Both the position numbers and the translations under genes were made by a program. Positions 1-34,969 of a DNA stretch of 34,969 nucleotides are shown here, piece by piece (position 1 is the stretch's first letter; each line of letters opens with the position of its first letter). The notes beneath the pieces are model-generated. The model was not told the DNA's origin. It saw only the letters and a list, made by a program, of their open reading frames with translations, and did no database searches. This DNA comes from Candidatus Altiarchaeota archaeon (GTDB lineage: Archaea; Altiarchaeota; Altiarchaeia; IMC4; SCGC-AAA252-I15): positions 1 to 34,969 of the forward strand of contig JBDRLL010000008.1 of the NCBI GenBank assembly GCA_043813075.1, given 5' to 3'.

Positions 1-81
1 TCGAGGGGGGGCTTTTCCCAATGTGCACTCGTTGCAGGCATATCTATAAGTTCAGTGATTACTAATCTTTGTGTGTTACAA

Positions 82-1350
82 ATGTCGTGTGAATCATCTG
101 GTAATGGATGTGGGAAGGGTTTGGCTTACGTCACGACGACTACTAGCGGGTGTCATACGCTGATATCCAAGAGTTCCTACTACAGGATACTCCTCGAGAA
201 AAATGGTTTTAAGCTCACAGACGATCCGGGCAAAGCTTCACTAATTATTGTTAACACGTGTGGTTCCGGGGATTTTGAGGAGGAAAACAGCTATAAGGTT
301 ATTGATGAACTCATGCGCTCGAAACATGAGGGTGCTGAGCTTATCATTGTCGGATGTATGGTGGCCCTCTATAGGGAAAGGATCAGGGGGAAGTATGGTG
401 TCGAGGTTTTCGGGTTGGCTGAGGAGGAGGAACTCAGCAGATATCTGGAGCTTAAGAATGGTTTAGCTGATGGTGACCTGAGGTATGGTGGGGACATCAA
501 ATCTCTGAACGAGGATTTAGGCAGATTTTCCCGGTATTGGGCTGTTCTGGATGGTATAAACCGTTTCTTCATCAGGGTTTTACCTCCATTGGGGCGTACC
601 CTCTCTCTTTATCATAACACGACATACTCCTACTCCCCAGGCACGTATCTGATACAAGTCTGTACTGGATGCGTCTACAATTGTTCGTTTTGCATGGAGA
701 AAAAAGTCAAAAGCTCTGTAAAGAGTAGGGACCTCGAGTCAATAATCCATGAATTTAGGCTGGCTGTAAACAAGGGATTCAAGCATTTTGTTGTGGTCTC
801 TGATGACCTTTCCTCATATGGCGTTGATTTAAGTGGCGGTCCAGTAAACTACATCACATTGCTCCACGAGATATTCAGGATTAAAGGCGATTTCACGTTA
901 GAACTGTTGAATCTTAACCCCCAGGGACTTCACGGAAGGCTGGATGATTTCCTGGACTCAATCGTGCCTGGGAGAATAAAATGCATCATACTCTCGCTGC
1001 AGTCGGGGAGCGACAGGATACTTGGTCTCATGAACCGTGGCTATAATCGGGCGCAATTCATGGATTATGCAAACGCAATCCTTGAGAAAGACAGTTCAAT
1101 ATCCCTCAAGACCTACGTCATAGTTGGTTTTCCTAGTGAGACCGAGGAAGACTTCCAACAGACACTAGACATAATAGACAAAATACCCTTCGGCAAGGTG
1201 ATTGCTTTAGGCTATGATGAGAAGAAAGGCATAGACTCGAACATGATCGCGTCTAAAGTGCCTTCAAGCGTTATAAGCCAGAGGAAAAGAAGGATTTTGC
1301 TCAAGCATTATAAAGTCATGGCCGGATATCTTATGTCTCAAATATTATGA
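82..1350 (+). CDS. MiaB/RimO-like (methylthiotransferase-family) radical SAM protein without a TRAM domain
   Basis: N-terminal UPF0004-type Cys triad (SGCH, NTCG, GCMV); CxxxCxxC as GCVYNCSFC; LQSGSDRILGLMNRGY and IVGFPSETEEDF motifs; ends about 60 aa later with no TRAM. ATG 82 preferred over GTG 55. Confidence 0.85.
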   Translation: MSCESSGNGCGKGLAYVTTTTSGCHTLISKSSYYRILLEKNGFKLTDDPGKASLIIVNTCGSGDFEEENSYKVIDELMRSKHEGAELIIVGCMVALYRERIRGKYGVEVFGLAEEEELSRYLELKNGLADGDLRYGGDIKSLNEDLGRFSRYWAVLDGINRFFIRVLPPLGRTLSLYHNTTYSYSPGTYLIQVCTGCVYNCSFCMEKKVKSSVKSRDLESIIHEFRLAVNKGFKHFVVVSDDLSSYGVDLSGGPVNYITLLHEIFRIKGDFTLELLNLNPQGLHGRLDDFLDSIVPGRIKCIILSLQSGSDRILGLMNRGYNRAQFMDYANAILEKDSSISLKTYVIVGFPSETEEDFQQTLDIIDKIPFGKVIALGYDEKKGIDSNMIASKVPSSVISQRKRRILLKHYKVMAGYLMSQIL

Positions 1351-1362
1351 TGACCCTAAACA

Positions 1363-2160
1363 ATGCCTGAAAAAATAGTGCCAGATAACATCACTGGCGT
1401 GGGGCGGACGTTATTCACTCCACTGAAATACAGGGCTTTGTACAGCAAGTCCAGTGATAACGGATATGAGGACGCTATAGCAGAGAAATTCTATGAATCC
1501 ATAGACTATCCATGGGGTCCGATCAACCATAAGCCCTCACTATGGGGTGTGGTCGTGCGGACCGAGATACTGGACGCCTTCTGCAGTAGCTACCTTTCGC
1601 AGAATCCGGGCGCAACGGTGGTTAACCTTGGTGCTGGTTTATGCACCCGATTCCACCGTCTAGGTCAGCCGGACGCCAACTGGATTGAAGTCGACTTGCC
1701 TGAAGTCATAGAATTCAGGAAGTTACTTGGGGAACCGTCTAATCCCAGGCACATGTTCTTCAAGGCCACGTTGCCTGACGAAAGATTATACTCCTATCTT
1801 ACCAGCCTGTCCTCCAGCAAATACTTGTTCATCGCAGAGGCTCTTCTAATGATTTTCTCTGAGATGGATGTTCGTCAGATGTTCAATAAATTCCTAAACC
1901 TACCTGCTGACTCTGACATCGTTTTCGATGCAGCATCACCCCTCCTGACGTCATATAAGAACATTTTTTCTGGAAGTCGATACTCCTGGGGTTTATGGGA
2001 TTCACGGTCATTAGAATCATGGGGTGATAACATAACCCTAGTTGATGAATGGTGTTATGGTGGCAGGCATCCTGAACTACTGGACATCCTCAGAAGAACC
2101 CTGTTCCAGGCACCCCTCTTAAACTCTATGCTAAAAATAGTTCACGTGAAAAACAGGTAA
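1363..2160 (+). CDS. Class I SAM-dependent methyltransferase, LCM/TcmP-like (carboxyl O-methyltransferase family)
   Basis: VVRTEILD, VVNLGAGLCTRFHRL, WIEVDLPEVI and FIAEALL motifs. Confidence 0.85.
   Translation: MPEKIVPDNITGVGRTLFTPLKYRALYSKSSDNGYEDAIAEKFYESIDYPWGPINHKPSLWGVVVRTEILDAFCSSYLSQNPGATVVNLGAGLCTRFHRLGQPDANWIEVDLPEVIEFRKLLGEPSNPRHMFFKATLPDERLYSYLTSLSSSKYLFIAEALLMIFSEMDVRQMFNKFLNLPADSDIVFDAASPLLTSYKNIFSGSRYSWGLWDSRSLESWGDNITLVDEWCYGGRHPELLDILRRTLFQAPLLNSMLKIVHVKNR
2056..2081 (+). repeat. 26-bp direct repeat, copy 1 (copy 2 at 3872-3897)
   Basis: TATGGTGGCAGGCATCCTGAACTACT occurs identically in both methyltransferase genes. Confidence 0.85.
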
Positions 2161-2164
2161 AACA

Positions 2165-3154
2165 ATGGATAAACCAGATCGACGCCGGGTTATACTCCTC
2201 TTTGTGATAATCCCGGCAATGATAATGTCCCTCATTTTACTCTGGAAGCCAATCTTCATGTCAAAATCCGCGTCATGCATTGCTGGGCATAAAACATACC
2301 CCTCCAATGTCGAGAAGAATAGCGTAATACTGAATGGCCGCCAAGTGACTTACGCCGACAGCGGGTCTGGTGAAGTCATACTGCTGATACATGGGATGGG
2401 TTCGTCATCAAGCGTGTACAGTCAGATGACGCCATTGCTTGCGGATAAGTATCGGTGCATAGCAGTGGATCTCCCTGGTTATGGTGGCAGTGAGTATCAG
2501 AGAATGGATTCGCTAGACAGCTATACCGACTTCATATCGGAATTCAAGCGTGAGCTTGGGCTTAACGATACTTTTTGCATTGGCCATTCATTCGGTGGCA
2601 CTATAATGTCTCACATGTCTTACTCCCGACCGAATGTTTGCAAGAAAATCGTTAATATAGACGGGGTTCTGTTCATGTATGTGCCCACCTTCCTTCAGGA
2701 GAGGTTCCTATCTAATCTTAAGGCGGATAGGCTGTCGGTGTTCGACCCGGTCCACAAAAACATAAATGAAAGGTTGTTGATGGATGTGGAGAAGTCGAGT
2801 CTAATGTCAGCCGACTACTCTGCGATGGTGGACAGCTCTAATGCCGTCATGTGGTATGACTTCTCGGCGGGCGACAGGGTATCCTCACCGCCCATGCTGT
2901 TCATCGGTGCTGGAGGTGAGATGTTCTTTTCGACATCAAGACTACAACTCCTCCCCTATAAACTCTATAAATTATCAGGTCCCGTATACGCTAATCAACT
3001 ACAGTTGCGTTTATTCCGGCGTGCATATGGTCTATATCCTGAAGACAAGTTTGTCTTAAGGAACGTACACTCTCCCAGTCATTATCCCATGTTAGACTGC
3101 CCTGATGAACTGTCCGAATTGATTGATGGTTTTTTTGAGGATAATGTCAATTGA
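2165..3154 (+). CDS. Alpha/beta hydrolase with N-terminal membrane anchor
   Basis: Hydrophobic N-terminal helix; HGMG oxyanion motif, DLPGYGGS, nucleophile elbow GHSFGG, C-terminal SHYPML His. Confidence 0.88.
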   Translation: MDKPDRRRVILLFVIIPAMIMSLILLWKPIFMSKSASCIAGHKTYPSNVEKNSVILNGRQVTYADSGSGEVILLIHGMGSSSSVYSQMTPLLADKYRCIAVDLPGYGGSEYQRMDSLDSYTDFISEFKRELGLNDTFCIGHSFGGTIMSHMSYSRPNVCKKIVNIDGVLFMYVPTFLQERFLSNLKADRLSVFDPVHKNINERLLMDVEKSSLMSADYSAMVDSSNAVMWYDFSAGDRVSSPPMLFIGAGGEMFFSTSRLQLLPYKLYKLSGPVYANQLQLRLFRRAYGLYPEDKFVLRNVHSPSHYPMLDCPDELSELIDGFFEDNVN

Positions 3155-3172
3155 TTAACGTGATACCCCAAG

Positions 3173-3994
3173 ATGACTCGCCACGAAAAGATTGACCCTT
3201 CATGTATCGAAGGTGTCTCTAGAACCATGTTCATCTCCCTCAAGCACAGGGCTTATGGTAGCATCAGCAAGGCAGGCTCTTATCACGATCCTGTTGCAGA
3301 AGACTTCTTGAATTCAATCGAATATCCATGGGATTCCATCAGGCACTCTCCCTCCTATTGGGGTGTTGTCGTGCGCACCGAACTGCTTGACGATATTGCA
3401 AGGGGGTTCGTGAAATCCAATCCTGATGGTGTTGTGATAAACATTGGTGCCGGCTTGTGCACTCGTTTTCACAGGCTTCAACCGGACATACGCAAGTGGG
3501 TTGAAGTTGATTTCCCTAGTGTCATAAGCTTTCGGAGGTTGTTGGGGGAGCCTGAATGCGAAAAACACGTTTTTATCCCTGGTTCAGTGACTGAGAAGGG
3601 CACTATCTCCCGGTTATCTGAATTCTCGGATAGTCCTTGTCTATTCATCGCTGAGGGATTGCTAGTCTACCTGAGCGAGTCTGATAACAAGGGACTGCTC
3701 AATAACATATCATCCTCATTCGGCAGTTTTGACTTTTTTTTTGAGTCTATCACACCACCCTTAATGTTATATAAAAACTTTTTCCATCGCAGTGGCTTCG
3801 GATGGGGCTGCTGGTCTGGACGCAGTATAGAATCCTGGAGCCGGGACATGTCTTTTGCCGGTGAAATCCCCTATGGTGGCAGGCATCCTGAACTACTCGA
3901 CCCTGCCAGGAGACTCCTCTTTCAACTGCCTTTCTTCCGCAGTTTACTTAGGATAATACACGTCAAATCCAAGTATCATGGCCAGATCAGGTGA
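3173..3994 (+). CDS. Class I SAM-dependent methyltransferase, LCM/TcmP-like (paralog of 1363-2160)
   Basis: VVRTELLD, INIGAGLCTRFHRL, WVEVDFP and FIAEGLLVYL motifs; colinear with the first copy. Confidence 0.85.
   Translation: MTRHEKIDPSCIEGVSRTMFISLKHRAYGSISKAGSYHDPVAEDFLNSIEYPWDSIRHSPSYWGVVVRTELLDDIARGFVKSNPDGVVINIGAGLCTRFHRLQPDIRKWVEVDFPSVISFRRLLGEPECEKHVFIPGSVTEKGTISRLSEFSDSPCLFIAEGLLVYLSESDNKGLLNNISSSFGSFDFFFESITPPLMLYKNFFHRSGFGWGCWSGRSIESWSRDMSFAGEIPYGGRHPELLDPARRLLFQLPFFRSLLRIIHVKSKYHGQIR
3872..3897 (+). repeat. 26-bp direct repeat, copy 2
   Basis: Identical to 2056-2081. Confidence 0.85.
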
Positions 3995-4982
3995 TAACGC
4001 GTTCAATCAAGGGTTGGAGTATCCTGTGCTGATACTCAGCAGTGAGGCGGGTTTCGGTAATAGGTCTGTTGGCGACGCTCTGAAAGATGTGTTAGACCAG
4101 GAGAAAGGGGTTTATCACGTGCATGTGGAAAGCCTGCTGCCAGTTGATATCGTGTCAAAGGACTTTGAAAGGTATAGGCTAATATGCGAGAAGGCGCCGT
4201 GGATATTGTATTTCATGTATGGGATGCCTATCGCATACTGGCTTAAGTATCGGATTGAGGATTTGATTGGGAAAGACAGTCTCACTGCACTATCCGATTT
4301 CATAAAAGAGAGGGGCATAAAGACAATATTCGCTACTAATCATAGGGCGTTGTTCTGGTCTGGATTCGTAAGGAGAAGGAATAACCTGGATTGTGAAATA
4401 CGCGGATTACTGACAGACTATTGCGTGAACCCTGGTTGGAGGTATCTCCCATGGAATGAAGTCTCAGTATTCTACGGCCCGATTGAAAAAGACCTCATAT
4501 ACCCTGAATTACGCGACAAGTATGTGGTATCTGACATCCCCATCGAGCATGGTTTCAATACCCTCTCTGGTGTTGGTGATGTTAATAACGTCCTTGTCAC
4601 CGGCGGTGGCTGGGGTCTAGGTGATATAGAGGATATAGTCAGTGATCTGCTTGAAGTCCGTCCGACGCCTAAAATACATGTTGTGTGCGGTGCAAACGAT
4701 AGACTTTTCCAAAGGCTATTATCACGTCGTGGTGAAAACCTTATGGTCTATGGTACGGTGGATTCTTTACTCCCATTGATGGGTGTATGCGCTTCAATCA
4801 TAACAAAACCTGGTGGCGTAACCCTTACTGAGGCGTTTCACTCGAAAAGGCAGATATTCCTAATCCCAGGACTGCCTGTTTGTGAAAAGAAGAATGAGTA
4901 TTATGCCATAAATAATTTCGGTGCAAAGAATTACTCTACAAAATCGTTTAGAAAATGGTACTCTGAGAACATCAGTGTCTGA
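3978..4982 (+). CDS. UgtP/MGDG-synthase-like glycosyltransferase (GT28)
   Basis: LTDY, LVTGGGWGLG, VVCGAN and ITKPGGVTLTEA motifs of diacylglycerol glycosyltransferases. Confidence 0.8.
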   Translation: MARSGDNAFNQGLEYPVLILSSEAGFGNRSVGDALKDVLDQEKGVYHVHVESLLPVDIVSKDFERYRLICEKAPWILYFMYGMPIAYWLKYRIEDLIGKDSLTALSDFIKERGIKTIFATNHRALFWSGFVRRRNNLDCEIRGLLTDYCVNPGWRYLPWNEVSVFYGPIEKDLIYPELRDKYVVSDIPIEHGFNTLSGVGDVNNVLVTGGGWGLGDIEDIVSDLLEVRPTPKIHVVCGANDRLFQRLLSRRGENLMVYGTVDSLLPLMGVCASIITKPGGVTLTEAFHSKRQIFLIPGLPVCEKKNEYYAINNFGAKNYSTKSFRKWYSENISV

Positions 4983-4993
4983 TCACGACCTCC

Positions 4994-6856
4994 TCATCGC
5001 TTATAACGCATTATCATTATCTCCGGATACTTCGGCAAAGGATGCCTCTCAAACCTTTCGCTTCCCCTTATTATCGCCGTTATGGGCTGGTAAAACCCTC
5101 GGTTTAGTCCTTTATCAGGGTCAAGATATATCTCCCTGGATGTTACATAATATGATGGCCTCTGCCTCACCATCTGCGCGTAGGTCTCTTCTATGTGGCT
5201 TTCGGGATCATTCCTGTCAAAGTTTTGGTCTAATCCCTCCACGAATACGTAGTTGCACAGTATGTTCGTTCCCGCATTTTTCTTTCTTTCATGATACTGC
5301 AGGGTGAATGGGTTGAATTCGCGTTCACTGGTGCCGACTATTATCGTCCTATGGTTGGTGTGCTCATTGCATGTTATGCTGAGTATGTCCTCAACCCTCT
5401 CCGCATTATAGCCTTCTCTGTCTATGGGTATGACCCAATAGGGGTCAATATAGTCTTTGGGCGTGATTATGCCAAACAATATGCTGTTGATGATCAGGAA
5501 TTGTATTGTGAAAGCTGAGAACACGATCATGCTCACTCGCCTATCCCCTATCTGCTTCAGGCTCCAGCAAATCATTATCACTATGTATGGCGAAATCGGG
5601 AGCAGGTATCTCATGTCTATGTTCGGGAAAATAGAGTAAACAAATACGAAGAACAATATTTGTGTGATGCTCATCACCGCGTAAACATTCTGAATATTGT
5701 CTTCCTCACCACGCTTTGATATCGTGTAGTGGACTAATGCAATAAAATATGTCGCCAAAGCCAGGTAAGGTGCGATAGGTATTATGTGTTCCGCATTTGT
5801 TCCTGTTATTGACGCGATAATGACTGCTATTATCCCAATCTGCAGTAGATTCAATCCGGCATAAGTCTTTATACGCTCTATATTCCTGTATTGCGCCGCC
5901 GATACTGCTGTAATGAAGAGTATGGCGGTGATGTACAAGTTTATCGGCATGAAGAAACTTAACTCTATATTGTCCAGCCAAAATCCTATCAGCCAAAACA
6001 TTACGTTGTCTGTCACGTCGTTCGGTGTTTTTGTGTTGTTCTTGAGTTGAGTGGATATTGTCTGAAGGTTGAAGTTGTACCAGCTCACGAGCATAAAGAC
6101 AATCATCAATGATATCATTGCGTGGATGATGTGTTTTTTCGTGTACTCCCTCTTGGCCGATATTCTCCTTAACATGTATGCCATGGCTATGAGCCCAGGT
6201 CCAATACAGTATACTGGGGACGACACCTTAACCAGTAGTGCGAAGGAACTTGCTGTTATGAGGTTTAGTGCTGTAGTCAGGCTATCCCATTCTCTGGAAC
6301 GGATGCTTATGTACATGAACCATGTTACTGTGAGTGTCTGGAGTGGTTCCGTGAAAAACCTCGTTCCAACTCCAGCGAACAGGGGGGCTGACATTATGAA
6401 TAGGCACCCTATGAAAGAGATGATAGTGTCTTTGAATAGGTGTTTGAGTATGCTATACAGCATGAATAGCATTATCAGGTTAGTTATGAATACTGAAAGT
6501 AGAAGGCCCGTGTCCACAGACCCTATCATCCTGCCTATGCCCACAAAGAACTGCCCTATCCATGCAATCATCGGCGCCCTCCATGTGCTCATAGTAATCA
6601 TTATGTTGAACCACCTGTCCTGCTGGTTTATCAGCAGGTCGTATAGATAGACCGAGTAAGAGCCGTACATTGCAGGATCCCACTCGAATAGCGACTTGTT
6701 GTGTATGATGTACGCCAGGTATGTGGTCATGAAAATGAATATGAGGACGTATACTGACAACTGGGACTTGATTGATTCGCGGAGGAGAAGATACTTCTGG
6801 TATGCTCTATATAATCTGCAGTCTCTACAGTCTTTACCCGATTTTTCAAGCGCCAT
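4994..6856 (-). CDS. Polytopic GT-C fold glycosyltransferase (ArnT/PMT-like)
   Basis: Many TM segments; WDPAMY in first loop, FFTEP, LLVK, RYLLP motif and a soluble C-terminal domain. Confidence 0.72.
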   Translation of the reverse strand: MALEKSGKDCRDCRLYRAYQKYLLLRESIKSQLSVYVLIFIFMTTYLAYIIHNKSLFEWDPAMYGSYSVYLYDLLINQQDRWFNIMITMSTWRAPMIAWIGQFFVGIGRMIGSVDTGLLLSVFITNLIMLFMLYSILKHLFKDTIISFIGCLFIMSAPLFAGVGTRFFTEPLQTLTVTWFMYISIRSREWDSLTTALNLITASSFALLVKVSSPVYCIGPGLIAMAYMLRRISAKREYTKKHIIHAMISLMIVFMLVSWYNFNLQTISTQLKNNTKTPNDVTDNVMFWLIGFWLDNIELSFFMPINLYITAILFITAVSAAQYRNIERIKTYAGLNLLQIGIIAVIIASITGTNAEHIIPIAPYLALATYFIALVHYTISKRGEEDNIQNVYAVMSITQILFFVFVYSIFPNIDMRYLLPISPYIVIMICWSLKQIGDRRVSMIVFSAFTIQFLIINSILFGIITPKDYIDPYWVIPIDREGYNAERVEDILSITCNEHTNHRTIIVGTSEREFNPFTLQYHERKKNAGTNILCNYVFVEGLDQNFDRNDPESHIEETYAQMVRQRPSYYVTSREIYLDPDKGLNRGFYQPITAIIRGSERFERHPLPKYPEIMIMRYKR

Positions 6857-6871
6857 TTTATTAGTCCTTTA

Positions 6872-8215
6872 CTACTGGTATTCTCTCTCAATATTTATCC
6901 TTGATATGACCGGTATGTACTTATTAGCCCTTTTCTTCGGGAGTTCATCCCCGTCCAAATGGTCTACTGTCACGTGCATTCCATCACCAACCAAATCTTT
7001 TAGGGTTCTTAGAAACCTCTCTTCGCTTGAGGGCTGGTAGTCCCCCCCCTCAATCAAATCCACCCTTATTTCATCAATACTCTCCTGGATTATCTGAACC
7101 CACCTTATCCCTACTAGCTCATTGAAGAGTATGAAAATATTGGTCAGAAACCTCCCGTCCGGTGTGACGAGGATATTCTGTTTTCTGCCAAGTATTTCAT
7201 CGCAGACTGGTAGTCCCCTCCCGCATCCGCATCCAGTATCCTTTCGTTTTATCCCCACCAAGTCCCCTATCTCATATCGTATCAATGGCATGGCAAAGTT
7301 GTGTAGTGACGTCCCAAGGACGTTCCCCACCCTCTTATGTCTCGAGGATAGCTTTGGGTTTTCCATAACCTCCATTATCCCATACTCAGAGTTTATGTGG
7401 TAGCTCTTCTCAGGGCATTGTGAAACGGCTACTGTTCGCTCCATGTGGCCATAAGAGTCTATCAGCGTGCATTTGAACGTTTTTTCGATTGTCTCCCTAT
7501 GTGAAGGTATCACGAGCTCGCCTGTCGTGAAAACCGCTTTAAACGATAATTCATGCCCTCTTCTCCTTGTTAGGAGGGCAAACATGTATATTGTGGATGG
7601 CGAGCCTTTTAGAAAAACCGGCTTATATTTCCTTATTATGTCAACGAAATCATCTATCCTATCGTAAGACATTTGAGCTGGGTTGAGGGTTAATCTCCTG
7701 GTCATGTGCGAGTAATCCATCAGTCCATCCTTCTTCCCAAGGAAGTGGTGAAGGGAGAATTCTGCAAATGGCGTGTATATGCTATAACCTGCCCATGACC
7801 AGTATCTCCAGTAATAGCAGAATTCAAGTATGTTGGATGTCTTATCCAAGAAGAAATTCACCGGCTCCCCGGTCGTCCCAGTCGTCCTATTCAATTGCGG
7901 CCCATAATTTTCTATGTCAACTGCCTGAAGTGATTCAAAATTATCCTTGACCATGTCCTTGGTCAGGTGAGGTATTCTCTCGATGTCTTCCAGCTGCTTC
8001 ACATCCTTCACTCTGATCCCCTCTTTGTCAAACATTCTCCTATAATAAGGGACTTTTCTGTATGCGTGGTCTAGGATAATCATCAGCCTCTTAAACTGGT
8101 ACTCCCTCAGCATTTCCTCAGTGAACCACTGGCTTTTCTCGAGAAACAACCTTAACTTTATGATTGAGGCAGGGTATAGAAAATCCCTAATCTTAAAATC
8201 CACAGACATTCTCAC
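6872..8215 (-). CDS. Phenylacetate-CoA ligase family (PaaK/CapK-like) adenylate-forming enzyme
   Basis: HAYRKVPYY, TTGTTGEP, YGHME, MPLIRYEIGD and CGCGRGLP motifs; start overlaps the stop of the upstream oxidoreductase. Confidence 0.88.
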   Translation of the reverse strand: MRMSVDFKIRDFLYPASIIKLRLFLEKSQWFTEEMLREYQFKRLMIILDHAYRKVPYYRRMFDKEGIRVKDVKQLEDIERIPHLTKDMVKDNFESLQAVDIENYGPQLNRTTGTTGEPVNFFLDKTSNILEFCYYWRYWSWAGYSIYTPFAEFSLHHFLGKKDGLMDYSHMTRRLTLNPAQMSYDRIDDFVDIIRKYKPVFLKGSPSTIYMFALLTRRRGHELSFKAVFTTGELVIPSHRETIEKTFKCTLIDSYGHMERTVAVSQCPEKSYHINSEYGIMEVMENPKLSSRHKRVGNVLGTSLHNFAMPLIRYEIGDLVGIKRKDTGCGCGRGLPVCDEILGRKQNILVTPDGRFLTNIFILFNELVGIRWVQIIQESIDEIRVDLIEGGDYQPSSEERFLRTLKDLVGDGMHVTVDHLDGDELPKKRANKYIPVISRINIEREYQ

Positions 8216-9609
8216 TCCCTAGCGTAAAACTTCAAGAATCTGTATGACTTCTTCCACCAATAATCCTTCCCCTCATCCAGGTGGTTTAGGATGAAGTCAG
8301 TAAGCTCTAAGGCCTGTATCACACAGTGGTCTATGTTGCAATGCAGAAACAATCCGCATCTTCCGAGTGTGAACAGATTCTTTATCCTGCTAACTGAATC
8401 GTAAATCCTTTGGAATTTATCCCGCCATCCGATTACAAATATTGGGTACGCGTCCTCCATCCTAACTGAAAAAGACTTAACTATATTCGGGTGCTTATCA
8501 AGTATCTTAACCTTAACGAGTTCTTCTACGCAAACTTTGAGTGCGTCTTCCTCACTCATCTCCCATATGTCATCGCCCCTGTTCGATGGTATCTCCACCG
8601 TTAGGAGCGTCTCATTCATTTCTGGATTTACGTATGGTGAATACTTTCTTAACTCTGAAACTCTCCCGAATACGACAGAAGACTGTGGGAAATAGAATGT
8701 CTCGCTCTCATGCTTAATCTCATCTTTCATCAGGATGTAGACTATCCTAACCCCCCTCCATTCGAGCTTTTCTTCCTCATCCACGTCAGACATCATGTTA
8801 TATAATTCGTCTATGGGCATCGTTGAGATCACTATCGATGACTCGATAGTACGCTCTACCCCCTCATCATCCACAACCTTAACGTATTCAACACGTTTGT
8901 CGTTGACCTTGACCTCACTGACTCTTCTGTTGAGGAGTATCTCTCCCCCACCCTCGACTATTCTATCCCTCAGCCTTTCGCAGATACTGCCTATCCCCTC
9001 CCTCGGATAGTAGTAAAAATCGTTTTTCCTGAACAGGACCTTAGTGAACAGCTCTAGTCCACCAAGAAACCTGCTTCTCCTACCCACGTCCAGAGACATT
9101 TCGTCCGGCTCCTTACCCCACAGCTTCCTAGCGTAATCCCTATAAAAAGAGTTATACGCTTCGTCCCCAACTCTCCTACGCATTATCTTCTCGAAATTAT
9201 CATCACCATTCTTTGAAATGGACAAATGTCCTCTCAGATAGCTTAAACCGTATTTCACGATTCCGCTATAATGGAAGTCTCTGATTATGGTGTATATGTT
9301 TGGGGGATAGTCGATGTATCTGCCGTTAAAGTAAAACCTACCCCCCCTAGGTCGTTTCAAGAGTTTTTCACCCAGAACCGATTCGATGTATTCAAATACC
9401 CTTGGCTGGATGTTCTTATGGAGCCTGTGCGAACCAAGATCGTACTTGACCCCTCCCCCCCTTAATGTGGCTGAAAGTCCGCCGACGTAACTGTTTTTCT
9501 CAACGACAATTACCTTTTCATCAGTTCTTTTAGAAAGCTCATATGCGACAGTCAAACCAGTTATCCCCGCACCTATGACGACTATACTCCCCCCCCTCTC
9601 ATCCATCAT
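8212..9609 (-). CDS. FAD-dependent oxidoreductase (HemY/UDP-galactopyranose mutase-like)
   Basis: IGAGITG dinucleotide fold, EKNSYVGG, DLGSHR, YYYPREG, AYP and C-terminal GRCGLFLHCNIDH. Confidence 0.82.
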   Translation of the reverse strand: MMDERGGSIVVIGAGITGLTVAYELSKRTDEKVIVVEKNSYVGGLSATLRGGGVKYDLGSHRLHKNIQPRVFEYIESVLGEKLLKRPRGGRFYFNGRYIDYPPNIYTIIRDFHYSGIVKYGLSYLRGHLSISKNGDDNFEKIMRRRVGDEAYNSFYRDYARKLWGKEPDEMSLDVGRRSRFLGGLELFTKVLFRKNDFYYYPREGIGSICERLRDRIVEGGGEILLNRRVSEVKVNDKRVEYVKVVDDEGVERTIESSIVISTMPIDELYNMMSDVDEEEKLEWRGVRIVYILMKDEIKHESETFYFPQSSVVFGRVSELRKYSPYVNPEMNETLLTVEIPSNRGDDIWEMSEEDALKVCVEELVKVKILDKHPNIVKSFSVRMEDAYPIFVIGWRDKFQRIYDSVSRIKNLFTLGRCGLFLHCNIDHCVIQALELTDFILNHLDEGKDYWWKKSYRFLKFYARE

Positions 9610-9798
9610 AAACGTCTCTTAAACCTTTTTCTCCCGCCATCCGCAGGATAAAATCAGCATTCCGCAAATCCTTTTATTCTATGGATTTTGTTATTAATTA
9701 ACTATCACATCATCGTGGCTGCAACCAATATCCTGGTTGTTTACGGCAGACTAAAAAATATGTGCGTGTTTTTTCCCCTGAGATTTGCTTCCGTTAGC

Positions 9799-10386
9799 TT
9801 AGACTACCTTCATCGATTCAAGTGCCACGCTTAGCACCGCCACTATGACTCCCGCGGAAAGCATTTTAAACGCGTTTTTGACTGTGTTTTCCTTGGCTAT
9901 CGACCCGACGAACGCTCCTATGCCCATAAGTATGCCTGCCACAAGTATCATTGAGGCGTGGTAGGCGTCTATTATGCTTATGACGCCGGATCTGGACAGG
10001 AAGAAGGGGACTAGTATTATGATGGATGCTAGTGCCGGTGATATGCCGTCTACCATCGCTATCACAACCGTCTTAACCTTCATGCTTTTCTCTACTTTGG
10101 TGCCATCCAGATCCTTCATCATGTGCTTTTCAAGCTCCTTGAATTTGTTAAGCCTCTCAGCATATTCCGCCGAGTAAGCACCCCAAAACCCTGAGACTCC
10201 CATGGCGACGGCAGCGCCCATGCAAGAGATTATTATGATCTTCGCTTCTGTCACATGCGAGAGGTAGAGTGCGGCTATTATGCCGAGTATGGTCAGAGCC
10301 CCGTCGAAGGAGTTCATCACAAAGTATCTCCTAGCGATATCCTCCTTCCCCAGTATTTCAAGAATTTCTCTTATTTTGACAGTCAT
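9799..10386 (-). CDS. VIT1/CCC1 family Fe/Mn transporter (short archaeal type)
   Basis: RRYFVMNSFDGALTILG and AMGVSGFWGAYSAE motifs; five TM segments. Confidence 0.8.
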   Translation of the reverse strand: MTVKIREILEILGKEDIARRYFVMNSFDGALTILGIIAALYLSHVTEAKIIIISCMGAAVAMGVSGFWGAYSAEYAERLNKFKELEKHMMKDLDGTKVEKSMKVKTVVIAMVDGISPALASIIILVPFFLSRSGVISIIDAYHASMILVAGILMGIGAFVGSIAKENTVKNAFKMLSAGVIVAVLSVALESMKVV

Positions 10387-10416
10387 TTACATCCTGTTGA
10401 CGCGTCTATCCTTGTT

Positions 10417-10716
10417 TCAAGCCTTCTCAGGTCCCGGCGGCTTGTTGCCAACCATCACCTTGTCTATGCTGTGGACTGCGCCCCCGTTTTCCTCAATCAG
10501 GTCTTTTATCCTGTCAAAGTCTATGTTCTCCCCTTCGATAGTCATCTTGAGGGATTCGGTCTTTTCGTCCACAGCGTACACTGAAATGATTGCGTTATCC
10601 ACCTTGTGTTCTCTGCAGAGTTTCTTCCCGAAGTCGACGATATTAGGCTTGTGCGGCTTCAGCACGTCCAAAACCAGAAGCCTAACCGGAGAATTGCATT
10701 CAGATTCCTCGTCCAT
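10417..10716 (-). CDS. DUF211 family protein
   Basis: RLLVLDVLKPHKP ... GGAVHSIDKV signature. Confidence 0.88.
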   Translation of the reverse strand: MDEESECNSPVRLLVLDVLKPHKPNIVDFGKKLCREHKVDNAIISVYAVDEKTESLKMTIEGENIDFDRIKDLIEENGGAVHSIDKVMVGNKPPGPEKA

Positions 10717-10817
10717 GACAGTAATTAATGTGACAAAAACTTAATAAATGGTTCCACCCCTATTTTCACGGCCTCGCAGGCCAGTGATTTTTAAGCCAGT
10801 TTTCAATCTTATTCTGG

Positions 10818-12167
10818 ATGGGCAAGGACCTTACTGAGGGTAGTGTTTTAAAGACCATAGTATCTGTTTCACTGCCAATGGTGGTGGCGTTTACGCTTCA
10901 GAGCACGTTCAACATAGTTGACGCGTATTTCGTCGGCAAGCTAAGCGCGTCTGCCCTCGCAGCAGTCAGCATAAGCTTCCCGATAGTGTTCCTGATAATA
11001 TCCCTCAGCACCGGGTTGGGCGTCGGCAGCACGTCGCTGATAGCAAGGATTGTGGGTGAGAAGAACCTTGAGAAGGCAGGTCAGGTGGCGGAGCACGCGT
11101 TCCTCCTAGCAGTAGCGCTCTCCATAATATTCACTTTCGTAGGAGTCATCTCAGCAGGCCCATTGTTCGACTTGATGGGTGTTGAGAGCGATGTCCGGCA
11201 GTTGGGGATGGAGTACATAACGATAATCCTCTTCGGCAGCATAGTGATATTCACCGTCATGGTCGGGAACAGCATCATACAGGGTGAGGGTGAGATGCAC
11301 GTCCCCATGATAGTGATGTCATTGTCCGCCATACTTAACATAATACTGGACCCCATCTTCATCTTCACCTTGGGCATGGGCGTCCGTGGCGCAGCCTATG
11401 CGACTGTCCTCTCACGGTCGGTAGGTCTTCTGATAATACTGCTATACTTCCTCTCAGGGAAATCCTGGATAAGGCTAGCTTTCCCCCGCTTCTCATTTAA
11501 CATGGAGTATGTGAAGGGCATATTCTATGTCGGAGTCCCGTCTTCCCTTTCAAACGTGTTCATGAGCATCGGAATGTTCCTCCTCACTCTGATAGTCTCC
11601 GGCTTCGGCACTGAAGCGCTTGCAGCATTCGGCGTTGTCTTCAGGCTTGACAGCCTCGCCATACTCCCAGGCCTCGGCATCTCAGTCGGGATAGTGACTC
11701 TCGTAGGCCAGAACGTGGGTGCTGGCCGATATGACCGGGCGAGGGAGATGACTATGAAGGCAGGGCTTATCTCCTCAGTATTCATGAGCCTGTTGGGTGT
11801 GGTATTCTTCGTATTCTCCCGGGATATAATGGCCCTGTTCAACTCCGACCCCCTAGTGATAGCTTATGGATCATCATTCCTGAGGATAGTGACATTCTCC
11901 TACCTGGTTGTGGGCTTTAGCATGTCTATTTCAGGAGCCTTCCTCGGCTCCGGCCACCCCATACCCTCTTTACTGCTGACACTGCTTCGCGTCATAATAC
12001 TCAGCGTGCCGTTAGCATACATCCTGTCATCGTATATGGGCCTTTCAGGCGTATGGTACGGCATACTCGTGTCTTCCATTGCCTCCTCAGTGGTCGCGAT
12101 CATTGTGTTCCAGAATCACTGCTGCAGGATGACGCGTATAGTGAGCGCTCAGCAGCATACTCCATGA
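10818..12167 (+). CDS. MATE family efflux transporter
   Basis: DLTEGSV, NIVDAYFVGKL, NIILDPIFIF, GVRGAAYAT and GQNVGAG motifs; about 12 TM segments. Confidence 0.95.
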   Translation: MGKDLTEGSVLKTIVSVSLPMVVAFTLQSTFNIVDAYFVGKLSASALAAVSISFPIVFLIISLSTGLGVGSTSLIARIVGEKNLEKAGQVAEHAFLLAVALSIIFTFVGVISAGPLFDLMGVESDVRQLGMEYITIILFGSIVIFTVMVGNSIIQGEGEMHVPMIVMSLSAILNIILDPIFIFTLGMGVRGAAYATVLSRSVGLLIILLYFLSGKSWIRLAFPRFSFNMEYVKGIFYVGVPSSLSNVFMSIGMFLLTLIVSGFGTEALAAFGVVFRLDSLAILPGLGISVGIVTLVGQNVGAGRYDRAREMTMKAGLISSVFMSLLGVVFFVFSRDIMALFNSDPLVIAYGSSFLRIVTFSYLVVGFSMSISGAFLGSGHPIPSLLLTLLRVIILSVPLAYILSSYMGLSGVWYGILVSSIASSVVAIIVFQNHCCRMTRIVSAQQHTP

Positions 12168-12669
12168 TCACTTTATCCAGGAACTCTTCCAAGCTTCCGG
12201 CATCCCCGTTATTCCAGCCGCGTGCCATCTCATCATGGGTTCTGAACTCGTTTGCGTACGTAACGAAGTCGTTGGTTATCGAGGCAAGGCCTGCCCTACC
12301 AATCCCCTTAACATTCCATTCTCTCCCGCATATGGTATTCCTCCTCACTGAAATGTCGCGGCCATTCATGGTGAACGGGTAGAGTCTGCATATGGACGGC
12401 TTGAACCCGTGGATCACGCACTTACCCTCTTCATGGAACACGCAGTAGCCTTCATCGTTCTTCCTTAGGAACAAGTAGTAGTACTCTCTCCCAGACCTTA
12501 TCTCTGTGAAAAGGGATTCCGCCTCATTGACCGAGACCTTCCTCACGAACTCTCTCGGATGCAATCCAGTCCCGCCCGCTATCCTAGCAGTATCTGTTAT
12601 GCTCAAAGGCACGTCGTACATGCAGCATTCATTCACGCACTTCATGCACGGGTTATACTCCCCCACCAT
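12100..12669 (-). CDS. YkgJ-family cysteine-cluster (Fe-S/Zn) protein
   Basis: CMKCVNECC, CVF, CVIHGFKPSICRLYPF motifs. Confidence 0.85.
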   Translation of the reverse strand: MVGEYNPCMKCVNECCMYDVPLSITDTARIAGGTGLHPREFVRKVSVNEAESLFTEIRSGREYYYLFLRKNDEGYCVFHEEGKCVIHGFKPSICRLYPFTMNGRDISVRRNTICGREWNVKGIGRAGLASITNDFVTYANEFRTHDEMARGWNNGDAGSLEEFLDKVIMEYAAERSLYASSCSSDSGTQ

Positions 12670-12708
12670 ATAGTATATTTAGGAGTATATCTAAGATATC
12701 TGTTGGAA

Positions 12709-13620
12709 TTGAAAGCAACACACGCTCTAATGATTCTGGCCGTCTTGCTGCTGGCTTCAATAGCTTTTCTGCTGTTCTATCAGAACTTCATGGCCGGCGG
12801 GCGGGTGGAATATGCAGCATCCACCTCAACGACATTGGCTGAGGTGCGGGAAGCTGCTGCTGCTGCAACAACACTCCCCTTGGTGATACGTGACATGGGC
12901 CTTGTTGCGGCTGAGGGTGACGTGGTGACCGTCCACTACGTCATATGGGACGAGGATGGTGTTATGTACGACACATCCTATCAGGAGTTGGCGAACAAGA
13001 CCGTAGCGTACATGCTTGGGGACGACACCGGCTATGGTCCTGTCACATTCGAAGTCGGCTCCGGAACCGCGATCGAGGGCCTTGAGACTGGCGTCATCGG
13101 CATGTCTGTCGGTGACAGCAGGACACTCACAATAGAGCCTCTGAAGGCTTACGGCCTGCATGTGGATGAATACGTTTTCCTGCTGTCCAGGACCGAGAGG
13201 ATTCCCAGATATCAGAGCATAGCCCGCGATATATTCGAGAGGGATATCGGCTCAAAACCCGCATTGGGGGGTGTATACACGCTTTCGAAAAACATGTCCT
13301 CAGTGGACTGGCCCATAACAGTCGTTAACTTGTCAGGTGATAGCGTTTACATAGAATACGGGCTGCCTTCGGTCACATCATTTGAAACCAACTTCGGTCC
13401 TGCAGTCATCGAGGAGACTGGTGACGAGTTCCACGTGATAGTCAGCCCCTCCACCGGCAGGGTAGTGACCAAGTACGGCATCGCCCGCATAACCGACGTT
13501 AATGAGGAGAACTTCACGCTGGATTACAACAACGAGCTTGCCAACAAGACGATAGTGGTCAAAGTCGATCTACTGGACATCATGAGGGCGTCCGGCACTG
13601 GACTATCTACTCCTCAATGA
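12709..13620 (+). CDS. Membrane-anchored FKBP-type peptidyl-prolyl isomerase (SlyD-like, long insert)
   Basis: GDVVTVHY, DTS, FEVGSG, IEGLETGVIGM, IEPLKAYG and LDYNNELANKT motifs; N-terminal TM plus Thr-rich linker. Start uncertain (TTG 12703/12709 or ATG 12730); the 12559 start would overlap the divergent gene. Confidence 0.82.
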   Translation: MKATHALMILAVLLLASIAFLLFYQNFMAGGRVEYAASTSTTLAEVREAAAAATTLPLVIRDMGLVAAEGDVVTVHYVIWDEDGVMYDTSYQELANKTVAYMLGDDTGYGPVTFEVGSGTAIEGLETGVIGMSVGDSRTLTIEPLKAYGLHVDEYVFLLSRTERIPRYQSIARDIFERDIGSKPALGGVYTLSKNMSSVDWPITVVNLSGDSVYIEYGLPSVTSFETNFGPAVIEETGDEFHVIVSPSTGRVVTKYGIARITDVNEENFTLDYNNELANKTIVVKVDLLDIMRASGTGLSTPQ

Positions 13621-14002
13621 ACAGTTCAGTGTCCCCGACCAGTATGCTGCCCTTCTCCATCAGTTCGTCCACCTGACTCCGCTTCAGCCTCATCTCCCTG
13701 GTCAGGGTCAGTTTCCTCCCGATCACGTCCTCAGCCTCACCCGCATCAAAGAATAAACCACACCTGCATTCTTCGACTATCACGGAGTGTATGTCCGCCT
13801 TATTCATCTGCCTCCCGCATTTAGGGCAGCGACGGCCGCTCTTGCCCCTGTATTTGAGTTCGTGCTCTGTGACCGTGTTTCCAGATATTTTACCCAACTC
13901 ACCCCAGTCCATCCAGATGCCGTTGCATCCGCTGCAGAAGTCAAGCCTAGTCTTACCAACATGCTTCTCAACCATGATGCTACCGTCTTTAGGGCAATCC
14001 AT
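13607..14002 (-). CDS. Tandem zf-TFIIB-type zinc-ribbon protein
   Basis: Two units: CPKD...CSGCNGIWMDWGEL and CPKC...CRCGLFFDAGE. Confidence 0.8.
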   Translation of the reverse strand: MDCPKDGSIMVEKHVGKTRLDFCSGCNGIWMDWGELGKISGNTVTEHELKYRGKSGRRCPKCGRQMNKADIHSVIVEECRCGLFFDAGEAEDVIGRKLTLTREMRLKRSQVDELMEKGSILVGDTELFIEE

Positions 14003-14064
14003 CTCTACCAGTTATCATATTATTCCCCATCCTTTTAATTTATATCGCTTAATAATACTCGAAC

Positions 14065-14406
14065 ATGCGGTCAGAAGCCCTCATCGTAATCCTGGTGTTG
14101 TTCTGCCTAGGGTGCATAGAGGCCCGTCAGAGCCTTAGCCTGAAGCTACTCCAGTATCCTGAAGAGCGAAGGTTCGAGTTGAGGAACACCGGTCAGGTGG
14201 AATATACCGGCTGCAGGATTATAGTGAATGAAAACTGGACCTATGACGCGGTGGCGATTCCCGAGGGTGAGCGGATAAGCATGGATCCAGACAGATTCAA
14301 GTCCGAATCCGGGGATGACCTGAACTTAAGCACGGTTTTAGACTCGATTGAGATATACTGTGCTGAAGGTTATTACGGGGGTAAAATCCAGTCCACCCCC
14401 CAATAA
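14065..14406 (+). CDS. Small secreted protein / putative lipoprotein
   Basis: Signal peptide ending in lipobox-like CLGC; no recognised domain. Confidence 0.6.
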   Translation: MRSEALIVILVLFCLGCIEARQSLSLKLLQYPEERRFELRNTGQVEYTGCRIIVNENWTYDAVAIPEGERISMDPDRFKSESGDDLNLSTVLDSIEIYCAEGYYGGKIQSTPQ

Positions 14407-14464
14407 TTAGTTTTATTAAGCATGCTATTCTAAAATATAGTCACATTTTTAACAGGTGATTTAC

Positions 14465-15049
14465 ATGCTAGTTGTTATGACAGGAGTACCGGGTGTAGGA
14501 AAGTCGACTGTAGTCAGAAAGTCATTTGAGCAGGCAGAAAAAGAAGGCGTTAAAGTCTCATACGAAATGATCAATTTCGGCGACCAGATGCTTGAAATGG
14601 CCCAGAAAAACGGCCTTGTAGAGCACAGGGACGAGATGAGGGCCCTTCCAACCGAGAAGCAGATTGAAATCCAGAAGAAGGCCGCTCAGAACATAAGGAA
14701 GATGGCTGACCATGGCGACATAATACTCGACACGCACAGCACTATCGAGACTCCGAAGGGATTCATCCCCGGCATGCCTGAATGGGTTCTGAAGGAATTA
14801 AGGCCTGACGTGATAGTCGTCTTGGAGAGCAGGCCGCAGGACGTCAACAAGTTTAGGAAGAAGGATTTGGACGGCGACTTCAGGAGGAGGGAGGTCGACA
14901 ATCTTGAGGGTATAGAGCGGCATCAGAGCGTAAACCGGAGTGCGGCGGTAGCGTACTCTGTCCTTACTGGAACGCCGGTTAAGGTCATATGGAAGCCTGA
15001 CGGTTTCCTGGAAAGGGCGGCGGGAGAGCTTTTGGGGATATTAAAATAA
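14465..15049 (+). CDS. adkA: Adenylate kinase, archaeal type
   Basis: TGVPGVGKST, NFGD, HRDEMR, DTH and TPKGFIPG motifs; GGTGA RBS places the start at ATG 14465. Confidence 0.95.
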   Translation: MLVVMTGVPGVGKSTVVRKSFEQAEKEGVKVSYEMINFGDQMLEMAQKNGLVEHRDEMRALPTEKQIEIQKKAAQNIRKMADHGDIILDTHSTIETPKGFIPGMPEWVLKELRPDVIVVLESRPQDVNKFRKKDLDGDFRRREVDNLEGIERHQSVNRSAAVAYSVLTGTPVKVIWKPDGFLERAAGELLGILK

Positions 15050-15050
15050 A

Positions 15051-15488
15051 ATGATTGAGTTAACACACGACGGCGTGATCATAGGCATAATCTCCATAGC
15101 GATGTCTCTTATGAGCACGCTTGTGCGTTCCGCTACGATAGACAAGGAAAAGTTCCGCGAGCAGAAGGAGCAGATTAAGGAGCATCAGATGAAGATCAAG
15201 GAGGCGCAGAAAAACAAGGACTTGAAGACAATGAAGAAGAGCCAGCAGCACCTGAGCGAGCTCATGATGGATCAGATGAAGCACAGCTTCAAGCCAATGT
15301 TGTATACCATGGTCCCGTTCCTTATAGTCTTCGGGTGGCTGAGGAACAATTACGCTCAGGTCGGTATGGTAGTCACTTTCCCCTATATGCTGCCCATCAT
15401 CGGTGATGGTCTCGGCTGGCTGGGGTGGTACATATTCTGCAGCATGATAGTGTCCATGATATTGAATAAAGCACTTAAACTAACATAG
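15051..15488 (+). CDS. DUF106 / EMC3-TMCO1 (Oxa1 superfamily) membrane protein
   Basis: TM, coiled coil, SFKPM, GWLGWYI motif; conserved position between adk and L34e. Confidence 0.9.
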   Translation: MIELTHDGVIIGIISIAMSLMSTLVRSATIDKEKFREQKEQIKEHQMKIKEAQKNKDLKTMKKSQQHLSELMMDQMKHSFKPMLYTMVPFLIVFGWLRNNYAQVGMVVTFPYMLPIIGDGLGWLGWYIFCSMIVSMILNKALKLT

Positions 15489-15498
15489 AGGTTGTGAA

Positions 15499-15999
15499 AT
15501 GGTTAAACCAAGCAGAAGAACGAAGTCTACAAAGAAGATAAAGAAGAAGTCTCCCGGCGGGAGGACTGTAACCCATTACAAGCGGAAGGATTCTGGAGCA
15601 GCTAAATGCGGTAGGTGCGGTAGGATACTTGCTGGCGTTAAGGCAGGCACATCAGCCAAGGTCCGTAACACAAGCAAGTCCGGTAAGGCACCCGGAAAAC
15701 CGTACTCCGGGGAATTGTGCAACAAATGCCTGGATGACATGGCAAAGTATGTGACCCGGACTGGGGTAAAATACTCTGGCAAGGACTACTCTGACATTGA
15801 AGTCGGCAGGGACCTTACGTTGGAGAAATTCCTTCCTCGCGGATGGTTCAATAGTGTCGCGTCAGGGAAGAAGACTTCAAGGAAGCATAAGGACAAGTCC
15901 TACAGGAAGCCTAAGGCAGCGTCAAAGAAGAAGGAAGACGCGCCTAAGGCAGTCAAGAAGAAGGCTGTGAAGAAGTCTTCCCGCAAGAAGAAGGAGTGA
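15499..15999 (+). CDS. rpl34e: 50S ribosomal protein L34e with long C-terminal extension
   Basis: PGGRTVTHY, CGRCG and PYSGELCNKC motifs; synteny with adk and cmk. Confidence 0.9.
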   Translation: MVKPSRRTKSTKKIKKKSPGGRTVTHYKRKDSGAAKCGRCGRILAGVKAGTSAKVRNTSKSGKAPGKPYSGELCNKCLDDMAKYVTRTGVKYSGKDYSDIEVGRDLTLEKFLPRGWFNSVASGKKTSRKHKDKSYRKPKAASKKKEDAPKAVKKKAVKKSSRKKKE

Positions 16000-16000
16000 A

Positions 16001-16531
16001 ATGATAGTAACTGTCGGAGGCTCCGCGGCATCCGGTAAGTCAACCCTAGCGAAGAGGCTGTCTGAAATGATGGGCTTCAAGCATGTTTCTGCTGGGGGGA
16101 TAATGCGTTCAATGGCTGTTGAGCGGGGGATGACCATCATCGAGTTCTCCAAGTATGCTGAGGAAAATCCTGAAGTCGACCGTGAGATAGACGAGCGCCA
16201 GAAGAGCGGGGCTGTTGGAGACTGCGTGGTTGACGGCAGGCTTTCACGGCACTTCCTAAACCCTGACTTAAGCATATGGCTCACCGCGCCGATCGAGGAG
16301 AGGGCGAGGCGGGTCATGCAGAGGGGTGAGGAGTACGGGGACGTTGAGGAGGCGGCCCGTGACATACGGTTGAGGGAGGAGAGCGAGCTTAAGAGGTACA
16401 TGGAATTCTACGGGATAGACCTGTCGGATCTGGCGCAATACGACCTGATCATAAACACCGGGAAGTTCAACATAGCGGAGATGACTGAACTCTCATTAAT
16501 GGCTGTGAAAATAGCGGGGAAAGCCCCTTAA
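16001..16531 (+). CDS. cmk: Cytidylate kinase, archaeal type
   Basis: GSAASGKST, SAG, DREID, DGRLS, RYMEFYGID and YDLIINT motifs. Confidence 0.93.
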   Translation: MIVTVGGSAASGKSTLAKRLSEMMGFKHVSAGGIMRSMAVERGMTIIEFSKYAEENPEVDREIDERQKSGAVGDCVVDGRLSRHFLNPDLSIWLTAPIEERARRVMQRGEEYGDVEEAARDIRLREESELKRYMEFYGIDLSDLAQYDLIINTGKFNIAEMTELSLMAVKIAGKAP

Positions 16532-16555
16532 AAAGGGCCAAACCCAATAATTATT

Positions 16556-17125
16556 ATGGACGGCCTGATGGGCGAATACCGTGATATCGCAGGCATGATA
16601 GACTCCGACCGCGTGGATGATGCGGTAGTCCGTCTTGAATCACTGATAGAGCAAAATCCTGGCGACAGCACCCTGTGGATAATGCATGGCATGGCCTTAA
16701 AGGCTAAGGGCGAAGTCAGGGAGGCGTTGAATTCTCTTAATACTGCGGCTGTCTCGGATTACATGAATCCGTGGCCGCATTTGCGTAAGGCCGAGATATA
16801 TGAGGAGATTGGCTGGCTGGACAAGGCTTTGGGTGAGGTCGAGGATGCCATTGAAATCAACCCTGACAAGTCCGAGTTCTGGCATGAGAAGGGCTCTATT
16901 CTGGAGGAGATGCTGATCCCCAAGGAGGCTTTCGAGTGCTATTTCATGGCTGTGGTCATAAATGATTCGGCGGCATGGTCCTGGTTTGGCATGGCGAGGT
17001 CGCTGGTTTATCTTAATTCACTGGGTAAGGCTATGGAGGCTGTTGACAAGGCAATATCCATCCAGCCTACTGAGAAGGCTTTCCTGGACTTCAAGGAGTA
17101 CTTGAATTCCAAGTCCGCTAATTGA
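16556..17125 (+). CDS. Tetratricopeptide repeat protein
   Basis: Repeated W..G/A..L...A...A...P helical pattern at about 34-aa spacing. Confidence 0.85.
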   Translation: MDGLMGEYRDIAGMIDSDRVDDAVVRLESLIEQNPGDSTLWIMHGMALKAKGEVREALNSLNTAAVSDYMNPWPHLRKAEIYEEIGWLDKALGEVEDAIEINPDKSEFWHEKGSILEEMLIPKEAFECYFMAVVINDSAAWSWFGMARSLVYLNSLGKAMEAVDKAISIQPTEKAFLDFKEYLNSKSAN

Positions 17126-17157
17126 CTTTATTATATCCTCTGGTTTAATGTTTATTG

Positions 17158-17625
17158 ATGTCTAATAGTCTCTCACGGAGGGGTCAGTCTTCCATAGAGT
17201 TTCTCATGACGTATGGCTGGGCCATACTGGTCATAGTCATCGCGGTTATAGTCGCATGGCAGTGGGGTTTCTTCAGCATCGGTGAGACTGTGAAGCCGGG
17301 TAGTTTCGGCTTCTGGGGTGTCGTTCCCAACGATTTTGTGATGACTCAGGACGGGACCCTGTATGTCTCCCTCCTGAACACTGTCGGCTCTAACGTGACC
17401 GTATTGTATTATAACGCGTCTATGGGCGGTTTTACCGATGACTGCGGGAGCTGTGCGCCCCTGCTTATTCCTGCTGGAGAGTCCCGCCTTCAGACTATGA
17501 GGGACTTGTCTCCTGGTAATCCTGGAACAAGGTTCGAATTGTATATGGTCATTGATTATTACGATAACCGGTCTGACCACACACACAGGAGTTCAGGCAA
17601 GATATGGGGCAACTACGAGATATGA
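17158..17625 (+). CDS. Class III signal peptide protein (type IV pilin-like)
   Basis: RRG|QSSIEFLMTYGWAILV: basic residues, G/Q cleavage site, Glu at +5, then a hydrophobic helix. Confidence 0.85.
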   Translation: MSNSLSRRGQSSIEFLMTYGWAILVIVIAVIVAWQWGFFSIGETVKPGSFGFWGVVPNDFVMTQDGTLYVSLLNTVGSNVTVLYYNASMGGFTDDCGSCAPLLIPAGESRLQTMRDLSPGNPGTRFELYMVIDYYDNRSDHTHRSSGKIWGNYEI

Positions 17626-17629
17626 TTGA

Positions 17630-18985
17630 TTAATCCTTCGGCAAGTGTATGGCGGAGTTGATGGCGTCCAAGACCGCTTCAAGTATTATCTCAGGGTATG
17701 TCGGGTGCGCGCGCACGGTTTCTGCGAATTCCTCTGCAGTCATCCTCCTATCCACCGCCAGGGCGGCTTCAGCTATCATGTCTGACGCGTTCTCGCCGAC
17801 AAGATGAACCCCTATGATGCGGTGGTTACTGTCAATCAATACTTTCGCGAATCCCTGGCGTGCATCCTCGCACCTGGCTTTACCGGAAGCGGCGTAGGGG
17901 AACATGCCTTCACCATGCTCTCCCGCCTCATGTGACGTGACACCCACTCTCGCCATCTCCGGTATGCTGAACACACACCATGGTATTGCATCATAAGTCA
18001 TCTCACTGTCGATGCCCATCATGTTCTCGGCAGCCACCAACCCCTCATTGGATGCGACGTGGGCGAGCTGCAGTCCTCCCGCAACATCTCCTATGGCGTA
18101 TATGCCAGTTATGTTGGTCCTCATACGGGAGTCAACCTTGATTCCCCTGTTATCGTATTCTATACCCAACGCGTCAAGCTCTTGCCTATTTATTGACGGT
18201 ATTCTTCCTACTGCCACGAGCACCTTATCTGCATTGACTTCTATGCTCCCGTCAGGAGTCTCTACATACGCCTTCCCTGAGGTCGAGTCTGTCCTGGAGA
18301 CCTTGGAGTTAACGTGTATCTTCGCGTTCTTGCTTAGGTTCTTCATGACTTCCCCTGAAATTTCAGGGTCTTCCATGGGGAGGAGCCGTTCTTCCATCTC
18401 GACTATCGTTACTTCAGAGCCTAGGCGGCTGAATATGGTTGCATATTCAACACCTACAACTCCCCCGCCTATTATCAAAAGCCTGGCTGGCAGCTCCTCA
18501 AGGCCTAGTATCCCCTCGCTGGATAATATGAATTCCCCGTCATACTCAATGCCTGGTATTCCTGCGGGCACGGATCCGGTGGCTATTATGATGTTGTCAC
18601 ATTCAAGCCGCCTGCCGTCAGCCTCCACGGTTTTCACGTCCAATATCCTTGCATTGCCATATACCACCTCTATGCTGTTGCTTTCAAGCAGCTTCTCTAT
18701 GCCCTTAACAGTAGTGCTCACGACACGGTTCTTCCATTTCAGGAGCGCGTTGAAGTCTATCCCGCTCTTCTCCACGAGAACGCCCCTCTTCGCCAGCGAA
18801 TCCATCCTCCCCATGTCCCTGGCCACAGACCAGAGCGTCTTAGTCGGGATACACCCTCTGTTTGTGCAGACGCCCCCTAGGGCATCTCTTTCCACAAGAA
18901 TGGCCTTACCGCCAAGCTGGGCTGTCCTTATCGCCGCAGTGTAGCCTCCAGGTCCCCCGCCTATTATCACGGCATCGTACTTCAT
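17630..18985 (-). CDS. lpdA: Dihydrolipoamide dehydrogenase (GCS L protein / E3)
   Basis: GGGPGGY, GGVCTNRGCIPTK redox disulfide, GGGVVGVE and HPTYPE. ATG 18985 overlaps the lplA stop (ATGA). Confidence 0.95.
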   Translation of the reverse strand: MKYDAVIIGGGPGGYTAAIRTAQLGGKAILVERDALGGVCTNRGCIPTKTLWSVARDMGRMDSLAKRGVLVEKSGIDFNALLKWKNRVVSTTVKGIEKLLESNSIEVVYGNARILDVKTVEADGRRLECDNIIIATGSVPAGIPGIEYDGEFILSSEGILGLEELPARLLIIGGGVVGVEYATIFSRLGSEVTIVEMEERLLPMEDPEISGEVMKNLSKNAKIHVNSKVSRTDSTSGKAYVETPDGSIEVNADKVLVAVGRIPSINRQELDALGIEYDNRGIKVDSRMRTNITGIYAIGDVAGGLQLAHVASNEGLVAAENMMGIDSEMTYDAIPWCVFSIPEMARVGVTSHEAGEHGEGMFPYAASGKARCEDARQGFAKVLIDSNHRIIGVHLVGENASDMIAEAALAVDRRMTAEEFAETVRAHPTYPEIILEAVLDAINSAIHLPKD

Positions 18986-19734
18986 CTTTTGTTGTTCCAT
19001 TCCTCACTTGAGTACTTAGTCTTCGCTAGTTCACCGGCTAGTTTCATCTCGCTTTCGCTTAGCTTGCCGGGCTCCAGCTCAAGGTTCATCGCCTGGGCGA
19101 ACCCGTTTACAACTGCGTTTGAAGCCTTATGAAACGACACTTCCCTGCCAAGGCAGTCTTTCACGCTTGTGACGCGTTCCTTCACGTTTTCCACGATCTT
19201 GTCCCTCATCTTCTCTGACGGCACCTTCAGCAGTCTGAACATCCTGTTGACGTCCAGCTTCAATAATATCGTCCCATGCTGCAGCATGCAGTGTTTACGC
19301 CTTGTCTGCGCGTTCCCTGAGATCTTCTTTCCTCCTGTGACTATGTCGTTGAGTGGTGCGAACTCGGATTCGATGCCCAGTGAGTCAAGGCCTCTAGTGA
19401 TTCCCCCGCACACTAGCCTGTATGATTCTAGTATGTCTTCTGGAACTTCTTTTTCCGGTATTATGATGCTGTAAGTCAGCTCCTGGTCGTGGAATACCGC
19501 GCCTCCCCCTGTTATCCTGCGCACGACGTCCACTCCCATGTCGCAGCACGCCGCCAAGTCCACTTCCTCCTGGATGCTCTGGAAGTAGCCGATGCTGACT
19601 GCGGGGGGGCTCCAGCCGTATATCCTGAGGGTTGGCTTGCTTGTGCCTTCTGACACGTGTTCCAGCACTGACTCATCCACACCCATGTTCCAGGATGCCT
19701 TCTGGAATCCTGTCTCAAGCAGCCTGCATTCCAT
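18982..19734 (-). CDS. lplA: Lipoate-protein ligase catalytic subunit (LplA-N/LipM-like)
   Basis: NMGVDE, SIGYFQ, RRITGGGAVFHD, ND, KKISGNAQ and QHGT motifs. Confidence 0.92.
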   Translation of the reverse strand: MECRLLETGFQKASWNMGVDESVLEHVSEGTSKPTLRIYGWSPPAVSIGYFQSIQEEVDLAACCDMGVDVVRRITGGGAVFHDQELTYSIIIPEKEVPEDILESYRLVCGGITRGLDSLGIESEFAPLNDIVTGGKKISGNAQTRRKHCMLQHGTILLKLDVNRMFRLLKVPSEKMRDKIVENVKERVTSVKDCLGREVSFHKASNAVVNGFAQAMNLELEPGKLSESEMKLAGELAKTKYSSEEWNNKR

Positions 19735-20002
19735 CCCACGCCTCGCTTATTGCCTTAGTGATTGATTCCGCGTCTATCCCATAGAGTATCGCCCCTGTCT
19801 CGCTTATCGTTTCCCGTATCCTATCCCCCACGTCTTTCTTGCCGCACCCTTTGATTGCATCCTCAATCCTCTCTATCGCCTCCTCAGGGTGCGCGAAGAA
19901 GTCTCCGTTGATTTCAACGTCCTTTATCTTTTCCCCATCAACGTTTATTCTTATCTTAAGGAGTTTACCGCCAGCCACCTTCAGCGTATGCCTGCCTTCC
20001 AT
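19715..20002 (-). CDS. lplB: Lipoate-protein ligase accessory subunit (stand-alone C-terminal domain)
   Basis: KVAGGKLL and INGDFFAHPEE motifs; overlaps the lplA start. Confidence 0.85.
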   Translation of the reverse strand: MEGRHTLKVAGGKLLKIRINVDGEKIKDVEINGDFFAHPEEAIERIEDAIKGCGKKDVGDRIRETISETGAILYGIDAESITKAISEAWDGMQAA

Positions 20003-20096
20003 CGTGAATGTATTTGTCGCAGAAATAAAAAAACACGGATTCTATAAAAAATAAGATAATATTATACAATACAAATATGTCTTATATAATATAACC

Positions 20097-20714
20097 TCAT
20101 TTTTTTATCAGTTTTTTTGCAATGCCTATGAATTCCCCCAGCGATTCAACCCTCCAGTCGCCGTCAACACCAATGCCAACAGTCTTGCACCCTGCATTCC
20201 TGCCGGCTCCAGTGTCAGCGGTAGTATCCCCAACCATCAGCGCATCGCCCACACCGACTCCGAGAATCTCACACGCCTTCAGTATGATATCCGGCCCAGG
20301 CTTGCCCACAGACACGTCATTACCCCCCAGAACCACATCAAAACGATCATGCAACCCCACCTGTTCGAGCGTCAGAAACATCAAGTCCCTAGGCGTATTA
20401 GTTACGATACCCACCTTCAGGCCCCTGGATTTCAGGTATTCGATGACCTCAATGCTCTCCGGGAACAGCTTAACTTCCGATATGTTCTCAGGGAAAAAGC
20501 GGTCGTAGAACCCAAGCAGCTGTTCTGGAGTGTACATGGGGAAAAACCTCTTGATGTCGTACTCGGTGGACTGCCCGAGCACATCCTCGCAGAAATACTC
20601 GTAGCTTATCTCCTCCCTACCCGCATGCTTCAGCACCATGTTGAACGTCTTATGCCATGCAGGCACTGAATCCACTATGGTGCCGTCCATGTCGAACAAA
20701 ACAGCCTTGAACAT
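20097..20714 (-). CDS. HAD-superfamily phosphatase (phosphoglycolate phosphatase-like)
   Basis: FDMDGT, VTN, KPGP and VGDTTAD motifs. Confidence 0.9.
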   Translation of the reverse strand: MFKAVLFDMDGTIVDSVPAWHKTFNMVLKHAGREEISYEYFCEDVLGQSTEYDIKRFFPMYTPEQLLGFYDRFFPENISEVKLFPESIEVIEYLKSRGLKVGIVTNTPRDLMFLTLEQVGLHDRFDVVLGGNDVSVGKPGPDIILKACEILGVGVGDALMVGDTTADTGAGRNAGCKTVGIGVDGDWRVESLGEFIGIAKKLIKK

Positions 20715-20741
20715 CGTTGAAGAAGATAAAGCGAATACACC

Positions 20742-21578
20742 TTAAAATAGGCTTGCCGCGTGATAACTGGTCCTCGCCAGCGGCTCTGAAATTACGTTAT
20801 CAAACCCCCTTAAAGCAGCCTCCTCACCGTATTGCGTGAACACTTCCGGCCTGACGTACTCAACCACCGGAGCCTGCTTGCTTCCAGGTTGCAGGTACTG
20901 TCCGAGGATCAGGAAATCGCATCCAGCACCCCTCAAGTCGTCCATAGTCCTTAACACATCCTCTTCGCTCTCTCCCAGCCCCAGCATTATGGACGACTTC
21001 GTCTTAACCCCGTCGTTGATGTCCTTAACCTCCCGTAGCGTCTGGAGGCTCCTCTCGTAGGAGGCCCTAACGTCCCTCAAATCCTGCAGCCTCTTCACGA
21101 CCTCGATGTTGTGGGCTACGACTTCGGGCCCGGAACCGACGACAGTCGCCAGCTCATCGCCAACATAGTCTGGTATGAGCACCTCAACCCTCGCGCCCAC
21201 ATCCTTTACAGCCTTCACGCATTCCGCGTAGTGTCTCGACCCGCTGTCAGGCAGGTCGTCCCTGTCCACTGAAGTCAGGACTACGTAGGCCAAACCCAGC
21301 TTCCTGACCGCGTCAGCGAGCCTGGCAGGCTCCTCATCGTCCAAAGGCATCCCGTTCTTACCGCTCTTGACAGCGCAGAACCCGCAGTTCCTAGTGCACA
21401 CGTCTCCCAGTATGAGGAACGTAGCGGTCCCGGAACCCCAGCACTCCGCCTTATTAGGGCACAAGGCCTCATCACAGACCGTGTGCAGGCTGTTCTCACT
21501 AAGCACCTGCCTGACCTTTCCGAAGGCACTTCCTCCCGGCACCTTAACTCTCAGCCAGTCAGGCTTCCGAGACACCAT
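20742..21578 (-). CDS. lipA: Lipoyl synthase
   Basis: RKPDWL, CDEALCPNKAEC (CX4CX5C), CTRNCGFC, TSVDRDDL, GQYLQP and C-terminal RTSY; ATG 21578 preferred. Confidence 0.96.
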   Translation of the reverse strand: MVSRKPDWLRVKVPGGSAFGKVRQVLSENSLHTVCDEALCPNKAECWGSGTATFLILGDVCTRNCGFCAVKSGKNGMPLDDEEPARLADAVRKLGLAYVVLTSVDRDDLPDSGSRHYAECVKAVKDVGARVEVLIPDYVGDELATVVGSGPEVVAHNIEVVKRLQDLRDVRASYERSLQTLREVKDINDGVKTKSSIMLGLGESEEDVLRTMDDLRGAGCDFLILGQYLQPGSKQAPVVEYVRPEVFTQYGEEAALRGFDNVISEPLARTSYHAASLF

Positions 21579-21655
21579 AACATAATACTCAGAAGGACAC
21601 GATAATAAAACCAATGTATTAAATGGTCAGGCATGCGACAAATTCTTGACAGGGT

Positions 21656-22549
21656 TTAGTCCTTCCCCTTCAGGTACTTGAATATCTCAGATTCTGAGGA
21701 TGTTATAATCACATTGTCCTCCTTGGGTATTATCTTTCCGTAAGCCTCCATCGTCCTCATGAAACGGTAGAACTCAGGGTCCACGTCATATATCTGCCCG
21801 TATATCTTCCCTGCCTCAGCGTCTGCCCCGCCTTTTATTACCGAGGCGTTATGGTATGCCTCAGACAGTATCACCCGCCTAAGCCTGTCTGTCTCAGCGT
21901 TTATCTTGAGCGCCTCCTCCTCTCCCTCGGAACGGTATTTGTTGGCCATCATCTCCCTCTCAGACATCATCCTCTCAAACACGTGTGCCAGGTTCTGGTA
22001 TGGGAAATTTATGCGGCGGATTTTCACATCCTTTATCTCCATCCCGTAGTCATCCAGCTTGCTTCTTGAGGACTCCACAACCTTCTTGTTTATATCGTCC
22101 CTCTTGATGCTTATGATGTCCTTGAAATCGTATAACCCCAGTTCTCTCCTGATCTCTGAGTATACTATGTCGCTTATCCTGTAGTTAGCCCCCTTCTCGT
22201 TGCCGACAGTCTGTATGTACTTCAAAGGGTCCTTTATCCTCCATATGACGTAGTAGTCTATCACAAGGTTTTTCTTGTCGCTTGACAGCACTTCCGACTC
22301 GGATGACTCGCTTGTGATCAGCCTCGCATCTAACCTCTGGATGTTCTGTATGGGCTCTGGCAGCTTAACATACAATCCCGGATCAGTTATGATCCTTACG
22401 GGCTTCCCGAATTGCGTCACCACAACGTTCTCAGTCTCGTCGACTATGAAGAACACCATGCTTAGCATGAACGCTAGGACTATGGCTGAGAGTACTATCG
22501 CCGACTTGCCCGTCCATTTCCTCTTGTTTTTCGCGTTCATATTTATCAT
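21656..22549 (-). CDS. hflC: HflC-type SPFH protein
   Basis: Single N-terminal TM; VVTQFGKP, DKKNLVID, WRIKDP, RMMSER, RSEGEE and DPEFYRFMRTMEAY motifs; ATGA overlap with the upstream gene. Confidence 0.92.
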   Translation of the reverse strand: MINMNAKNKRKWTGKSAIVLSAIVLAFMLSMVFFIVDETENVVVTQFGKPVRIITDPGLYVKLPEPIQNIQRLDARLITSESSESEVLSSDKKNLVIDYYVIWRIKDPLKYIQTVGNEKGANYRISDIVYSEIRRELGLYDFKDIISIKRDDINKKVVESSRSKLDDYGMEIKDVKIRRINFPYQNLAHVFERMMSEREMMANKYRSEGEEEALKINAETDRLRRVILSEAYHNASVIKGGADAEAGKIYGQIYDVDPEFYRFMRTMEAYGKIIPKEDNVIITSSESEIFKYLKGKD

Positions 22550-24399
22550 AATAGTAGTGGGCCCTTCTCGATCCTGCTCATGAGTTCGTCCTCGGTCAAT
22601 TCCGTGTCTGCGGTGCTCCAGTACTCTTCCTCCTCACTCATATCATATCCATTGGGGTCGTACATGGGGTTCACGGCATCTGGTTCAGCGTCTGTCTTCT
22701 GTTCCTTGTATGCCAGCTGGTTCAGGAGTATCAGCTTCGAGTAGTCTAGGCTGCCTCCTCCGTTGTCTGGCGCGTCTATTATGAACAGCTTTGTCTGTGG
22801 GAGTGTATTCTCAAGGGTCTCTATGTATATCCTTGTTCTGGTTGTGTCCATGTGTTTCTTGTACTCCTCATACACCTTCATGAACCTCTCGACATCCCCC
22901 ATGGCAGTGTTAATCCTCTGCGTCCTGTAGGCTTGGGCGTCCTGCACGATTTTCTCGGCATTGCCTCTGGCTTTAGGCAGCACGTCGTTCTGGTATGCCC
23001 TGGCGTCGTTTATTATCCTGTTCTTGTCTTCCCTGGCGCTTGCCACATCCTTGAATGATGCGGCTACTTCGGACGGCGGGTGGACGTCCTGTAGCTGGAC
23101 CGCTAGTATGTCCAGTCCTGCCCCATAGGCGTCGAGGGTCTCCTGCGCTATGGACTCGACGTCGGATTGTATCATCATCTTCCCTCCAGTCAACGCCTCG
23201 TCTATACTCTTCCTGCCTATGACCTCCCTGGTCGCAGTCTCCACAGCATCCCGTATAACCCTGTGGGGTTCCCTGGTGTTGAAGAGGTATTCCGCGGAAT
23301 CCCTTATCCTGTATTGCACTATCATGTTCACGTCAACAATGTTCTCGTCGCCAGTCACCATCATGGACTCGTCACTCACCTTCGTGTAGCTGTCTGTGGT
23401 GTGTACGCTCTCCCAGAACTCCGGTTCAAAAGAGTCGGAGTACGGTGTCTTCTCCAGCCTGAAGCCTAACTCAAGCCTGTTCACCTGCGTGACCTTGGTC
23501 TTGATTATGGCCTCCACAGGCCAGGGAAGATGGTAGTGCAGTCCTGGCTCCATTATCTCTCCAGTATGCACGCCGAACCTCTTCACCACACCCTCTTCAT
23601 CGGACTCCACAACGAATATGCCTGAAGCCAGGTATACGACTATCAAGGCCACTATCGTGTATTTCCAGAGGTTCTTAAGCCTCTTGTAGTACTTCCTTAT
23701 GTCAACAGCCATCCTGGCATGGCCTACCTGCTCGATGTTGTTCATTTCCGCGGACTCCATGTCCTGGTATAGCCCCTTTAGGAATCTTCTAGCTGACTTT
23801 GACAATATGTCAACGCCCACTTTTGCTATCATTATGGCTATCAGCACTCCAGCTATCTTGTTCAGTCCTATGCCCACAAGGGAGCCGAGGAGCGAGATAA
23901 GAACCGCCCCTGACGAGTACACGTCCATATATGAGTCGTATCCGTCTGCAACAAGGGCGGGTGAATTGGTCTTATTGCCTATGTGTATCTTGTATTTGCT
24001 CATGAAGTATGATGCGCCGAGGCTTATCAGAGTCCCGACTATCGCGAGTGGGAAGTTTGGCACGATGTTGTCGAACAGTAGCTTTGGTTCAAGGGCTCTC
24101 TTGAATACTTCATAGGCCCCGAAGAGTATGAAGAAGGATATTAGTATCGCCGCCAGGTTCTCCACCTGGTGCACTAGCTTGAATTGTTCCTTGGATTCTA
24201 TGCGCCCTATCCGTATGCTCACGTATGCGAGAACTGATGTGAGCGAGTCGACCAGGGAGTGCGCGGCATCCAGGAACAGGAGGCTGGTGTTGGACATGTA
24301 GCCGAACATCGCCTTGTTTATCGCGAGGAAAACGCACACAGCGAACGAAATCAGCGCAGTCTGCTCCTTAACGGTCTGGTTATTGCCTTCAGCTTCCAT
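22546..24399 (-). CDS. hflK: Fusion of CDF (cation efflux) transmembrane domain and HflK-type SPFH protein
   Basis: aa 1-~208: six TMs with DAAHSLVD, ENLAA, SPALVADG, DVYSS (CDF). aa ~245-570: TM, GVVKRFG, PGLHYHLPWP, TGDENIV, LQDVHPP, PKARG, TRTRIYIETLE (HflK). One uninterrupted frame. Confidence 0.9.
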   Translation of the reverse strand: MEAEGNNQTVKEQTALISFAVCVFLAINKAMFGYMSNTSLLFLDAAHSLVDSLTSVLAYVSIRIGRIESKEQFKLVHQVENLAAILISFFILFGAYEVFKRALEPKLLFDNIVPNFPLAIVGTLISLGASYFMSKYKIHIGNKTNSPALVADGYDSYMDVYSSGAVLISLLGSLVGIGLNKIAGVLIAIMIAKVGVDILSKSARRFLKGLYQDMESAEMNNIEQVGHARMAVDIRKYYKRLKNLWKYTIVALIVVYLASGIFVVESDEEGVVKRFGVHTGEIMEPGLHYHLPWPVEAIIKTKVTQVNRLELGFRLEKTPYSDSFEPEFWESVHTTDSYTKVSDESMMVTGDENIVDVNMIVQYRIRDSAEYLFNTREPHRVIRDAVETATREVIGRKSIDEALTGGKMMIQSDVESIAQETLDAYGAGLDILAVQLQDVHPPSEVAASFKDVASAREDKNRIINDARAYQNDVLPKARGNAEKIVQDAQAYRTQRINTAMGDVERFMKVYEEYKKHMDTTRTRIYIETLENTLPQTKLFIIDAPDNGGGSLDYSKLILLNQLAYKEQKTDAEPDAVNPMYDPNGYDMSEEEEYWSTADTELTEDELMSRIEKGPLLL

Positions 24400-24427
24400 G
24401 TTACCCTATCTCTATTTAATGTCCCCC

Positions 24428-24435
24428 TATATAAA
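24428..24435 (-). promoter_or_regulatory. TATA box for the CDF-hflK/hflC operon
   Basis: TTTATATA on the minus strand, ending 28 nt upstream of ATG 24399. Confidence 0.65.
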
Positions 24436-24485
24436 TATAGTGCGCATATGGGTCTTATTCCAATTATGCACATCCAGATAACACT

Positions 24486-24507
24486 TAAATGCCCTTATGG
24501 GCATTTA
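24486..24507. promoter_or_regulatory. Perfect inverted repeat, candidate operator
   Basis: TAAATGCCC-ttat-GGGCATTTA with 9-bp arms; the right arm overlaps the TATA box at 24504-24511. Confidence 0.6.
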
Positions 24508-24511
24508 TATA
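24504..24511 (+). promoter_or_regulatory. TATA box for the DUF134 operon (probably leaderless)
   Basis: TTTATATA ending 22 nt upstream of ATG 24534; no RBS visible. Confidence 0.65.
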
Positions 24512-24533
24512 CTGTTGCCGTCTATTATTTATC

Positions 24534-24953
24534 ATGGTTGACCGTGGACGGCCTAAGTGCATGCGTAATGTCGAGGGAAAACCTGATGTTGACTACTTCA
24601 AGCCTAGGGGCATACCGCTAACGGAACTGGATTCAGTTGAACTGAAGGTCGAGGAGCTTGAGGCTATGCGCCTCGTAGACTTCGAGGGTATGGAGCAGGA
24701 AGATGCTGCCAGACAAATGAAGATTTCACGACGCACCATGTCCAGGGAGCTCAAGTCTGGCCGCAGGAAAATAACGGAAGCACTTCTGACCGGCAAGGCG
24801 ATAGAGATAAAGGGCGGCAGTTTCCTGGCTAAGGGTGAGGCCTTGTTCAAGTGTGCTGCTGACGGCCACCGTTGGAAAGAAAAGTCCACGAATAAGCCAA
24901 AATGCCCTGAATGTGGTGGAAATAAGGTGAAGAGGATTAAGAATGCTGGATGA
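24534..24953 (+). CDS. DUF134 family HTH protein with C-terminal zinc ribbon
   Basis: [43 protein letters not shown]; then C..DGHRW...CPECGG. ATG 24534 preferred over 24489. Confidence 0.92.
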
Positions 24954-25071
24954 TGAGAAAGAGGATGAGCGATCGCCGCCCTACAGGGATGGTTCAGGCG
25001 GCGGTAAGAGGGCTAACCGAGGTAAATACTGCGGTGGTGAGGGAGAGGAAACCGGAAGATACAGAGACTAA
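24943..25071 (+). CDS. 42-aa Gly/Arg-rich mini-protein (not in the ORF track)
   Basis: [42 protein letters not shown]; GAGGA upstream; fills the gap between DUF134 and the next gene. Confidence 0.55.
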
Positions 25072-25083
25072 ACTGAGGTGACT

Positions 25084-25284
25084 ATGATGCCTGGAAGGGA
25101 TGGTGGAGGCCCTGCAATGGGTCCTGGACAAGGTGGGAGAGGAAGAATGCATGGTGGGGGCCCAGGGGGTCCGACAAAGTGTGTATGCCCTAAATGTGGT
25201 TCACTTCAACCGCATGTCAGAGGCACCCCATGCATCCAGACAAAGTGCGCTAAATGCGGTTCTATGATGGTCAGGGGTGATTGA
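25084..25284 (+). CDS. Small Gly-rich, Cys-rich protein (DUF5320-like N-terminus plus zinc-ribbon-like C-terminus)
   Basis: MPGRDGGGP...CVCPKCG...H.RGTPC...CAKCG..M; GAGGTGA RBS at 25075-25081 (start 25084 or 25087). Confidence 0.8.
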
Positions 25285-25592
25285 TACCTAAAATGCATTC
25301 CTATGCTGAGATAGATGCGGCTCGCAGAACCCTTTGTCTGGGAGAGTATGCGACACTTAAGGAAGTTAAGGATGCATTCAGGCGTCTAGTCAAAAAACAC
25401 CATCCCGACAAGGGTGCCGTCGATGATGCTGGGCGGATAAACGATGTGATAAATGCTTATGGCGTTTTGATTGCGTATATCGGGAAATACACGTATTCAT
25501 TCAAGTCAAATGATGTCCTGCGTCAGAACCCTGATGAGTTGATGAAGACGATATATGGGGGTGACTGGATGTGGGGCATATCCGGTAAATAA
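25281..25592 (+). CDS. Small J-domain (DnaJ-like) protein
   Basis: [17 protein letters not shown] with HPD motif; INAYGVL. Confidence 0.85.
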
Positions 25593-25611
25593 TCGTGGAG
25601 GATGATCTAAG

Positions 25612-26040
25612 TTGAATATCGCAGTTGCAACGACAAAAGGAGGGCTAGATGATAGTGTGTCCCCCATCTTCGGTAGATGCATCAAGATAACGCTAGTAGA
25701 ATGCGAGGGTGGTGAGATATCAAATGTTGTGATAACCGATAATCCCGGTTTCATGGAGGCTGGTGGCGCAGGAATCAAGGCAGCGCAATATGTCTCTGGC
25801 TTGAATGCGGAAGCAGTAATCGCGGGTAATTTCGGGCCAAACGCATCAACCGTGCTTTCACAGTCCGGAGTCAATATGCTGCTGTCACAGGGTACAGTTA
25901 AAGACTCTGTTGAGAAATACATTAACGGCGAACTAACCAATGTATCAGGCCCCACGGTTGAAAGCCATCATGGTATGGGGGCGCGTGGGTTCGGAGGTCA
26001 TGGAAGACGCCATGGCAATACTAACATAAGAGGTGATTGA
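25612..26040 (+). CDS. NifB/NifX (FeMo-cofactor-binding fold) family protein
   Basis: IAVAT, SPIFGRC, GGAGIKAAQ and GNFGPNA motifs; Gly/His-rich tail. Confidence 0.9.
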   Translation: MNIAVATTKGGLDDSVSPIFGRCIKITLVECEGGEISNVVITDNPGFMEAGGAGIKAAQYVSGLNAEAVIAGNFGPNASTVLSQSGVNMLLSQGTVKDSVEKYINGELTNVSGPTVESHHGMGARGFGGHGRRHGNTNIRGD

Positions 26041-26440
26041 CTTGCTGATAGCATTTCCAACTGACGGCGACAAGGGATGGGACGAGGAATTAAGCCAGCA
26101 TTTTGGCCGTTCTACAAGGTACACGCTAGTTAATGATGAAGACGATTCCATAACAGTCATAGAGAATACGAGCCAACACATGGGTGGTATGGGAATGCCG
26201 CCTGAAATACTCTCAGAAGCGGGTGTTAATGTCATCATATGCCGTGGCCTTGGCCGCAGGGCCATAGAAATGTTCAGTGAGTTTAACATACAGGTATACT
26301 GTGACGCATCTGGTACTGTTGGGCAGGTATTCAAACAATGGAAGGCTGGAGGACTTTTGCCAGCATCTGAGGATAACTCATGCACTAGACACGATTTCCG
26401 GTCTGAACATCATGGTTCAGGTAATTGCGGAAGGCATTAG
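26033..26440 (+). CDS. NifB/NifX family protein with His/Cys tail
   Basis: SQHFGRS and ICRGLGRRA motifs; tail CTRHDFRSEHHGSGNCGRH. Start may be TTG 26042. Confidence 0.9.
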   Translation: MIDLLIAFPTDGDKGWDEELSQHFGRSTRYTLVNDEDDSITVIENTSQHMGGMGMPPEILSEAGVNVIICRGLGRRAIEMFSEFNIQVYCDASGTVGQVFKQWKAGGLLPASEDNSCTRHDFRSEHHGSGNCGRH

Positions 26441-26441
26441 C

Positions 26442-27275
26442 ATGATTATTTCTATTGCTAGCGGAAAGGGCGGCACAGGCAAGACGACCCTCGCTGTTAA
26501 TCTAGCGCTTTCCATGGGGGATGTGCATCTGGTTGACTGTGACGTTGAGGAGCCTAACTGTCACATATTCCTCAAGCCCGAGACATTCGAGGCAAGGGAT
26601 GTCTGCGTTAAAGTGCCTGACATAAACCATGACTTATGCGATTACTGCGGTAAATGCTCTGAATTCTGCCAGTATAATGCTCTCGCAGTGGCAAATAGGA
26701 CAATGCTTGAATTCCCAGAGCTATGCCATAGTTGCGGTGGATGCAGTATCGTATGCCCTAAAAACGCGATTAGTGAAAGGGAAATGCGGATAGGTGAAGT
26801 AAGGTCATGTAAAATAGGGGGATTAGACTTCTCGTATGGTATACTTGACATAGGTAAGGCCATGGCATCGCCAATAATACGTTCTCTAAAGTCGGCTATT
26901 GACCACAATAGGGACGTTATACTAGACTCACCGCCAGGTACTTCTTGCGCGGTCATAGAGTCTGTTAAGGGCAGTGACTACTGTGTGCTTGTCACCGAAT
27001 CCACACCATTCGGTCTTAATGACATGAAGCTTGCCATTGAGATGCTCGAAAGCATTGGTGTACCCTATGGCGTTGCAATAAATCGTTATGGTCTAGGGGA
27101 TTCAAGTGTCGATGATTACTGCAGTGAACGCGACATACCTGTGTTGGTTAGACTCCCTTATGACCGTAGGATAGCTGAATTGTATTCAAAAGGCGTGCCT
27201 TTTATAAGCGAATTATCAAAATATAGTGTCATATTTAACGGTATGATAGATTCCATTAGAGAGGTCGTTGGATGA
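26442..27275 (+). CDS. MinD/ParA-superfamily P-loop ATPase with inserted 2x[4Fe-4S] ferredoxin
   Basis: SGKGGTGKTT, DCDVEEPN, CDYCGKCSEFC, CHSCGGCSIVCP and DSPPGTSC; ATG 26442 follows the NifX stop. Confidence 0.92.
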   Translation: MIISIASGKGGTGKTTLAVNLALSMGDVHLVDCDVEEPNCHIFLKPETFEARDVCVKVPDINHDLCDYCGKCSEFCQYNALAVANRTMLEFPELCHSCGGCSIVCPKNAISEREMRIGEVRSCKIGGLDFSYGILDIGKAMASPIIRSLKSAIDHNRDVILDSPPGTSCAVIESVKGSDYCVLVTESTPFGLNDMKLAIEMLESIGVPYGVAINRYGLGDSSVDDYCSERDIPVLVRLPYDRRIAELYSKGVPFISELSKYSVIFNGMIDSIREVVG

Positions 27276-28564
27276 AGAATTCACTACTAATAAGCTTAAT
27301 AACCCTACTCGTCATTTTACCCTCCGTTAGTGGGCAGAATGACTCCAACACAACCCATGAGGTCACTGCCTACGTGTTCTGGGCTTACGGGTGCCCTCAT
27401 TGTGCCGCGGAGAAGCCTTTCATGGAGGCATTGGATAATGAGTATCCTTGGCTTACCGTGAAGTACTATGAGATATCCTCTGACTACAAGAACGCTGAGC
27501 TATACTCCAACATGGTGAAGGCGTGCGGCCAGAATCCTCTGGGCGTGCCTGCGACAGTCATCGATGACGAAGTCTTCTTCGGGTATGACGACAACATTCG
27601 CATGGGCGCGAGGATACATGACCGCCTACTCAAGTGCCATCAAGAGGGGTGTATTGACGCTATCCTCCTTGTTAACGGTTCCGACGCGTGTGTGGACGGC
27701 ACTCAGAACGACACTTCAGTTGACATACCCCTAATCGGGAAGGTGGACGCAACCCAGATGTCGCTGCCCCTATTCACTATAGTGATCGGCGGGCTGGACG
27801 GCTTCAACCCATGCGCGTTCTTCGTGCTATTCTTCCTCCTAAGCCTCCTAATCCACGCCAGATCCAGGATACGCATGTTCATGATCGGCGGCATATTCGT
27901 GTTCTTCTCAGGATTCATCTACTTCCTCTTCATGGCCGCCTGGCTGAACTTCTTCCTATTCATCGGCCAGATCAAGGCCATCACGCTAATAGCAGGTATT
28001 ATCGCCCTCATCGTCGCTTTGTTGAACATAAAAGACTTCTTCTGGTTCAAGAAGGGGGTCTCCCTGTCCATACCCGAGTCAGCTAAGCCAAAGCTTTTCA
28101 GTAGGATGAGGGACCTCGTTAAGGCAAGCGAGTTGCCATCAATGGTTTTGGGGACTGCCATACTGGCAATAGCCGCAAACACGTATGAGCTGTTGTGCAC
28201 TGCCGGCTTCCCAATGGTCTACACAAGGGTTCTGACCCTCAACAACCTTTCGACCACCGGATACTACACGTATCTCGCGCTATACAACATCGTCTACGTG
28301 ATGCCCCTTTTCACCATCGTGATGATGTTCACCATAACCCTCGGTTCAAGAAAGCTAAAGGAAGAGGAGGGCAGGATACTTAAGCTGCTGTCGGGCTTCA
28401 TGATGCTTAGCCTGGGTGTGATTCTCGTTGTTAAGCCAGGCCTGCTAAACAATGTTGTTGTTGCTGTTGGGGTGCTGGCTTTTTCAGTGTGTGCTACTGC
28501 AGTAGTTAAGTCTCTTATGCTATCCAGGGGAAAAGATGAAACAGCTGACGGTAATCAGTGGTAA
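27272..28564 (+). CDS. Exported thioredoxin domain fused to a CcdA/DsbD-like TM redox domain
   Basis: Signal peptide, GCPHC, GVPA cis-Pro loop; then about 7 TMs with the DGFNPCAF and ELLCTAG cysteine pair. Confidence 0.8.
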   Translation: MKNSLLISLITLLVILPSVSGQNDSNTTHEVTAYVFWAYGCPHCAAEKPFMEALDNEYPWLTVKYYEISSDYKNAELYSNMVKACGQNPLGVPATVIDDEVFFGYDDNIRMGARIHDRLLKCHQEGCIDAILLVNGSDACVDGTQNDTSVDIPLIGKVDATQMSLPLFTIVIGGLDGFNPCAFFVLFFLLSLLIHARSRIRMFMIGGIFVFFSGFIYFLFMAAWLNFFLFIGQIKAITLIAGIIALIVALLNIKDFFWFKKGVSLSIPESAKPKLFSRMRDLVKASELPSMVLGTAILAIAANTYELLCTAGFPMVYTRVLTLNNLSTTGYYTYLALYNIVYVMPLFTIVMMFTITLGSRKLKEEEGRILKLLSGFMMLSLGVILVVKPGLLNNVVVAVGVLAFSVCATAVVKSLMLSRGKDETADGNQW

Positions 28565-29390
28565 GGGCGGCACAGGCAAGACTAGTCTTGTTGCCGCTTT
28601 TGCCGGGTTGTCCGGGAACAAGGTTATCGCAGACTGTGATGTTGACGCAGCAGACCTTCATCTACTCCTAAATCCTACGGTGGTTGAAGAGCAGGATTTC
28701 ATGGCATTGAAGACTGCTGTGATAGATCAGTCAAAGTGCATTAAATGCGGGGAATGCATGGAAAAGTGCAGGTTCGATGCGATTGTAGACTACTCTGTGG
28801 ATGATGTGTCATGTGAGGGGTGTGGGGTATGCCGGCTTATATGCCCTCAGAATGCTGTTGAATTGGTGGACAAGGTGTCTGGAAAGGCTTTCATATCAAA
28901 AACCCGTCTAGGGCCTCTATGCCATGCAAGACTGTTCCCTGGAGAGGAGGCTTCAGGCAAGCTCGTAACCCATGTGAGGAATAATGCGAGAAAGGTTGCT
29001 GTGGAAAACAACATGGACTTGATTCTAATCGACGGTTCCCCTGGGACAGGCTGTCCAGTGATAGCATCCATTGGCGGTGTGGACATGGCCCTAATAGTGA
29101 CTGAGCCCACGCTCTCAGGATTGCACGACATGGAACGCATACTCGCCGTAGCCAGGCACTTCAACGTACGGCCTGCCGTCTGCGTGAACAAGTACGATTT
29201 GAACGAGGAGATTACAAATGATATCGAGGAATACTGTGGCGGTAAAAACATATCGTTCGTTGGTAAAATACCATACGATGATGCATTCACTGACGCAATG
29301 GTAGAATGCATGACGATCATAGAATACTCTGATAATGGTGTCGCAGATGATGTCAGGGGCATATGGAGTGAGGTCGAGAAAATATTGTGA
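28536..29390 (+). CDS. Second MinD/ParA-superfamily P-loop ATPase with inserted ferredoxin
   Basis: SGKGGTGKTS, DCDVDAADL, CIKCGECMEKC, CEGCGVCRLICP, SGKLV and DGSPGTGCPVIAS. Confidence 0.92.
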   Translation: MKQLTVISGKGGTGKTSLVAAFAGLSGNKVIADCDVDAADLHLLLNPTVVEEQDFMALKTAVIDQSKCIKCGECMEKCRFDAIVDYSVDDVSCEGCGVCRLICPQNAVELVDKVSGKAFISKTRLGPLCHARLFPGEEASGKLVTHVRNNARKVAVENNMDLILIDGSPGTGCPVIASIGGVDMALIVTEPTLSGLHDMERILAVARHFNVRPAVCVNKYDLNEEITNDIEEYCGGKNISFVGKIPYDDAFTDAMVECMTIIEYSDNGVADDVRGIWSEVEKIL

Positions 29391-29830
29391 CGAAAACCAG
29401 TTTCAATCATATAGGCGTCATACACACTCCATTCAAGACACTGGATGGAATACCGATACAGGCATCCAGGTCTGACGCATCAGGGGAGGTTGAAGTATTC
29501 CAGGAATACTCTGAGGGTTTATCAGACATAGAAGGATTCAGCCACATCATTCTCCTATACCACCTGCACAAGTCTGCAGAACGCCTGTTAAAAGTAAAGC
29601 CTTTCCTGGATGACGTCCAACGTGGGGTGTTCTCCACCAGGGCTCCATGGAGGCCAAACCCCATTGGCATATCCACTGTGGAGTTGCTTGGCAGGAAGGA
29701 TAATCTCCTGAAGGTTAATGGTGTTGACGTGTTGGATGGGACACCACTACTCGATATAAAGCCTTATGTCCCTGAATTCGACTGGCGTGAAAACATCAGG
29801 ATAGGATGGCTGGACGGGAAAACAGATTGA
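29387..29830 (+). CDS. tsaA: TrmO/TsaA-like SAM-binding protein (short form)
   Basis: IGVIHTPF, GFSH, GVFSTRAPWRPNPIG and DGTPLLDIKPY motifs. Confidence 0.9.
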   Translation: MTKTSFNHIGVIHTPFKTLDGIPIQASRSDASGEVEVFQEYSEGLSDIEGFSHIILLYHLHKSAERLLKVKPFLDDVQRGVFSTRAPWRPNPIGISTVELLGRKDNLLKVNGVDVLDGTPLLDIKPYVPEFDWRENIRIGWLDGKTD

Positions 29831-31264
29831 TTAATCTCTCCTAATCCACCGTAAATCCGGGTTTCTCGCGGCCTGCGTGTTGTCGAGTCTTTTGACTGGC
29901 GTCGTATGCGGTGCAGTGTTCACCGTCTCCGGGTTGTTCTTGCATTCCTCGCCTATATTCTCCATGACCGTGACGAACTCGTCCAAAGTGGCCTTGCTCT
30001 CCGTCTCCGTCGGCTCTATCATCATTGACTCTTCGACTATGAGCGGGAAGTAGATTGTGGGCGCGTGGACTCCATAGTCCAGCATGCGTTTCGCGATGTC
30101 CAGCGTATGCACCTTGTTTTCATATAGTTGTCTCCTGCCTGACAGCACGAATTCGTGCATGCACGTCCTGTCGAAAGGCAGGTCATACGTTCCCCTAAGC
30201 TTCTTCATAAGGTAATTAGCGTTCAATACCGCATCCTCAGACGACCTCCTTAAGCCGGCACCCCCCAAAGCCTTTATGTACGTGTAGGCCCTCACCAGCA
30301 CCCCGAAGTTGCCGTAGTAAGCCCTCACTCTCCCAATGCTCTTCGGGATGTCGTAGTTAAAGTAGTAGCCTTTCCTGTTCTTTTCCACAGTCGGCTTCGG
30401 CAGATAATCATTAAGCGCATTCTTCACGCCGACTGGCCCGCTTCCTGGGCCGCCGCCGCCGTGGGGTGTTGAGAAAGTCTTGTGCAGGTTCACGTGCACG
30501 ACATCGAAGTTCATGTCGCCTGGTCTCGCCTTCCCGAGTATGGCGTTAAGGTTCGCCCCGTCATAGTAAACCAGCCCCCCGTTCTCGTGCACTATCCTTG
30601 TTATCTCGCATATGTTCCTGTCAAACAATCCCAGCGTGTTGGGGTTGGTGAGCATTAGGCCTGCAGTATCATCGTCCATCAGCTCTTTCAGGGATTCCAC
30701 GTCCACCTCTCCTTCACTGTTGGAGGCGACTTGCACTATCGCATACCCGCACATGGCCGCACTCGCAGGGTTGGTGCCGTGGGCTGAGTCGGGGATGAGC
30801 ATCTTACCCCTTTCCTCTCCCTTATCCTTTAGGTATGCTTTGATGATCATTATGCCAGTCATCTCGCCGTGGGCTCCCGCAGCAGGCTGTAAAGTGAACC
30901 TGTCCATTCCCGTTATCTCGCAGAGGTCTTTCGACAGCTCGTACATGATTTGAAGCGCTCCCTGAGCATCCTCCACTCTTGTGTAAGGGTGTATTCCACT
31001 GAATCCCGGTAGGCTTGCCGTGAAATCATTTATCTTCGGGTTATACTTCATCGTGCAGGAGCCTAGCGGGTAGAATCCAGTGTCCACGCCGTAATTCCTC
31101 TTCGCGAGCGCGGTGTAGTGCCTCACCACGTCCGACTCCGATAGTTCAGGCAGACCAACCTTACCCCTCCTCATGGACTCAGGTATTACAACTGATTCCG
31201 ACACCTGTTCAGGTGGCATCCACCCCACCCTACCCTCCACGCTCTTCTCGAAAAGCAGCTTCAC
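29831..31264 (-). CDS. gcvPB: Glycine dehydrogenase (decarboxylating) subunit 2
   Basis: [46 protein letters not shown] (PLP Lys) and IEPTETE. Confidence 0.97.
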
Positions 31265-32544
31265 ACAGACACCTCCCCCACGAACGCGTCAATCTCCTCC
31301 CTAGAGTCCACTTCAGTGCAGCAGAACAGCCTGCAACCATCCAAGTCAGGATAGAACACGCTCACGTCAAAACCAGCTTCAACACTTTCCGGACACTTCA
31401 ATAGGAACTCATTGTAGAACGGCTGGTCGTACACCCTCTCGAATCCGTCCAACTCACACAGCTTCATGGAAAGGTATGATGCGTTCTTGTGCGAGTTCAA
31501 GGCCACGTGCCTGAAGCCTTCAGGACCAAGCAGGGCGAGATATGATGAAGCCGCTATGGCATTCAATGATTCTGAAGTGCAGATGTTTGATGTCGCCTTC
31601 TCCCGCCTGATGTGCTGTTCCCTAGCCTGCAGCGTCAGCACGAACCCCCGCTCGCCGTCTCGGTCTGTCGTTGCTCCCACAAGCCTGCCAGGCATCTTCC
31701 GGACATACTCCATCCTGGTTGCCATGAAACCGAAGTGCGGCCCACCGAACGACATTGGGTTGCCCAGGCATTGGCCTTCACCGACGACTATGTCTGATCT
31801 GGCTGGCGGCTTTACTATGCCCAGTGACGTGGCTTCTATGACGCATGATATTAGCAGTGATTTCTTGTCGTGTACTATGTCTGTGATGGCGTCAACATCC
31901 TCCAGGCATCCGAAGAAGTTCGGGTTCTGGATTATGACGCACGCGGTATCATCTGTGACATGCTCCTCCAGGTTATCCGCGACCACTCCTCCCTGAGTCT
32001 CGACGGTTTCCAGGCGGATGCCGGCCGTATTCAAGTATGTCTCAAGCACCTGCATGTATTCCGGATGGATGTTCTCAGGCGCTATGACAGTGTTCTTATT
32101 GTTTATCCTGTGTGCCATCAGGCAGGCTTCAGCCAGTGCGGTGGAGCCGTCGTACATGCTGGCGTTCGACACTTCCATGCCAGTGAGCTCGCACATCATC
32201 GTCTGGAACTCATAGAGTGCCTGCAGCACTCCCTGGCTTACCTCCGCCTGGTATGGAGTGTACGCCGTATATATCTCTGGGAGTCCTGTCACATGCCTCA
32301 CTGCTGAGGGCACGAAATGGTTGTATACCCCAGCGCCAGTGAACATGGATTGCGTATTGTTCTTAGAGGCGAGTTTCACAATCCTTTCATGGACTTCCAC
32401 CTCACTGTAACCTCCCTCAACATCAAGGTCCTTCTTCAGCAGGATCTTATCGTTTACATCAGCGTATAACTCGTCCATGCTATCCACCCCAATGTATTCC
32501 AGCATAGACTTGCGTTCGCTGGGGCTGCTTCCAGTGTAATCCAT
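31261..32544 (-). CDS. gcvPA: Glycine dehydrogenase (decarboxylating) subunit 1
   Basis: [27 protein letters not shown] and [19 protein letters not shown]; ATG 32544 preferred. Confidence 0.96.
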
Positions 32545-32554
32545 GTTAGCGTCT

Positions 32555-32941
32555 CTACCTGCTTTCAGCAACGTGTTTAGAGTACCCTTCAGAGTCCATC
32601 AGGTCGTCGAGTTCTCCAGAATCCCTCATCCTTATCTTGAACATCCACCCTTCCTCGTAGGGTGACGAGGTTATGAGCTCAGGCTTGTCTTCAAGCTGGC
32701 TGTTGACTTCCACCACCTCGCCGCTTACCGGCGCATAGATGTCTGAAACGGATTTAACAGACTCTACGACCGCAACGCTCTTCGACTTCTCGACGTTATC
32801 CCCCTTGCCTGGGAGCTCAACGTAGACTATGTCTCCGAGCGCGTTCTGCGCGTAGTCTGTTATCCCAACAACGCACACGTCACCCTCCTTCTTAACCCAT
32901 TCATGCTCTTTAGTATACTTTAATCCTGTAGGCAGATTCAT
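32555..32941 (-). CDS. gcvH: Glycine cleavage system H protein
   Basis: YTKEHEW, GITDYAQ, LGDIVYVELP, VESVKSVSD (lipoyl Lys); GAGGTGA RBS. Confidence 0.97.
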   Translation of the reverse strand: MNLPTGLKYTKEHEWVKKEGDVCVVGITDYAQNALGDIVYVELPGKGDNVEKSKSVAVVESVKSVSDIYAPVSGEVVEVNSQLEDKPELITSSPYEEGWMFKIRMRDSGELDDLMDSEGYSKHVAESR

Positions 32942-32988
32942 CTCTTCACCTCACAAAATATTTGTAATAATCTCTAAAAAGCAGTGGT

Positions 32989-34098
32989 TTACTTCCTGTA
33001 GAACGGCAGTTCAACAACCCTTGCCTTATGGGCTTTATCCCTTATGATTACGTCGAATATGATGCCTAACCTACTGTACTCAGGCTTCACATAGCCCAGG
33101 CCTATGCCCTTGTCAAGCGTCGGGGAGTGGGTGCCTGAGGTCACGTATCCTATCCCCCGCCCATCGAACTCTATCTTGTACTTGCTCCTCGGTATCCCCT
33201 TCTCTATCATCTCGAAGCCAACCATCTTCCTCTTGACTCCCTGCTTCTTTTGCTTGGCCAGCGCCCTCCTGCCCACAAAATCCTTTTTATCAAGTTTCAC
33301 TGTCCACCCGATAGTCGCCTCGAGCGGCGTTGTGGTATCGTCTATGTCGTTGCCGTAGAGCATCAACCCGGCCTCCAGTCTTAGCGTGTCCCTCGCGCCA
33401 AGACCTGCAGGCTCCACGTCCACGTGCCCCGCCTCTATTATCCTATCCCAGACGTCTATGGCCTCGCTGGAGTTCACGTATATCTCAAAACCGTCCTCCC
33501 CAGTATATCCAGTACGGGATACTAAGGCCTTGATGTCGCCTATCATCACATCCTCATCGAAGCTGAATCTGCCAATCTTGCTTAAGTCGTATTCAGTCAC
33601 CCTCTGGAGTATCTCAACTGCCTTAGGGCCCTGTAGCGCTATCATTGCGGTGCTGTCGCTAACATCCCTCAATTCAACCCCCTTATCGTCGCCTTCGCCA
33701 GGGAACTCCGATATGGCTGACTTGATCCAATCATAATCCTTCTCTATGTTGGACGCGTTCACAACCAGCATGTAATGGTCCTTATTGTGCTTGTACACAA
33801 GTAGGTCATCGATTATCGTCCCGTTCTCACGGCACATGGGCGTGTACATGCACTTCCCGTCACCCAGCTTTGACACGTCGTTTGTCACCACATGGTTTAC
33901 CAGTCTCGCGGCTTTTTTCCCGAAGACTAGGAATTCACCCATATGTGATACGTCAAACAGCCCCGCATTCTTCCTGACGCTCTTATGCTCCTCCACCAGC
34001 CCATGGTATTGGACTGGCATCAGCCATCCGTGGAATTCTACCATCCGCGCGCCAATCTTCTCATGGACTTCGTATAAAGGAGTCTTTTTCCCAGGCAT
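32989..34098 (-). CDS. gcvT: Glycine cleavage system aminomethyltransferase T
   Basis: FDVSHMG, IIDD, VNASN, SRTGYTGEDGFE and GLGARDTLRLEAG motifs. Confidence 0.97.
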   Translation of the reverse strand: MPGKKTPLYEVHEKIGARMVEFHGWLMPVQYHGLVEEHKSVRKNAGLFDVSHMGEFLVFGKKAARLVNHVVTNDVSKLGDGKCMYTPMCRENGTIIDDLLVYKHNKDHYMLVVNASNIEKDYDWIKSAISEFPGEGDDKGVELRDVSDSTAMIALQGPKAVEILQRVTEYDLSKIGRFSFDEDVMIGDIKALVSRTGYTGEDGFEIYVNSSEAIDVWDRIIEAGHVDVEPAGLGARDTLRLEAGLMLYGNDIDDTTTPLEATIGWTVKLDKKDFVGRRALAKQKKQGVKRKMVGFEMIEKGIPRSKYKIEFDGRGIGYVTSGTHSPTLDKGIGLGYVKPEYSRLGIIFDVIIRDKAHKARVVELPFYRK

Positions 34099-34169
34099 GC
34101 CTCACCCCACCACTGTAATTATTGATTCCAACGCATTATAAATCCACGCATCTAAGTCATTACGACAAC

Positions 34170-34969
34170 ATGAAGCTGCGCATGAATCTTGAGTCAGAGA
34201 GGCGGATATTCGAGAACTATCTCGAAAAGATAGGGAAACTCCAGTCCAAGGTGATAGTAATATCACTGATAACCGTAATACTGCTCGGCCTAATACATCT
34301 TGGAGTGAACGTCAATGTACTTTCCCTAACGCCCGCCCAGATATCCTCGCTCTCTCGCATTATGCTGAGCATAGTGGTCATCATCGTCGCCACCATCTTC
34401 CTGAAGCTCAGCACGCCATTAGTCAACAAGTTCTTCTTCTTCCTGGACTCGCCTTCACGCAGCATACTCCTAAAAGCCTGGAACTATGGCGTCTGGGTGA
34501 CGGCCATAATAATAATACTGGCCCAATTCACAGGCCACATACAGTCTCTCGGCATATCCATCGGCGTCTTTTCGGCAGGTCTTGCCATAGCATTGCAGCA
34601 GCCTATCACGTCTATTGTCGGATGGCTTGTCATACTCGCCAGGCGTCCATACAAAATAGGGGACCGTATCGTGGTCAGGGGAATAAAGGGTGACGTGGTG
34701 GAAATAACCATGTTCTACACGGTGGTCAGGGAGTTCGGGAGGGACATGAGTTCCGACGACCCGACCGGCGTTAAGATAACGATACCCAACAACATCATAC
34801 TCATGGAGCCGATACTCAACTACACCTCAGACTTCCCGTTCATATGGGATTTCGTTCCCGTGTCAGTGACATACGAGAGCGACATAAAGCTCGCCCGAGA
34901 GCTGGTGAAGACTGCCGCCAAGAACGTCCTGGGCGATACCATGGAGAAGGCGGTGGCCAGGATGAGGCC
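34170..34969 (+). CDS. MscS family mechanosensitive channel (3' end runs off the window; not in the ORF track)
   Basis: Open frame from ATG 34170/34182: TMs, GVFSAGLAIALQ, RPYKIGDRI, KGDVVEI, IPNN, NYT and VSVTYESD. Confidence 0.9.
   Translation, partial: MKLRMNLESERRIFENYLEKIGKLQSKVIVISLITVILLGLIHLGVNVNVLSLTPAQISSLSRIMLSIVVIIVATIFLKLSTPLVNKFFFFLDSPSRSILLKAWNYGVWVTAIIIILAQFTGHIQSLGISIGVFSAGLAIALQQPITSIVGWLVILARRPYKIGDRIVVRGIKGDVVEITMFYTVVREFGRDMSSDDPTGVKITIPNNIILMEPILNYTSDFPFIWDFVPVSVTYESDIKLARELVKTAAKNVLGDTMEKAVARMR

What the first reader, a model, noticed from the sequence alone, without database searches (positions are those of the whole stretch)
21656..24399. CDF metal transporter fused to HflK and coupled to HflC: a possible SPFH-caged metal transporter in an archaeon
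Seen: one 617-aa frame joins a six-TM cation diffusion facilitator domain, through a ~40-aa linker, to a full HflK, and hflC follows with an ATGA overlap. Known: bacterial HflK/HflC build a large membrane cage around FtsH, and archaea generally lack FtsH and use membrane LonB. CDFs have both termini in the cytoplasm, which matches the N-in topology of HflK. Inference: the HflK/C cage has been repurposed, and its tethered client is a ring of metal transporters feeding or draining an enclosed extracytoplasmic compartment rather than a protease.
Basis: partly seen in the sequence, partly recalled or inferred. Interest (0 to 1): 0.88.

Follow-up and report, generated by a model that had tools for sequence, protein, structure and literature searches.

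The report
Metal exporter fused to HflK scaffold
An archaeon that has no FtsH protease encodes its only CDF-type metal exporter as one protein with the membrane-scaffold protein HflK, followed by HflC, and the same undescribed fusion turns out to be widespread in bacteria, which gives a natural case of a transporter tethered to an SPFH cage.

Summary
On the minus strand, one 617-aa frame (22546-24399) joins a six-helix CDF membrane domain to a seventh helix and a full HflK. The four transport-site residues are present and the cytoplasmic CDF domain is absent. hflC (21656-22549) follows with an ATGA overlap.

The fusion is not an artefact. The same frame occurs in 4 of 61 genomes of the host phylum and in 73 of the 80 best loci from species-representative genomes. 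Nearly all of those 80 are bacterial, from many phyla and including cultured isolates.

The host is an archaeon without detectable FtsH, and the fusion is its only detected CDF. So HflK/HflC cannot act here as an FtsH modulator.

The fusion is not an archaeal invention, though. In bacteria that do have FtsH it belongs to a larger module: CDF-HflK, HflC, a third HflK-like gene and often an extracytoplasmic double-parvulin PPIase.

Best reading (about 0.55): a divalent-metal/proton exporter whose lost dimerisation domain is replaced by an HflK/HflC ring. The ring clusters the exporter and covers its exit side. None of this is tested.

No paper describing the fusion was found, although databases already label such proteins HflK. 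It is a new variant of known kinds, and stomatin cages enclosing AQP1 and UT-B are a precedent.

The parts
22546..24399 (-). Gene for the 617-aa CDF-HflK fusion protein, stop codon included
   Evidence: ORF. Pfam Cation_efflux plus Band_7. TIGR01933 hflK at 270.1 bits (cut-off 159.4). Full-length relatives with both domains.
23743..24399 (-). CDF membrane domain (residues 1-219): six helices with transport-site residues H47, D51 (helix 2) and D155, D159 (helix 5). No cytoplasmic C-terminal domain.
   Evidence: Pfam match 16-205. Alignment to Shewanella YiiP/FieF places these four residues at its site positions. AF2 helices 2-36, 39-67, 70-103, 116-144, 147-174, 180-219 with block pLDDT mostly 75-95. 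Foldseek match to YiiP 8f6k_B at E 4.2e-6.
23701..23742 (-). Cytoplasmic linker (residues 220-233; the wider loop by hydropathy is 201-247)
   Evidence: AF2 pLDDT below 50 for residues 218-232. The loop 201-247 holds 11 Lys+Arg against 5 Asp+Glu. Its length and sequence vary between clades.
23626..23700 (-). Seventh transmembrane helix (residues 234-258), the HflK membrane anchor
   Evidence: Hydropathy segment 248-266. AF2 helix 234-258. It aligns to the transmembrane helix region of E. coli HflK, residues 85-129.
22765..23625 (-). Extracytoplasmic HflK body (residues 259-545): SPFH domain and long coiled-coil helices
   Evidence: TIGR01933 match 261-543. phmmer hit to E. coli HflK 7vhp_E at E 5.2e-52. 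AF2 strands and helices 261-440, then helices 443-515 and 517-532. Foldseek match to HflK 7vhq_E at E 1e-18.
22549..22764 (-). Acidic, predicted-disordered C-terminal tail (residues 546-617), seen only in the archaeal clade, with a conserved end
   Evidence: AF2 pLDDT about 40-56. In alignment A1 the seven archaeal-clade sequences share a long tail ending in a similar short motif that the bacterial sequences lack.
21656..22549 (-). hflC gene (297 aa), translationally coupled by an ATGA overlap
   Evidence: ORF, overlap. TIGR01932 hflC at 208.3 bits (cut-off 134.4). One N-terminal hydrophobic helix 18-36 preceded by 5 Lys+Arg. An hflC homologue follows the fusion in 71 of 73 fused loci and in the three other archaeal carriers.
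24400..24488 (-). Upstream intergenic region with an A+T-rich TTTATATA stretch about 30-36 bases before the start codon. Possible archaeal TATA box.
   Evidence: Read directly from the sequence. This is inference only and no promoter test was run.

Best explanation
The locus encodes a two-gene membrane module. The first protein is a divalent-metal/proton antiporter of the CDF family. It has lost its cytoplasmic dimerisation and regulatory domain and is instead welded through a short cytoplasmic linker to the N-terminal membrane anchor of HflK. The second protein is HflC.

By analogy with E. coli, HflK and HflC would alternate in a large ring whose SPFH and coiled-coil parts form a dome on the outer face of the membrane. 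Every HflK subunit would then carry one CDF membrane domain at the rim. This clusters the exporters in one delimited membrane patch and places their exit side under or beside the dome.

In this archaeon the module works without FtsH and is the cell's only detected CDF, so it most likely acts as its general exporter for a divalent metal. The His/Asp/Asp/Asp site and the nearest named relative (MamB-like) point loosely to Fe2+ or Mn2+ rather than Zn2+.

Shown here: the fusion, the domain content, the conserved site residues, the predicted topology, the hflC coupling, the absence of FtsH, and the wide distribution.

Inferred: ring assembly, stoichiometry, position of the CDF relative to the ring, transport activity, which metal, and what the ring does to transport.
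For: - Domains and coupling.
- Transport-site residues align with those of YiiP.
- The site is conserved. H47 is invariant in 68 of 68 sequences. The four positions read HDHD in 36, HDDD in 4 and HDED in 3 of 68 in alignment A3, and HDHD in 117 of 126 further fusion proteins. Such conservation would not be expected of a mere membrane anchor.
- Topology is self-consistent: six helices, a positively charged linker, a seventh helix, then the SPFH part.
- Both halves match solved structures: HflK at E 5.2e-52 by sequence and 1e-18 by fold, YiiP at 2.6e-6 by sequence and 4.2e-6 by fold.
- hflC follows in 71 of 73 fused loci. The other 2 run off the locus end.
- No Peptidase_M41 is found in the host (89.3% complete) or in the three other archaeal carriers (84, 85 and 70% complete).
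- The fusion is the only Cation_efflux match in the host genome.
- In two bacteria the module sits beside a separate canonical HflK/HflC pair, so it is a paralogous system with its own role.
- Precedent from the literature: 12 HflK-HflC heterodimers form a cage (PMC12005517, Introduction read). Stomatin cups are reported to enclose UT-B and AQP1, and SLC transporters are proposed as enclosed cargo (PMC13724742, passages read). PDB 9zd2 is titled as aquaporin 1 bound to stomatin.
Against: - No experiment or assembly model supports ring formation by this pair.
- The cytoplasmic domain that helps hold known CDF dimers together is missing, so transport competence is not assured.
- One bacterial clade of about 511 aa has changed two of the four site residues to HGHH (24 of 68 in A3, 6 of 126 in the further set). 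In that clade at least, the domain may do something other than classical transport.
- Bacterial carriers all have FtsH (5 of 5), so an FtsH-linked role cannot be excluded for the family as a whole.
- The host genome is 89% complete, so the absence of FtsH or of a second CDF is not proven.
- The guess at which metal is carried rests on residue chemistry and a below-cut-off MamB match (98.6 bits against 350).
Confidence: 0.55

Rival explanations
1. Quality-control scaffold with a metal-sensing anchor. The CDF domain no longer moves metal across the membrane. It binds metal and acts as a sensor or anchor that changes the state of the HflK/HflC ring, which in turn controls a membrane protease (FtsH in bacteria, membrane Lon or another protease in the archaeon) or the stability of other membrane proteins.
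For: - The cytoplasmic regulatory domain of the CDF is lost.
- One clade has an altered site, HGHH.
- All 5 bacterial carriers checked have FtsH.
- The archaeon has an archaeal Lon at 860.5 bits.
- E. coli HflK/C is known to modulate FtsH and to affect the stability of several proteins (PMC12005517, abstract and Introduction read).
Against: - The four-residue site is kept in nearly all other members.
- The whole six-helix domain is modelled with high confidence as a YiiP-like fold. That is more than a sensor or anchor would need.
- The fusion is the only CDF found in the host, so the cell would otherwise lack this exporter class.
- No protease gene is linked to the module in any of the 4 archaeal loci.
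Confidence: 0.17
2. Extracytoplasmic maturation chamber. The dome encloses a small volume outside the membrane into which the tethered CDFs release metal. Exported proteins would be folded and loaded with metal there, in bacteria with the help of the linked PPIase. The archaeal two-gene form is a reduced version.
For: - In 41 of the bacterial loci a 640-785-aa double-parvulin PPIase lies directly beside the module on the same strand, 30 upstream and 11 downstream.
- Several of these PPIases begin with lipoprotein-like or membrane-anchor segments, so they should act outside the cytoplasm, the side where the SPFH dome is predicted to lie.
- CDFs export towards that side (established knowledge of the family, recalled).
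Against: - The archaeal loci have no PPIase next to the module.
- The host genome has only a 111-aa parvulin hit.
- About 30 of the 73 fused loci show no PPIase within the fetched flanks.
- SPFH cages are not known to be ion-tight.
- Native E. coli HflK/C is open on one side (PMC12048511, passages read).
- No client protein is identified.
Confidence: 0.13
3. Artefact: two separate genes (a truncated CDF and hflK) joined by a sequencing or assembly error, or a decaying pseudogene.
For: No reads could be inspected. The contig comes from an 89%-complete draft genome.
Against: - The same uninterrupted frame is present in 3 further archaeal genomes at 53-59% identity.
- It is present in 73 of 80 fetched loci from many bacterial phyla.
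- Three listed atlas clusters of 111, 50 and 70 members have 100% of members carrying both domains.
- The junction helix and site residues are conserved.
- No close stand-alone CDF below 339 aa was found by the word-based search.
Confidence: 0.01

Closest known systems
E. coli HflK/HflC-FtsH complex (PDB 7vhp, 7wi3, 9cz1/9cz2)
   Same: - The HflK half scores above the HflK equivalog cut-off and the next gene above the HflC cut-off.
- The HflK half aligns to E. coli HflK at E 5.2e-52 and matches it by fold at E 1e-18.
- The order is the same: N-in anchor, SPFH, coiled coil.
- The hflK-hflC gene order is the same.
   Different: - The N-terminal cytoplasmic tail of HflK is replaced by a whole six-helix transporter domain.
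- No FtsH gene is found in the archaeal hosts.
- The archaeal clade has an extra acidic C-terminal tail.
- The bacterial modules add a third HflK-like subunit.
YiiP/FieF-type CDF metal exporters (PDB 5vrf, 8f6e and relatives)
   Same: - Six-helix membrane domain.
- The four site positions in helices 2 and 5 are occupied by metal-ligating residues.
   Different: - The cytoplasmic C-terminal domain (ZT_dimer) is absent.
- The site is His/Asp + Asp/Asp here. Reading the same columns of the alignment, YiiP has Asp/Asp + His/Asp.
- The C-terminus continues into HflK.
Human stomatin cups enclosing AQP1 and UT-B, and modulating SLC transporters
   Same: An SPFH-family oligomer associated with membrane transport proteins, proposed to isolate them in a delimited patch and to form a secondary chamber over them (PMC13724742, passages read; title of PDB 9zd2).
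   Different: - Stomatin is a homo-oligomer on the cytoplasmic face with a hairpin anchor, and its clients are non-covalent and varied.
- Here the SPFH part is predicted to lie on the outer face.
- The ring would be hetero-oligomeric (HflK/HflC type).
- The client is covalently fixed at one copy per HflK subunit.
MamB/MamM magnetosome CDF iron transporters
   Same: Best-scoring named CDF equivalog for the CDF half (NF033616 CDF_MamB at 98.6 bits, residues 9-233).
   Different: - The score is far below the model's cut-off of 350, so it is not a MamB orthologue.
- There is no magnetosome context.
- MamB has a cytoplasmic C-terminal domain (recalled).
CDF + ZT_dimer + NifX-like (Nitro_FeMo-Co) fusion proteins of about 380-440 aa
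   Same: They are the nearest non-SPFH relatives of the CDF half. In the CDF-half tree they form a 51-row clade (support 100) next to the archaeal fusions. All 12 of 12 tested match the NifX-like domain, 10 above the Pfam cut-off. Stand-alone NifX-like genes lie beside the fusion in the window.
   Different: They keep the cytoplasmic CDF domain (11 of the 12 match ZT_dimer), add a cytoplasmic domain and have no SPFH part. Their function is also unknown.

Membership tests
Cation diffusion facilitator (Pfam PF01545 / TIGR01297) | Six-helix membrane domain matching the family model above its curated cut-off | tested here: met
   PF01545 at 102.4 bits (cut-off 26.6), residues 16-205. TIGR01297 at 108.4 bits (cut-off 82.35). 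AF2 gives six helices. Foldseek match to YiiP at E 4.2e-6.
Cation diffusion facilitator (Pfam PF01545 / TIGR01297) | Four metal-ligating residues in helices 2 and 5 (transport site) | tested here: met
   H47, D51, D155 and D159 align with the YiiP site positions. They are conserved across the fusion family except in one clade.
Cation diffusion facilitator (Pfam PF01545 / TIGR01297) | Cytoplasmic C-terminal domain (ZT_dimer, PF16916) | tested here: not met
   No PF16916 match at E <= 0.01. The TIGR01297 match ends at profile position 222 of 285. The sequence continues into the linker and HflK.
Cation diffusion facilitator (Pfam PF01545 / TIGR01297) | Metal/proton antiport activity | not testable with these tools
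   Needs a transport assay or complementation.
HflK (TIGR01933 equivalog) | Score above the equivalog cut-off over the SPFH and coiled-coil region | tested here: met
   270.1 bits against a cut-off of 159.4, profile positions 1-249 of 261. 272.5 bits in the genome scan.
HflK (TIGR01933 equivalog) | Single N-in membrane anchor followed by an extracytoplasmic SPFH domain | tested here: met
   This holds by prediction only. The linker is positively charged, a helix spans 234-258 (or 248-266 by hydropathy), and the SPFH domain follows. The anchor is preceded by six further helices, which canonical HflK lacks.
HflK (TIGR01933 equivalog) | Adjacent hflC partner gene | tested here: met
   TIGR01932 at 208.3 bits against a cut-off of 134.4 for the next gene, with an ATGA overlap.
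HflK (TIGR01933 equivalog) | Functions with FtsH (the family name is 'FtsH protease activity modulator') | tested here: not met
   No Peptidase_M41 match in the host genome, which is 89.3% complete. None in the 3 other archaeal carriers. The control search rings in 10 bacterial control genomes.
HflC (TIGR01932 equivalog) | Score above the equivalog cut-off and one N-terminal anchor | tested here: met
   208.3 bits against 134.4. Hydrophobic helix 18-36.
SPFH cage assemblies (HflK/C 24-mer type) | Alternating hetero-oligomeric ring forming a dome on the membrane | not testable with these tools
   Not modelled here. It needs co-expression and cryo-EM, or large multimer modelling. The stoichiometry is taken from E. 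coli (PMC12005517, Introduction).

The most novel reading that the evidence does not exclude
The CDF-HflK/HflC module is a purpose-built extracytoplasmic chamber. A ring of covalently tethered metal exporters discharges metal into the space under an SPFH dome, independently of FtsH. Newly exported proteins are folded and metallated there, in bacteria together with the linked PPIase and a third HflK-like subunit. Alternatively, the released metal is held away from the cell surface there. The archaeal two-gene form, in hosts with no FtsH and no other CDF, would be the minimal version and the cleanest system in which to show that an HflK/C-type cage has a client other than a protease.
Probability: 0.13. 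Interest if true: 0.85.

Novelty: new variant of a known kind. Interest (0 to 1): 0.62.

Why it matters
What SPFH cages such as HflK/C, prohibitin and stomatin do to the proteins they surround is still an open question. In bacteria the only established HflK/C client is FtsH.

A conserved, covalent fusion names the client outright (a CDF exporter) and fixes its copy number per HflK subunit. In archaea it occurs with no FtsH present. In some bacteria it occurs beside a separate canonical HflK/C pair.

This gives a directly testable system for how an SPFH ring affects a transporter, and for whether a CDF can work without its cytoplasmic domain when held by another scaffold. It also corrects an annotation habit: these proteins are named 'FtsH protease activity modulator HflK' even in genomes where no FtsH gene was found.

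Tried and rejected
- **Read-level check of the junction:** The look-up of sequencing runs on 23300-24100 listed no run and no RNA holder.
- **Self-association of the CDF membrane domain:** two copies of residues 1-216 from alignment A3 were sent to complex prediction. The result was no verdict (score 0.00, mark 0.42). This counts neither for nor against binding.
- **Split forms or close stand-alone CDFs:** the word-based search of proteins of 30-338 aa with residues 1-240 scored nothing at E <= 0.001 among 698 candidates. Sensitivity is limited to shared 5-residue words. The exhaustive representative search does list shorter CDFs at 28-39% identity. Those that nest inside fusion clades in the tree are 207-334 aa and may be contig-end fragments. 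I did not check this.
- **Defence-system reading:** no PADLOC model matched either protein.
- **Origin of the archaeal fusion:** left unresolved.
  - In the HflK-half tree (102 rows, quick IQ-TREE LG+G4, SH-aLRT only) the 7 archaeal-clade fusions form a clade (support 99). That clade is sister to 12 plain HflKs (support 96), apart from the bacterial fusions. The 12 plain HflKs had been picked as the best hits to the window, which biases this result.
  - In the CDF-half tree (133 rows) all fusions lie on one side of the support-100 branch that sets off the NifX-type CDFs. A single origin is therefore neither shown nor excluded.
  - Before the first tree, 69 three-gene loci were thinned to 37 by dropping near-duplicates at 75% identity or more, and only 9 HflC rows were kept as outgroup.
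  - For the second tree I used the first 110 of 148 new representatives plus 17 loci chosen by hand.
- **FtsH-contact residue of HflK:** I tried to place the reported E. coli HflK Arg191 contact (PMC12048511 passage) on the alignment. The numbering could not be matched with confidence, so I make no claim.
- **Literature:** searches found no paper describing a CDF-HflK or CDF-SPFH fusion. The 3 papers holding 'HflK' and 'cation diffusion facilitator' (2 listed) and the 2 holding 'cation diffusion facilitator' and 'SPFH' are unrelated by title and abstract. Subscription journals and supplementary files were not searchable, so a mention in a domain-architecture table cannot be excluded.


Full report
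**1. The observation**

The minus strand carries a 617-aa ORF at 22546..24399 and a 297-aa ORF at 21656..22549. The sequence shows that the stop of the first overlaps the start of the second as ATGA.

Pfam finds Cation_efflux (residues 16-205, E 3.5e-29) and Band_7/SPFH (263-468, E 1.3e-25) in the long protein, and Band_7 in the short one. NCBIfam places the C-terminal half above the HflK equivalog cut-off (270.1 against 159.4 bits) and the short protein above the HflC cut-off (208.3 against 134.4).

One refinement: only the membrane domain of a CDF is present. There is no ZT_dimer match, and the CDF superfamily model stops at position 222 of 285.

**2. Anatomy**

A phmmer alignment to Shewanella YiiP/FieF puts H47 and D51 (helix 2) and D155 and D159 (helix 5) at the four transport-site positions.

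A hydropathy scan and an AlphaFold2 model built from a 68-sequence alignment (mean pLDDT 79.4, pTM 0.51) agree on the layout:
- six helices (2-36, 39-67, 70-103, 116-144, 147-174, 180-219);
- a low-confidence linker (218-232) within a loop rich in Lys and Arg (11 K+R in 201-247);
- a seventh helix (234-258);
- a confident SPFH domain;
- long helices 443-515 and 517-532;
- a disordered acidic tail (about 541-617).

With the usual N-in, C-in CDF topology (established knowledge of the family), the linker is cytoplasmic and the seventh helix carries the SPFH part to the outer face, as in HflK.

Foldseek returns HflK chains first (7vhq_E, E 1e-18) and YiiP for the N-terminal half (8f6k_B, E 4.2e-6). 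By sequence, the HflK half matches E. coli HflK at E 5.2e-52.

**3. The fusion is real and conserved**

A search of the 5.8-billion-protein collection returned 364 proteins at E <= 0.001 among 8000 scored candidates. Most of the best 120 carry both Pfam domains. They fall into these groups:
- six full-length proteins at 53-59% identity over 90-99% of the query, two of them named Candidatus Altiarchaeota archaeon, plus a 490-aa one at 53% over 80%;
- a 560-576-aa group at about 35% identity, some named only 'bacterium';
- a 511-512-aa group, some named Deltaproteobacteria bacterium.

A profile of the N-terminal 310 residues, which spans the junction, was scanned against one genome per species. 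It found 529 tblastn-confirmed relatives, of which the best 80 were kept. Their record titles cover many bacterial phyla and include cultured isolates: Desulfosporosinus, Flavonifractor porci, Aliagarivorans, a Vibrio sp., Chelativorans, Tianweitania, Allosediminivita and Bariatricus.

My script then examined these 80 loci:
- 73 have the CDF and HflK parts in one uninterrupted frame;
- 4 gave no CDF hit at my threshold;
- 3 have a CDF hit with no HflK part (two end at the locus edge, and one Heimdallarchaeota locus is a plain CDF).

An hflC homologue follows in 71 of the 73. The other two run off the locus.

The protein atlas lists three clusters (111, 50 and 70 members) in which 100% of members carry both domains, 94-100% of them bacterial. 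An assembly or frameshift artefact is excluded for practical purposes. Reads could not be examined.

**4. The host and the FtsH question**

- The host genome (1.80 Mb, 41 contigs, 89.3% complete) has Ribosomal_L21e, which rings only in the four archaeal controls.
- It has an archaeal Lon at 860.5 bits against a cut-off of 516.6.
- It has no Peptidase_M41 match, whereas the 10 bacterial control genomes ring.
- Across 61 genomes of its phylum, 3 have an M41 match, and none of the four fusion carriers does.
- The full-length fusion occurs in only 4 of those 61 genomes, all in one family. The others have ordinary CDFs of about 290-310 aa.
- In the host, the fusion is the only Cation_efflux match.
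- No other gene reaches the HflK cut-off.
- Only a 111-aa parvulin-type PPIase is found.

A 2009 survey states that the HflK/C subfamily is absent from archaeal genomes (PMC2636767, passages read). Together with the patchy 4-of-61 distribution, this fits acquisition from bacteria. I could not show a donor.

**5. The bacterial context changes the picture**

In 69 of 76 loci with a CDF hit there are three SPFH genes in a row: the fusion, HflC, and a third gene of about 300-420 aa. The third gene scores as HflK in the two examples tested: 221.7 bits in L045, above the cut-off, and 149.7 bits in L040, just below it.

A cluster of 640-785-aa proteins with two parvulin-type PPIase domains (Pfam) is present in 44 loci. 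In 41 loci it lies directly beside the SPFH genes on the same strand: 30 upstream within 1.1 kb and 11 downstream within 400 bases, with 2 further ORFs lying elsewhere. Among the eight N-termini printed, several look like lipoprotein signal peptides, and 13 of the 43 long ORFs have a hydrophobic segment starting in the first 80 residues.

All 5 named bacterial genomes checked have FtsH. Two of them, the Aliagarivorans and Chelativorans genomes, also have a separate canonical HflK/HflC pair elsewhere. The two clostridial genomes and the Hydrogenedentes genome have only the module's copies.

The four archaeal loci have just the two genes, with no third SPFH gene and no PPIase.

So the fusion is a widespread, mainly bacterial module. 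It coexists with FtsH and, where a canonical HflK/C exists, is a paralogue of it. The archaeal form is a reduced two-gene version in hosts without FtsH.

**6. Is the CDF part likely to work?**

H47 is invariant in 68 of 68 aligned fusions. The four site positions read as follows:
- in the 68 sequences of A3: HDHD in 36, HGHH in 24, HDDD in 4, HDED in 3 and HDHN in 1;
- in 126 further fusion proteins (55 representatives plus loci): HDHD in 117, HGHH in 6, and HDED, HAHH and one partial in 1 each.

The archaeal clade accounts for the HDDD and HDED patterns in A3. Such conservation argues for metal binding and probably transport. The HGHH clade is an unexplained exception.

The exhaustive search with the CDF half alone found 3355 representatives at E <= 0.001. 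The seven best new ones (38-41% identity, 548-598 aa) all have an HflK-like half, and 55 of the 148 new representatives listed do.

The next-nearest group is a clade of proteins of about 380-440 aa. All 12 of 12 tested match Cation_efflux and the NifX-like Nitro_FeMo-Co domain, 10 of them above that domain's Pfam cut-off, and 11 also match ZT_dimer. The window itself has a stand-alone NifX-like gene confirmed by Pfam (25612..26040), a second overlapping ORF of the same kind by my reading (26033..26440), and a DUF134 gene, all directly next to the fusion. DUF134 is also adjacent in two of the other three archaeal loci.

This hints at an iron-related setting, as does the best named CDF model, MamB at 98.6 bits, far below its cut-off of 350. 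The metal is a guess.

**7. Mechanism**

Established: E. coli HflK and HflC each have one N-terminal helix and large periplasmic SPFH and coiled-coil parts, and 12 heterodimers form a cage around FtsH hexamers (PMC12005517, Introduction read). Native complexes are open on one side, and FtsH-free HflK/C assemblies can be purified (PMC12048511, passages read).

Inferred here:
- The fusion and HflC build the same kind of ring.
- Each HflK subunit brings one CDF membrane domain, so up to twelve exporters are held at one membrane patch.
- The ring may substitute for the lost cytoplasmic dimerisation domain.
- The ring places the metal exit side next to or under the dome.

Whether the CDF domains sit inside or outside the ring, whether neighbours pair, and whether the dome restricts or channels metal are all unknown.

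The closest functional precedent is stomatin. [quoted passage not shown] The underlying Science Advances paper was seen only as a citation there, and PDB 9zd2 only as a title.

**8. Rivals**

- A sensor or anchor role for the CDF part, with the ring regulating a protease, is possible (0.17). The conserved site and the lack of any other CDF in the host argue against it.
- A metallation and folding chamber coupled to the PPIase is the most novel reading compatible with the data (0.13). It has no support in the archaeal loci.
- An artefact is rejected (0.01).
- No defence-system model matches.

**9. Novelty and verdict**

Both halves are known families, and SPFH cages with transporter clients are now known in humans. 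The covalent CDF-HflK fusion, its conserved operon partners and its presence in FtsH-less archaea were not found in eight full-text searches. Supplements and subscription journals could not be searched. Databases already hold hundreds of such proteins under the name HflK.

I rate it a new variant of a known kind, with interest 0.62. Its interpretation is partly supported: independence from FtsH in this host is supported, an archaeal origin or repurposing is not, and the enclosed compartment is untested.

Noticed in passing
L045:5513-11515 and the other bacterial loci L008-L086: The bacterial form of the module has a third HflK-like SPFH gene after hflC (69 of 76 loci). In 41 loci a 640-785-aa double-parvulin PPIase lies directly beside it on the same strand, and several of these have lipoprotein-like N-termini. 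The archaeal loci have neither.
   Followed up: partly
window 24489-27275: This cluster lies directly upstream of the fusion, on the opposite strand. It holds a DUF134 gene (24489-24953, with a Cys-rich C-terminal extension), two small ORFs, a Pfam-confirmed NifX-like Nitro_FeMo-Co gene (25612-26040), a second overlapping ORF of the same kind by my reading (26033-26440), and what I read as a P-loop ATPase with ferredoxin-like Cys motifs (26277-27275). DUF134 is also adjacent to the fusion in G041 (same strand, directly upstream) and in G040. The CDF clade nearest to the fusion's CDF half is itself fused to a NifX-like domain (12 of 12 tested).
   Followed up: partly
alignment A3; proteins P0043, P0047, P0077, P0108 and relatives: A bacterial clade of about 511 aa has the transport site changed from H-D/H-D to H-G/H-H. 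It also lacks a roughly 30-residue insert in the SPFH domain that the other clades have. This may be a non-classical metal site or a loss of transport.
   Followed up: no
proteins P0133, P0139, P0144, P0145, P0151, P0154 and others: Some CDF-SPFH fusion representatives have an SPFH half only 20-27% identical to the window's HflK half. CDF domains may therefore be fused to more than one SPFH subtype.
   Followed up: no
protein P0128: A 437-aa relative of the CDF half carries a C-terminal Rhodanese domain in place of HflK. It is another unusual CDF fusion in the same neighbourhood of the tree.
   Followed up: no
window 22549-22764 (residues 546-617): The seven archaeal-clade fusions share a long acidic, predicted-disordered C-terminal tail ending in a similar short hydrophobic motif. 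The tail is absent from the bacterial fusions. Its role is unknown.
   Followed up: no
window 17630-21614 and 29831-32571: The fusion is embedded in a lipoate and glycine-cleavage neighbourhood. The glycine cleavage P-protein subunits were confirmed by Pfam. By my reading of the translations, not confirmed by a family search, the other genes are dihydrolipoamide dehydrogenase, lipoate-protein ligase and lipoyl synthase. lipA is also next to hflC in G038.
   Followed up: partly
window 4994-6856, 6872-8215 and 27272-28564: Three large ORFs (620, 447 and 430 aa) have no Pfam match at E <= 1e-4. The 430-aa one is a multi-helix membrane protein with an N-terminal Cys-x-x-Cys region. It is conserved (63% identity) right beside the fusion in G038.
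   Followed up: no
G051:C211:1086-1652 (also G013:C56 and G044:C45): Three of the 61 genomes of the host phylum have Peptidase_M41 matches. One is strong (244.7 bits, 633-aa frame). Whether these are real archaeal FtsH genes or contamination was not examined.
   Followed up: no
window 12559-13620: A 353-aa protein with an FKBP-type PPIase domain lies about 9 kb from the module. It is not adjacent and not of the parvulin type linked to the bacterial modules.
   Followed up: no

Follow-up and report, generated by a model that had tools for sequence, protein, structure and literature searches.

Closest described systems

The orp operons of Desulfovibrio vulgaris Hildenborough, also an anaerobe, which encode Orp3, Orp4, Orp5, Orp8, Orp9 (MrpORP) and OrpR, are the closest named relatives of the locus described here (PMC6345978; PMC8359166). 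They form a divergent two-operon layout with a dedicated regulator, whose regulon consists of its own locus (PMC8359166). MrpORP is described as a polar Fe-S carrier, Orp3 and Orp4 as possessing a MinD-like amphipathic helix, Orp8 homologues as holding a [S2MoS2CuS2MoS2] cluster, and the ORP complex as 'putatively involved in cell division' (PMC6345978). A second related system is the thioferrate iron-sulfur storage protein IssA of Pyrococcus furiosus, in whose clade MTH1175 is placed (PMC5524996).

Gene content and layout of the locus

The window analysed, i.e., the whole stretch of 34,969 bp corresponding to positions 1-34,969 (forward strand) of contig JBDRLL010000008.1 of the uncultured Candidatus Altiarchaeota archaeon (GCA_043813075.1; genome 89% complete), contains at 21656..29830 the junction of an ORP/IssA-type cluster with a CDF-HflK/HflC exporter module, which is new. 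On balance, this locus is probably an archaeal DUF134-controlled ORP/IssA-type iron/iron-sulfur buffering cluster coupled to scaffolded metal export. The same two arms are paired in relatives and in certain bacteria too, which offers a testable clue to what the 'orange protein' system of anaerobes does, so far little understood. The features of the locus are as follows.

21656..22549, minus strand: HflC (PF01145; Band_7, SPFH; E 3.9e-31), partner of the fused HflK
22546..24399, minus strand: CDF-HflK fusion (PF01545, residues 16-205; PF01145, residues 263-468)
24428..24435, minus strand: leftward TATA-like box TTTATATA (predicted promoter)
24487..24506, no strand: candidate operator palindrome AAATGCCC-TTAT-GGGCATTT
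24504..24511, plus strand: rightward TATA-like box TTTATATA (predicted promoter)
24534..24953, plus strand: DUF134 protein (PF02001, E 8.6e-28)
24943..25071, plus strand: 42-aa Gly/Arg-rich mini-protein with one Cys (frame conserved in relatives by tblastn)
25078..25284, plus strand: 68-aa protein, Gly/Arg-rich with zinc-ribbon motifs (conserved in relatives by tblastn)
25281..25592, plus strand: J-domain-only co-chaperone with HPD motif (PF00226, 31 bits; cut-off 27.8)
25612..26040, plus strand: NifX-like 1, MTH1175/ORP/IssA type (PF02579)
26033..26440, plus strand: NifX-like 2, TM1290 type, with Cys/His-rich end (PF02579)
26442..27275, plus strand: first MinD/ParA-type P-loop ATPase, two [4Fe-4S] motifs (PF01656, PF10609, PF00037)
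27272..28564, plus strand: 430-aa Trx-membrane protein (fold matches of the N-terminal part, alignment)
28536..29390, plus strand: second MinD/ParA-type ATPase, two [4Fe-4S] motifs (PF00037, PF01656, PF10609)
29387..29830, plus strand: TrmO-family protein (TIGR00104, 148 bits; cut-off 93)

All 12 genes, the 134-bp spacer and the two outward-facing TATA-like boxes reported in an earlier note were retrieved on re-analysis, and its domain assignments were confirmed by Pfam and NCBIfam searches of the predicted ORFs of the window. The right arm is tightly packed, as had been noted, with adjacent genes overlapping by 4-29 bases or lying 1-19 bases apart, and a Pfam scan found no nitrogenase family among the 42 ORFs of the window, again in agreement. 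The overall interpretation of that note, a self-contained system built on a core without established function, held with respect to the domains and the linkage of the arms; its core can, however, be named: it is the ORP cluster known from work on Desulfovibrio (PMC6345978; PMC8359166), with a relationship to IssA (PMC5524996). The divergon as a whole sits inside a gcvT-H-P / lipA-lplA-lpd gene row, which it splits.

The ORP-like core of the right arm

Like the D. vulgaris system, the locus comprises two divergent operons with a putative regulator of its own, devoted to the locus itself, and encodes paired ATPases of the MinD type with two [4Fe-4S] motifs apiece, as well as an ORP/MTH1175-type NifX-like protein. 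The ATPases are paralogues (30% identity to each other) that are 44-50% identical to ATPases adjoining MrpORP-equivalog proteins in bacterial contigs (487 and 496 bits; NCBIfam MrpORP equivalog cut-off, 450), the first one (26442..27275) being Orp3/Orp4-like and 45-47% identical to those beside MrpORP. Unlike the D. vulgaris system, the window lacks MrpORP; a search of the host genome (89% complete) yielded no Mrp carrier, and the Mrp of relatives is without NifX domain (364 bits; MrpORP cut-off, 450). Further differences concern the divergent arm, which consists of a transporter-scaffold pair instead of more orp genes, and the additional presence of the J protein, Gly/Arg-rich mini-proteins, the Trx-membrane protein and TrmO.

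Among solved structures, NifX-like 1 is related to MTH1175 (1eo1, E 1.5e-15) and D. gigas ORP (2wfb, E 2e-8), and NifX-like 2 to 1o13 (E 8.6e-16) and 1t3v. NifX-like 1 has the IPR003731/PF02579 domain in common with IssA, as well as a glycine-rich, cationic and disordered C-terminal tail (9 Gly, 4 Arg, 4 His; pI 11.5), although it counts 33 residues instead of 70 and carries His in place of the aromatics (PMC5524996). In contrast with IssA, the Gly/Arg-rich part also occurs as separate small DUF5320-like genes, and it is fused to NifX in bacterial contig L205.

For the 42-aa mini-protein no family match was found, but its frame is kept at the same place in relatives G022 (62% identity) and G005 (56% identity). 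The 68-aa protein, for which tblastn showed conservation in 12 other loci, possesses a DUF5320-like Gly/Arg-rich N-terminal part (14 Gly in the first 33 residues; pI 11.7), followed by CxxC...CxxC zinc-ribbon motifs with weak zinc-ribbon matches only; a true DUF5320 protein occupies the equivalent position in G022. Homologues of the J protein occur in 12 of the 32 DUF134-bearing loci, the window included, and a DnaK available for it is encoded in the host genome (C10:137245-139032).

The CDF-HflK fusion and HflC

In Escherichia coli, HflK and HflC form an SPFH cage around FtsH, their usual client. Both counterparts in the window pass the NCBIfam equivalog cut-offs, i.e., the HflK part with 270 bits (TIGR01933; cut-off 159) and HflC with 208 bits (TIGR01932; cut-off 134), the HflK part being 40-51% identical to bacterial HflK; FtsH (PF01434) was not found in the 89%-complete host genome. 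Unlike in E. coli HflK, the N-terminal anchor is swapped for a six-helix CDF transporter, as the fusion consists of a CDF membrane domain (residues ~16-205), one further membrane helix and a bacterial-type HflK. The CDF and HflK domains occur together in 73 of the best 120 database matches, and hflC follows the fusion gene in G001, G010, G020 and most metagenome loci for which the contig is long enough. Bacterial fusion operons carry a second HflK as third gene, whereas the archaeal ones do not.

The CDF part contains the full PF01545 membrane domain of YiiP/FieF and MamB/MamM, in which the positions H-x3-D of TM2 and D-x3-D of TM5 are retained; at the TM5 site the bacterial fusions display HxxxD instead of DxxxD. 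The cytoplasmic ZT_dimer domain (PF16916) of the other CDFs of the phylum is absent (Pfam, E <= 0.01), HflK being fused instead. None of the specific NCBIfam models is matched by the CDF part above its cut-off, the best named one being MamB (98.6 bits; cut-off 350), followed by MamV and MamM.

The spacer and the DUF134 protein

With the ATG at 24534 taken as the start of DUF134, in line with where the Pfam match and the DUF134 proteins of relatives begin, the spacer measures 134 bp (24400-24533). The window of 34,969 bp contains three copies of the box TTTATATA, against 0.86 expected. Two of these are located within the spacer, each directed at its own arm: the minus-strand copy precedes the start codon of CDF-HflK by 29-36 bases and the plus-strand copy the ATG of DUF134 by 23-30 bases. 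The rightward box, at which the string GGGCATTTATA is kept across loci, is abutted by a GCCC-N4-GGGC palindrome. Within the window, GCCCWWWWGGGCA is unique to the palindrome site (0.03 expected), and only the spacer site, out of 23 core sites in the genome, adjoins a TATA box. The motif precedes DUF134 in 16 of 29 related upstream regions. In related loci totalling 408,621 bp, 22 core sites were counted, 21 of them being located at DUF134 clusters. Other DUF134 clades have other palindromes, three operator types mapping to DUF134 clades (two clades starred).

The DUF134 protein itself combines a helix-turn-helix like that of sigma-70 region 4 with a C-terminal, zinc-ribbon-like Cys/His end (Sigma70_r4_2 and Zn_ribbon_8, both sub-threshold in Pfam). 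It is predicted to bind DNA and may act as the local regulator of the cluster, with DUF134 and a palindrome at the TATA box replacing the sigma-54 and OrpR of D. vulgaris. However, the spacer between CDF-HflK and the Trx-membrane gene in G001 is without GCCC palindrome and G010 has it before DUF134 only, so co-regulation of the arms is not general.

Linked transporters and proposed function

If the locus is indeed a buffering cluster coupled to export, DUF134 would bind the GCCC-N4-GGGC palindrome, located at the BRE/TATA position, and control how strongly the right arm, and perhaps also the left one, is transcribed. Labile iron-sulfur material would reside on both NifX-like proteins and the Gly/Arg-rich mini-proteins, the two iron-sulfur ATPases would load or unload it, and the J protein would bring in DnaK as helper. 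The CDF domain, in an HflK/HflC scaffold at the outer face of the membrane, would move a divalent cation out of the cytoplasm, most likely Fe2+ and secondly Zn2+, while the Trx-membrane protein would convey reducing power to the outside. Gene and domain content, the conservation of the operator, the recurring linkage of the arms and the domain fusions are observed directly. The identity of the metal, the direction of transport, the protein contacts and the scaffold role are all inferred, as are the roles in maturation, chaperone recruitment and reductant export.

FeoAB is specific for ferrous iron, whereas ZIP and CDF are classically zinc transporters. We counted 102 ZIP, CDF and FeoB genes across 41 genomes; 10 of them have a DUF134 gene no more than 8 kb away, where about one would be expected from the proportion of DNA situated that close. 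ZIP genes are found in four DUF134 clusters, FeoB lies directly upstream of the G012 cluster, and CDF::NifX fusions occur in G022 and G027 and make up 98 of the 120 best database matches, from archaea and bacteria. Hence, importers (Feo, ZIP) as well as an exporter (CDF) associate with these clusters. Iron as the metal is suggested by FeoAB, by MamB, MamV and MamM as best named models and by the Fe-S carrier MrpORP; the classical zinc transport by ZIP and CDF, the CDF scores below cut-offs and the DxxxD at TM5, compared with the bacterial HxxxD, speak against it.

Zinc homeostasis, in which DUF134 senses zinc, ZIP imports it, CDF exports it, and the Cys-rich mini-proteins and NifX-like tails buffer it, with Fe-S clusters as ATPase cofactors only, is unlikely, although it is the strongest of the alternatives. 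It would account for the ZIP genes in the four clusters, for the HxxxD/HxxxD pattern of the G022 CDF, which is of the zinc type, and for the CxxC zinc-ribbon motifs of the 68-aa and DUF134 proteins. It agrees less with FeoAB between MrpORP and CDF-HflK in four contigs, FeoB before CDF-HflK in contig L155 and upstream in G012, the iron-transporting MamB and MamM as best named models, the IssA/ORP type of NifX-like 1, and the Fe-S carrier function of MrpORP (PMC6345978).

Quite unlikely is a role in membrane organisation or cell division, with MinD-like ATPases placing the complex at the membrane, HflK/HflC forming a microdomain and metals being mere cofactors. This finds support in the SPFH nature of HflK/HflC, SPFH proteins being membrane scaffolds, in a weak match of the ATPases to the archaeal MinD model (51-53 bits; cut-off 202), and in the proposal for the Desulfovibrio ORP complex, with the Orp3/Orp4 helix and polar MrpORP (PMC6345978). 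Nevertheless, it leaves the recruitment of ZIP, FeoAB and CDF, the CDF::NifX fusions and the IssA-like tail unexplained, and the scores of the ATPases are well short of the MinD cut-offs.

Linkage of the two arms

The CDF-HflK fusion was found in 4 of 61 genomes of the phylum, all from one family, and right-arm genes adjoin it in all four, although such counts across related genomes represent non-independent samples. The four genomes display four different layouts: CDF-HflK is divergent from the DUF134 arm in the window and from a Trx-membrane gene, 62% identical to that of the window, in G001, whereas the order is DUF134, CDF-HflK, HflC in G020 and CDF-HflK, HflC, a 197-aa gene, DUF134, J, NifX, NifX in G010. 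Of the metagenome contigs, 21 extend 4.2 kb or more upstream of a CDF-HflK gene. Four of these carry the order ATPase, ATPase, MrpORP, FeoA, FeoB, CDF-HflK, HflC, HflK; in the other 17 no ORP gene was seen, the bacterial exporter module mostly standing alone. In a further contig with Feo genes, L155, FeoB directly precedes CDF-HflK. According to the earlier note, its interpretation would be refuted by arms that never adjoin each other in other genomes and are expressed independently; they are neighbours in all four fusion-bearing genomes out of 61 and in 4 of the 21 metagenome contigs.

It is improbable that the arms are unrelated, i.e., that one archaeal family gained a bacterial-type CDF-HflK/HflC cassette horizontally, next to an ORP-like operon, with local reshuffling afterwards. 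The patchy occurrence of the fusion (4 of 61 genomes, a single family), the 40-51% identity of its HflK part to bacterial HflK, the interruption of the gcvT-H-P / lipA-lplA-lpd row, the 17 of 21 bacterial cassettes without ORP genes nearby and the missing shared operator in G001 fit this explanation. However, the linkage is kept in four archaeal arrangements, two of them on one strand, the same neighbourhood occurs in a distant bacterial lineage with a CDF part of ~33% identity, and unfused CDFs are fused to NifX domains in many phyla. Handling of molybdenum or tungsten-copper thiometallates, as by the D. gigas orange protein (Mo-Cu-sulfide cluster), with CDF removing the partner cation, is very improbable, since NifX-like 1, despite matching ORP (2wfb) and despite the [S2MoS2CuS2MoS2] cluster of Orp8 homologues (PMC6345978), is closer to MTH1175, linkage is with Feo, ZIP and CDF transporters, and no molybdate, tungstate or copper transporter was found in the loci examined with the query set used.

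The Trx-membrane protein and TrmO

The Trx-membrane protein consists of an exported thioredoxin/glutaredoxin-like domain with CPHC and a multi-helix membrane domain, with C181 and C309 invariant in an alignment of 46 sequences, one in each half of the membrane domain. An exported CPHC thioredoxin fold and one invariant Cys per half are likewise found in DsbD/CcdA with ResA-type relays, and the protein is possibly DsbD/CcdA-like. In its AlphaFold model (pLDDT 81), matches to solved folds are confined to residues 28-126 and are thioredoxins throughout (maximum Z 10.6); unlike DsbD/CcdA, the membrane part has no match among solved folds, and no Pfam DsbD model matches even at E <= 10. Of the earlier designation as Trx-CcdA-like, the thioredoxin fold was thus recovered, whereas the CcdA part, its weakest element, relies on language-model and fold look-alikes, those in the Atlas carrying DsbD_TM, SfLAP or DsbD_2. 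The family, which is unnamed and highly conserved (47-66% identity across domains of life), is very large, with no fewer than 7,945 homologues, and its occurrence reaches far outside these clusters.

To call the system self-contained, as was done earlier, overreaches, since no Mrp was found, the Trx-membrane family is far wider than the clusters, and TrmO, which may or may not belong to the system, is linked in only 3 of the 32 loci. These are the window, where the TrmO start overlaps the stop of the second ATPase, L123, where TrmO adjoins cluster genes, and L140, where it lies ~2.3 kb away.

Organization and genomic setting of the divergon

All genes that the earlier note had listed for the divergon (21656-29830) were found in place, as was the 134-bp spacer between the two arms, given a DUF134 start at 24534. 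The back-to-back TATA boxes described for this spacer could be located as well: TTTATATA occurs once on each spacer strand, facing its own arm, and two of its three occurrences in the window (0.86 expected) lie inside the spacer. No nitrogenase family was detected among the 42 scanned window ORFs, in line with the absence of nitrogenase genes noted earlier.

Features of the divergon and its flanks (window positions)
17630-21614 and 29831-34098: flanking gene rows
21656-22549, minus strand: HflC, left arm
22546-24399, minus strand: CDF-HflK fusion of 617 residues, left arm
24487-24506: palindrome AAATGCCC-TTAT-GGGCATTT, running straight into the rightward TATA box
From 24534, right arm, in order: DUF134; a 42-aa ORF; a 68-aa ORF; a J-domain protein; two PF02579 NifX-like proteins (NifX1 and NifX2); a MinD/ParA ATPase with two ferredoxin motifs (ATPase1); a 430-aa protein with a thioredoxin-like and a membrane domain (Trx-membrane protein); a second such ATPase; TrmO

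Adjacent genes of the right arm overlap by 4-29 bases or are separated by gaps of 1-19 bases. The frame of the 42-aa ORF is kept at the same position in two further loci and that of the 68-aa ORF in 12, and both small ORFs are real genes. The divergon sits within a row of minus-strand genes in a genome of 1.80 Mb (41 contigs, 89% complete), with gcvT, gcvH, gcvPA, and gcvPB on one flank and lipA, a HAD hydrolase gene, lplA (in two parts), and lpd on the other. The 8.2-kb divergon therefore seems to have been inserted into a row of glycine-cleavage and lipoate genes. hflC again adjoins lipA in the sister genome G001. A further iron-transport gene of the window, coding for a VIT1-family protein (vacuolar-type iron/manganese transporter; PF01988, E 1.5e-10), is located about 14 kb from the divergon (9799-10386, minus strand). 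Three genomes from two families carry a TrmO-family gene at the end of their DUF134/ATPase clusters (L123 27-458; L140 592-1005; window 29387-29830); TrmO is a tRNA methyltransferase without an evident role in these clusters.

A cation transporter fused to HflK

The left arm belongs to a family of fusions that is not known to have been studied. Its 617-aa protein combines a CDF membrane domain (residues 16-205) with an SPFH domain (residues 263-468). The CDF part matches the six-helix Cation_efflux domain (PF01545, 102 bits) over profile positions 2-196 of 198 and passes TIGR01297 (108 bits; cut-off 82). The cytoplasmic C-terminal dimerization domain ZT_dimer (PF16916) was not detected in the fusion at E <= 0.01, whereas five unfused CDFs of the phylum keep it. 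The curated HflK/HflC equivalogs were both passed (TIGR01933, 270 bits, cut-off 159; TIGR01932, 208 bits, cut-off 134). FtsH (PF01434), the protease with which HflK/HflC work, was not found in the 89%-complete genome, an absence that is unproven; the same search was positive in 10 of 14 reference genomes used as a control. CDF transporters have both ends in the cytoplasm; because of this topology and one further membrane helix, the SPFH domain of the fusion would lie outside the cell, like that of E. coli HflK. A transporter permanently fused to HflK in an archaeon in which FtsH was not found is a directly testable handle and bears on roles of SPFH cages beyond protease regulation.

CDF and Band_7 domains occur together in 73 of the best 120 database matches to the fusion. 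Seven of these fusion matches are archaeal (50-59% identity) and the rest are 30-40% identical, the non-archaeal ones being bacterial where named and labelled only 'HflK'. Within the phylum, the fusion was present in four of 61 genomes, all belonging to one family. When metagenomes were scanned with the aligned CDF parts, 68 loci were retrieved, with HflK visibly following the CDF in 53 and the contig ending at most 300 bases past the match in 12 of the other 15; on contigs reaching far enough, HflC is usually next, and most also carry a second HflK gene. The best 80 reference-genome loci retrieved with the whole fusion are plain bacterial HflK and give no measure of fusion frequency. No publication joining HflK, 'cation diffusion facilitator', and 'fusion' was found in the literature searched.

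Whether the fusions arose separately in archaea and bacteria was considered as well. A quick tree of HflK domains places the archaeal fusions with unfused bacterial HflK (SH-aLRT 90). Because the unfused rows of this tree had been chosen as best matches to the window, and because an AU test does not reject a single clade of all 27 fusions (p 0.106), the claim of separate origins was dropped.

The archaeal fusions possess an acidic, variable C-terminal extension ending in a conserved P-(T/L)-(F/L/I)-(L/W) motif (in the window, the gene read from 24399 back to 22546), which the bacterial fusions lack. A bacterial CDF-HflK subfamily of 511-512 aa (alignment rows P0163-P0228) displays an altered presumed metal site, with HSVQG in TM2 and HCRIH in TM5, and may transport a different ion, or no ion. 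Sigma-54 activator genes often precede members of this subfamily (L170-L172, L178, L180, L204).

Linkage of the two arms and transporter neighbours

The two arms are linked by gene neighbourhood. Against the case, considered in the earlier note, that they are never neighbours elsewhere, right-arm genes were found beside the fusion in all four fusion-bearing genomes of the phylum. The layouts differ: the arms are divergent in the window, G020 carries DUF134, CDF-HflK, and HflC on one strand, and G010 has CDF-HflK, HflC, a gene for a 197-aa protein, DUF134, J, NifX, and NifX on one strand. In G001, which belongs to the genus of the window, CDF-HflK is divergent from the Trx-membrane gene, which in the window lies between the two ATPase genes, and the remaining cluster is on another contig. 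Of the metagenome contigs, 21 extend at least 4.2 kb upstream of CDF-HflK; four of these display the one-strand order ATPase, ATPase, MrpORP, FeoA, FeoB, CDF-HflK, HflC, HflK, and no ORP gene was found there in the other 17; on a fifth, shorter contig, FeoB immediately precedes the fusion. The window adds this junction of two modules, in archaea and in bacteria, as well as the bridge to curated MrpORP with FeoAB and, inside a single phylum, the co-variation of operator types with DUF134 clades. No publication pairing DUF134 with NifX was found in the literature searched. The founding ORP study may already have mentioned transporters next to orp genes.

Other transporters accompany these clusters too. 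ZIP genes occur within the clusters of G002, G021, G022, and G035, and FeoB lies just upstream of the cluster of G012. Within 8 kb of a DUF134 gene (41 genomes), five of about 34 ZIP genes, four of 30 CDF genes, and one of 38 FeoB genes were counted, together 10 of 102 versus about one expected from the share of DNA within that distance; the relatives in this tally are not independent, but their layouts differ. Moreover, a CDF::NifX fusion was found in two genomes of one genus, G022 and G027; no NifX domain was present in the long CDF frames checked in G004, G014, G018, G026, G036, and G037. This architecture accounts for 98 of the best 120 matches, across archaea and bacteria, including records of Bathyarchaeota, ANME-1, Methanococcus aeolicus, Nitrospirae, and Omnitrophica. 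Inside DUF134 clusters, a CDF with ZT_dimer and a C-terminal NifX-like domain is encoded at L037 1636-2922 (minus strand) and L012 534-1763 (plus strand); neighbours of in-cluster CDF::NifX genes are a ZIP gene (G022) and an ARMT1-like gene.

Relationship of the right arm to the ORP complex and IssA

The right arm is a predicted ORP/IssA-type cluster, related to the orange protein (ORP) complex of Desulfovibrio and to IssA, the iron-sulfur storage protein of Pyrococcus furiosus. With Orp3/Orp4 it shares two paralogous MinD/ParA ATPases with two [4Fe-4S] ferredoxin motifs each; both match PF01656/PF10609 plus PF00037 and are 30% identical to each other. With Orp8 it shares an ORP/MTH1175-type NifX-like protein, NifX1, which matches MTH1175 (1eo1, E 1.5e-15) and the D. 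gigas ORP (2wfb, E 2e-8); NifX2 matches TM1290-type proteins. The ATPases of four bacterial metagenome contigs (L158, L160, L201, and L205) are 44-50% identical to those of the window. In L158 and L160, Mrp::NifX proteins are encoded beside the ATPases and pass the NCBIfam MrpORP equivalog (487 and 496 bits; cut-off 450), and L205 encodes a PAS-domain sigma-54 activator and a NifX::DUF5320 fusion. These four contigs form a bridge from the window to the bacterial ORP system.

Two defining features of the ORP system are missing. Firstly, the window lacks MrpORP, defined as an Mrp/NBP35 domain plus a NifX-like domain (NCBIfam NF041136), which the ORP system possesses; 11 loci among the relatives of the window encode an Mrp without NifX domain (364 bits versus the cut-off of 450). 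Mrp itself was not found in the 89%-complete genome, where two tblastn Mrp queries gave only a weak match to ATPase1. Secondly, the ORP system has sigma-54 promoters and the PAS-domain activator OrpR, whereas the window has archaeal TATA boxes and a DUF134 gene; a PAS sigma-54 activator was retrieved on the bacterial contig L205 only.

As to IssA, Vaccaro et al. (PMC5524996) describe the Pyrococcus protein as an IPR003731 domain plus a 70-residue cationic tail rich in glycine and aromatic residues, and assign MTH1175 to the IssA clade. NifX1 contains a PF02579/IPR003731 domain, with MTH1175 as its closest solved relative, and shares with IssA a cationic, glycine-rich, disordered C-terminal tail (9 Gly, 4 Arg, and 4 His; pI 11.5), although this tail is shorter (33 versus 70 residues) and contains few aromatic residues. 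IssA itself binds thioferrate and assembles into nanoparticles. Residues 1-33 of the 68-aa protein include 14 Gly and have a pI of 11.7.

The one-strand gene order of L205 (1777-13636) and L158 (369-9147) comprises a PAS sigma-54 activator, a 92-aa gene, NifX::DUF5320, two MinD-Fer4 ATPases, MrpORP (above the NCBIfam cut-off in L158 and L160), FeoA, FeoB, CDF-HflK, HflC, and a second HflK, with a Big_5 protein next on the opposite strand. The 197-aa protein, without Pfam or NCBIfam match, adjoins cluster genes in three relatives (L035 2365-2958, minus strand; L121 7535-8101; L143 2911-3474; 46-47% identity), and the genome of the window encodes a homologue elsewhere (C36:109048-109635, 40% identity).

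The Trx-membrane protein

The description of the 430-aa product as Trx-CcdA-like held for its first half: a signal-like N-terminus is followed by a thioredoxin fold with CPHC (model pLDDT 81), with Z up to 10.6 against thioredoxins. The CcdA half rests on look-alikes in the ESM Atlas (DsbD_TM, SfLAP or DsbD_2; score 0.91, TM-scores 0.72-0.76), making 'CcdA-like' a reasonable lead rather than a finding. The membrane part gave no Pfam match at E <= 10, and Foldseek, VIA-align, and a PDB-sequence profile search, all with the whole protein as query, matched the Trx domain alone. C181 (motif NPC) and C309 of the membrane domain are invariant in 46 aligned homologues. The family has at least 7,945 matches, the best 120 being 47-66% identical across archaea and bacteria, and is not specific to DUF134/ORP-like clusters. 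In G001, the Trx-membrane gene is followed by a frame of more than 695 aa without family match (L033 5032-7116, plus strand); its homologue in the genome of the window (C41:4328-6361) aligned by tblastn in many overlapping segments, a pattern suggestive of internal repeats.

Possible functions of the divergon

An ORP/IssA-type iron or iron-sulfur buffering system, combined with scaffolded divalent-cation export under local control by DUF134, is considered somewhat probable. Iron is put forward on the strength of FeoAB and MrpORP, the resemblance to IssA, and a CDF that scores like MamB/MamM. However, importers as well as an exporter occur with these clusters, and the operator is not common to both arms in G001 and G010, which speaks against firm readings. 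The main alternative, zinc instead of iron, is judged unlikely. To our knowledge, the ORP complex, under study in Desulfovibrio since 2011, has no settled function. It has been described as 'putatively involved in cell division' (PMC6345978, PMC8359166). A role of the divergon in cell division or membrane organization appears distinctly unlikely, as the repeated coupling of ORP/IssA-type genes to metal transporters speaks against cell division; indeed, coupling to FeoAB, ZIP, CDF, and CDF::NifX, which can be tested directly, points to metal or iron-sulfur buffering instead. That the two arms are unrelated neighbours is very doubtful, and molybdenum/tungsten-copper handling is most improbable.

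A bolder proposal, regarded as a long shot, is that CDF-HflK/HflC forms a closed SPFH cage on the outside of the membrane. The fused transporters would pump Fe2+ into this cage while the Trx-membrane protein provided reductant, and in this way cytoplasmic ORP/IssA-type iron-sulfur material would be turned over or deposited in a protein-bounded extracytoplasmic nano-compartment. If so, anaerobes would possess a scaffolded device for iron-sulfide export or mineralization, and the orange-protein system would gain a physiological role.

DUF134 and its candidate operator

The DUF134 protein matches PF02001 (97 bits; cut-off 27) and, below threshold, resembles helix-turn-helix models of sigma-70 region 4. 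Both DUF134 and DUF5320 are large families for which we know of no role. In the window, GCCCWWWWGGGCA occurs once (0.03 expected), and among 23 GCCC-N4-GGGC sites genome-wide only that of the window has an adjacent TATA box. In total, 33 DUF134 genes were retrieved from 24 of 41 related genomes, and the upstream regions of 29 were examined, leaving out two genes of L128 and those of L142 and L143 (cut by contig ends). The GCCC-N4-GGGC motif lies within 150 bases upstream in 16 of the 29, mostly as TTGCCC-(A/T)4-GGGCATTTATA; TGAAT...ATTCA was found in four, ACTCA...TGAGT in three, and none of these in six. Across 408,621 bases of related loci plus the window, 22 core sites were present, versus about five expected from the genome-wide density; 21 of them belong to DUF134 clusters, 19 lying directly upstream of the DUF134 gene and two preceding NifX genes within clusters. 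In the DUF134 tree, the TGAAT loci form one clade (100/100) and the ACTCA loci another (98/88), so that the putative operator type follows the DUF134 clade. Because operator type tracks protein clade, DUF134 is probably the cognate DNA-binding regulator, with the palindrome as its candidate operator, giving this family a directly testable handle. An operator shared by both arms in all genomes was rejected, as the palindrome is absent from the CDF-HflK/Trx spacer of G001 and from the region before CDF-HflK in G010.

At the same promoter position, other DUF134 clades carry TACTCA-N2-TGAGTA beside CATTTATATAC (L137, L138, L144) and ATGAATATATATTCAT (L039, L122, L123, L126). In several relatives, the GCCC-N4-GGGC palindrome is doubled before DUF134, with copies about 45-50 bases apart (L036 5388, 5436; L037 5899, 5948; L040 2578, 2623; L140 5223, with a degenerate distal copy). 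The distal copy abuts a TATA box, and the proximal copy immediately precedes the start codon; both copies of G001 (L036) are located in the spacer between DUF134 and the opposite-strand J-protein gene.
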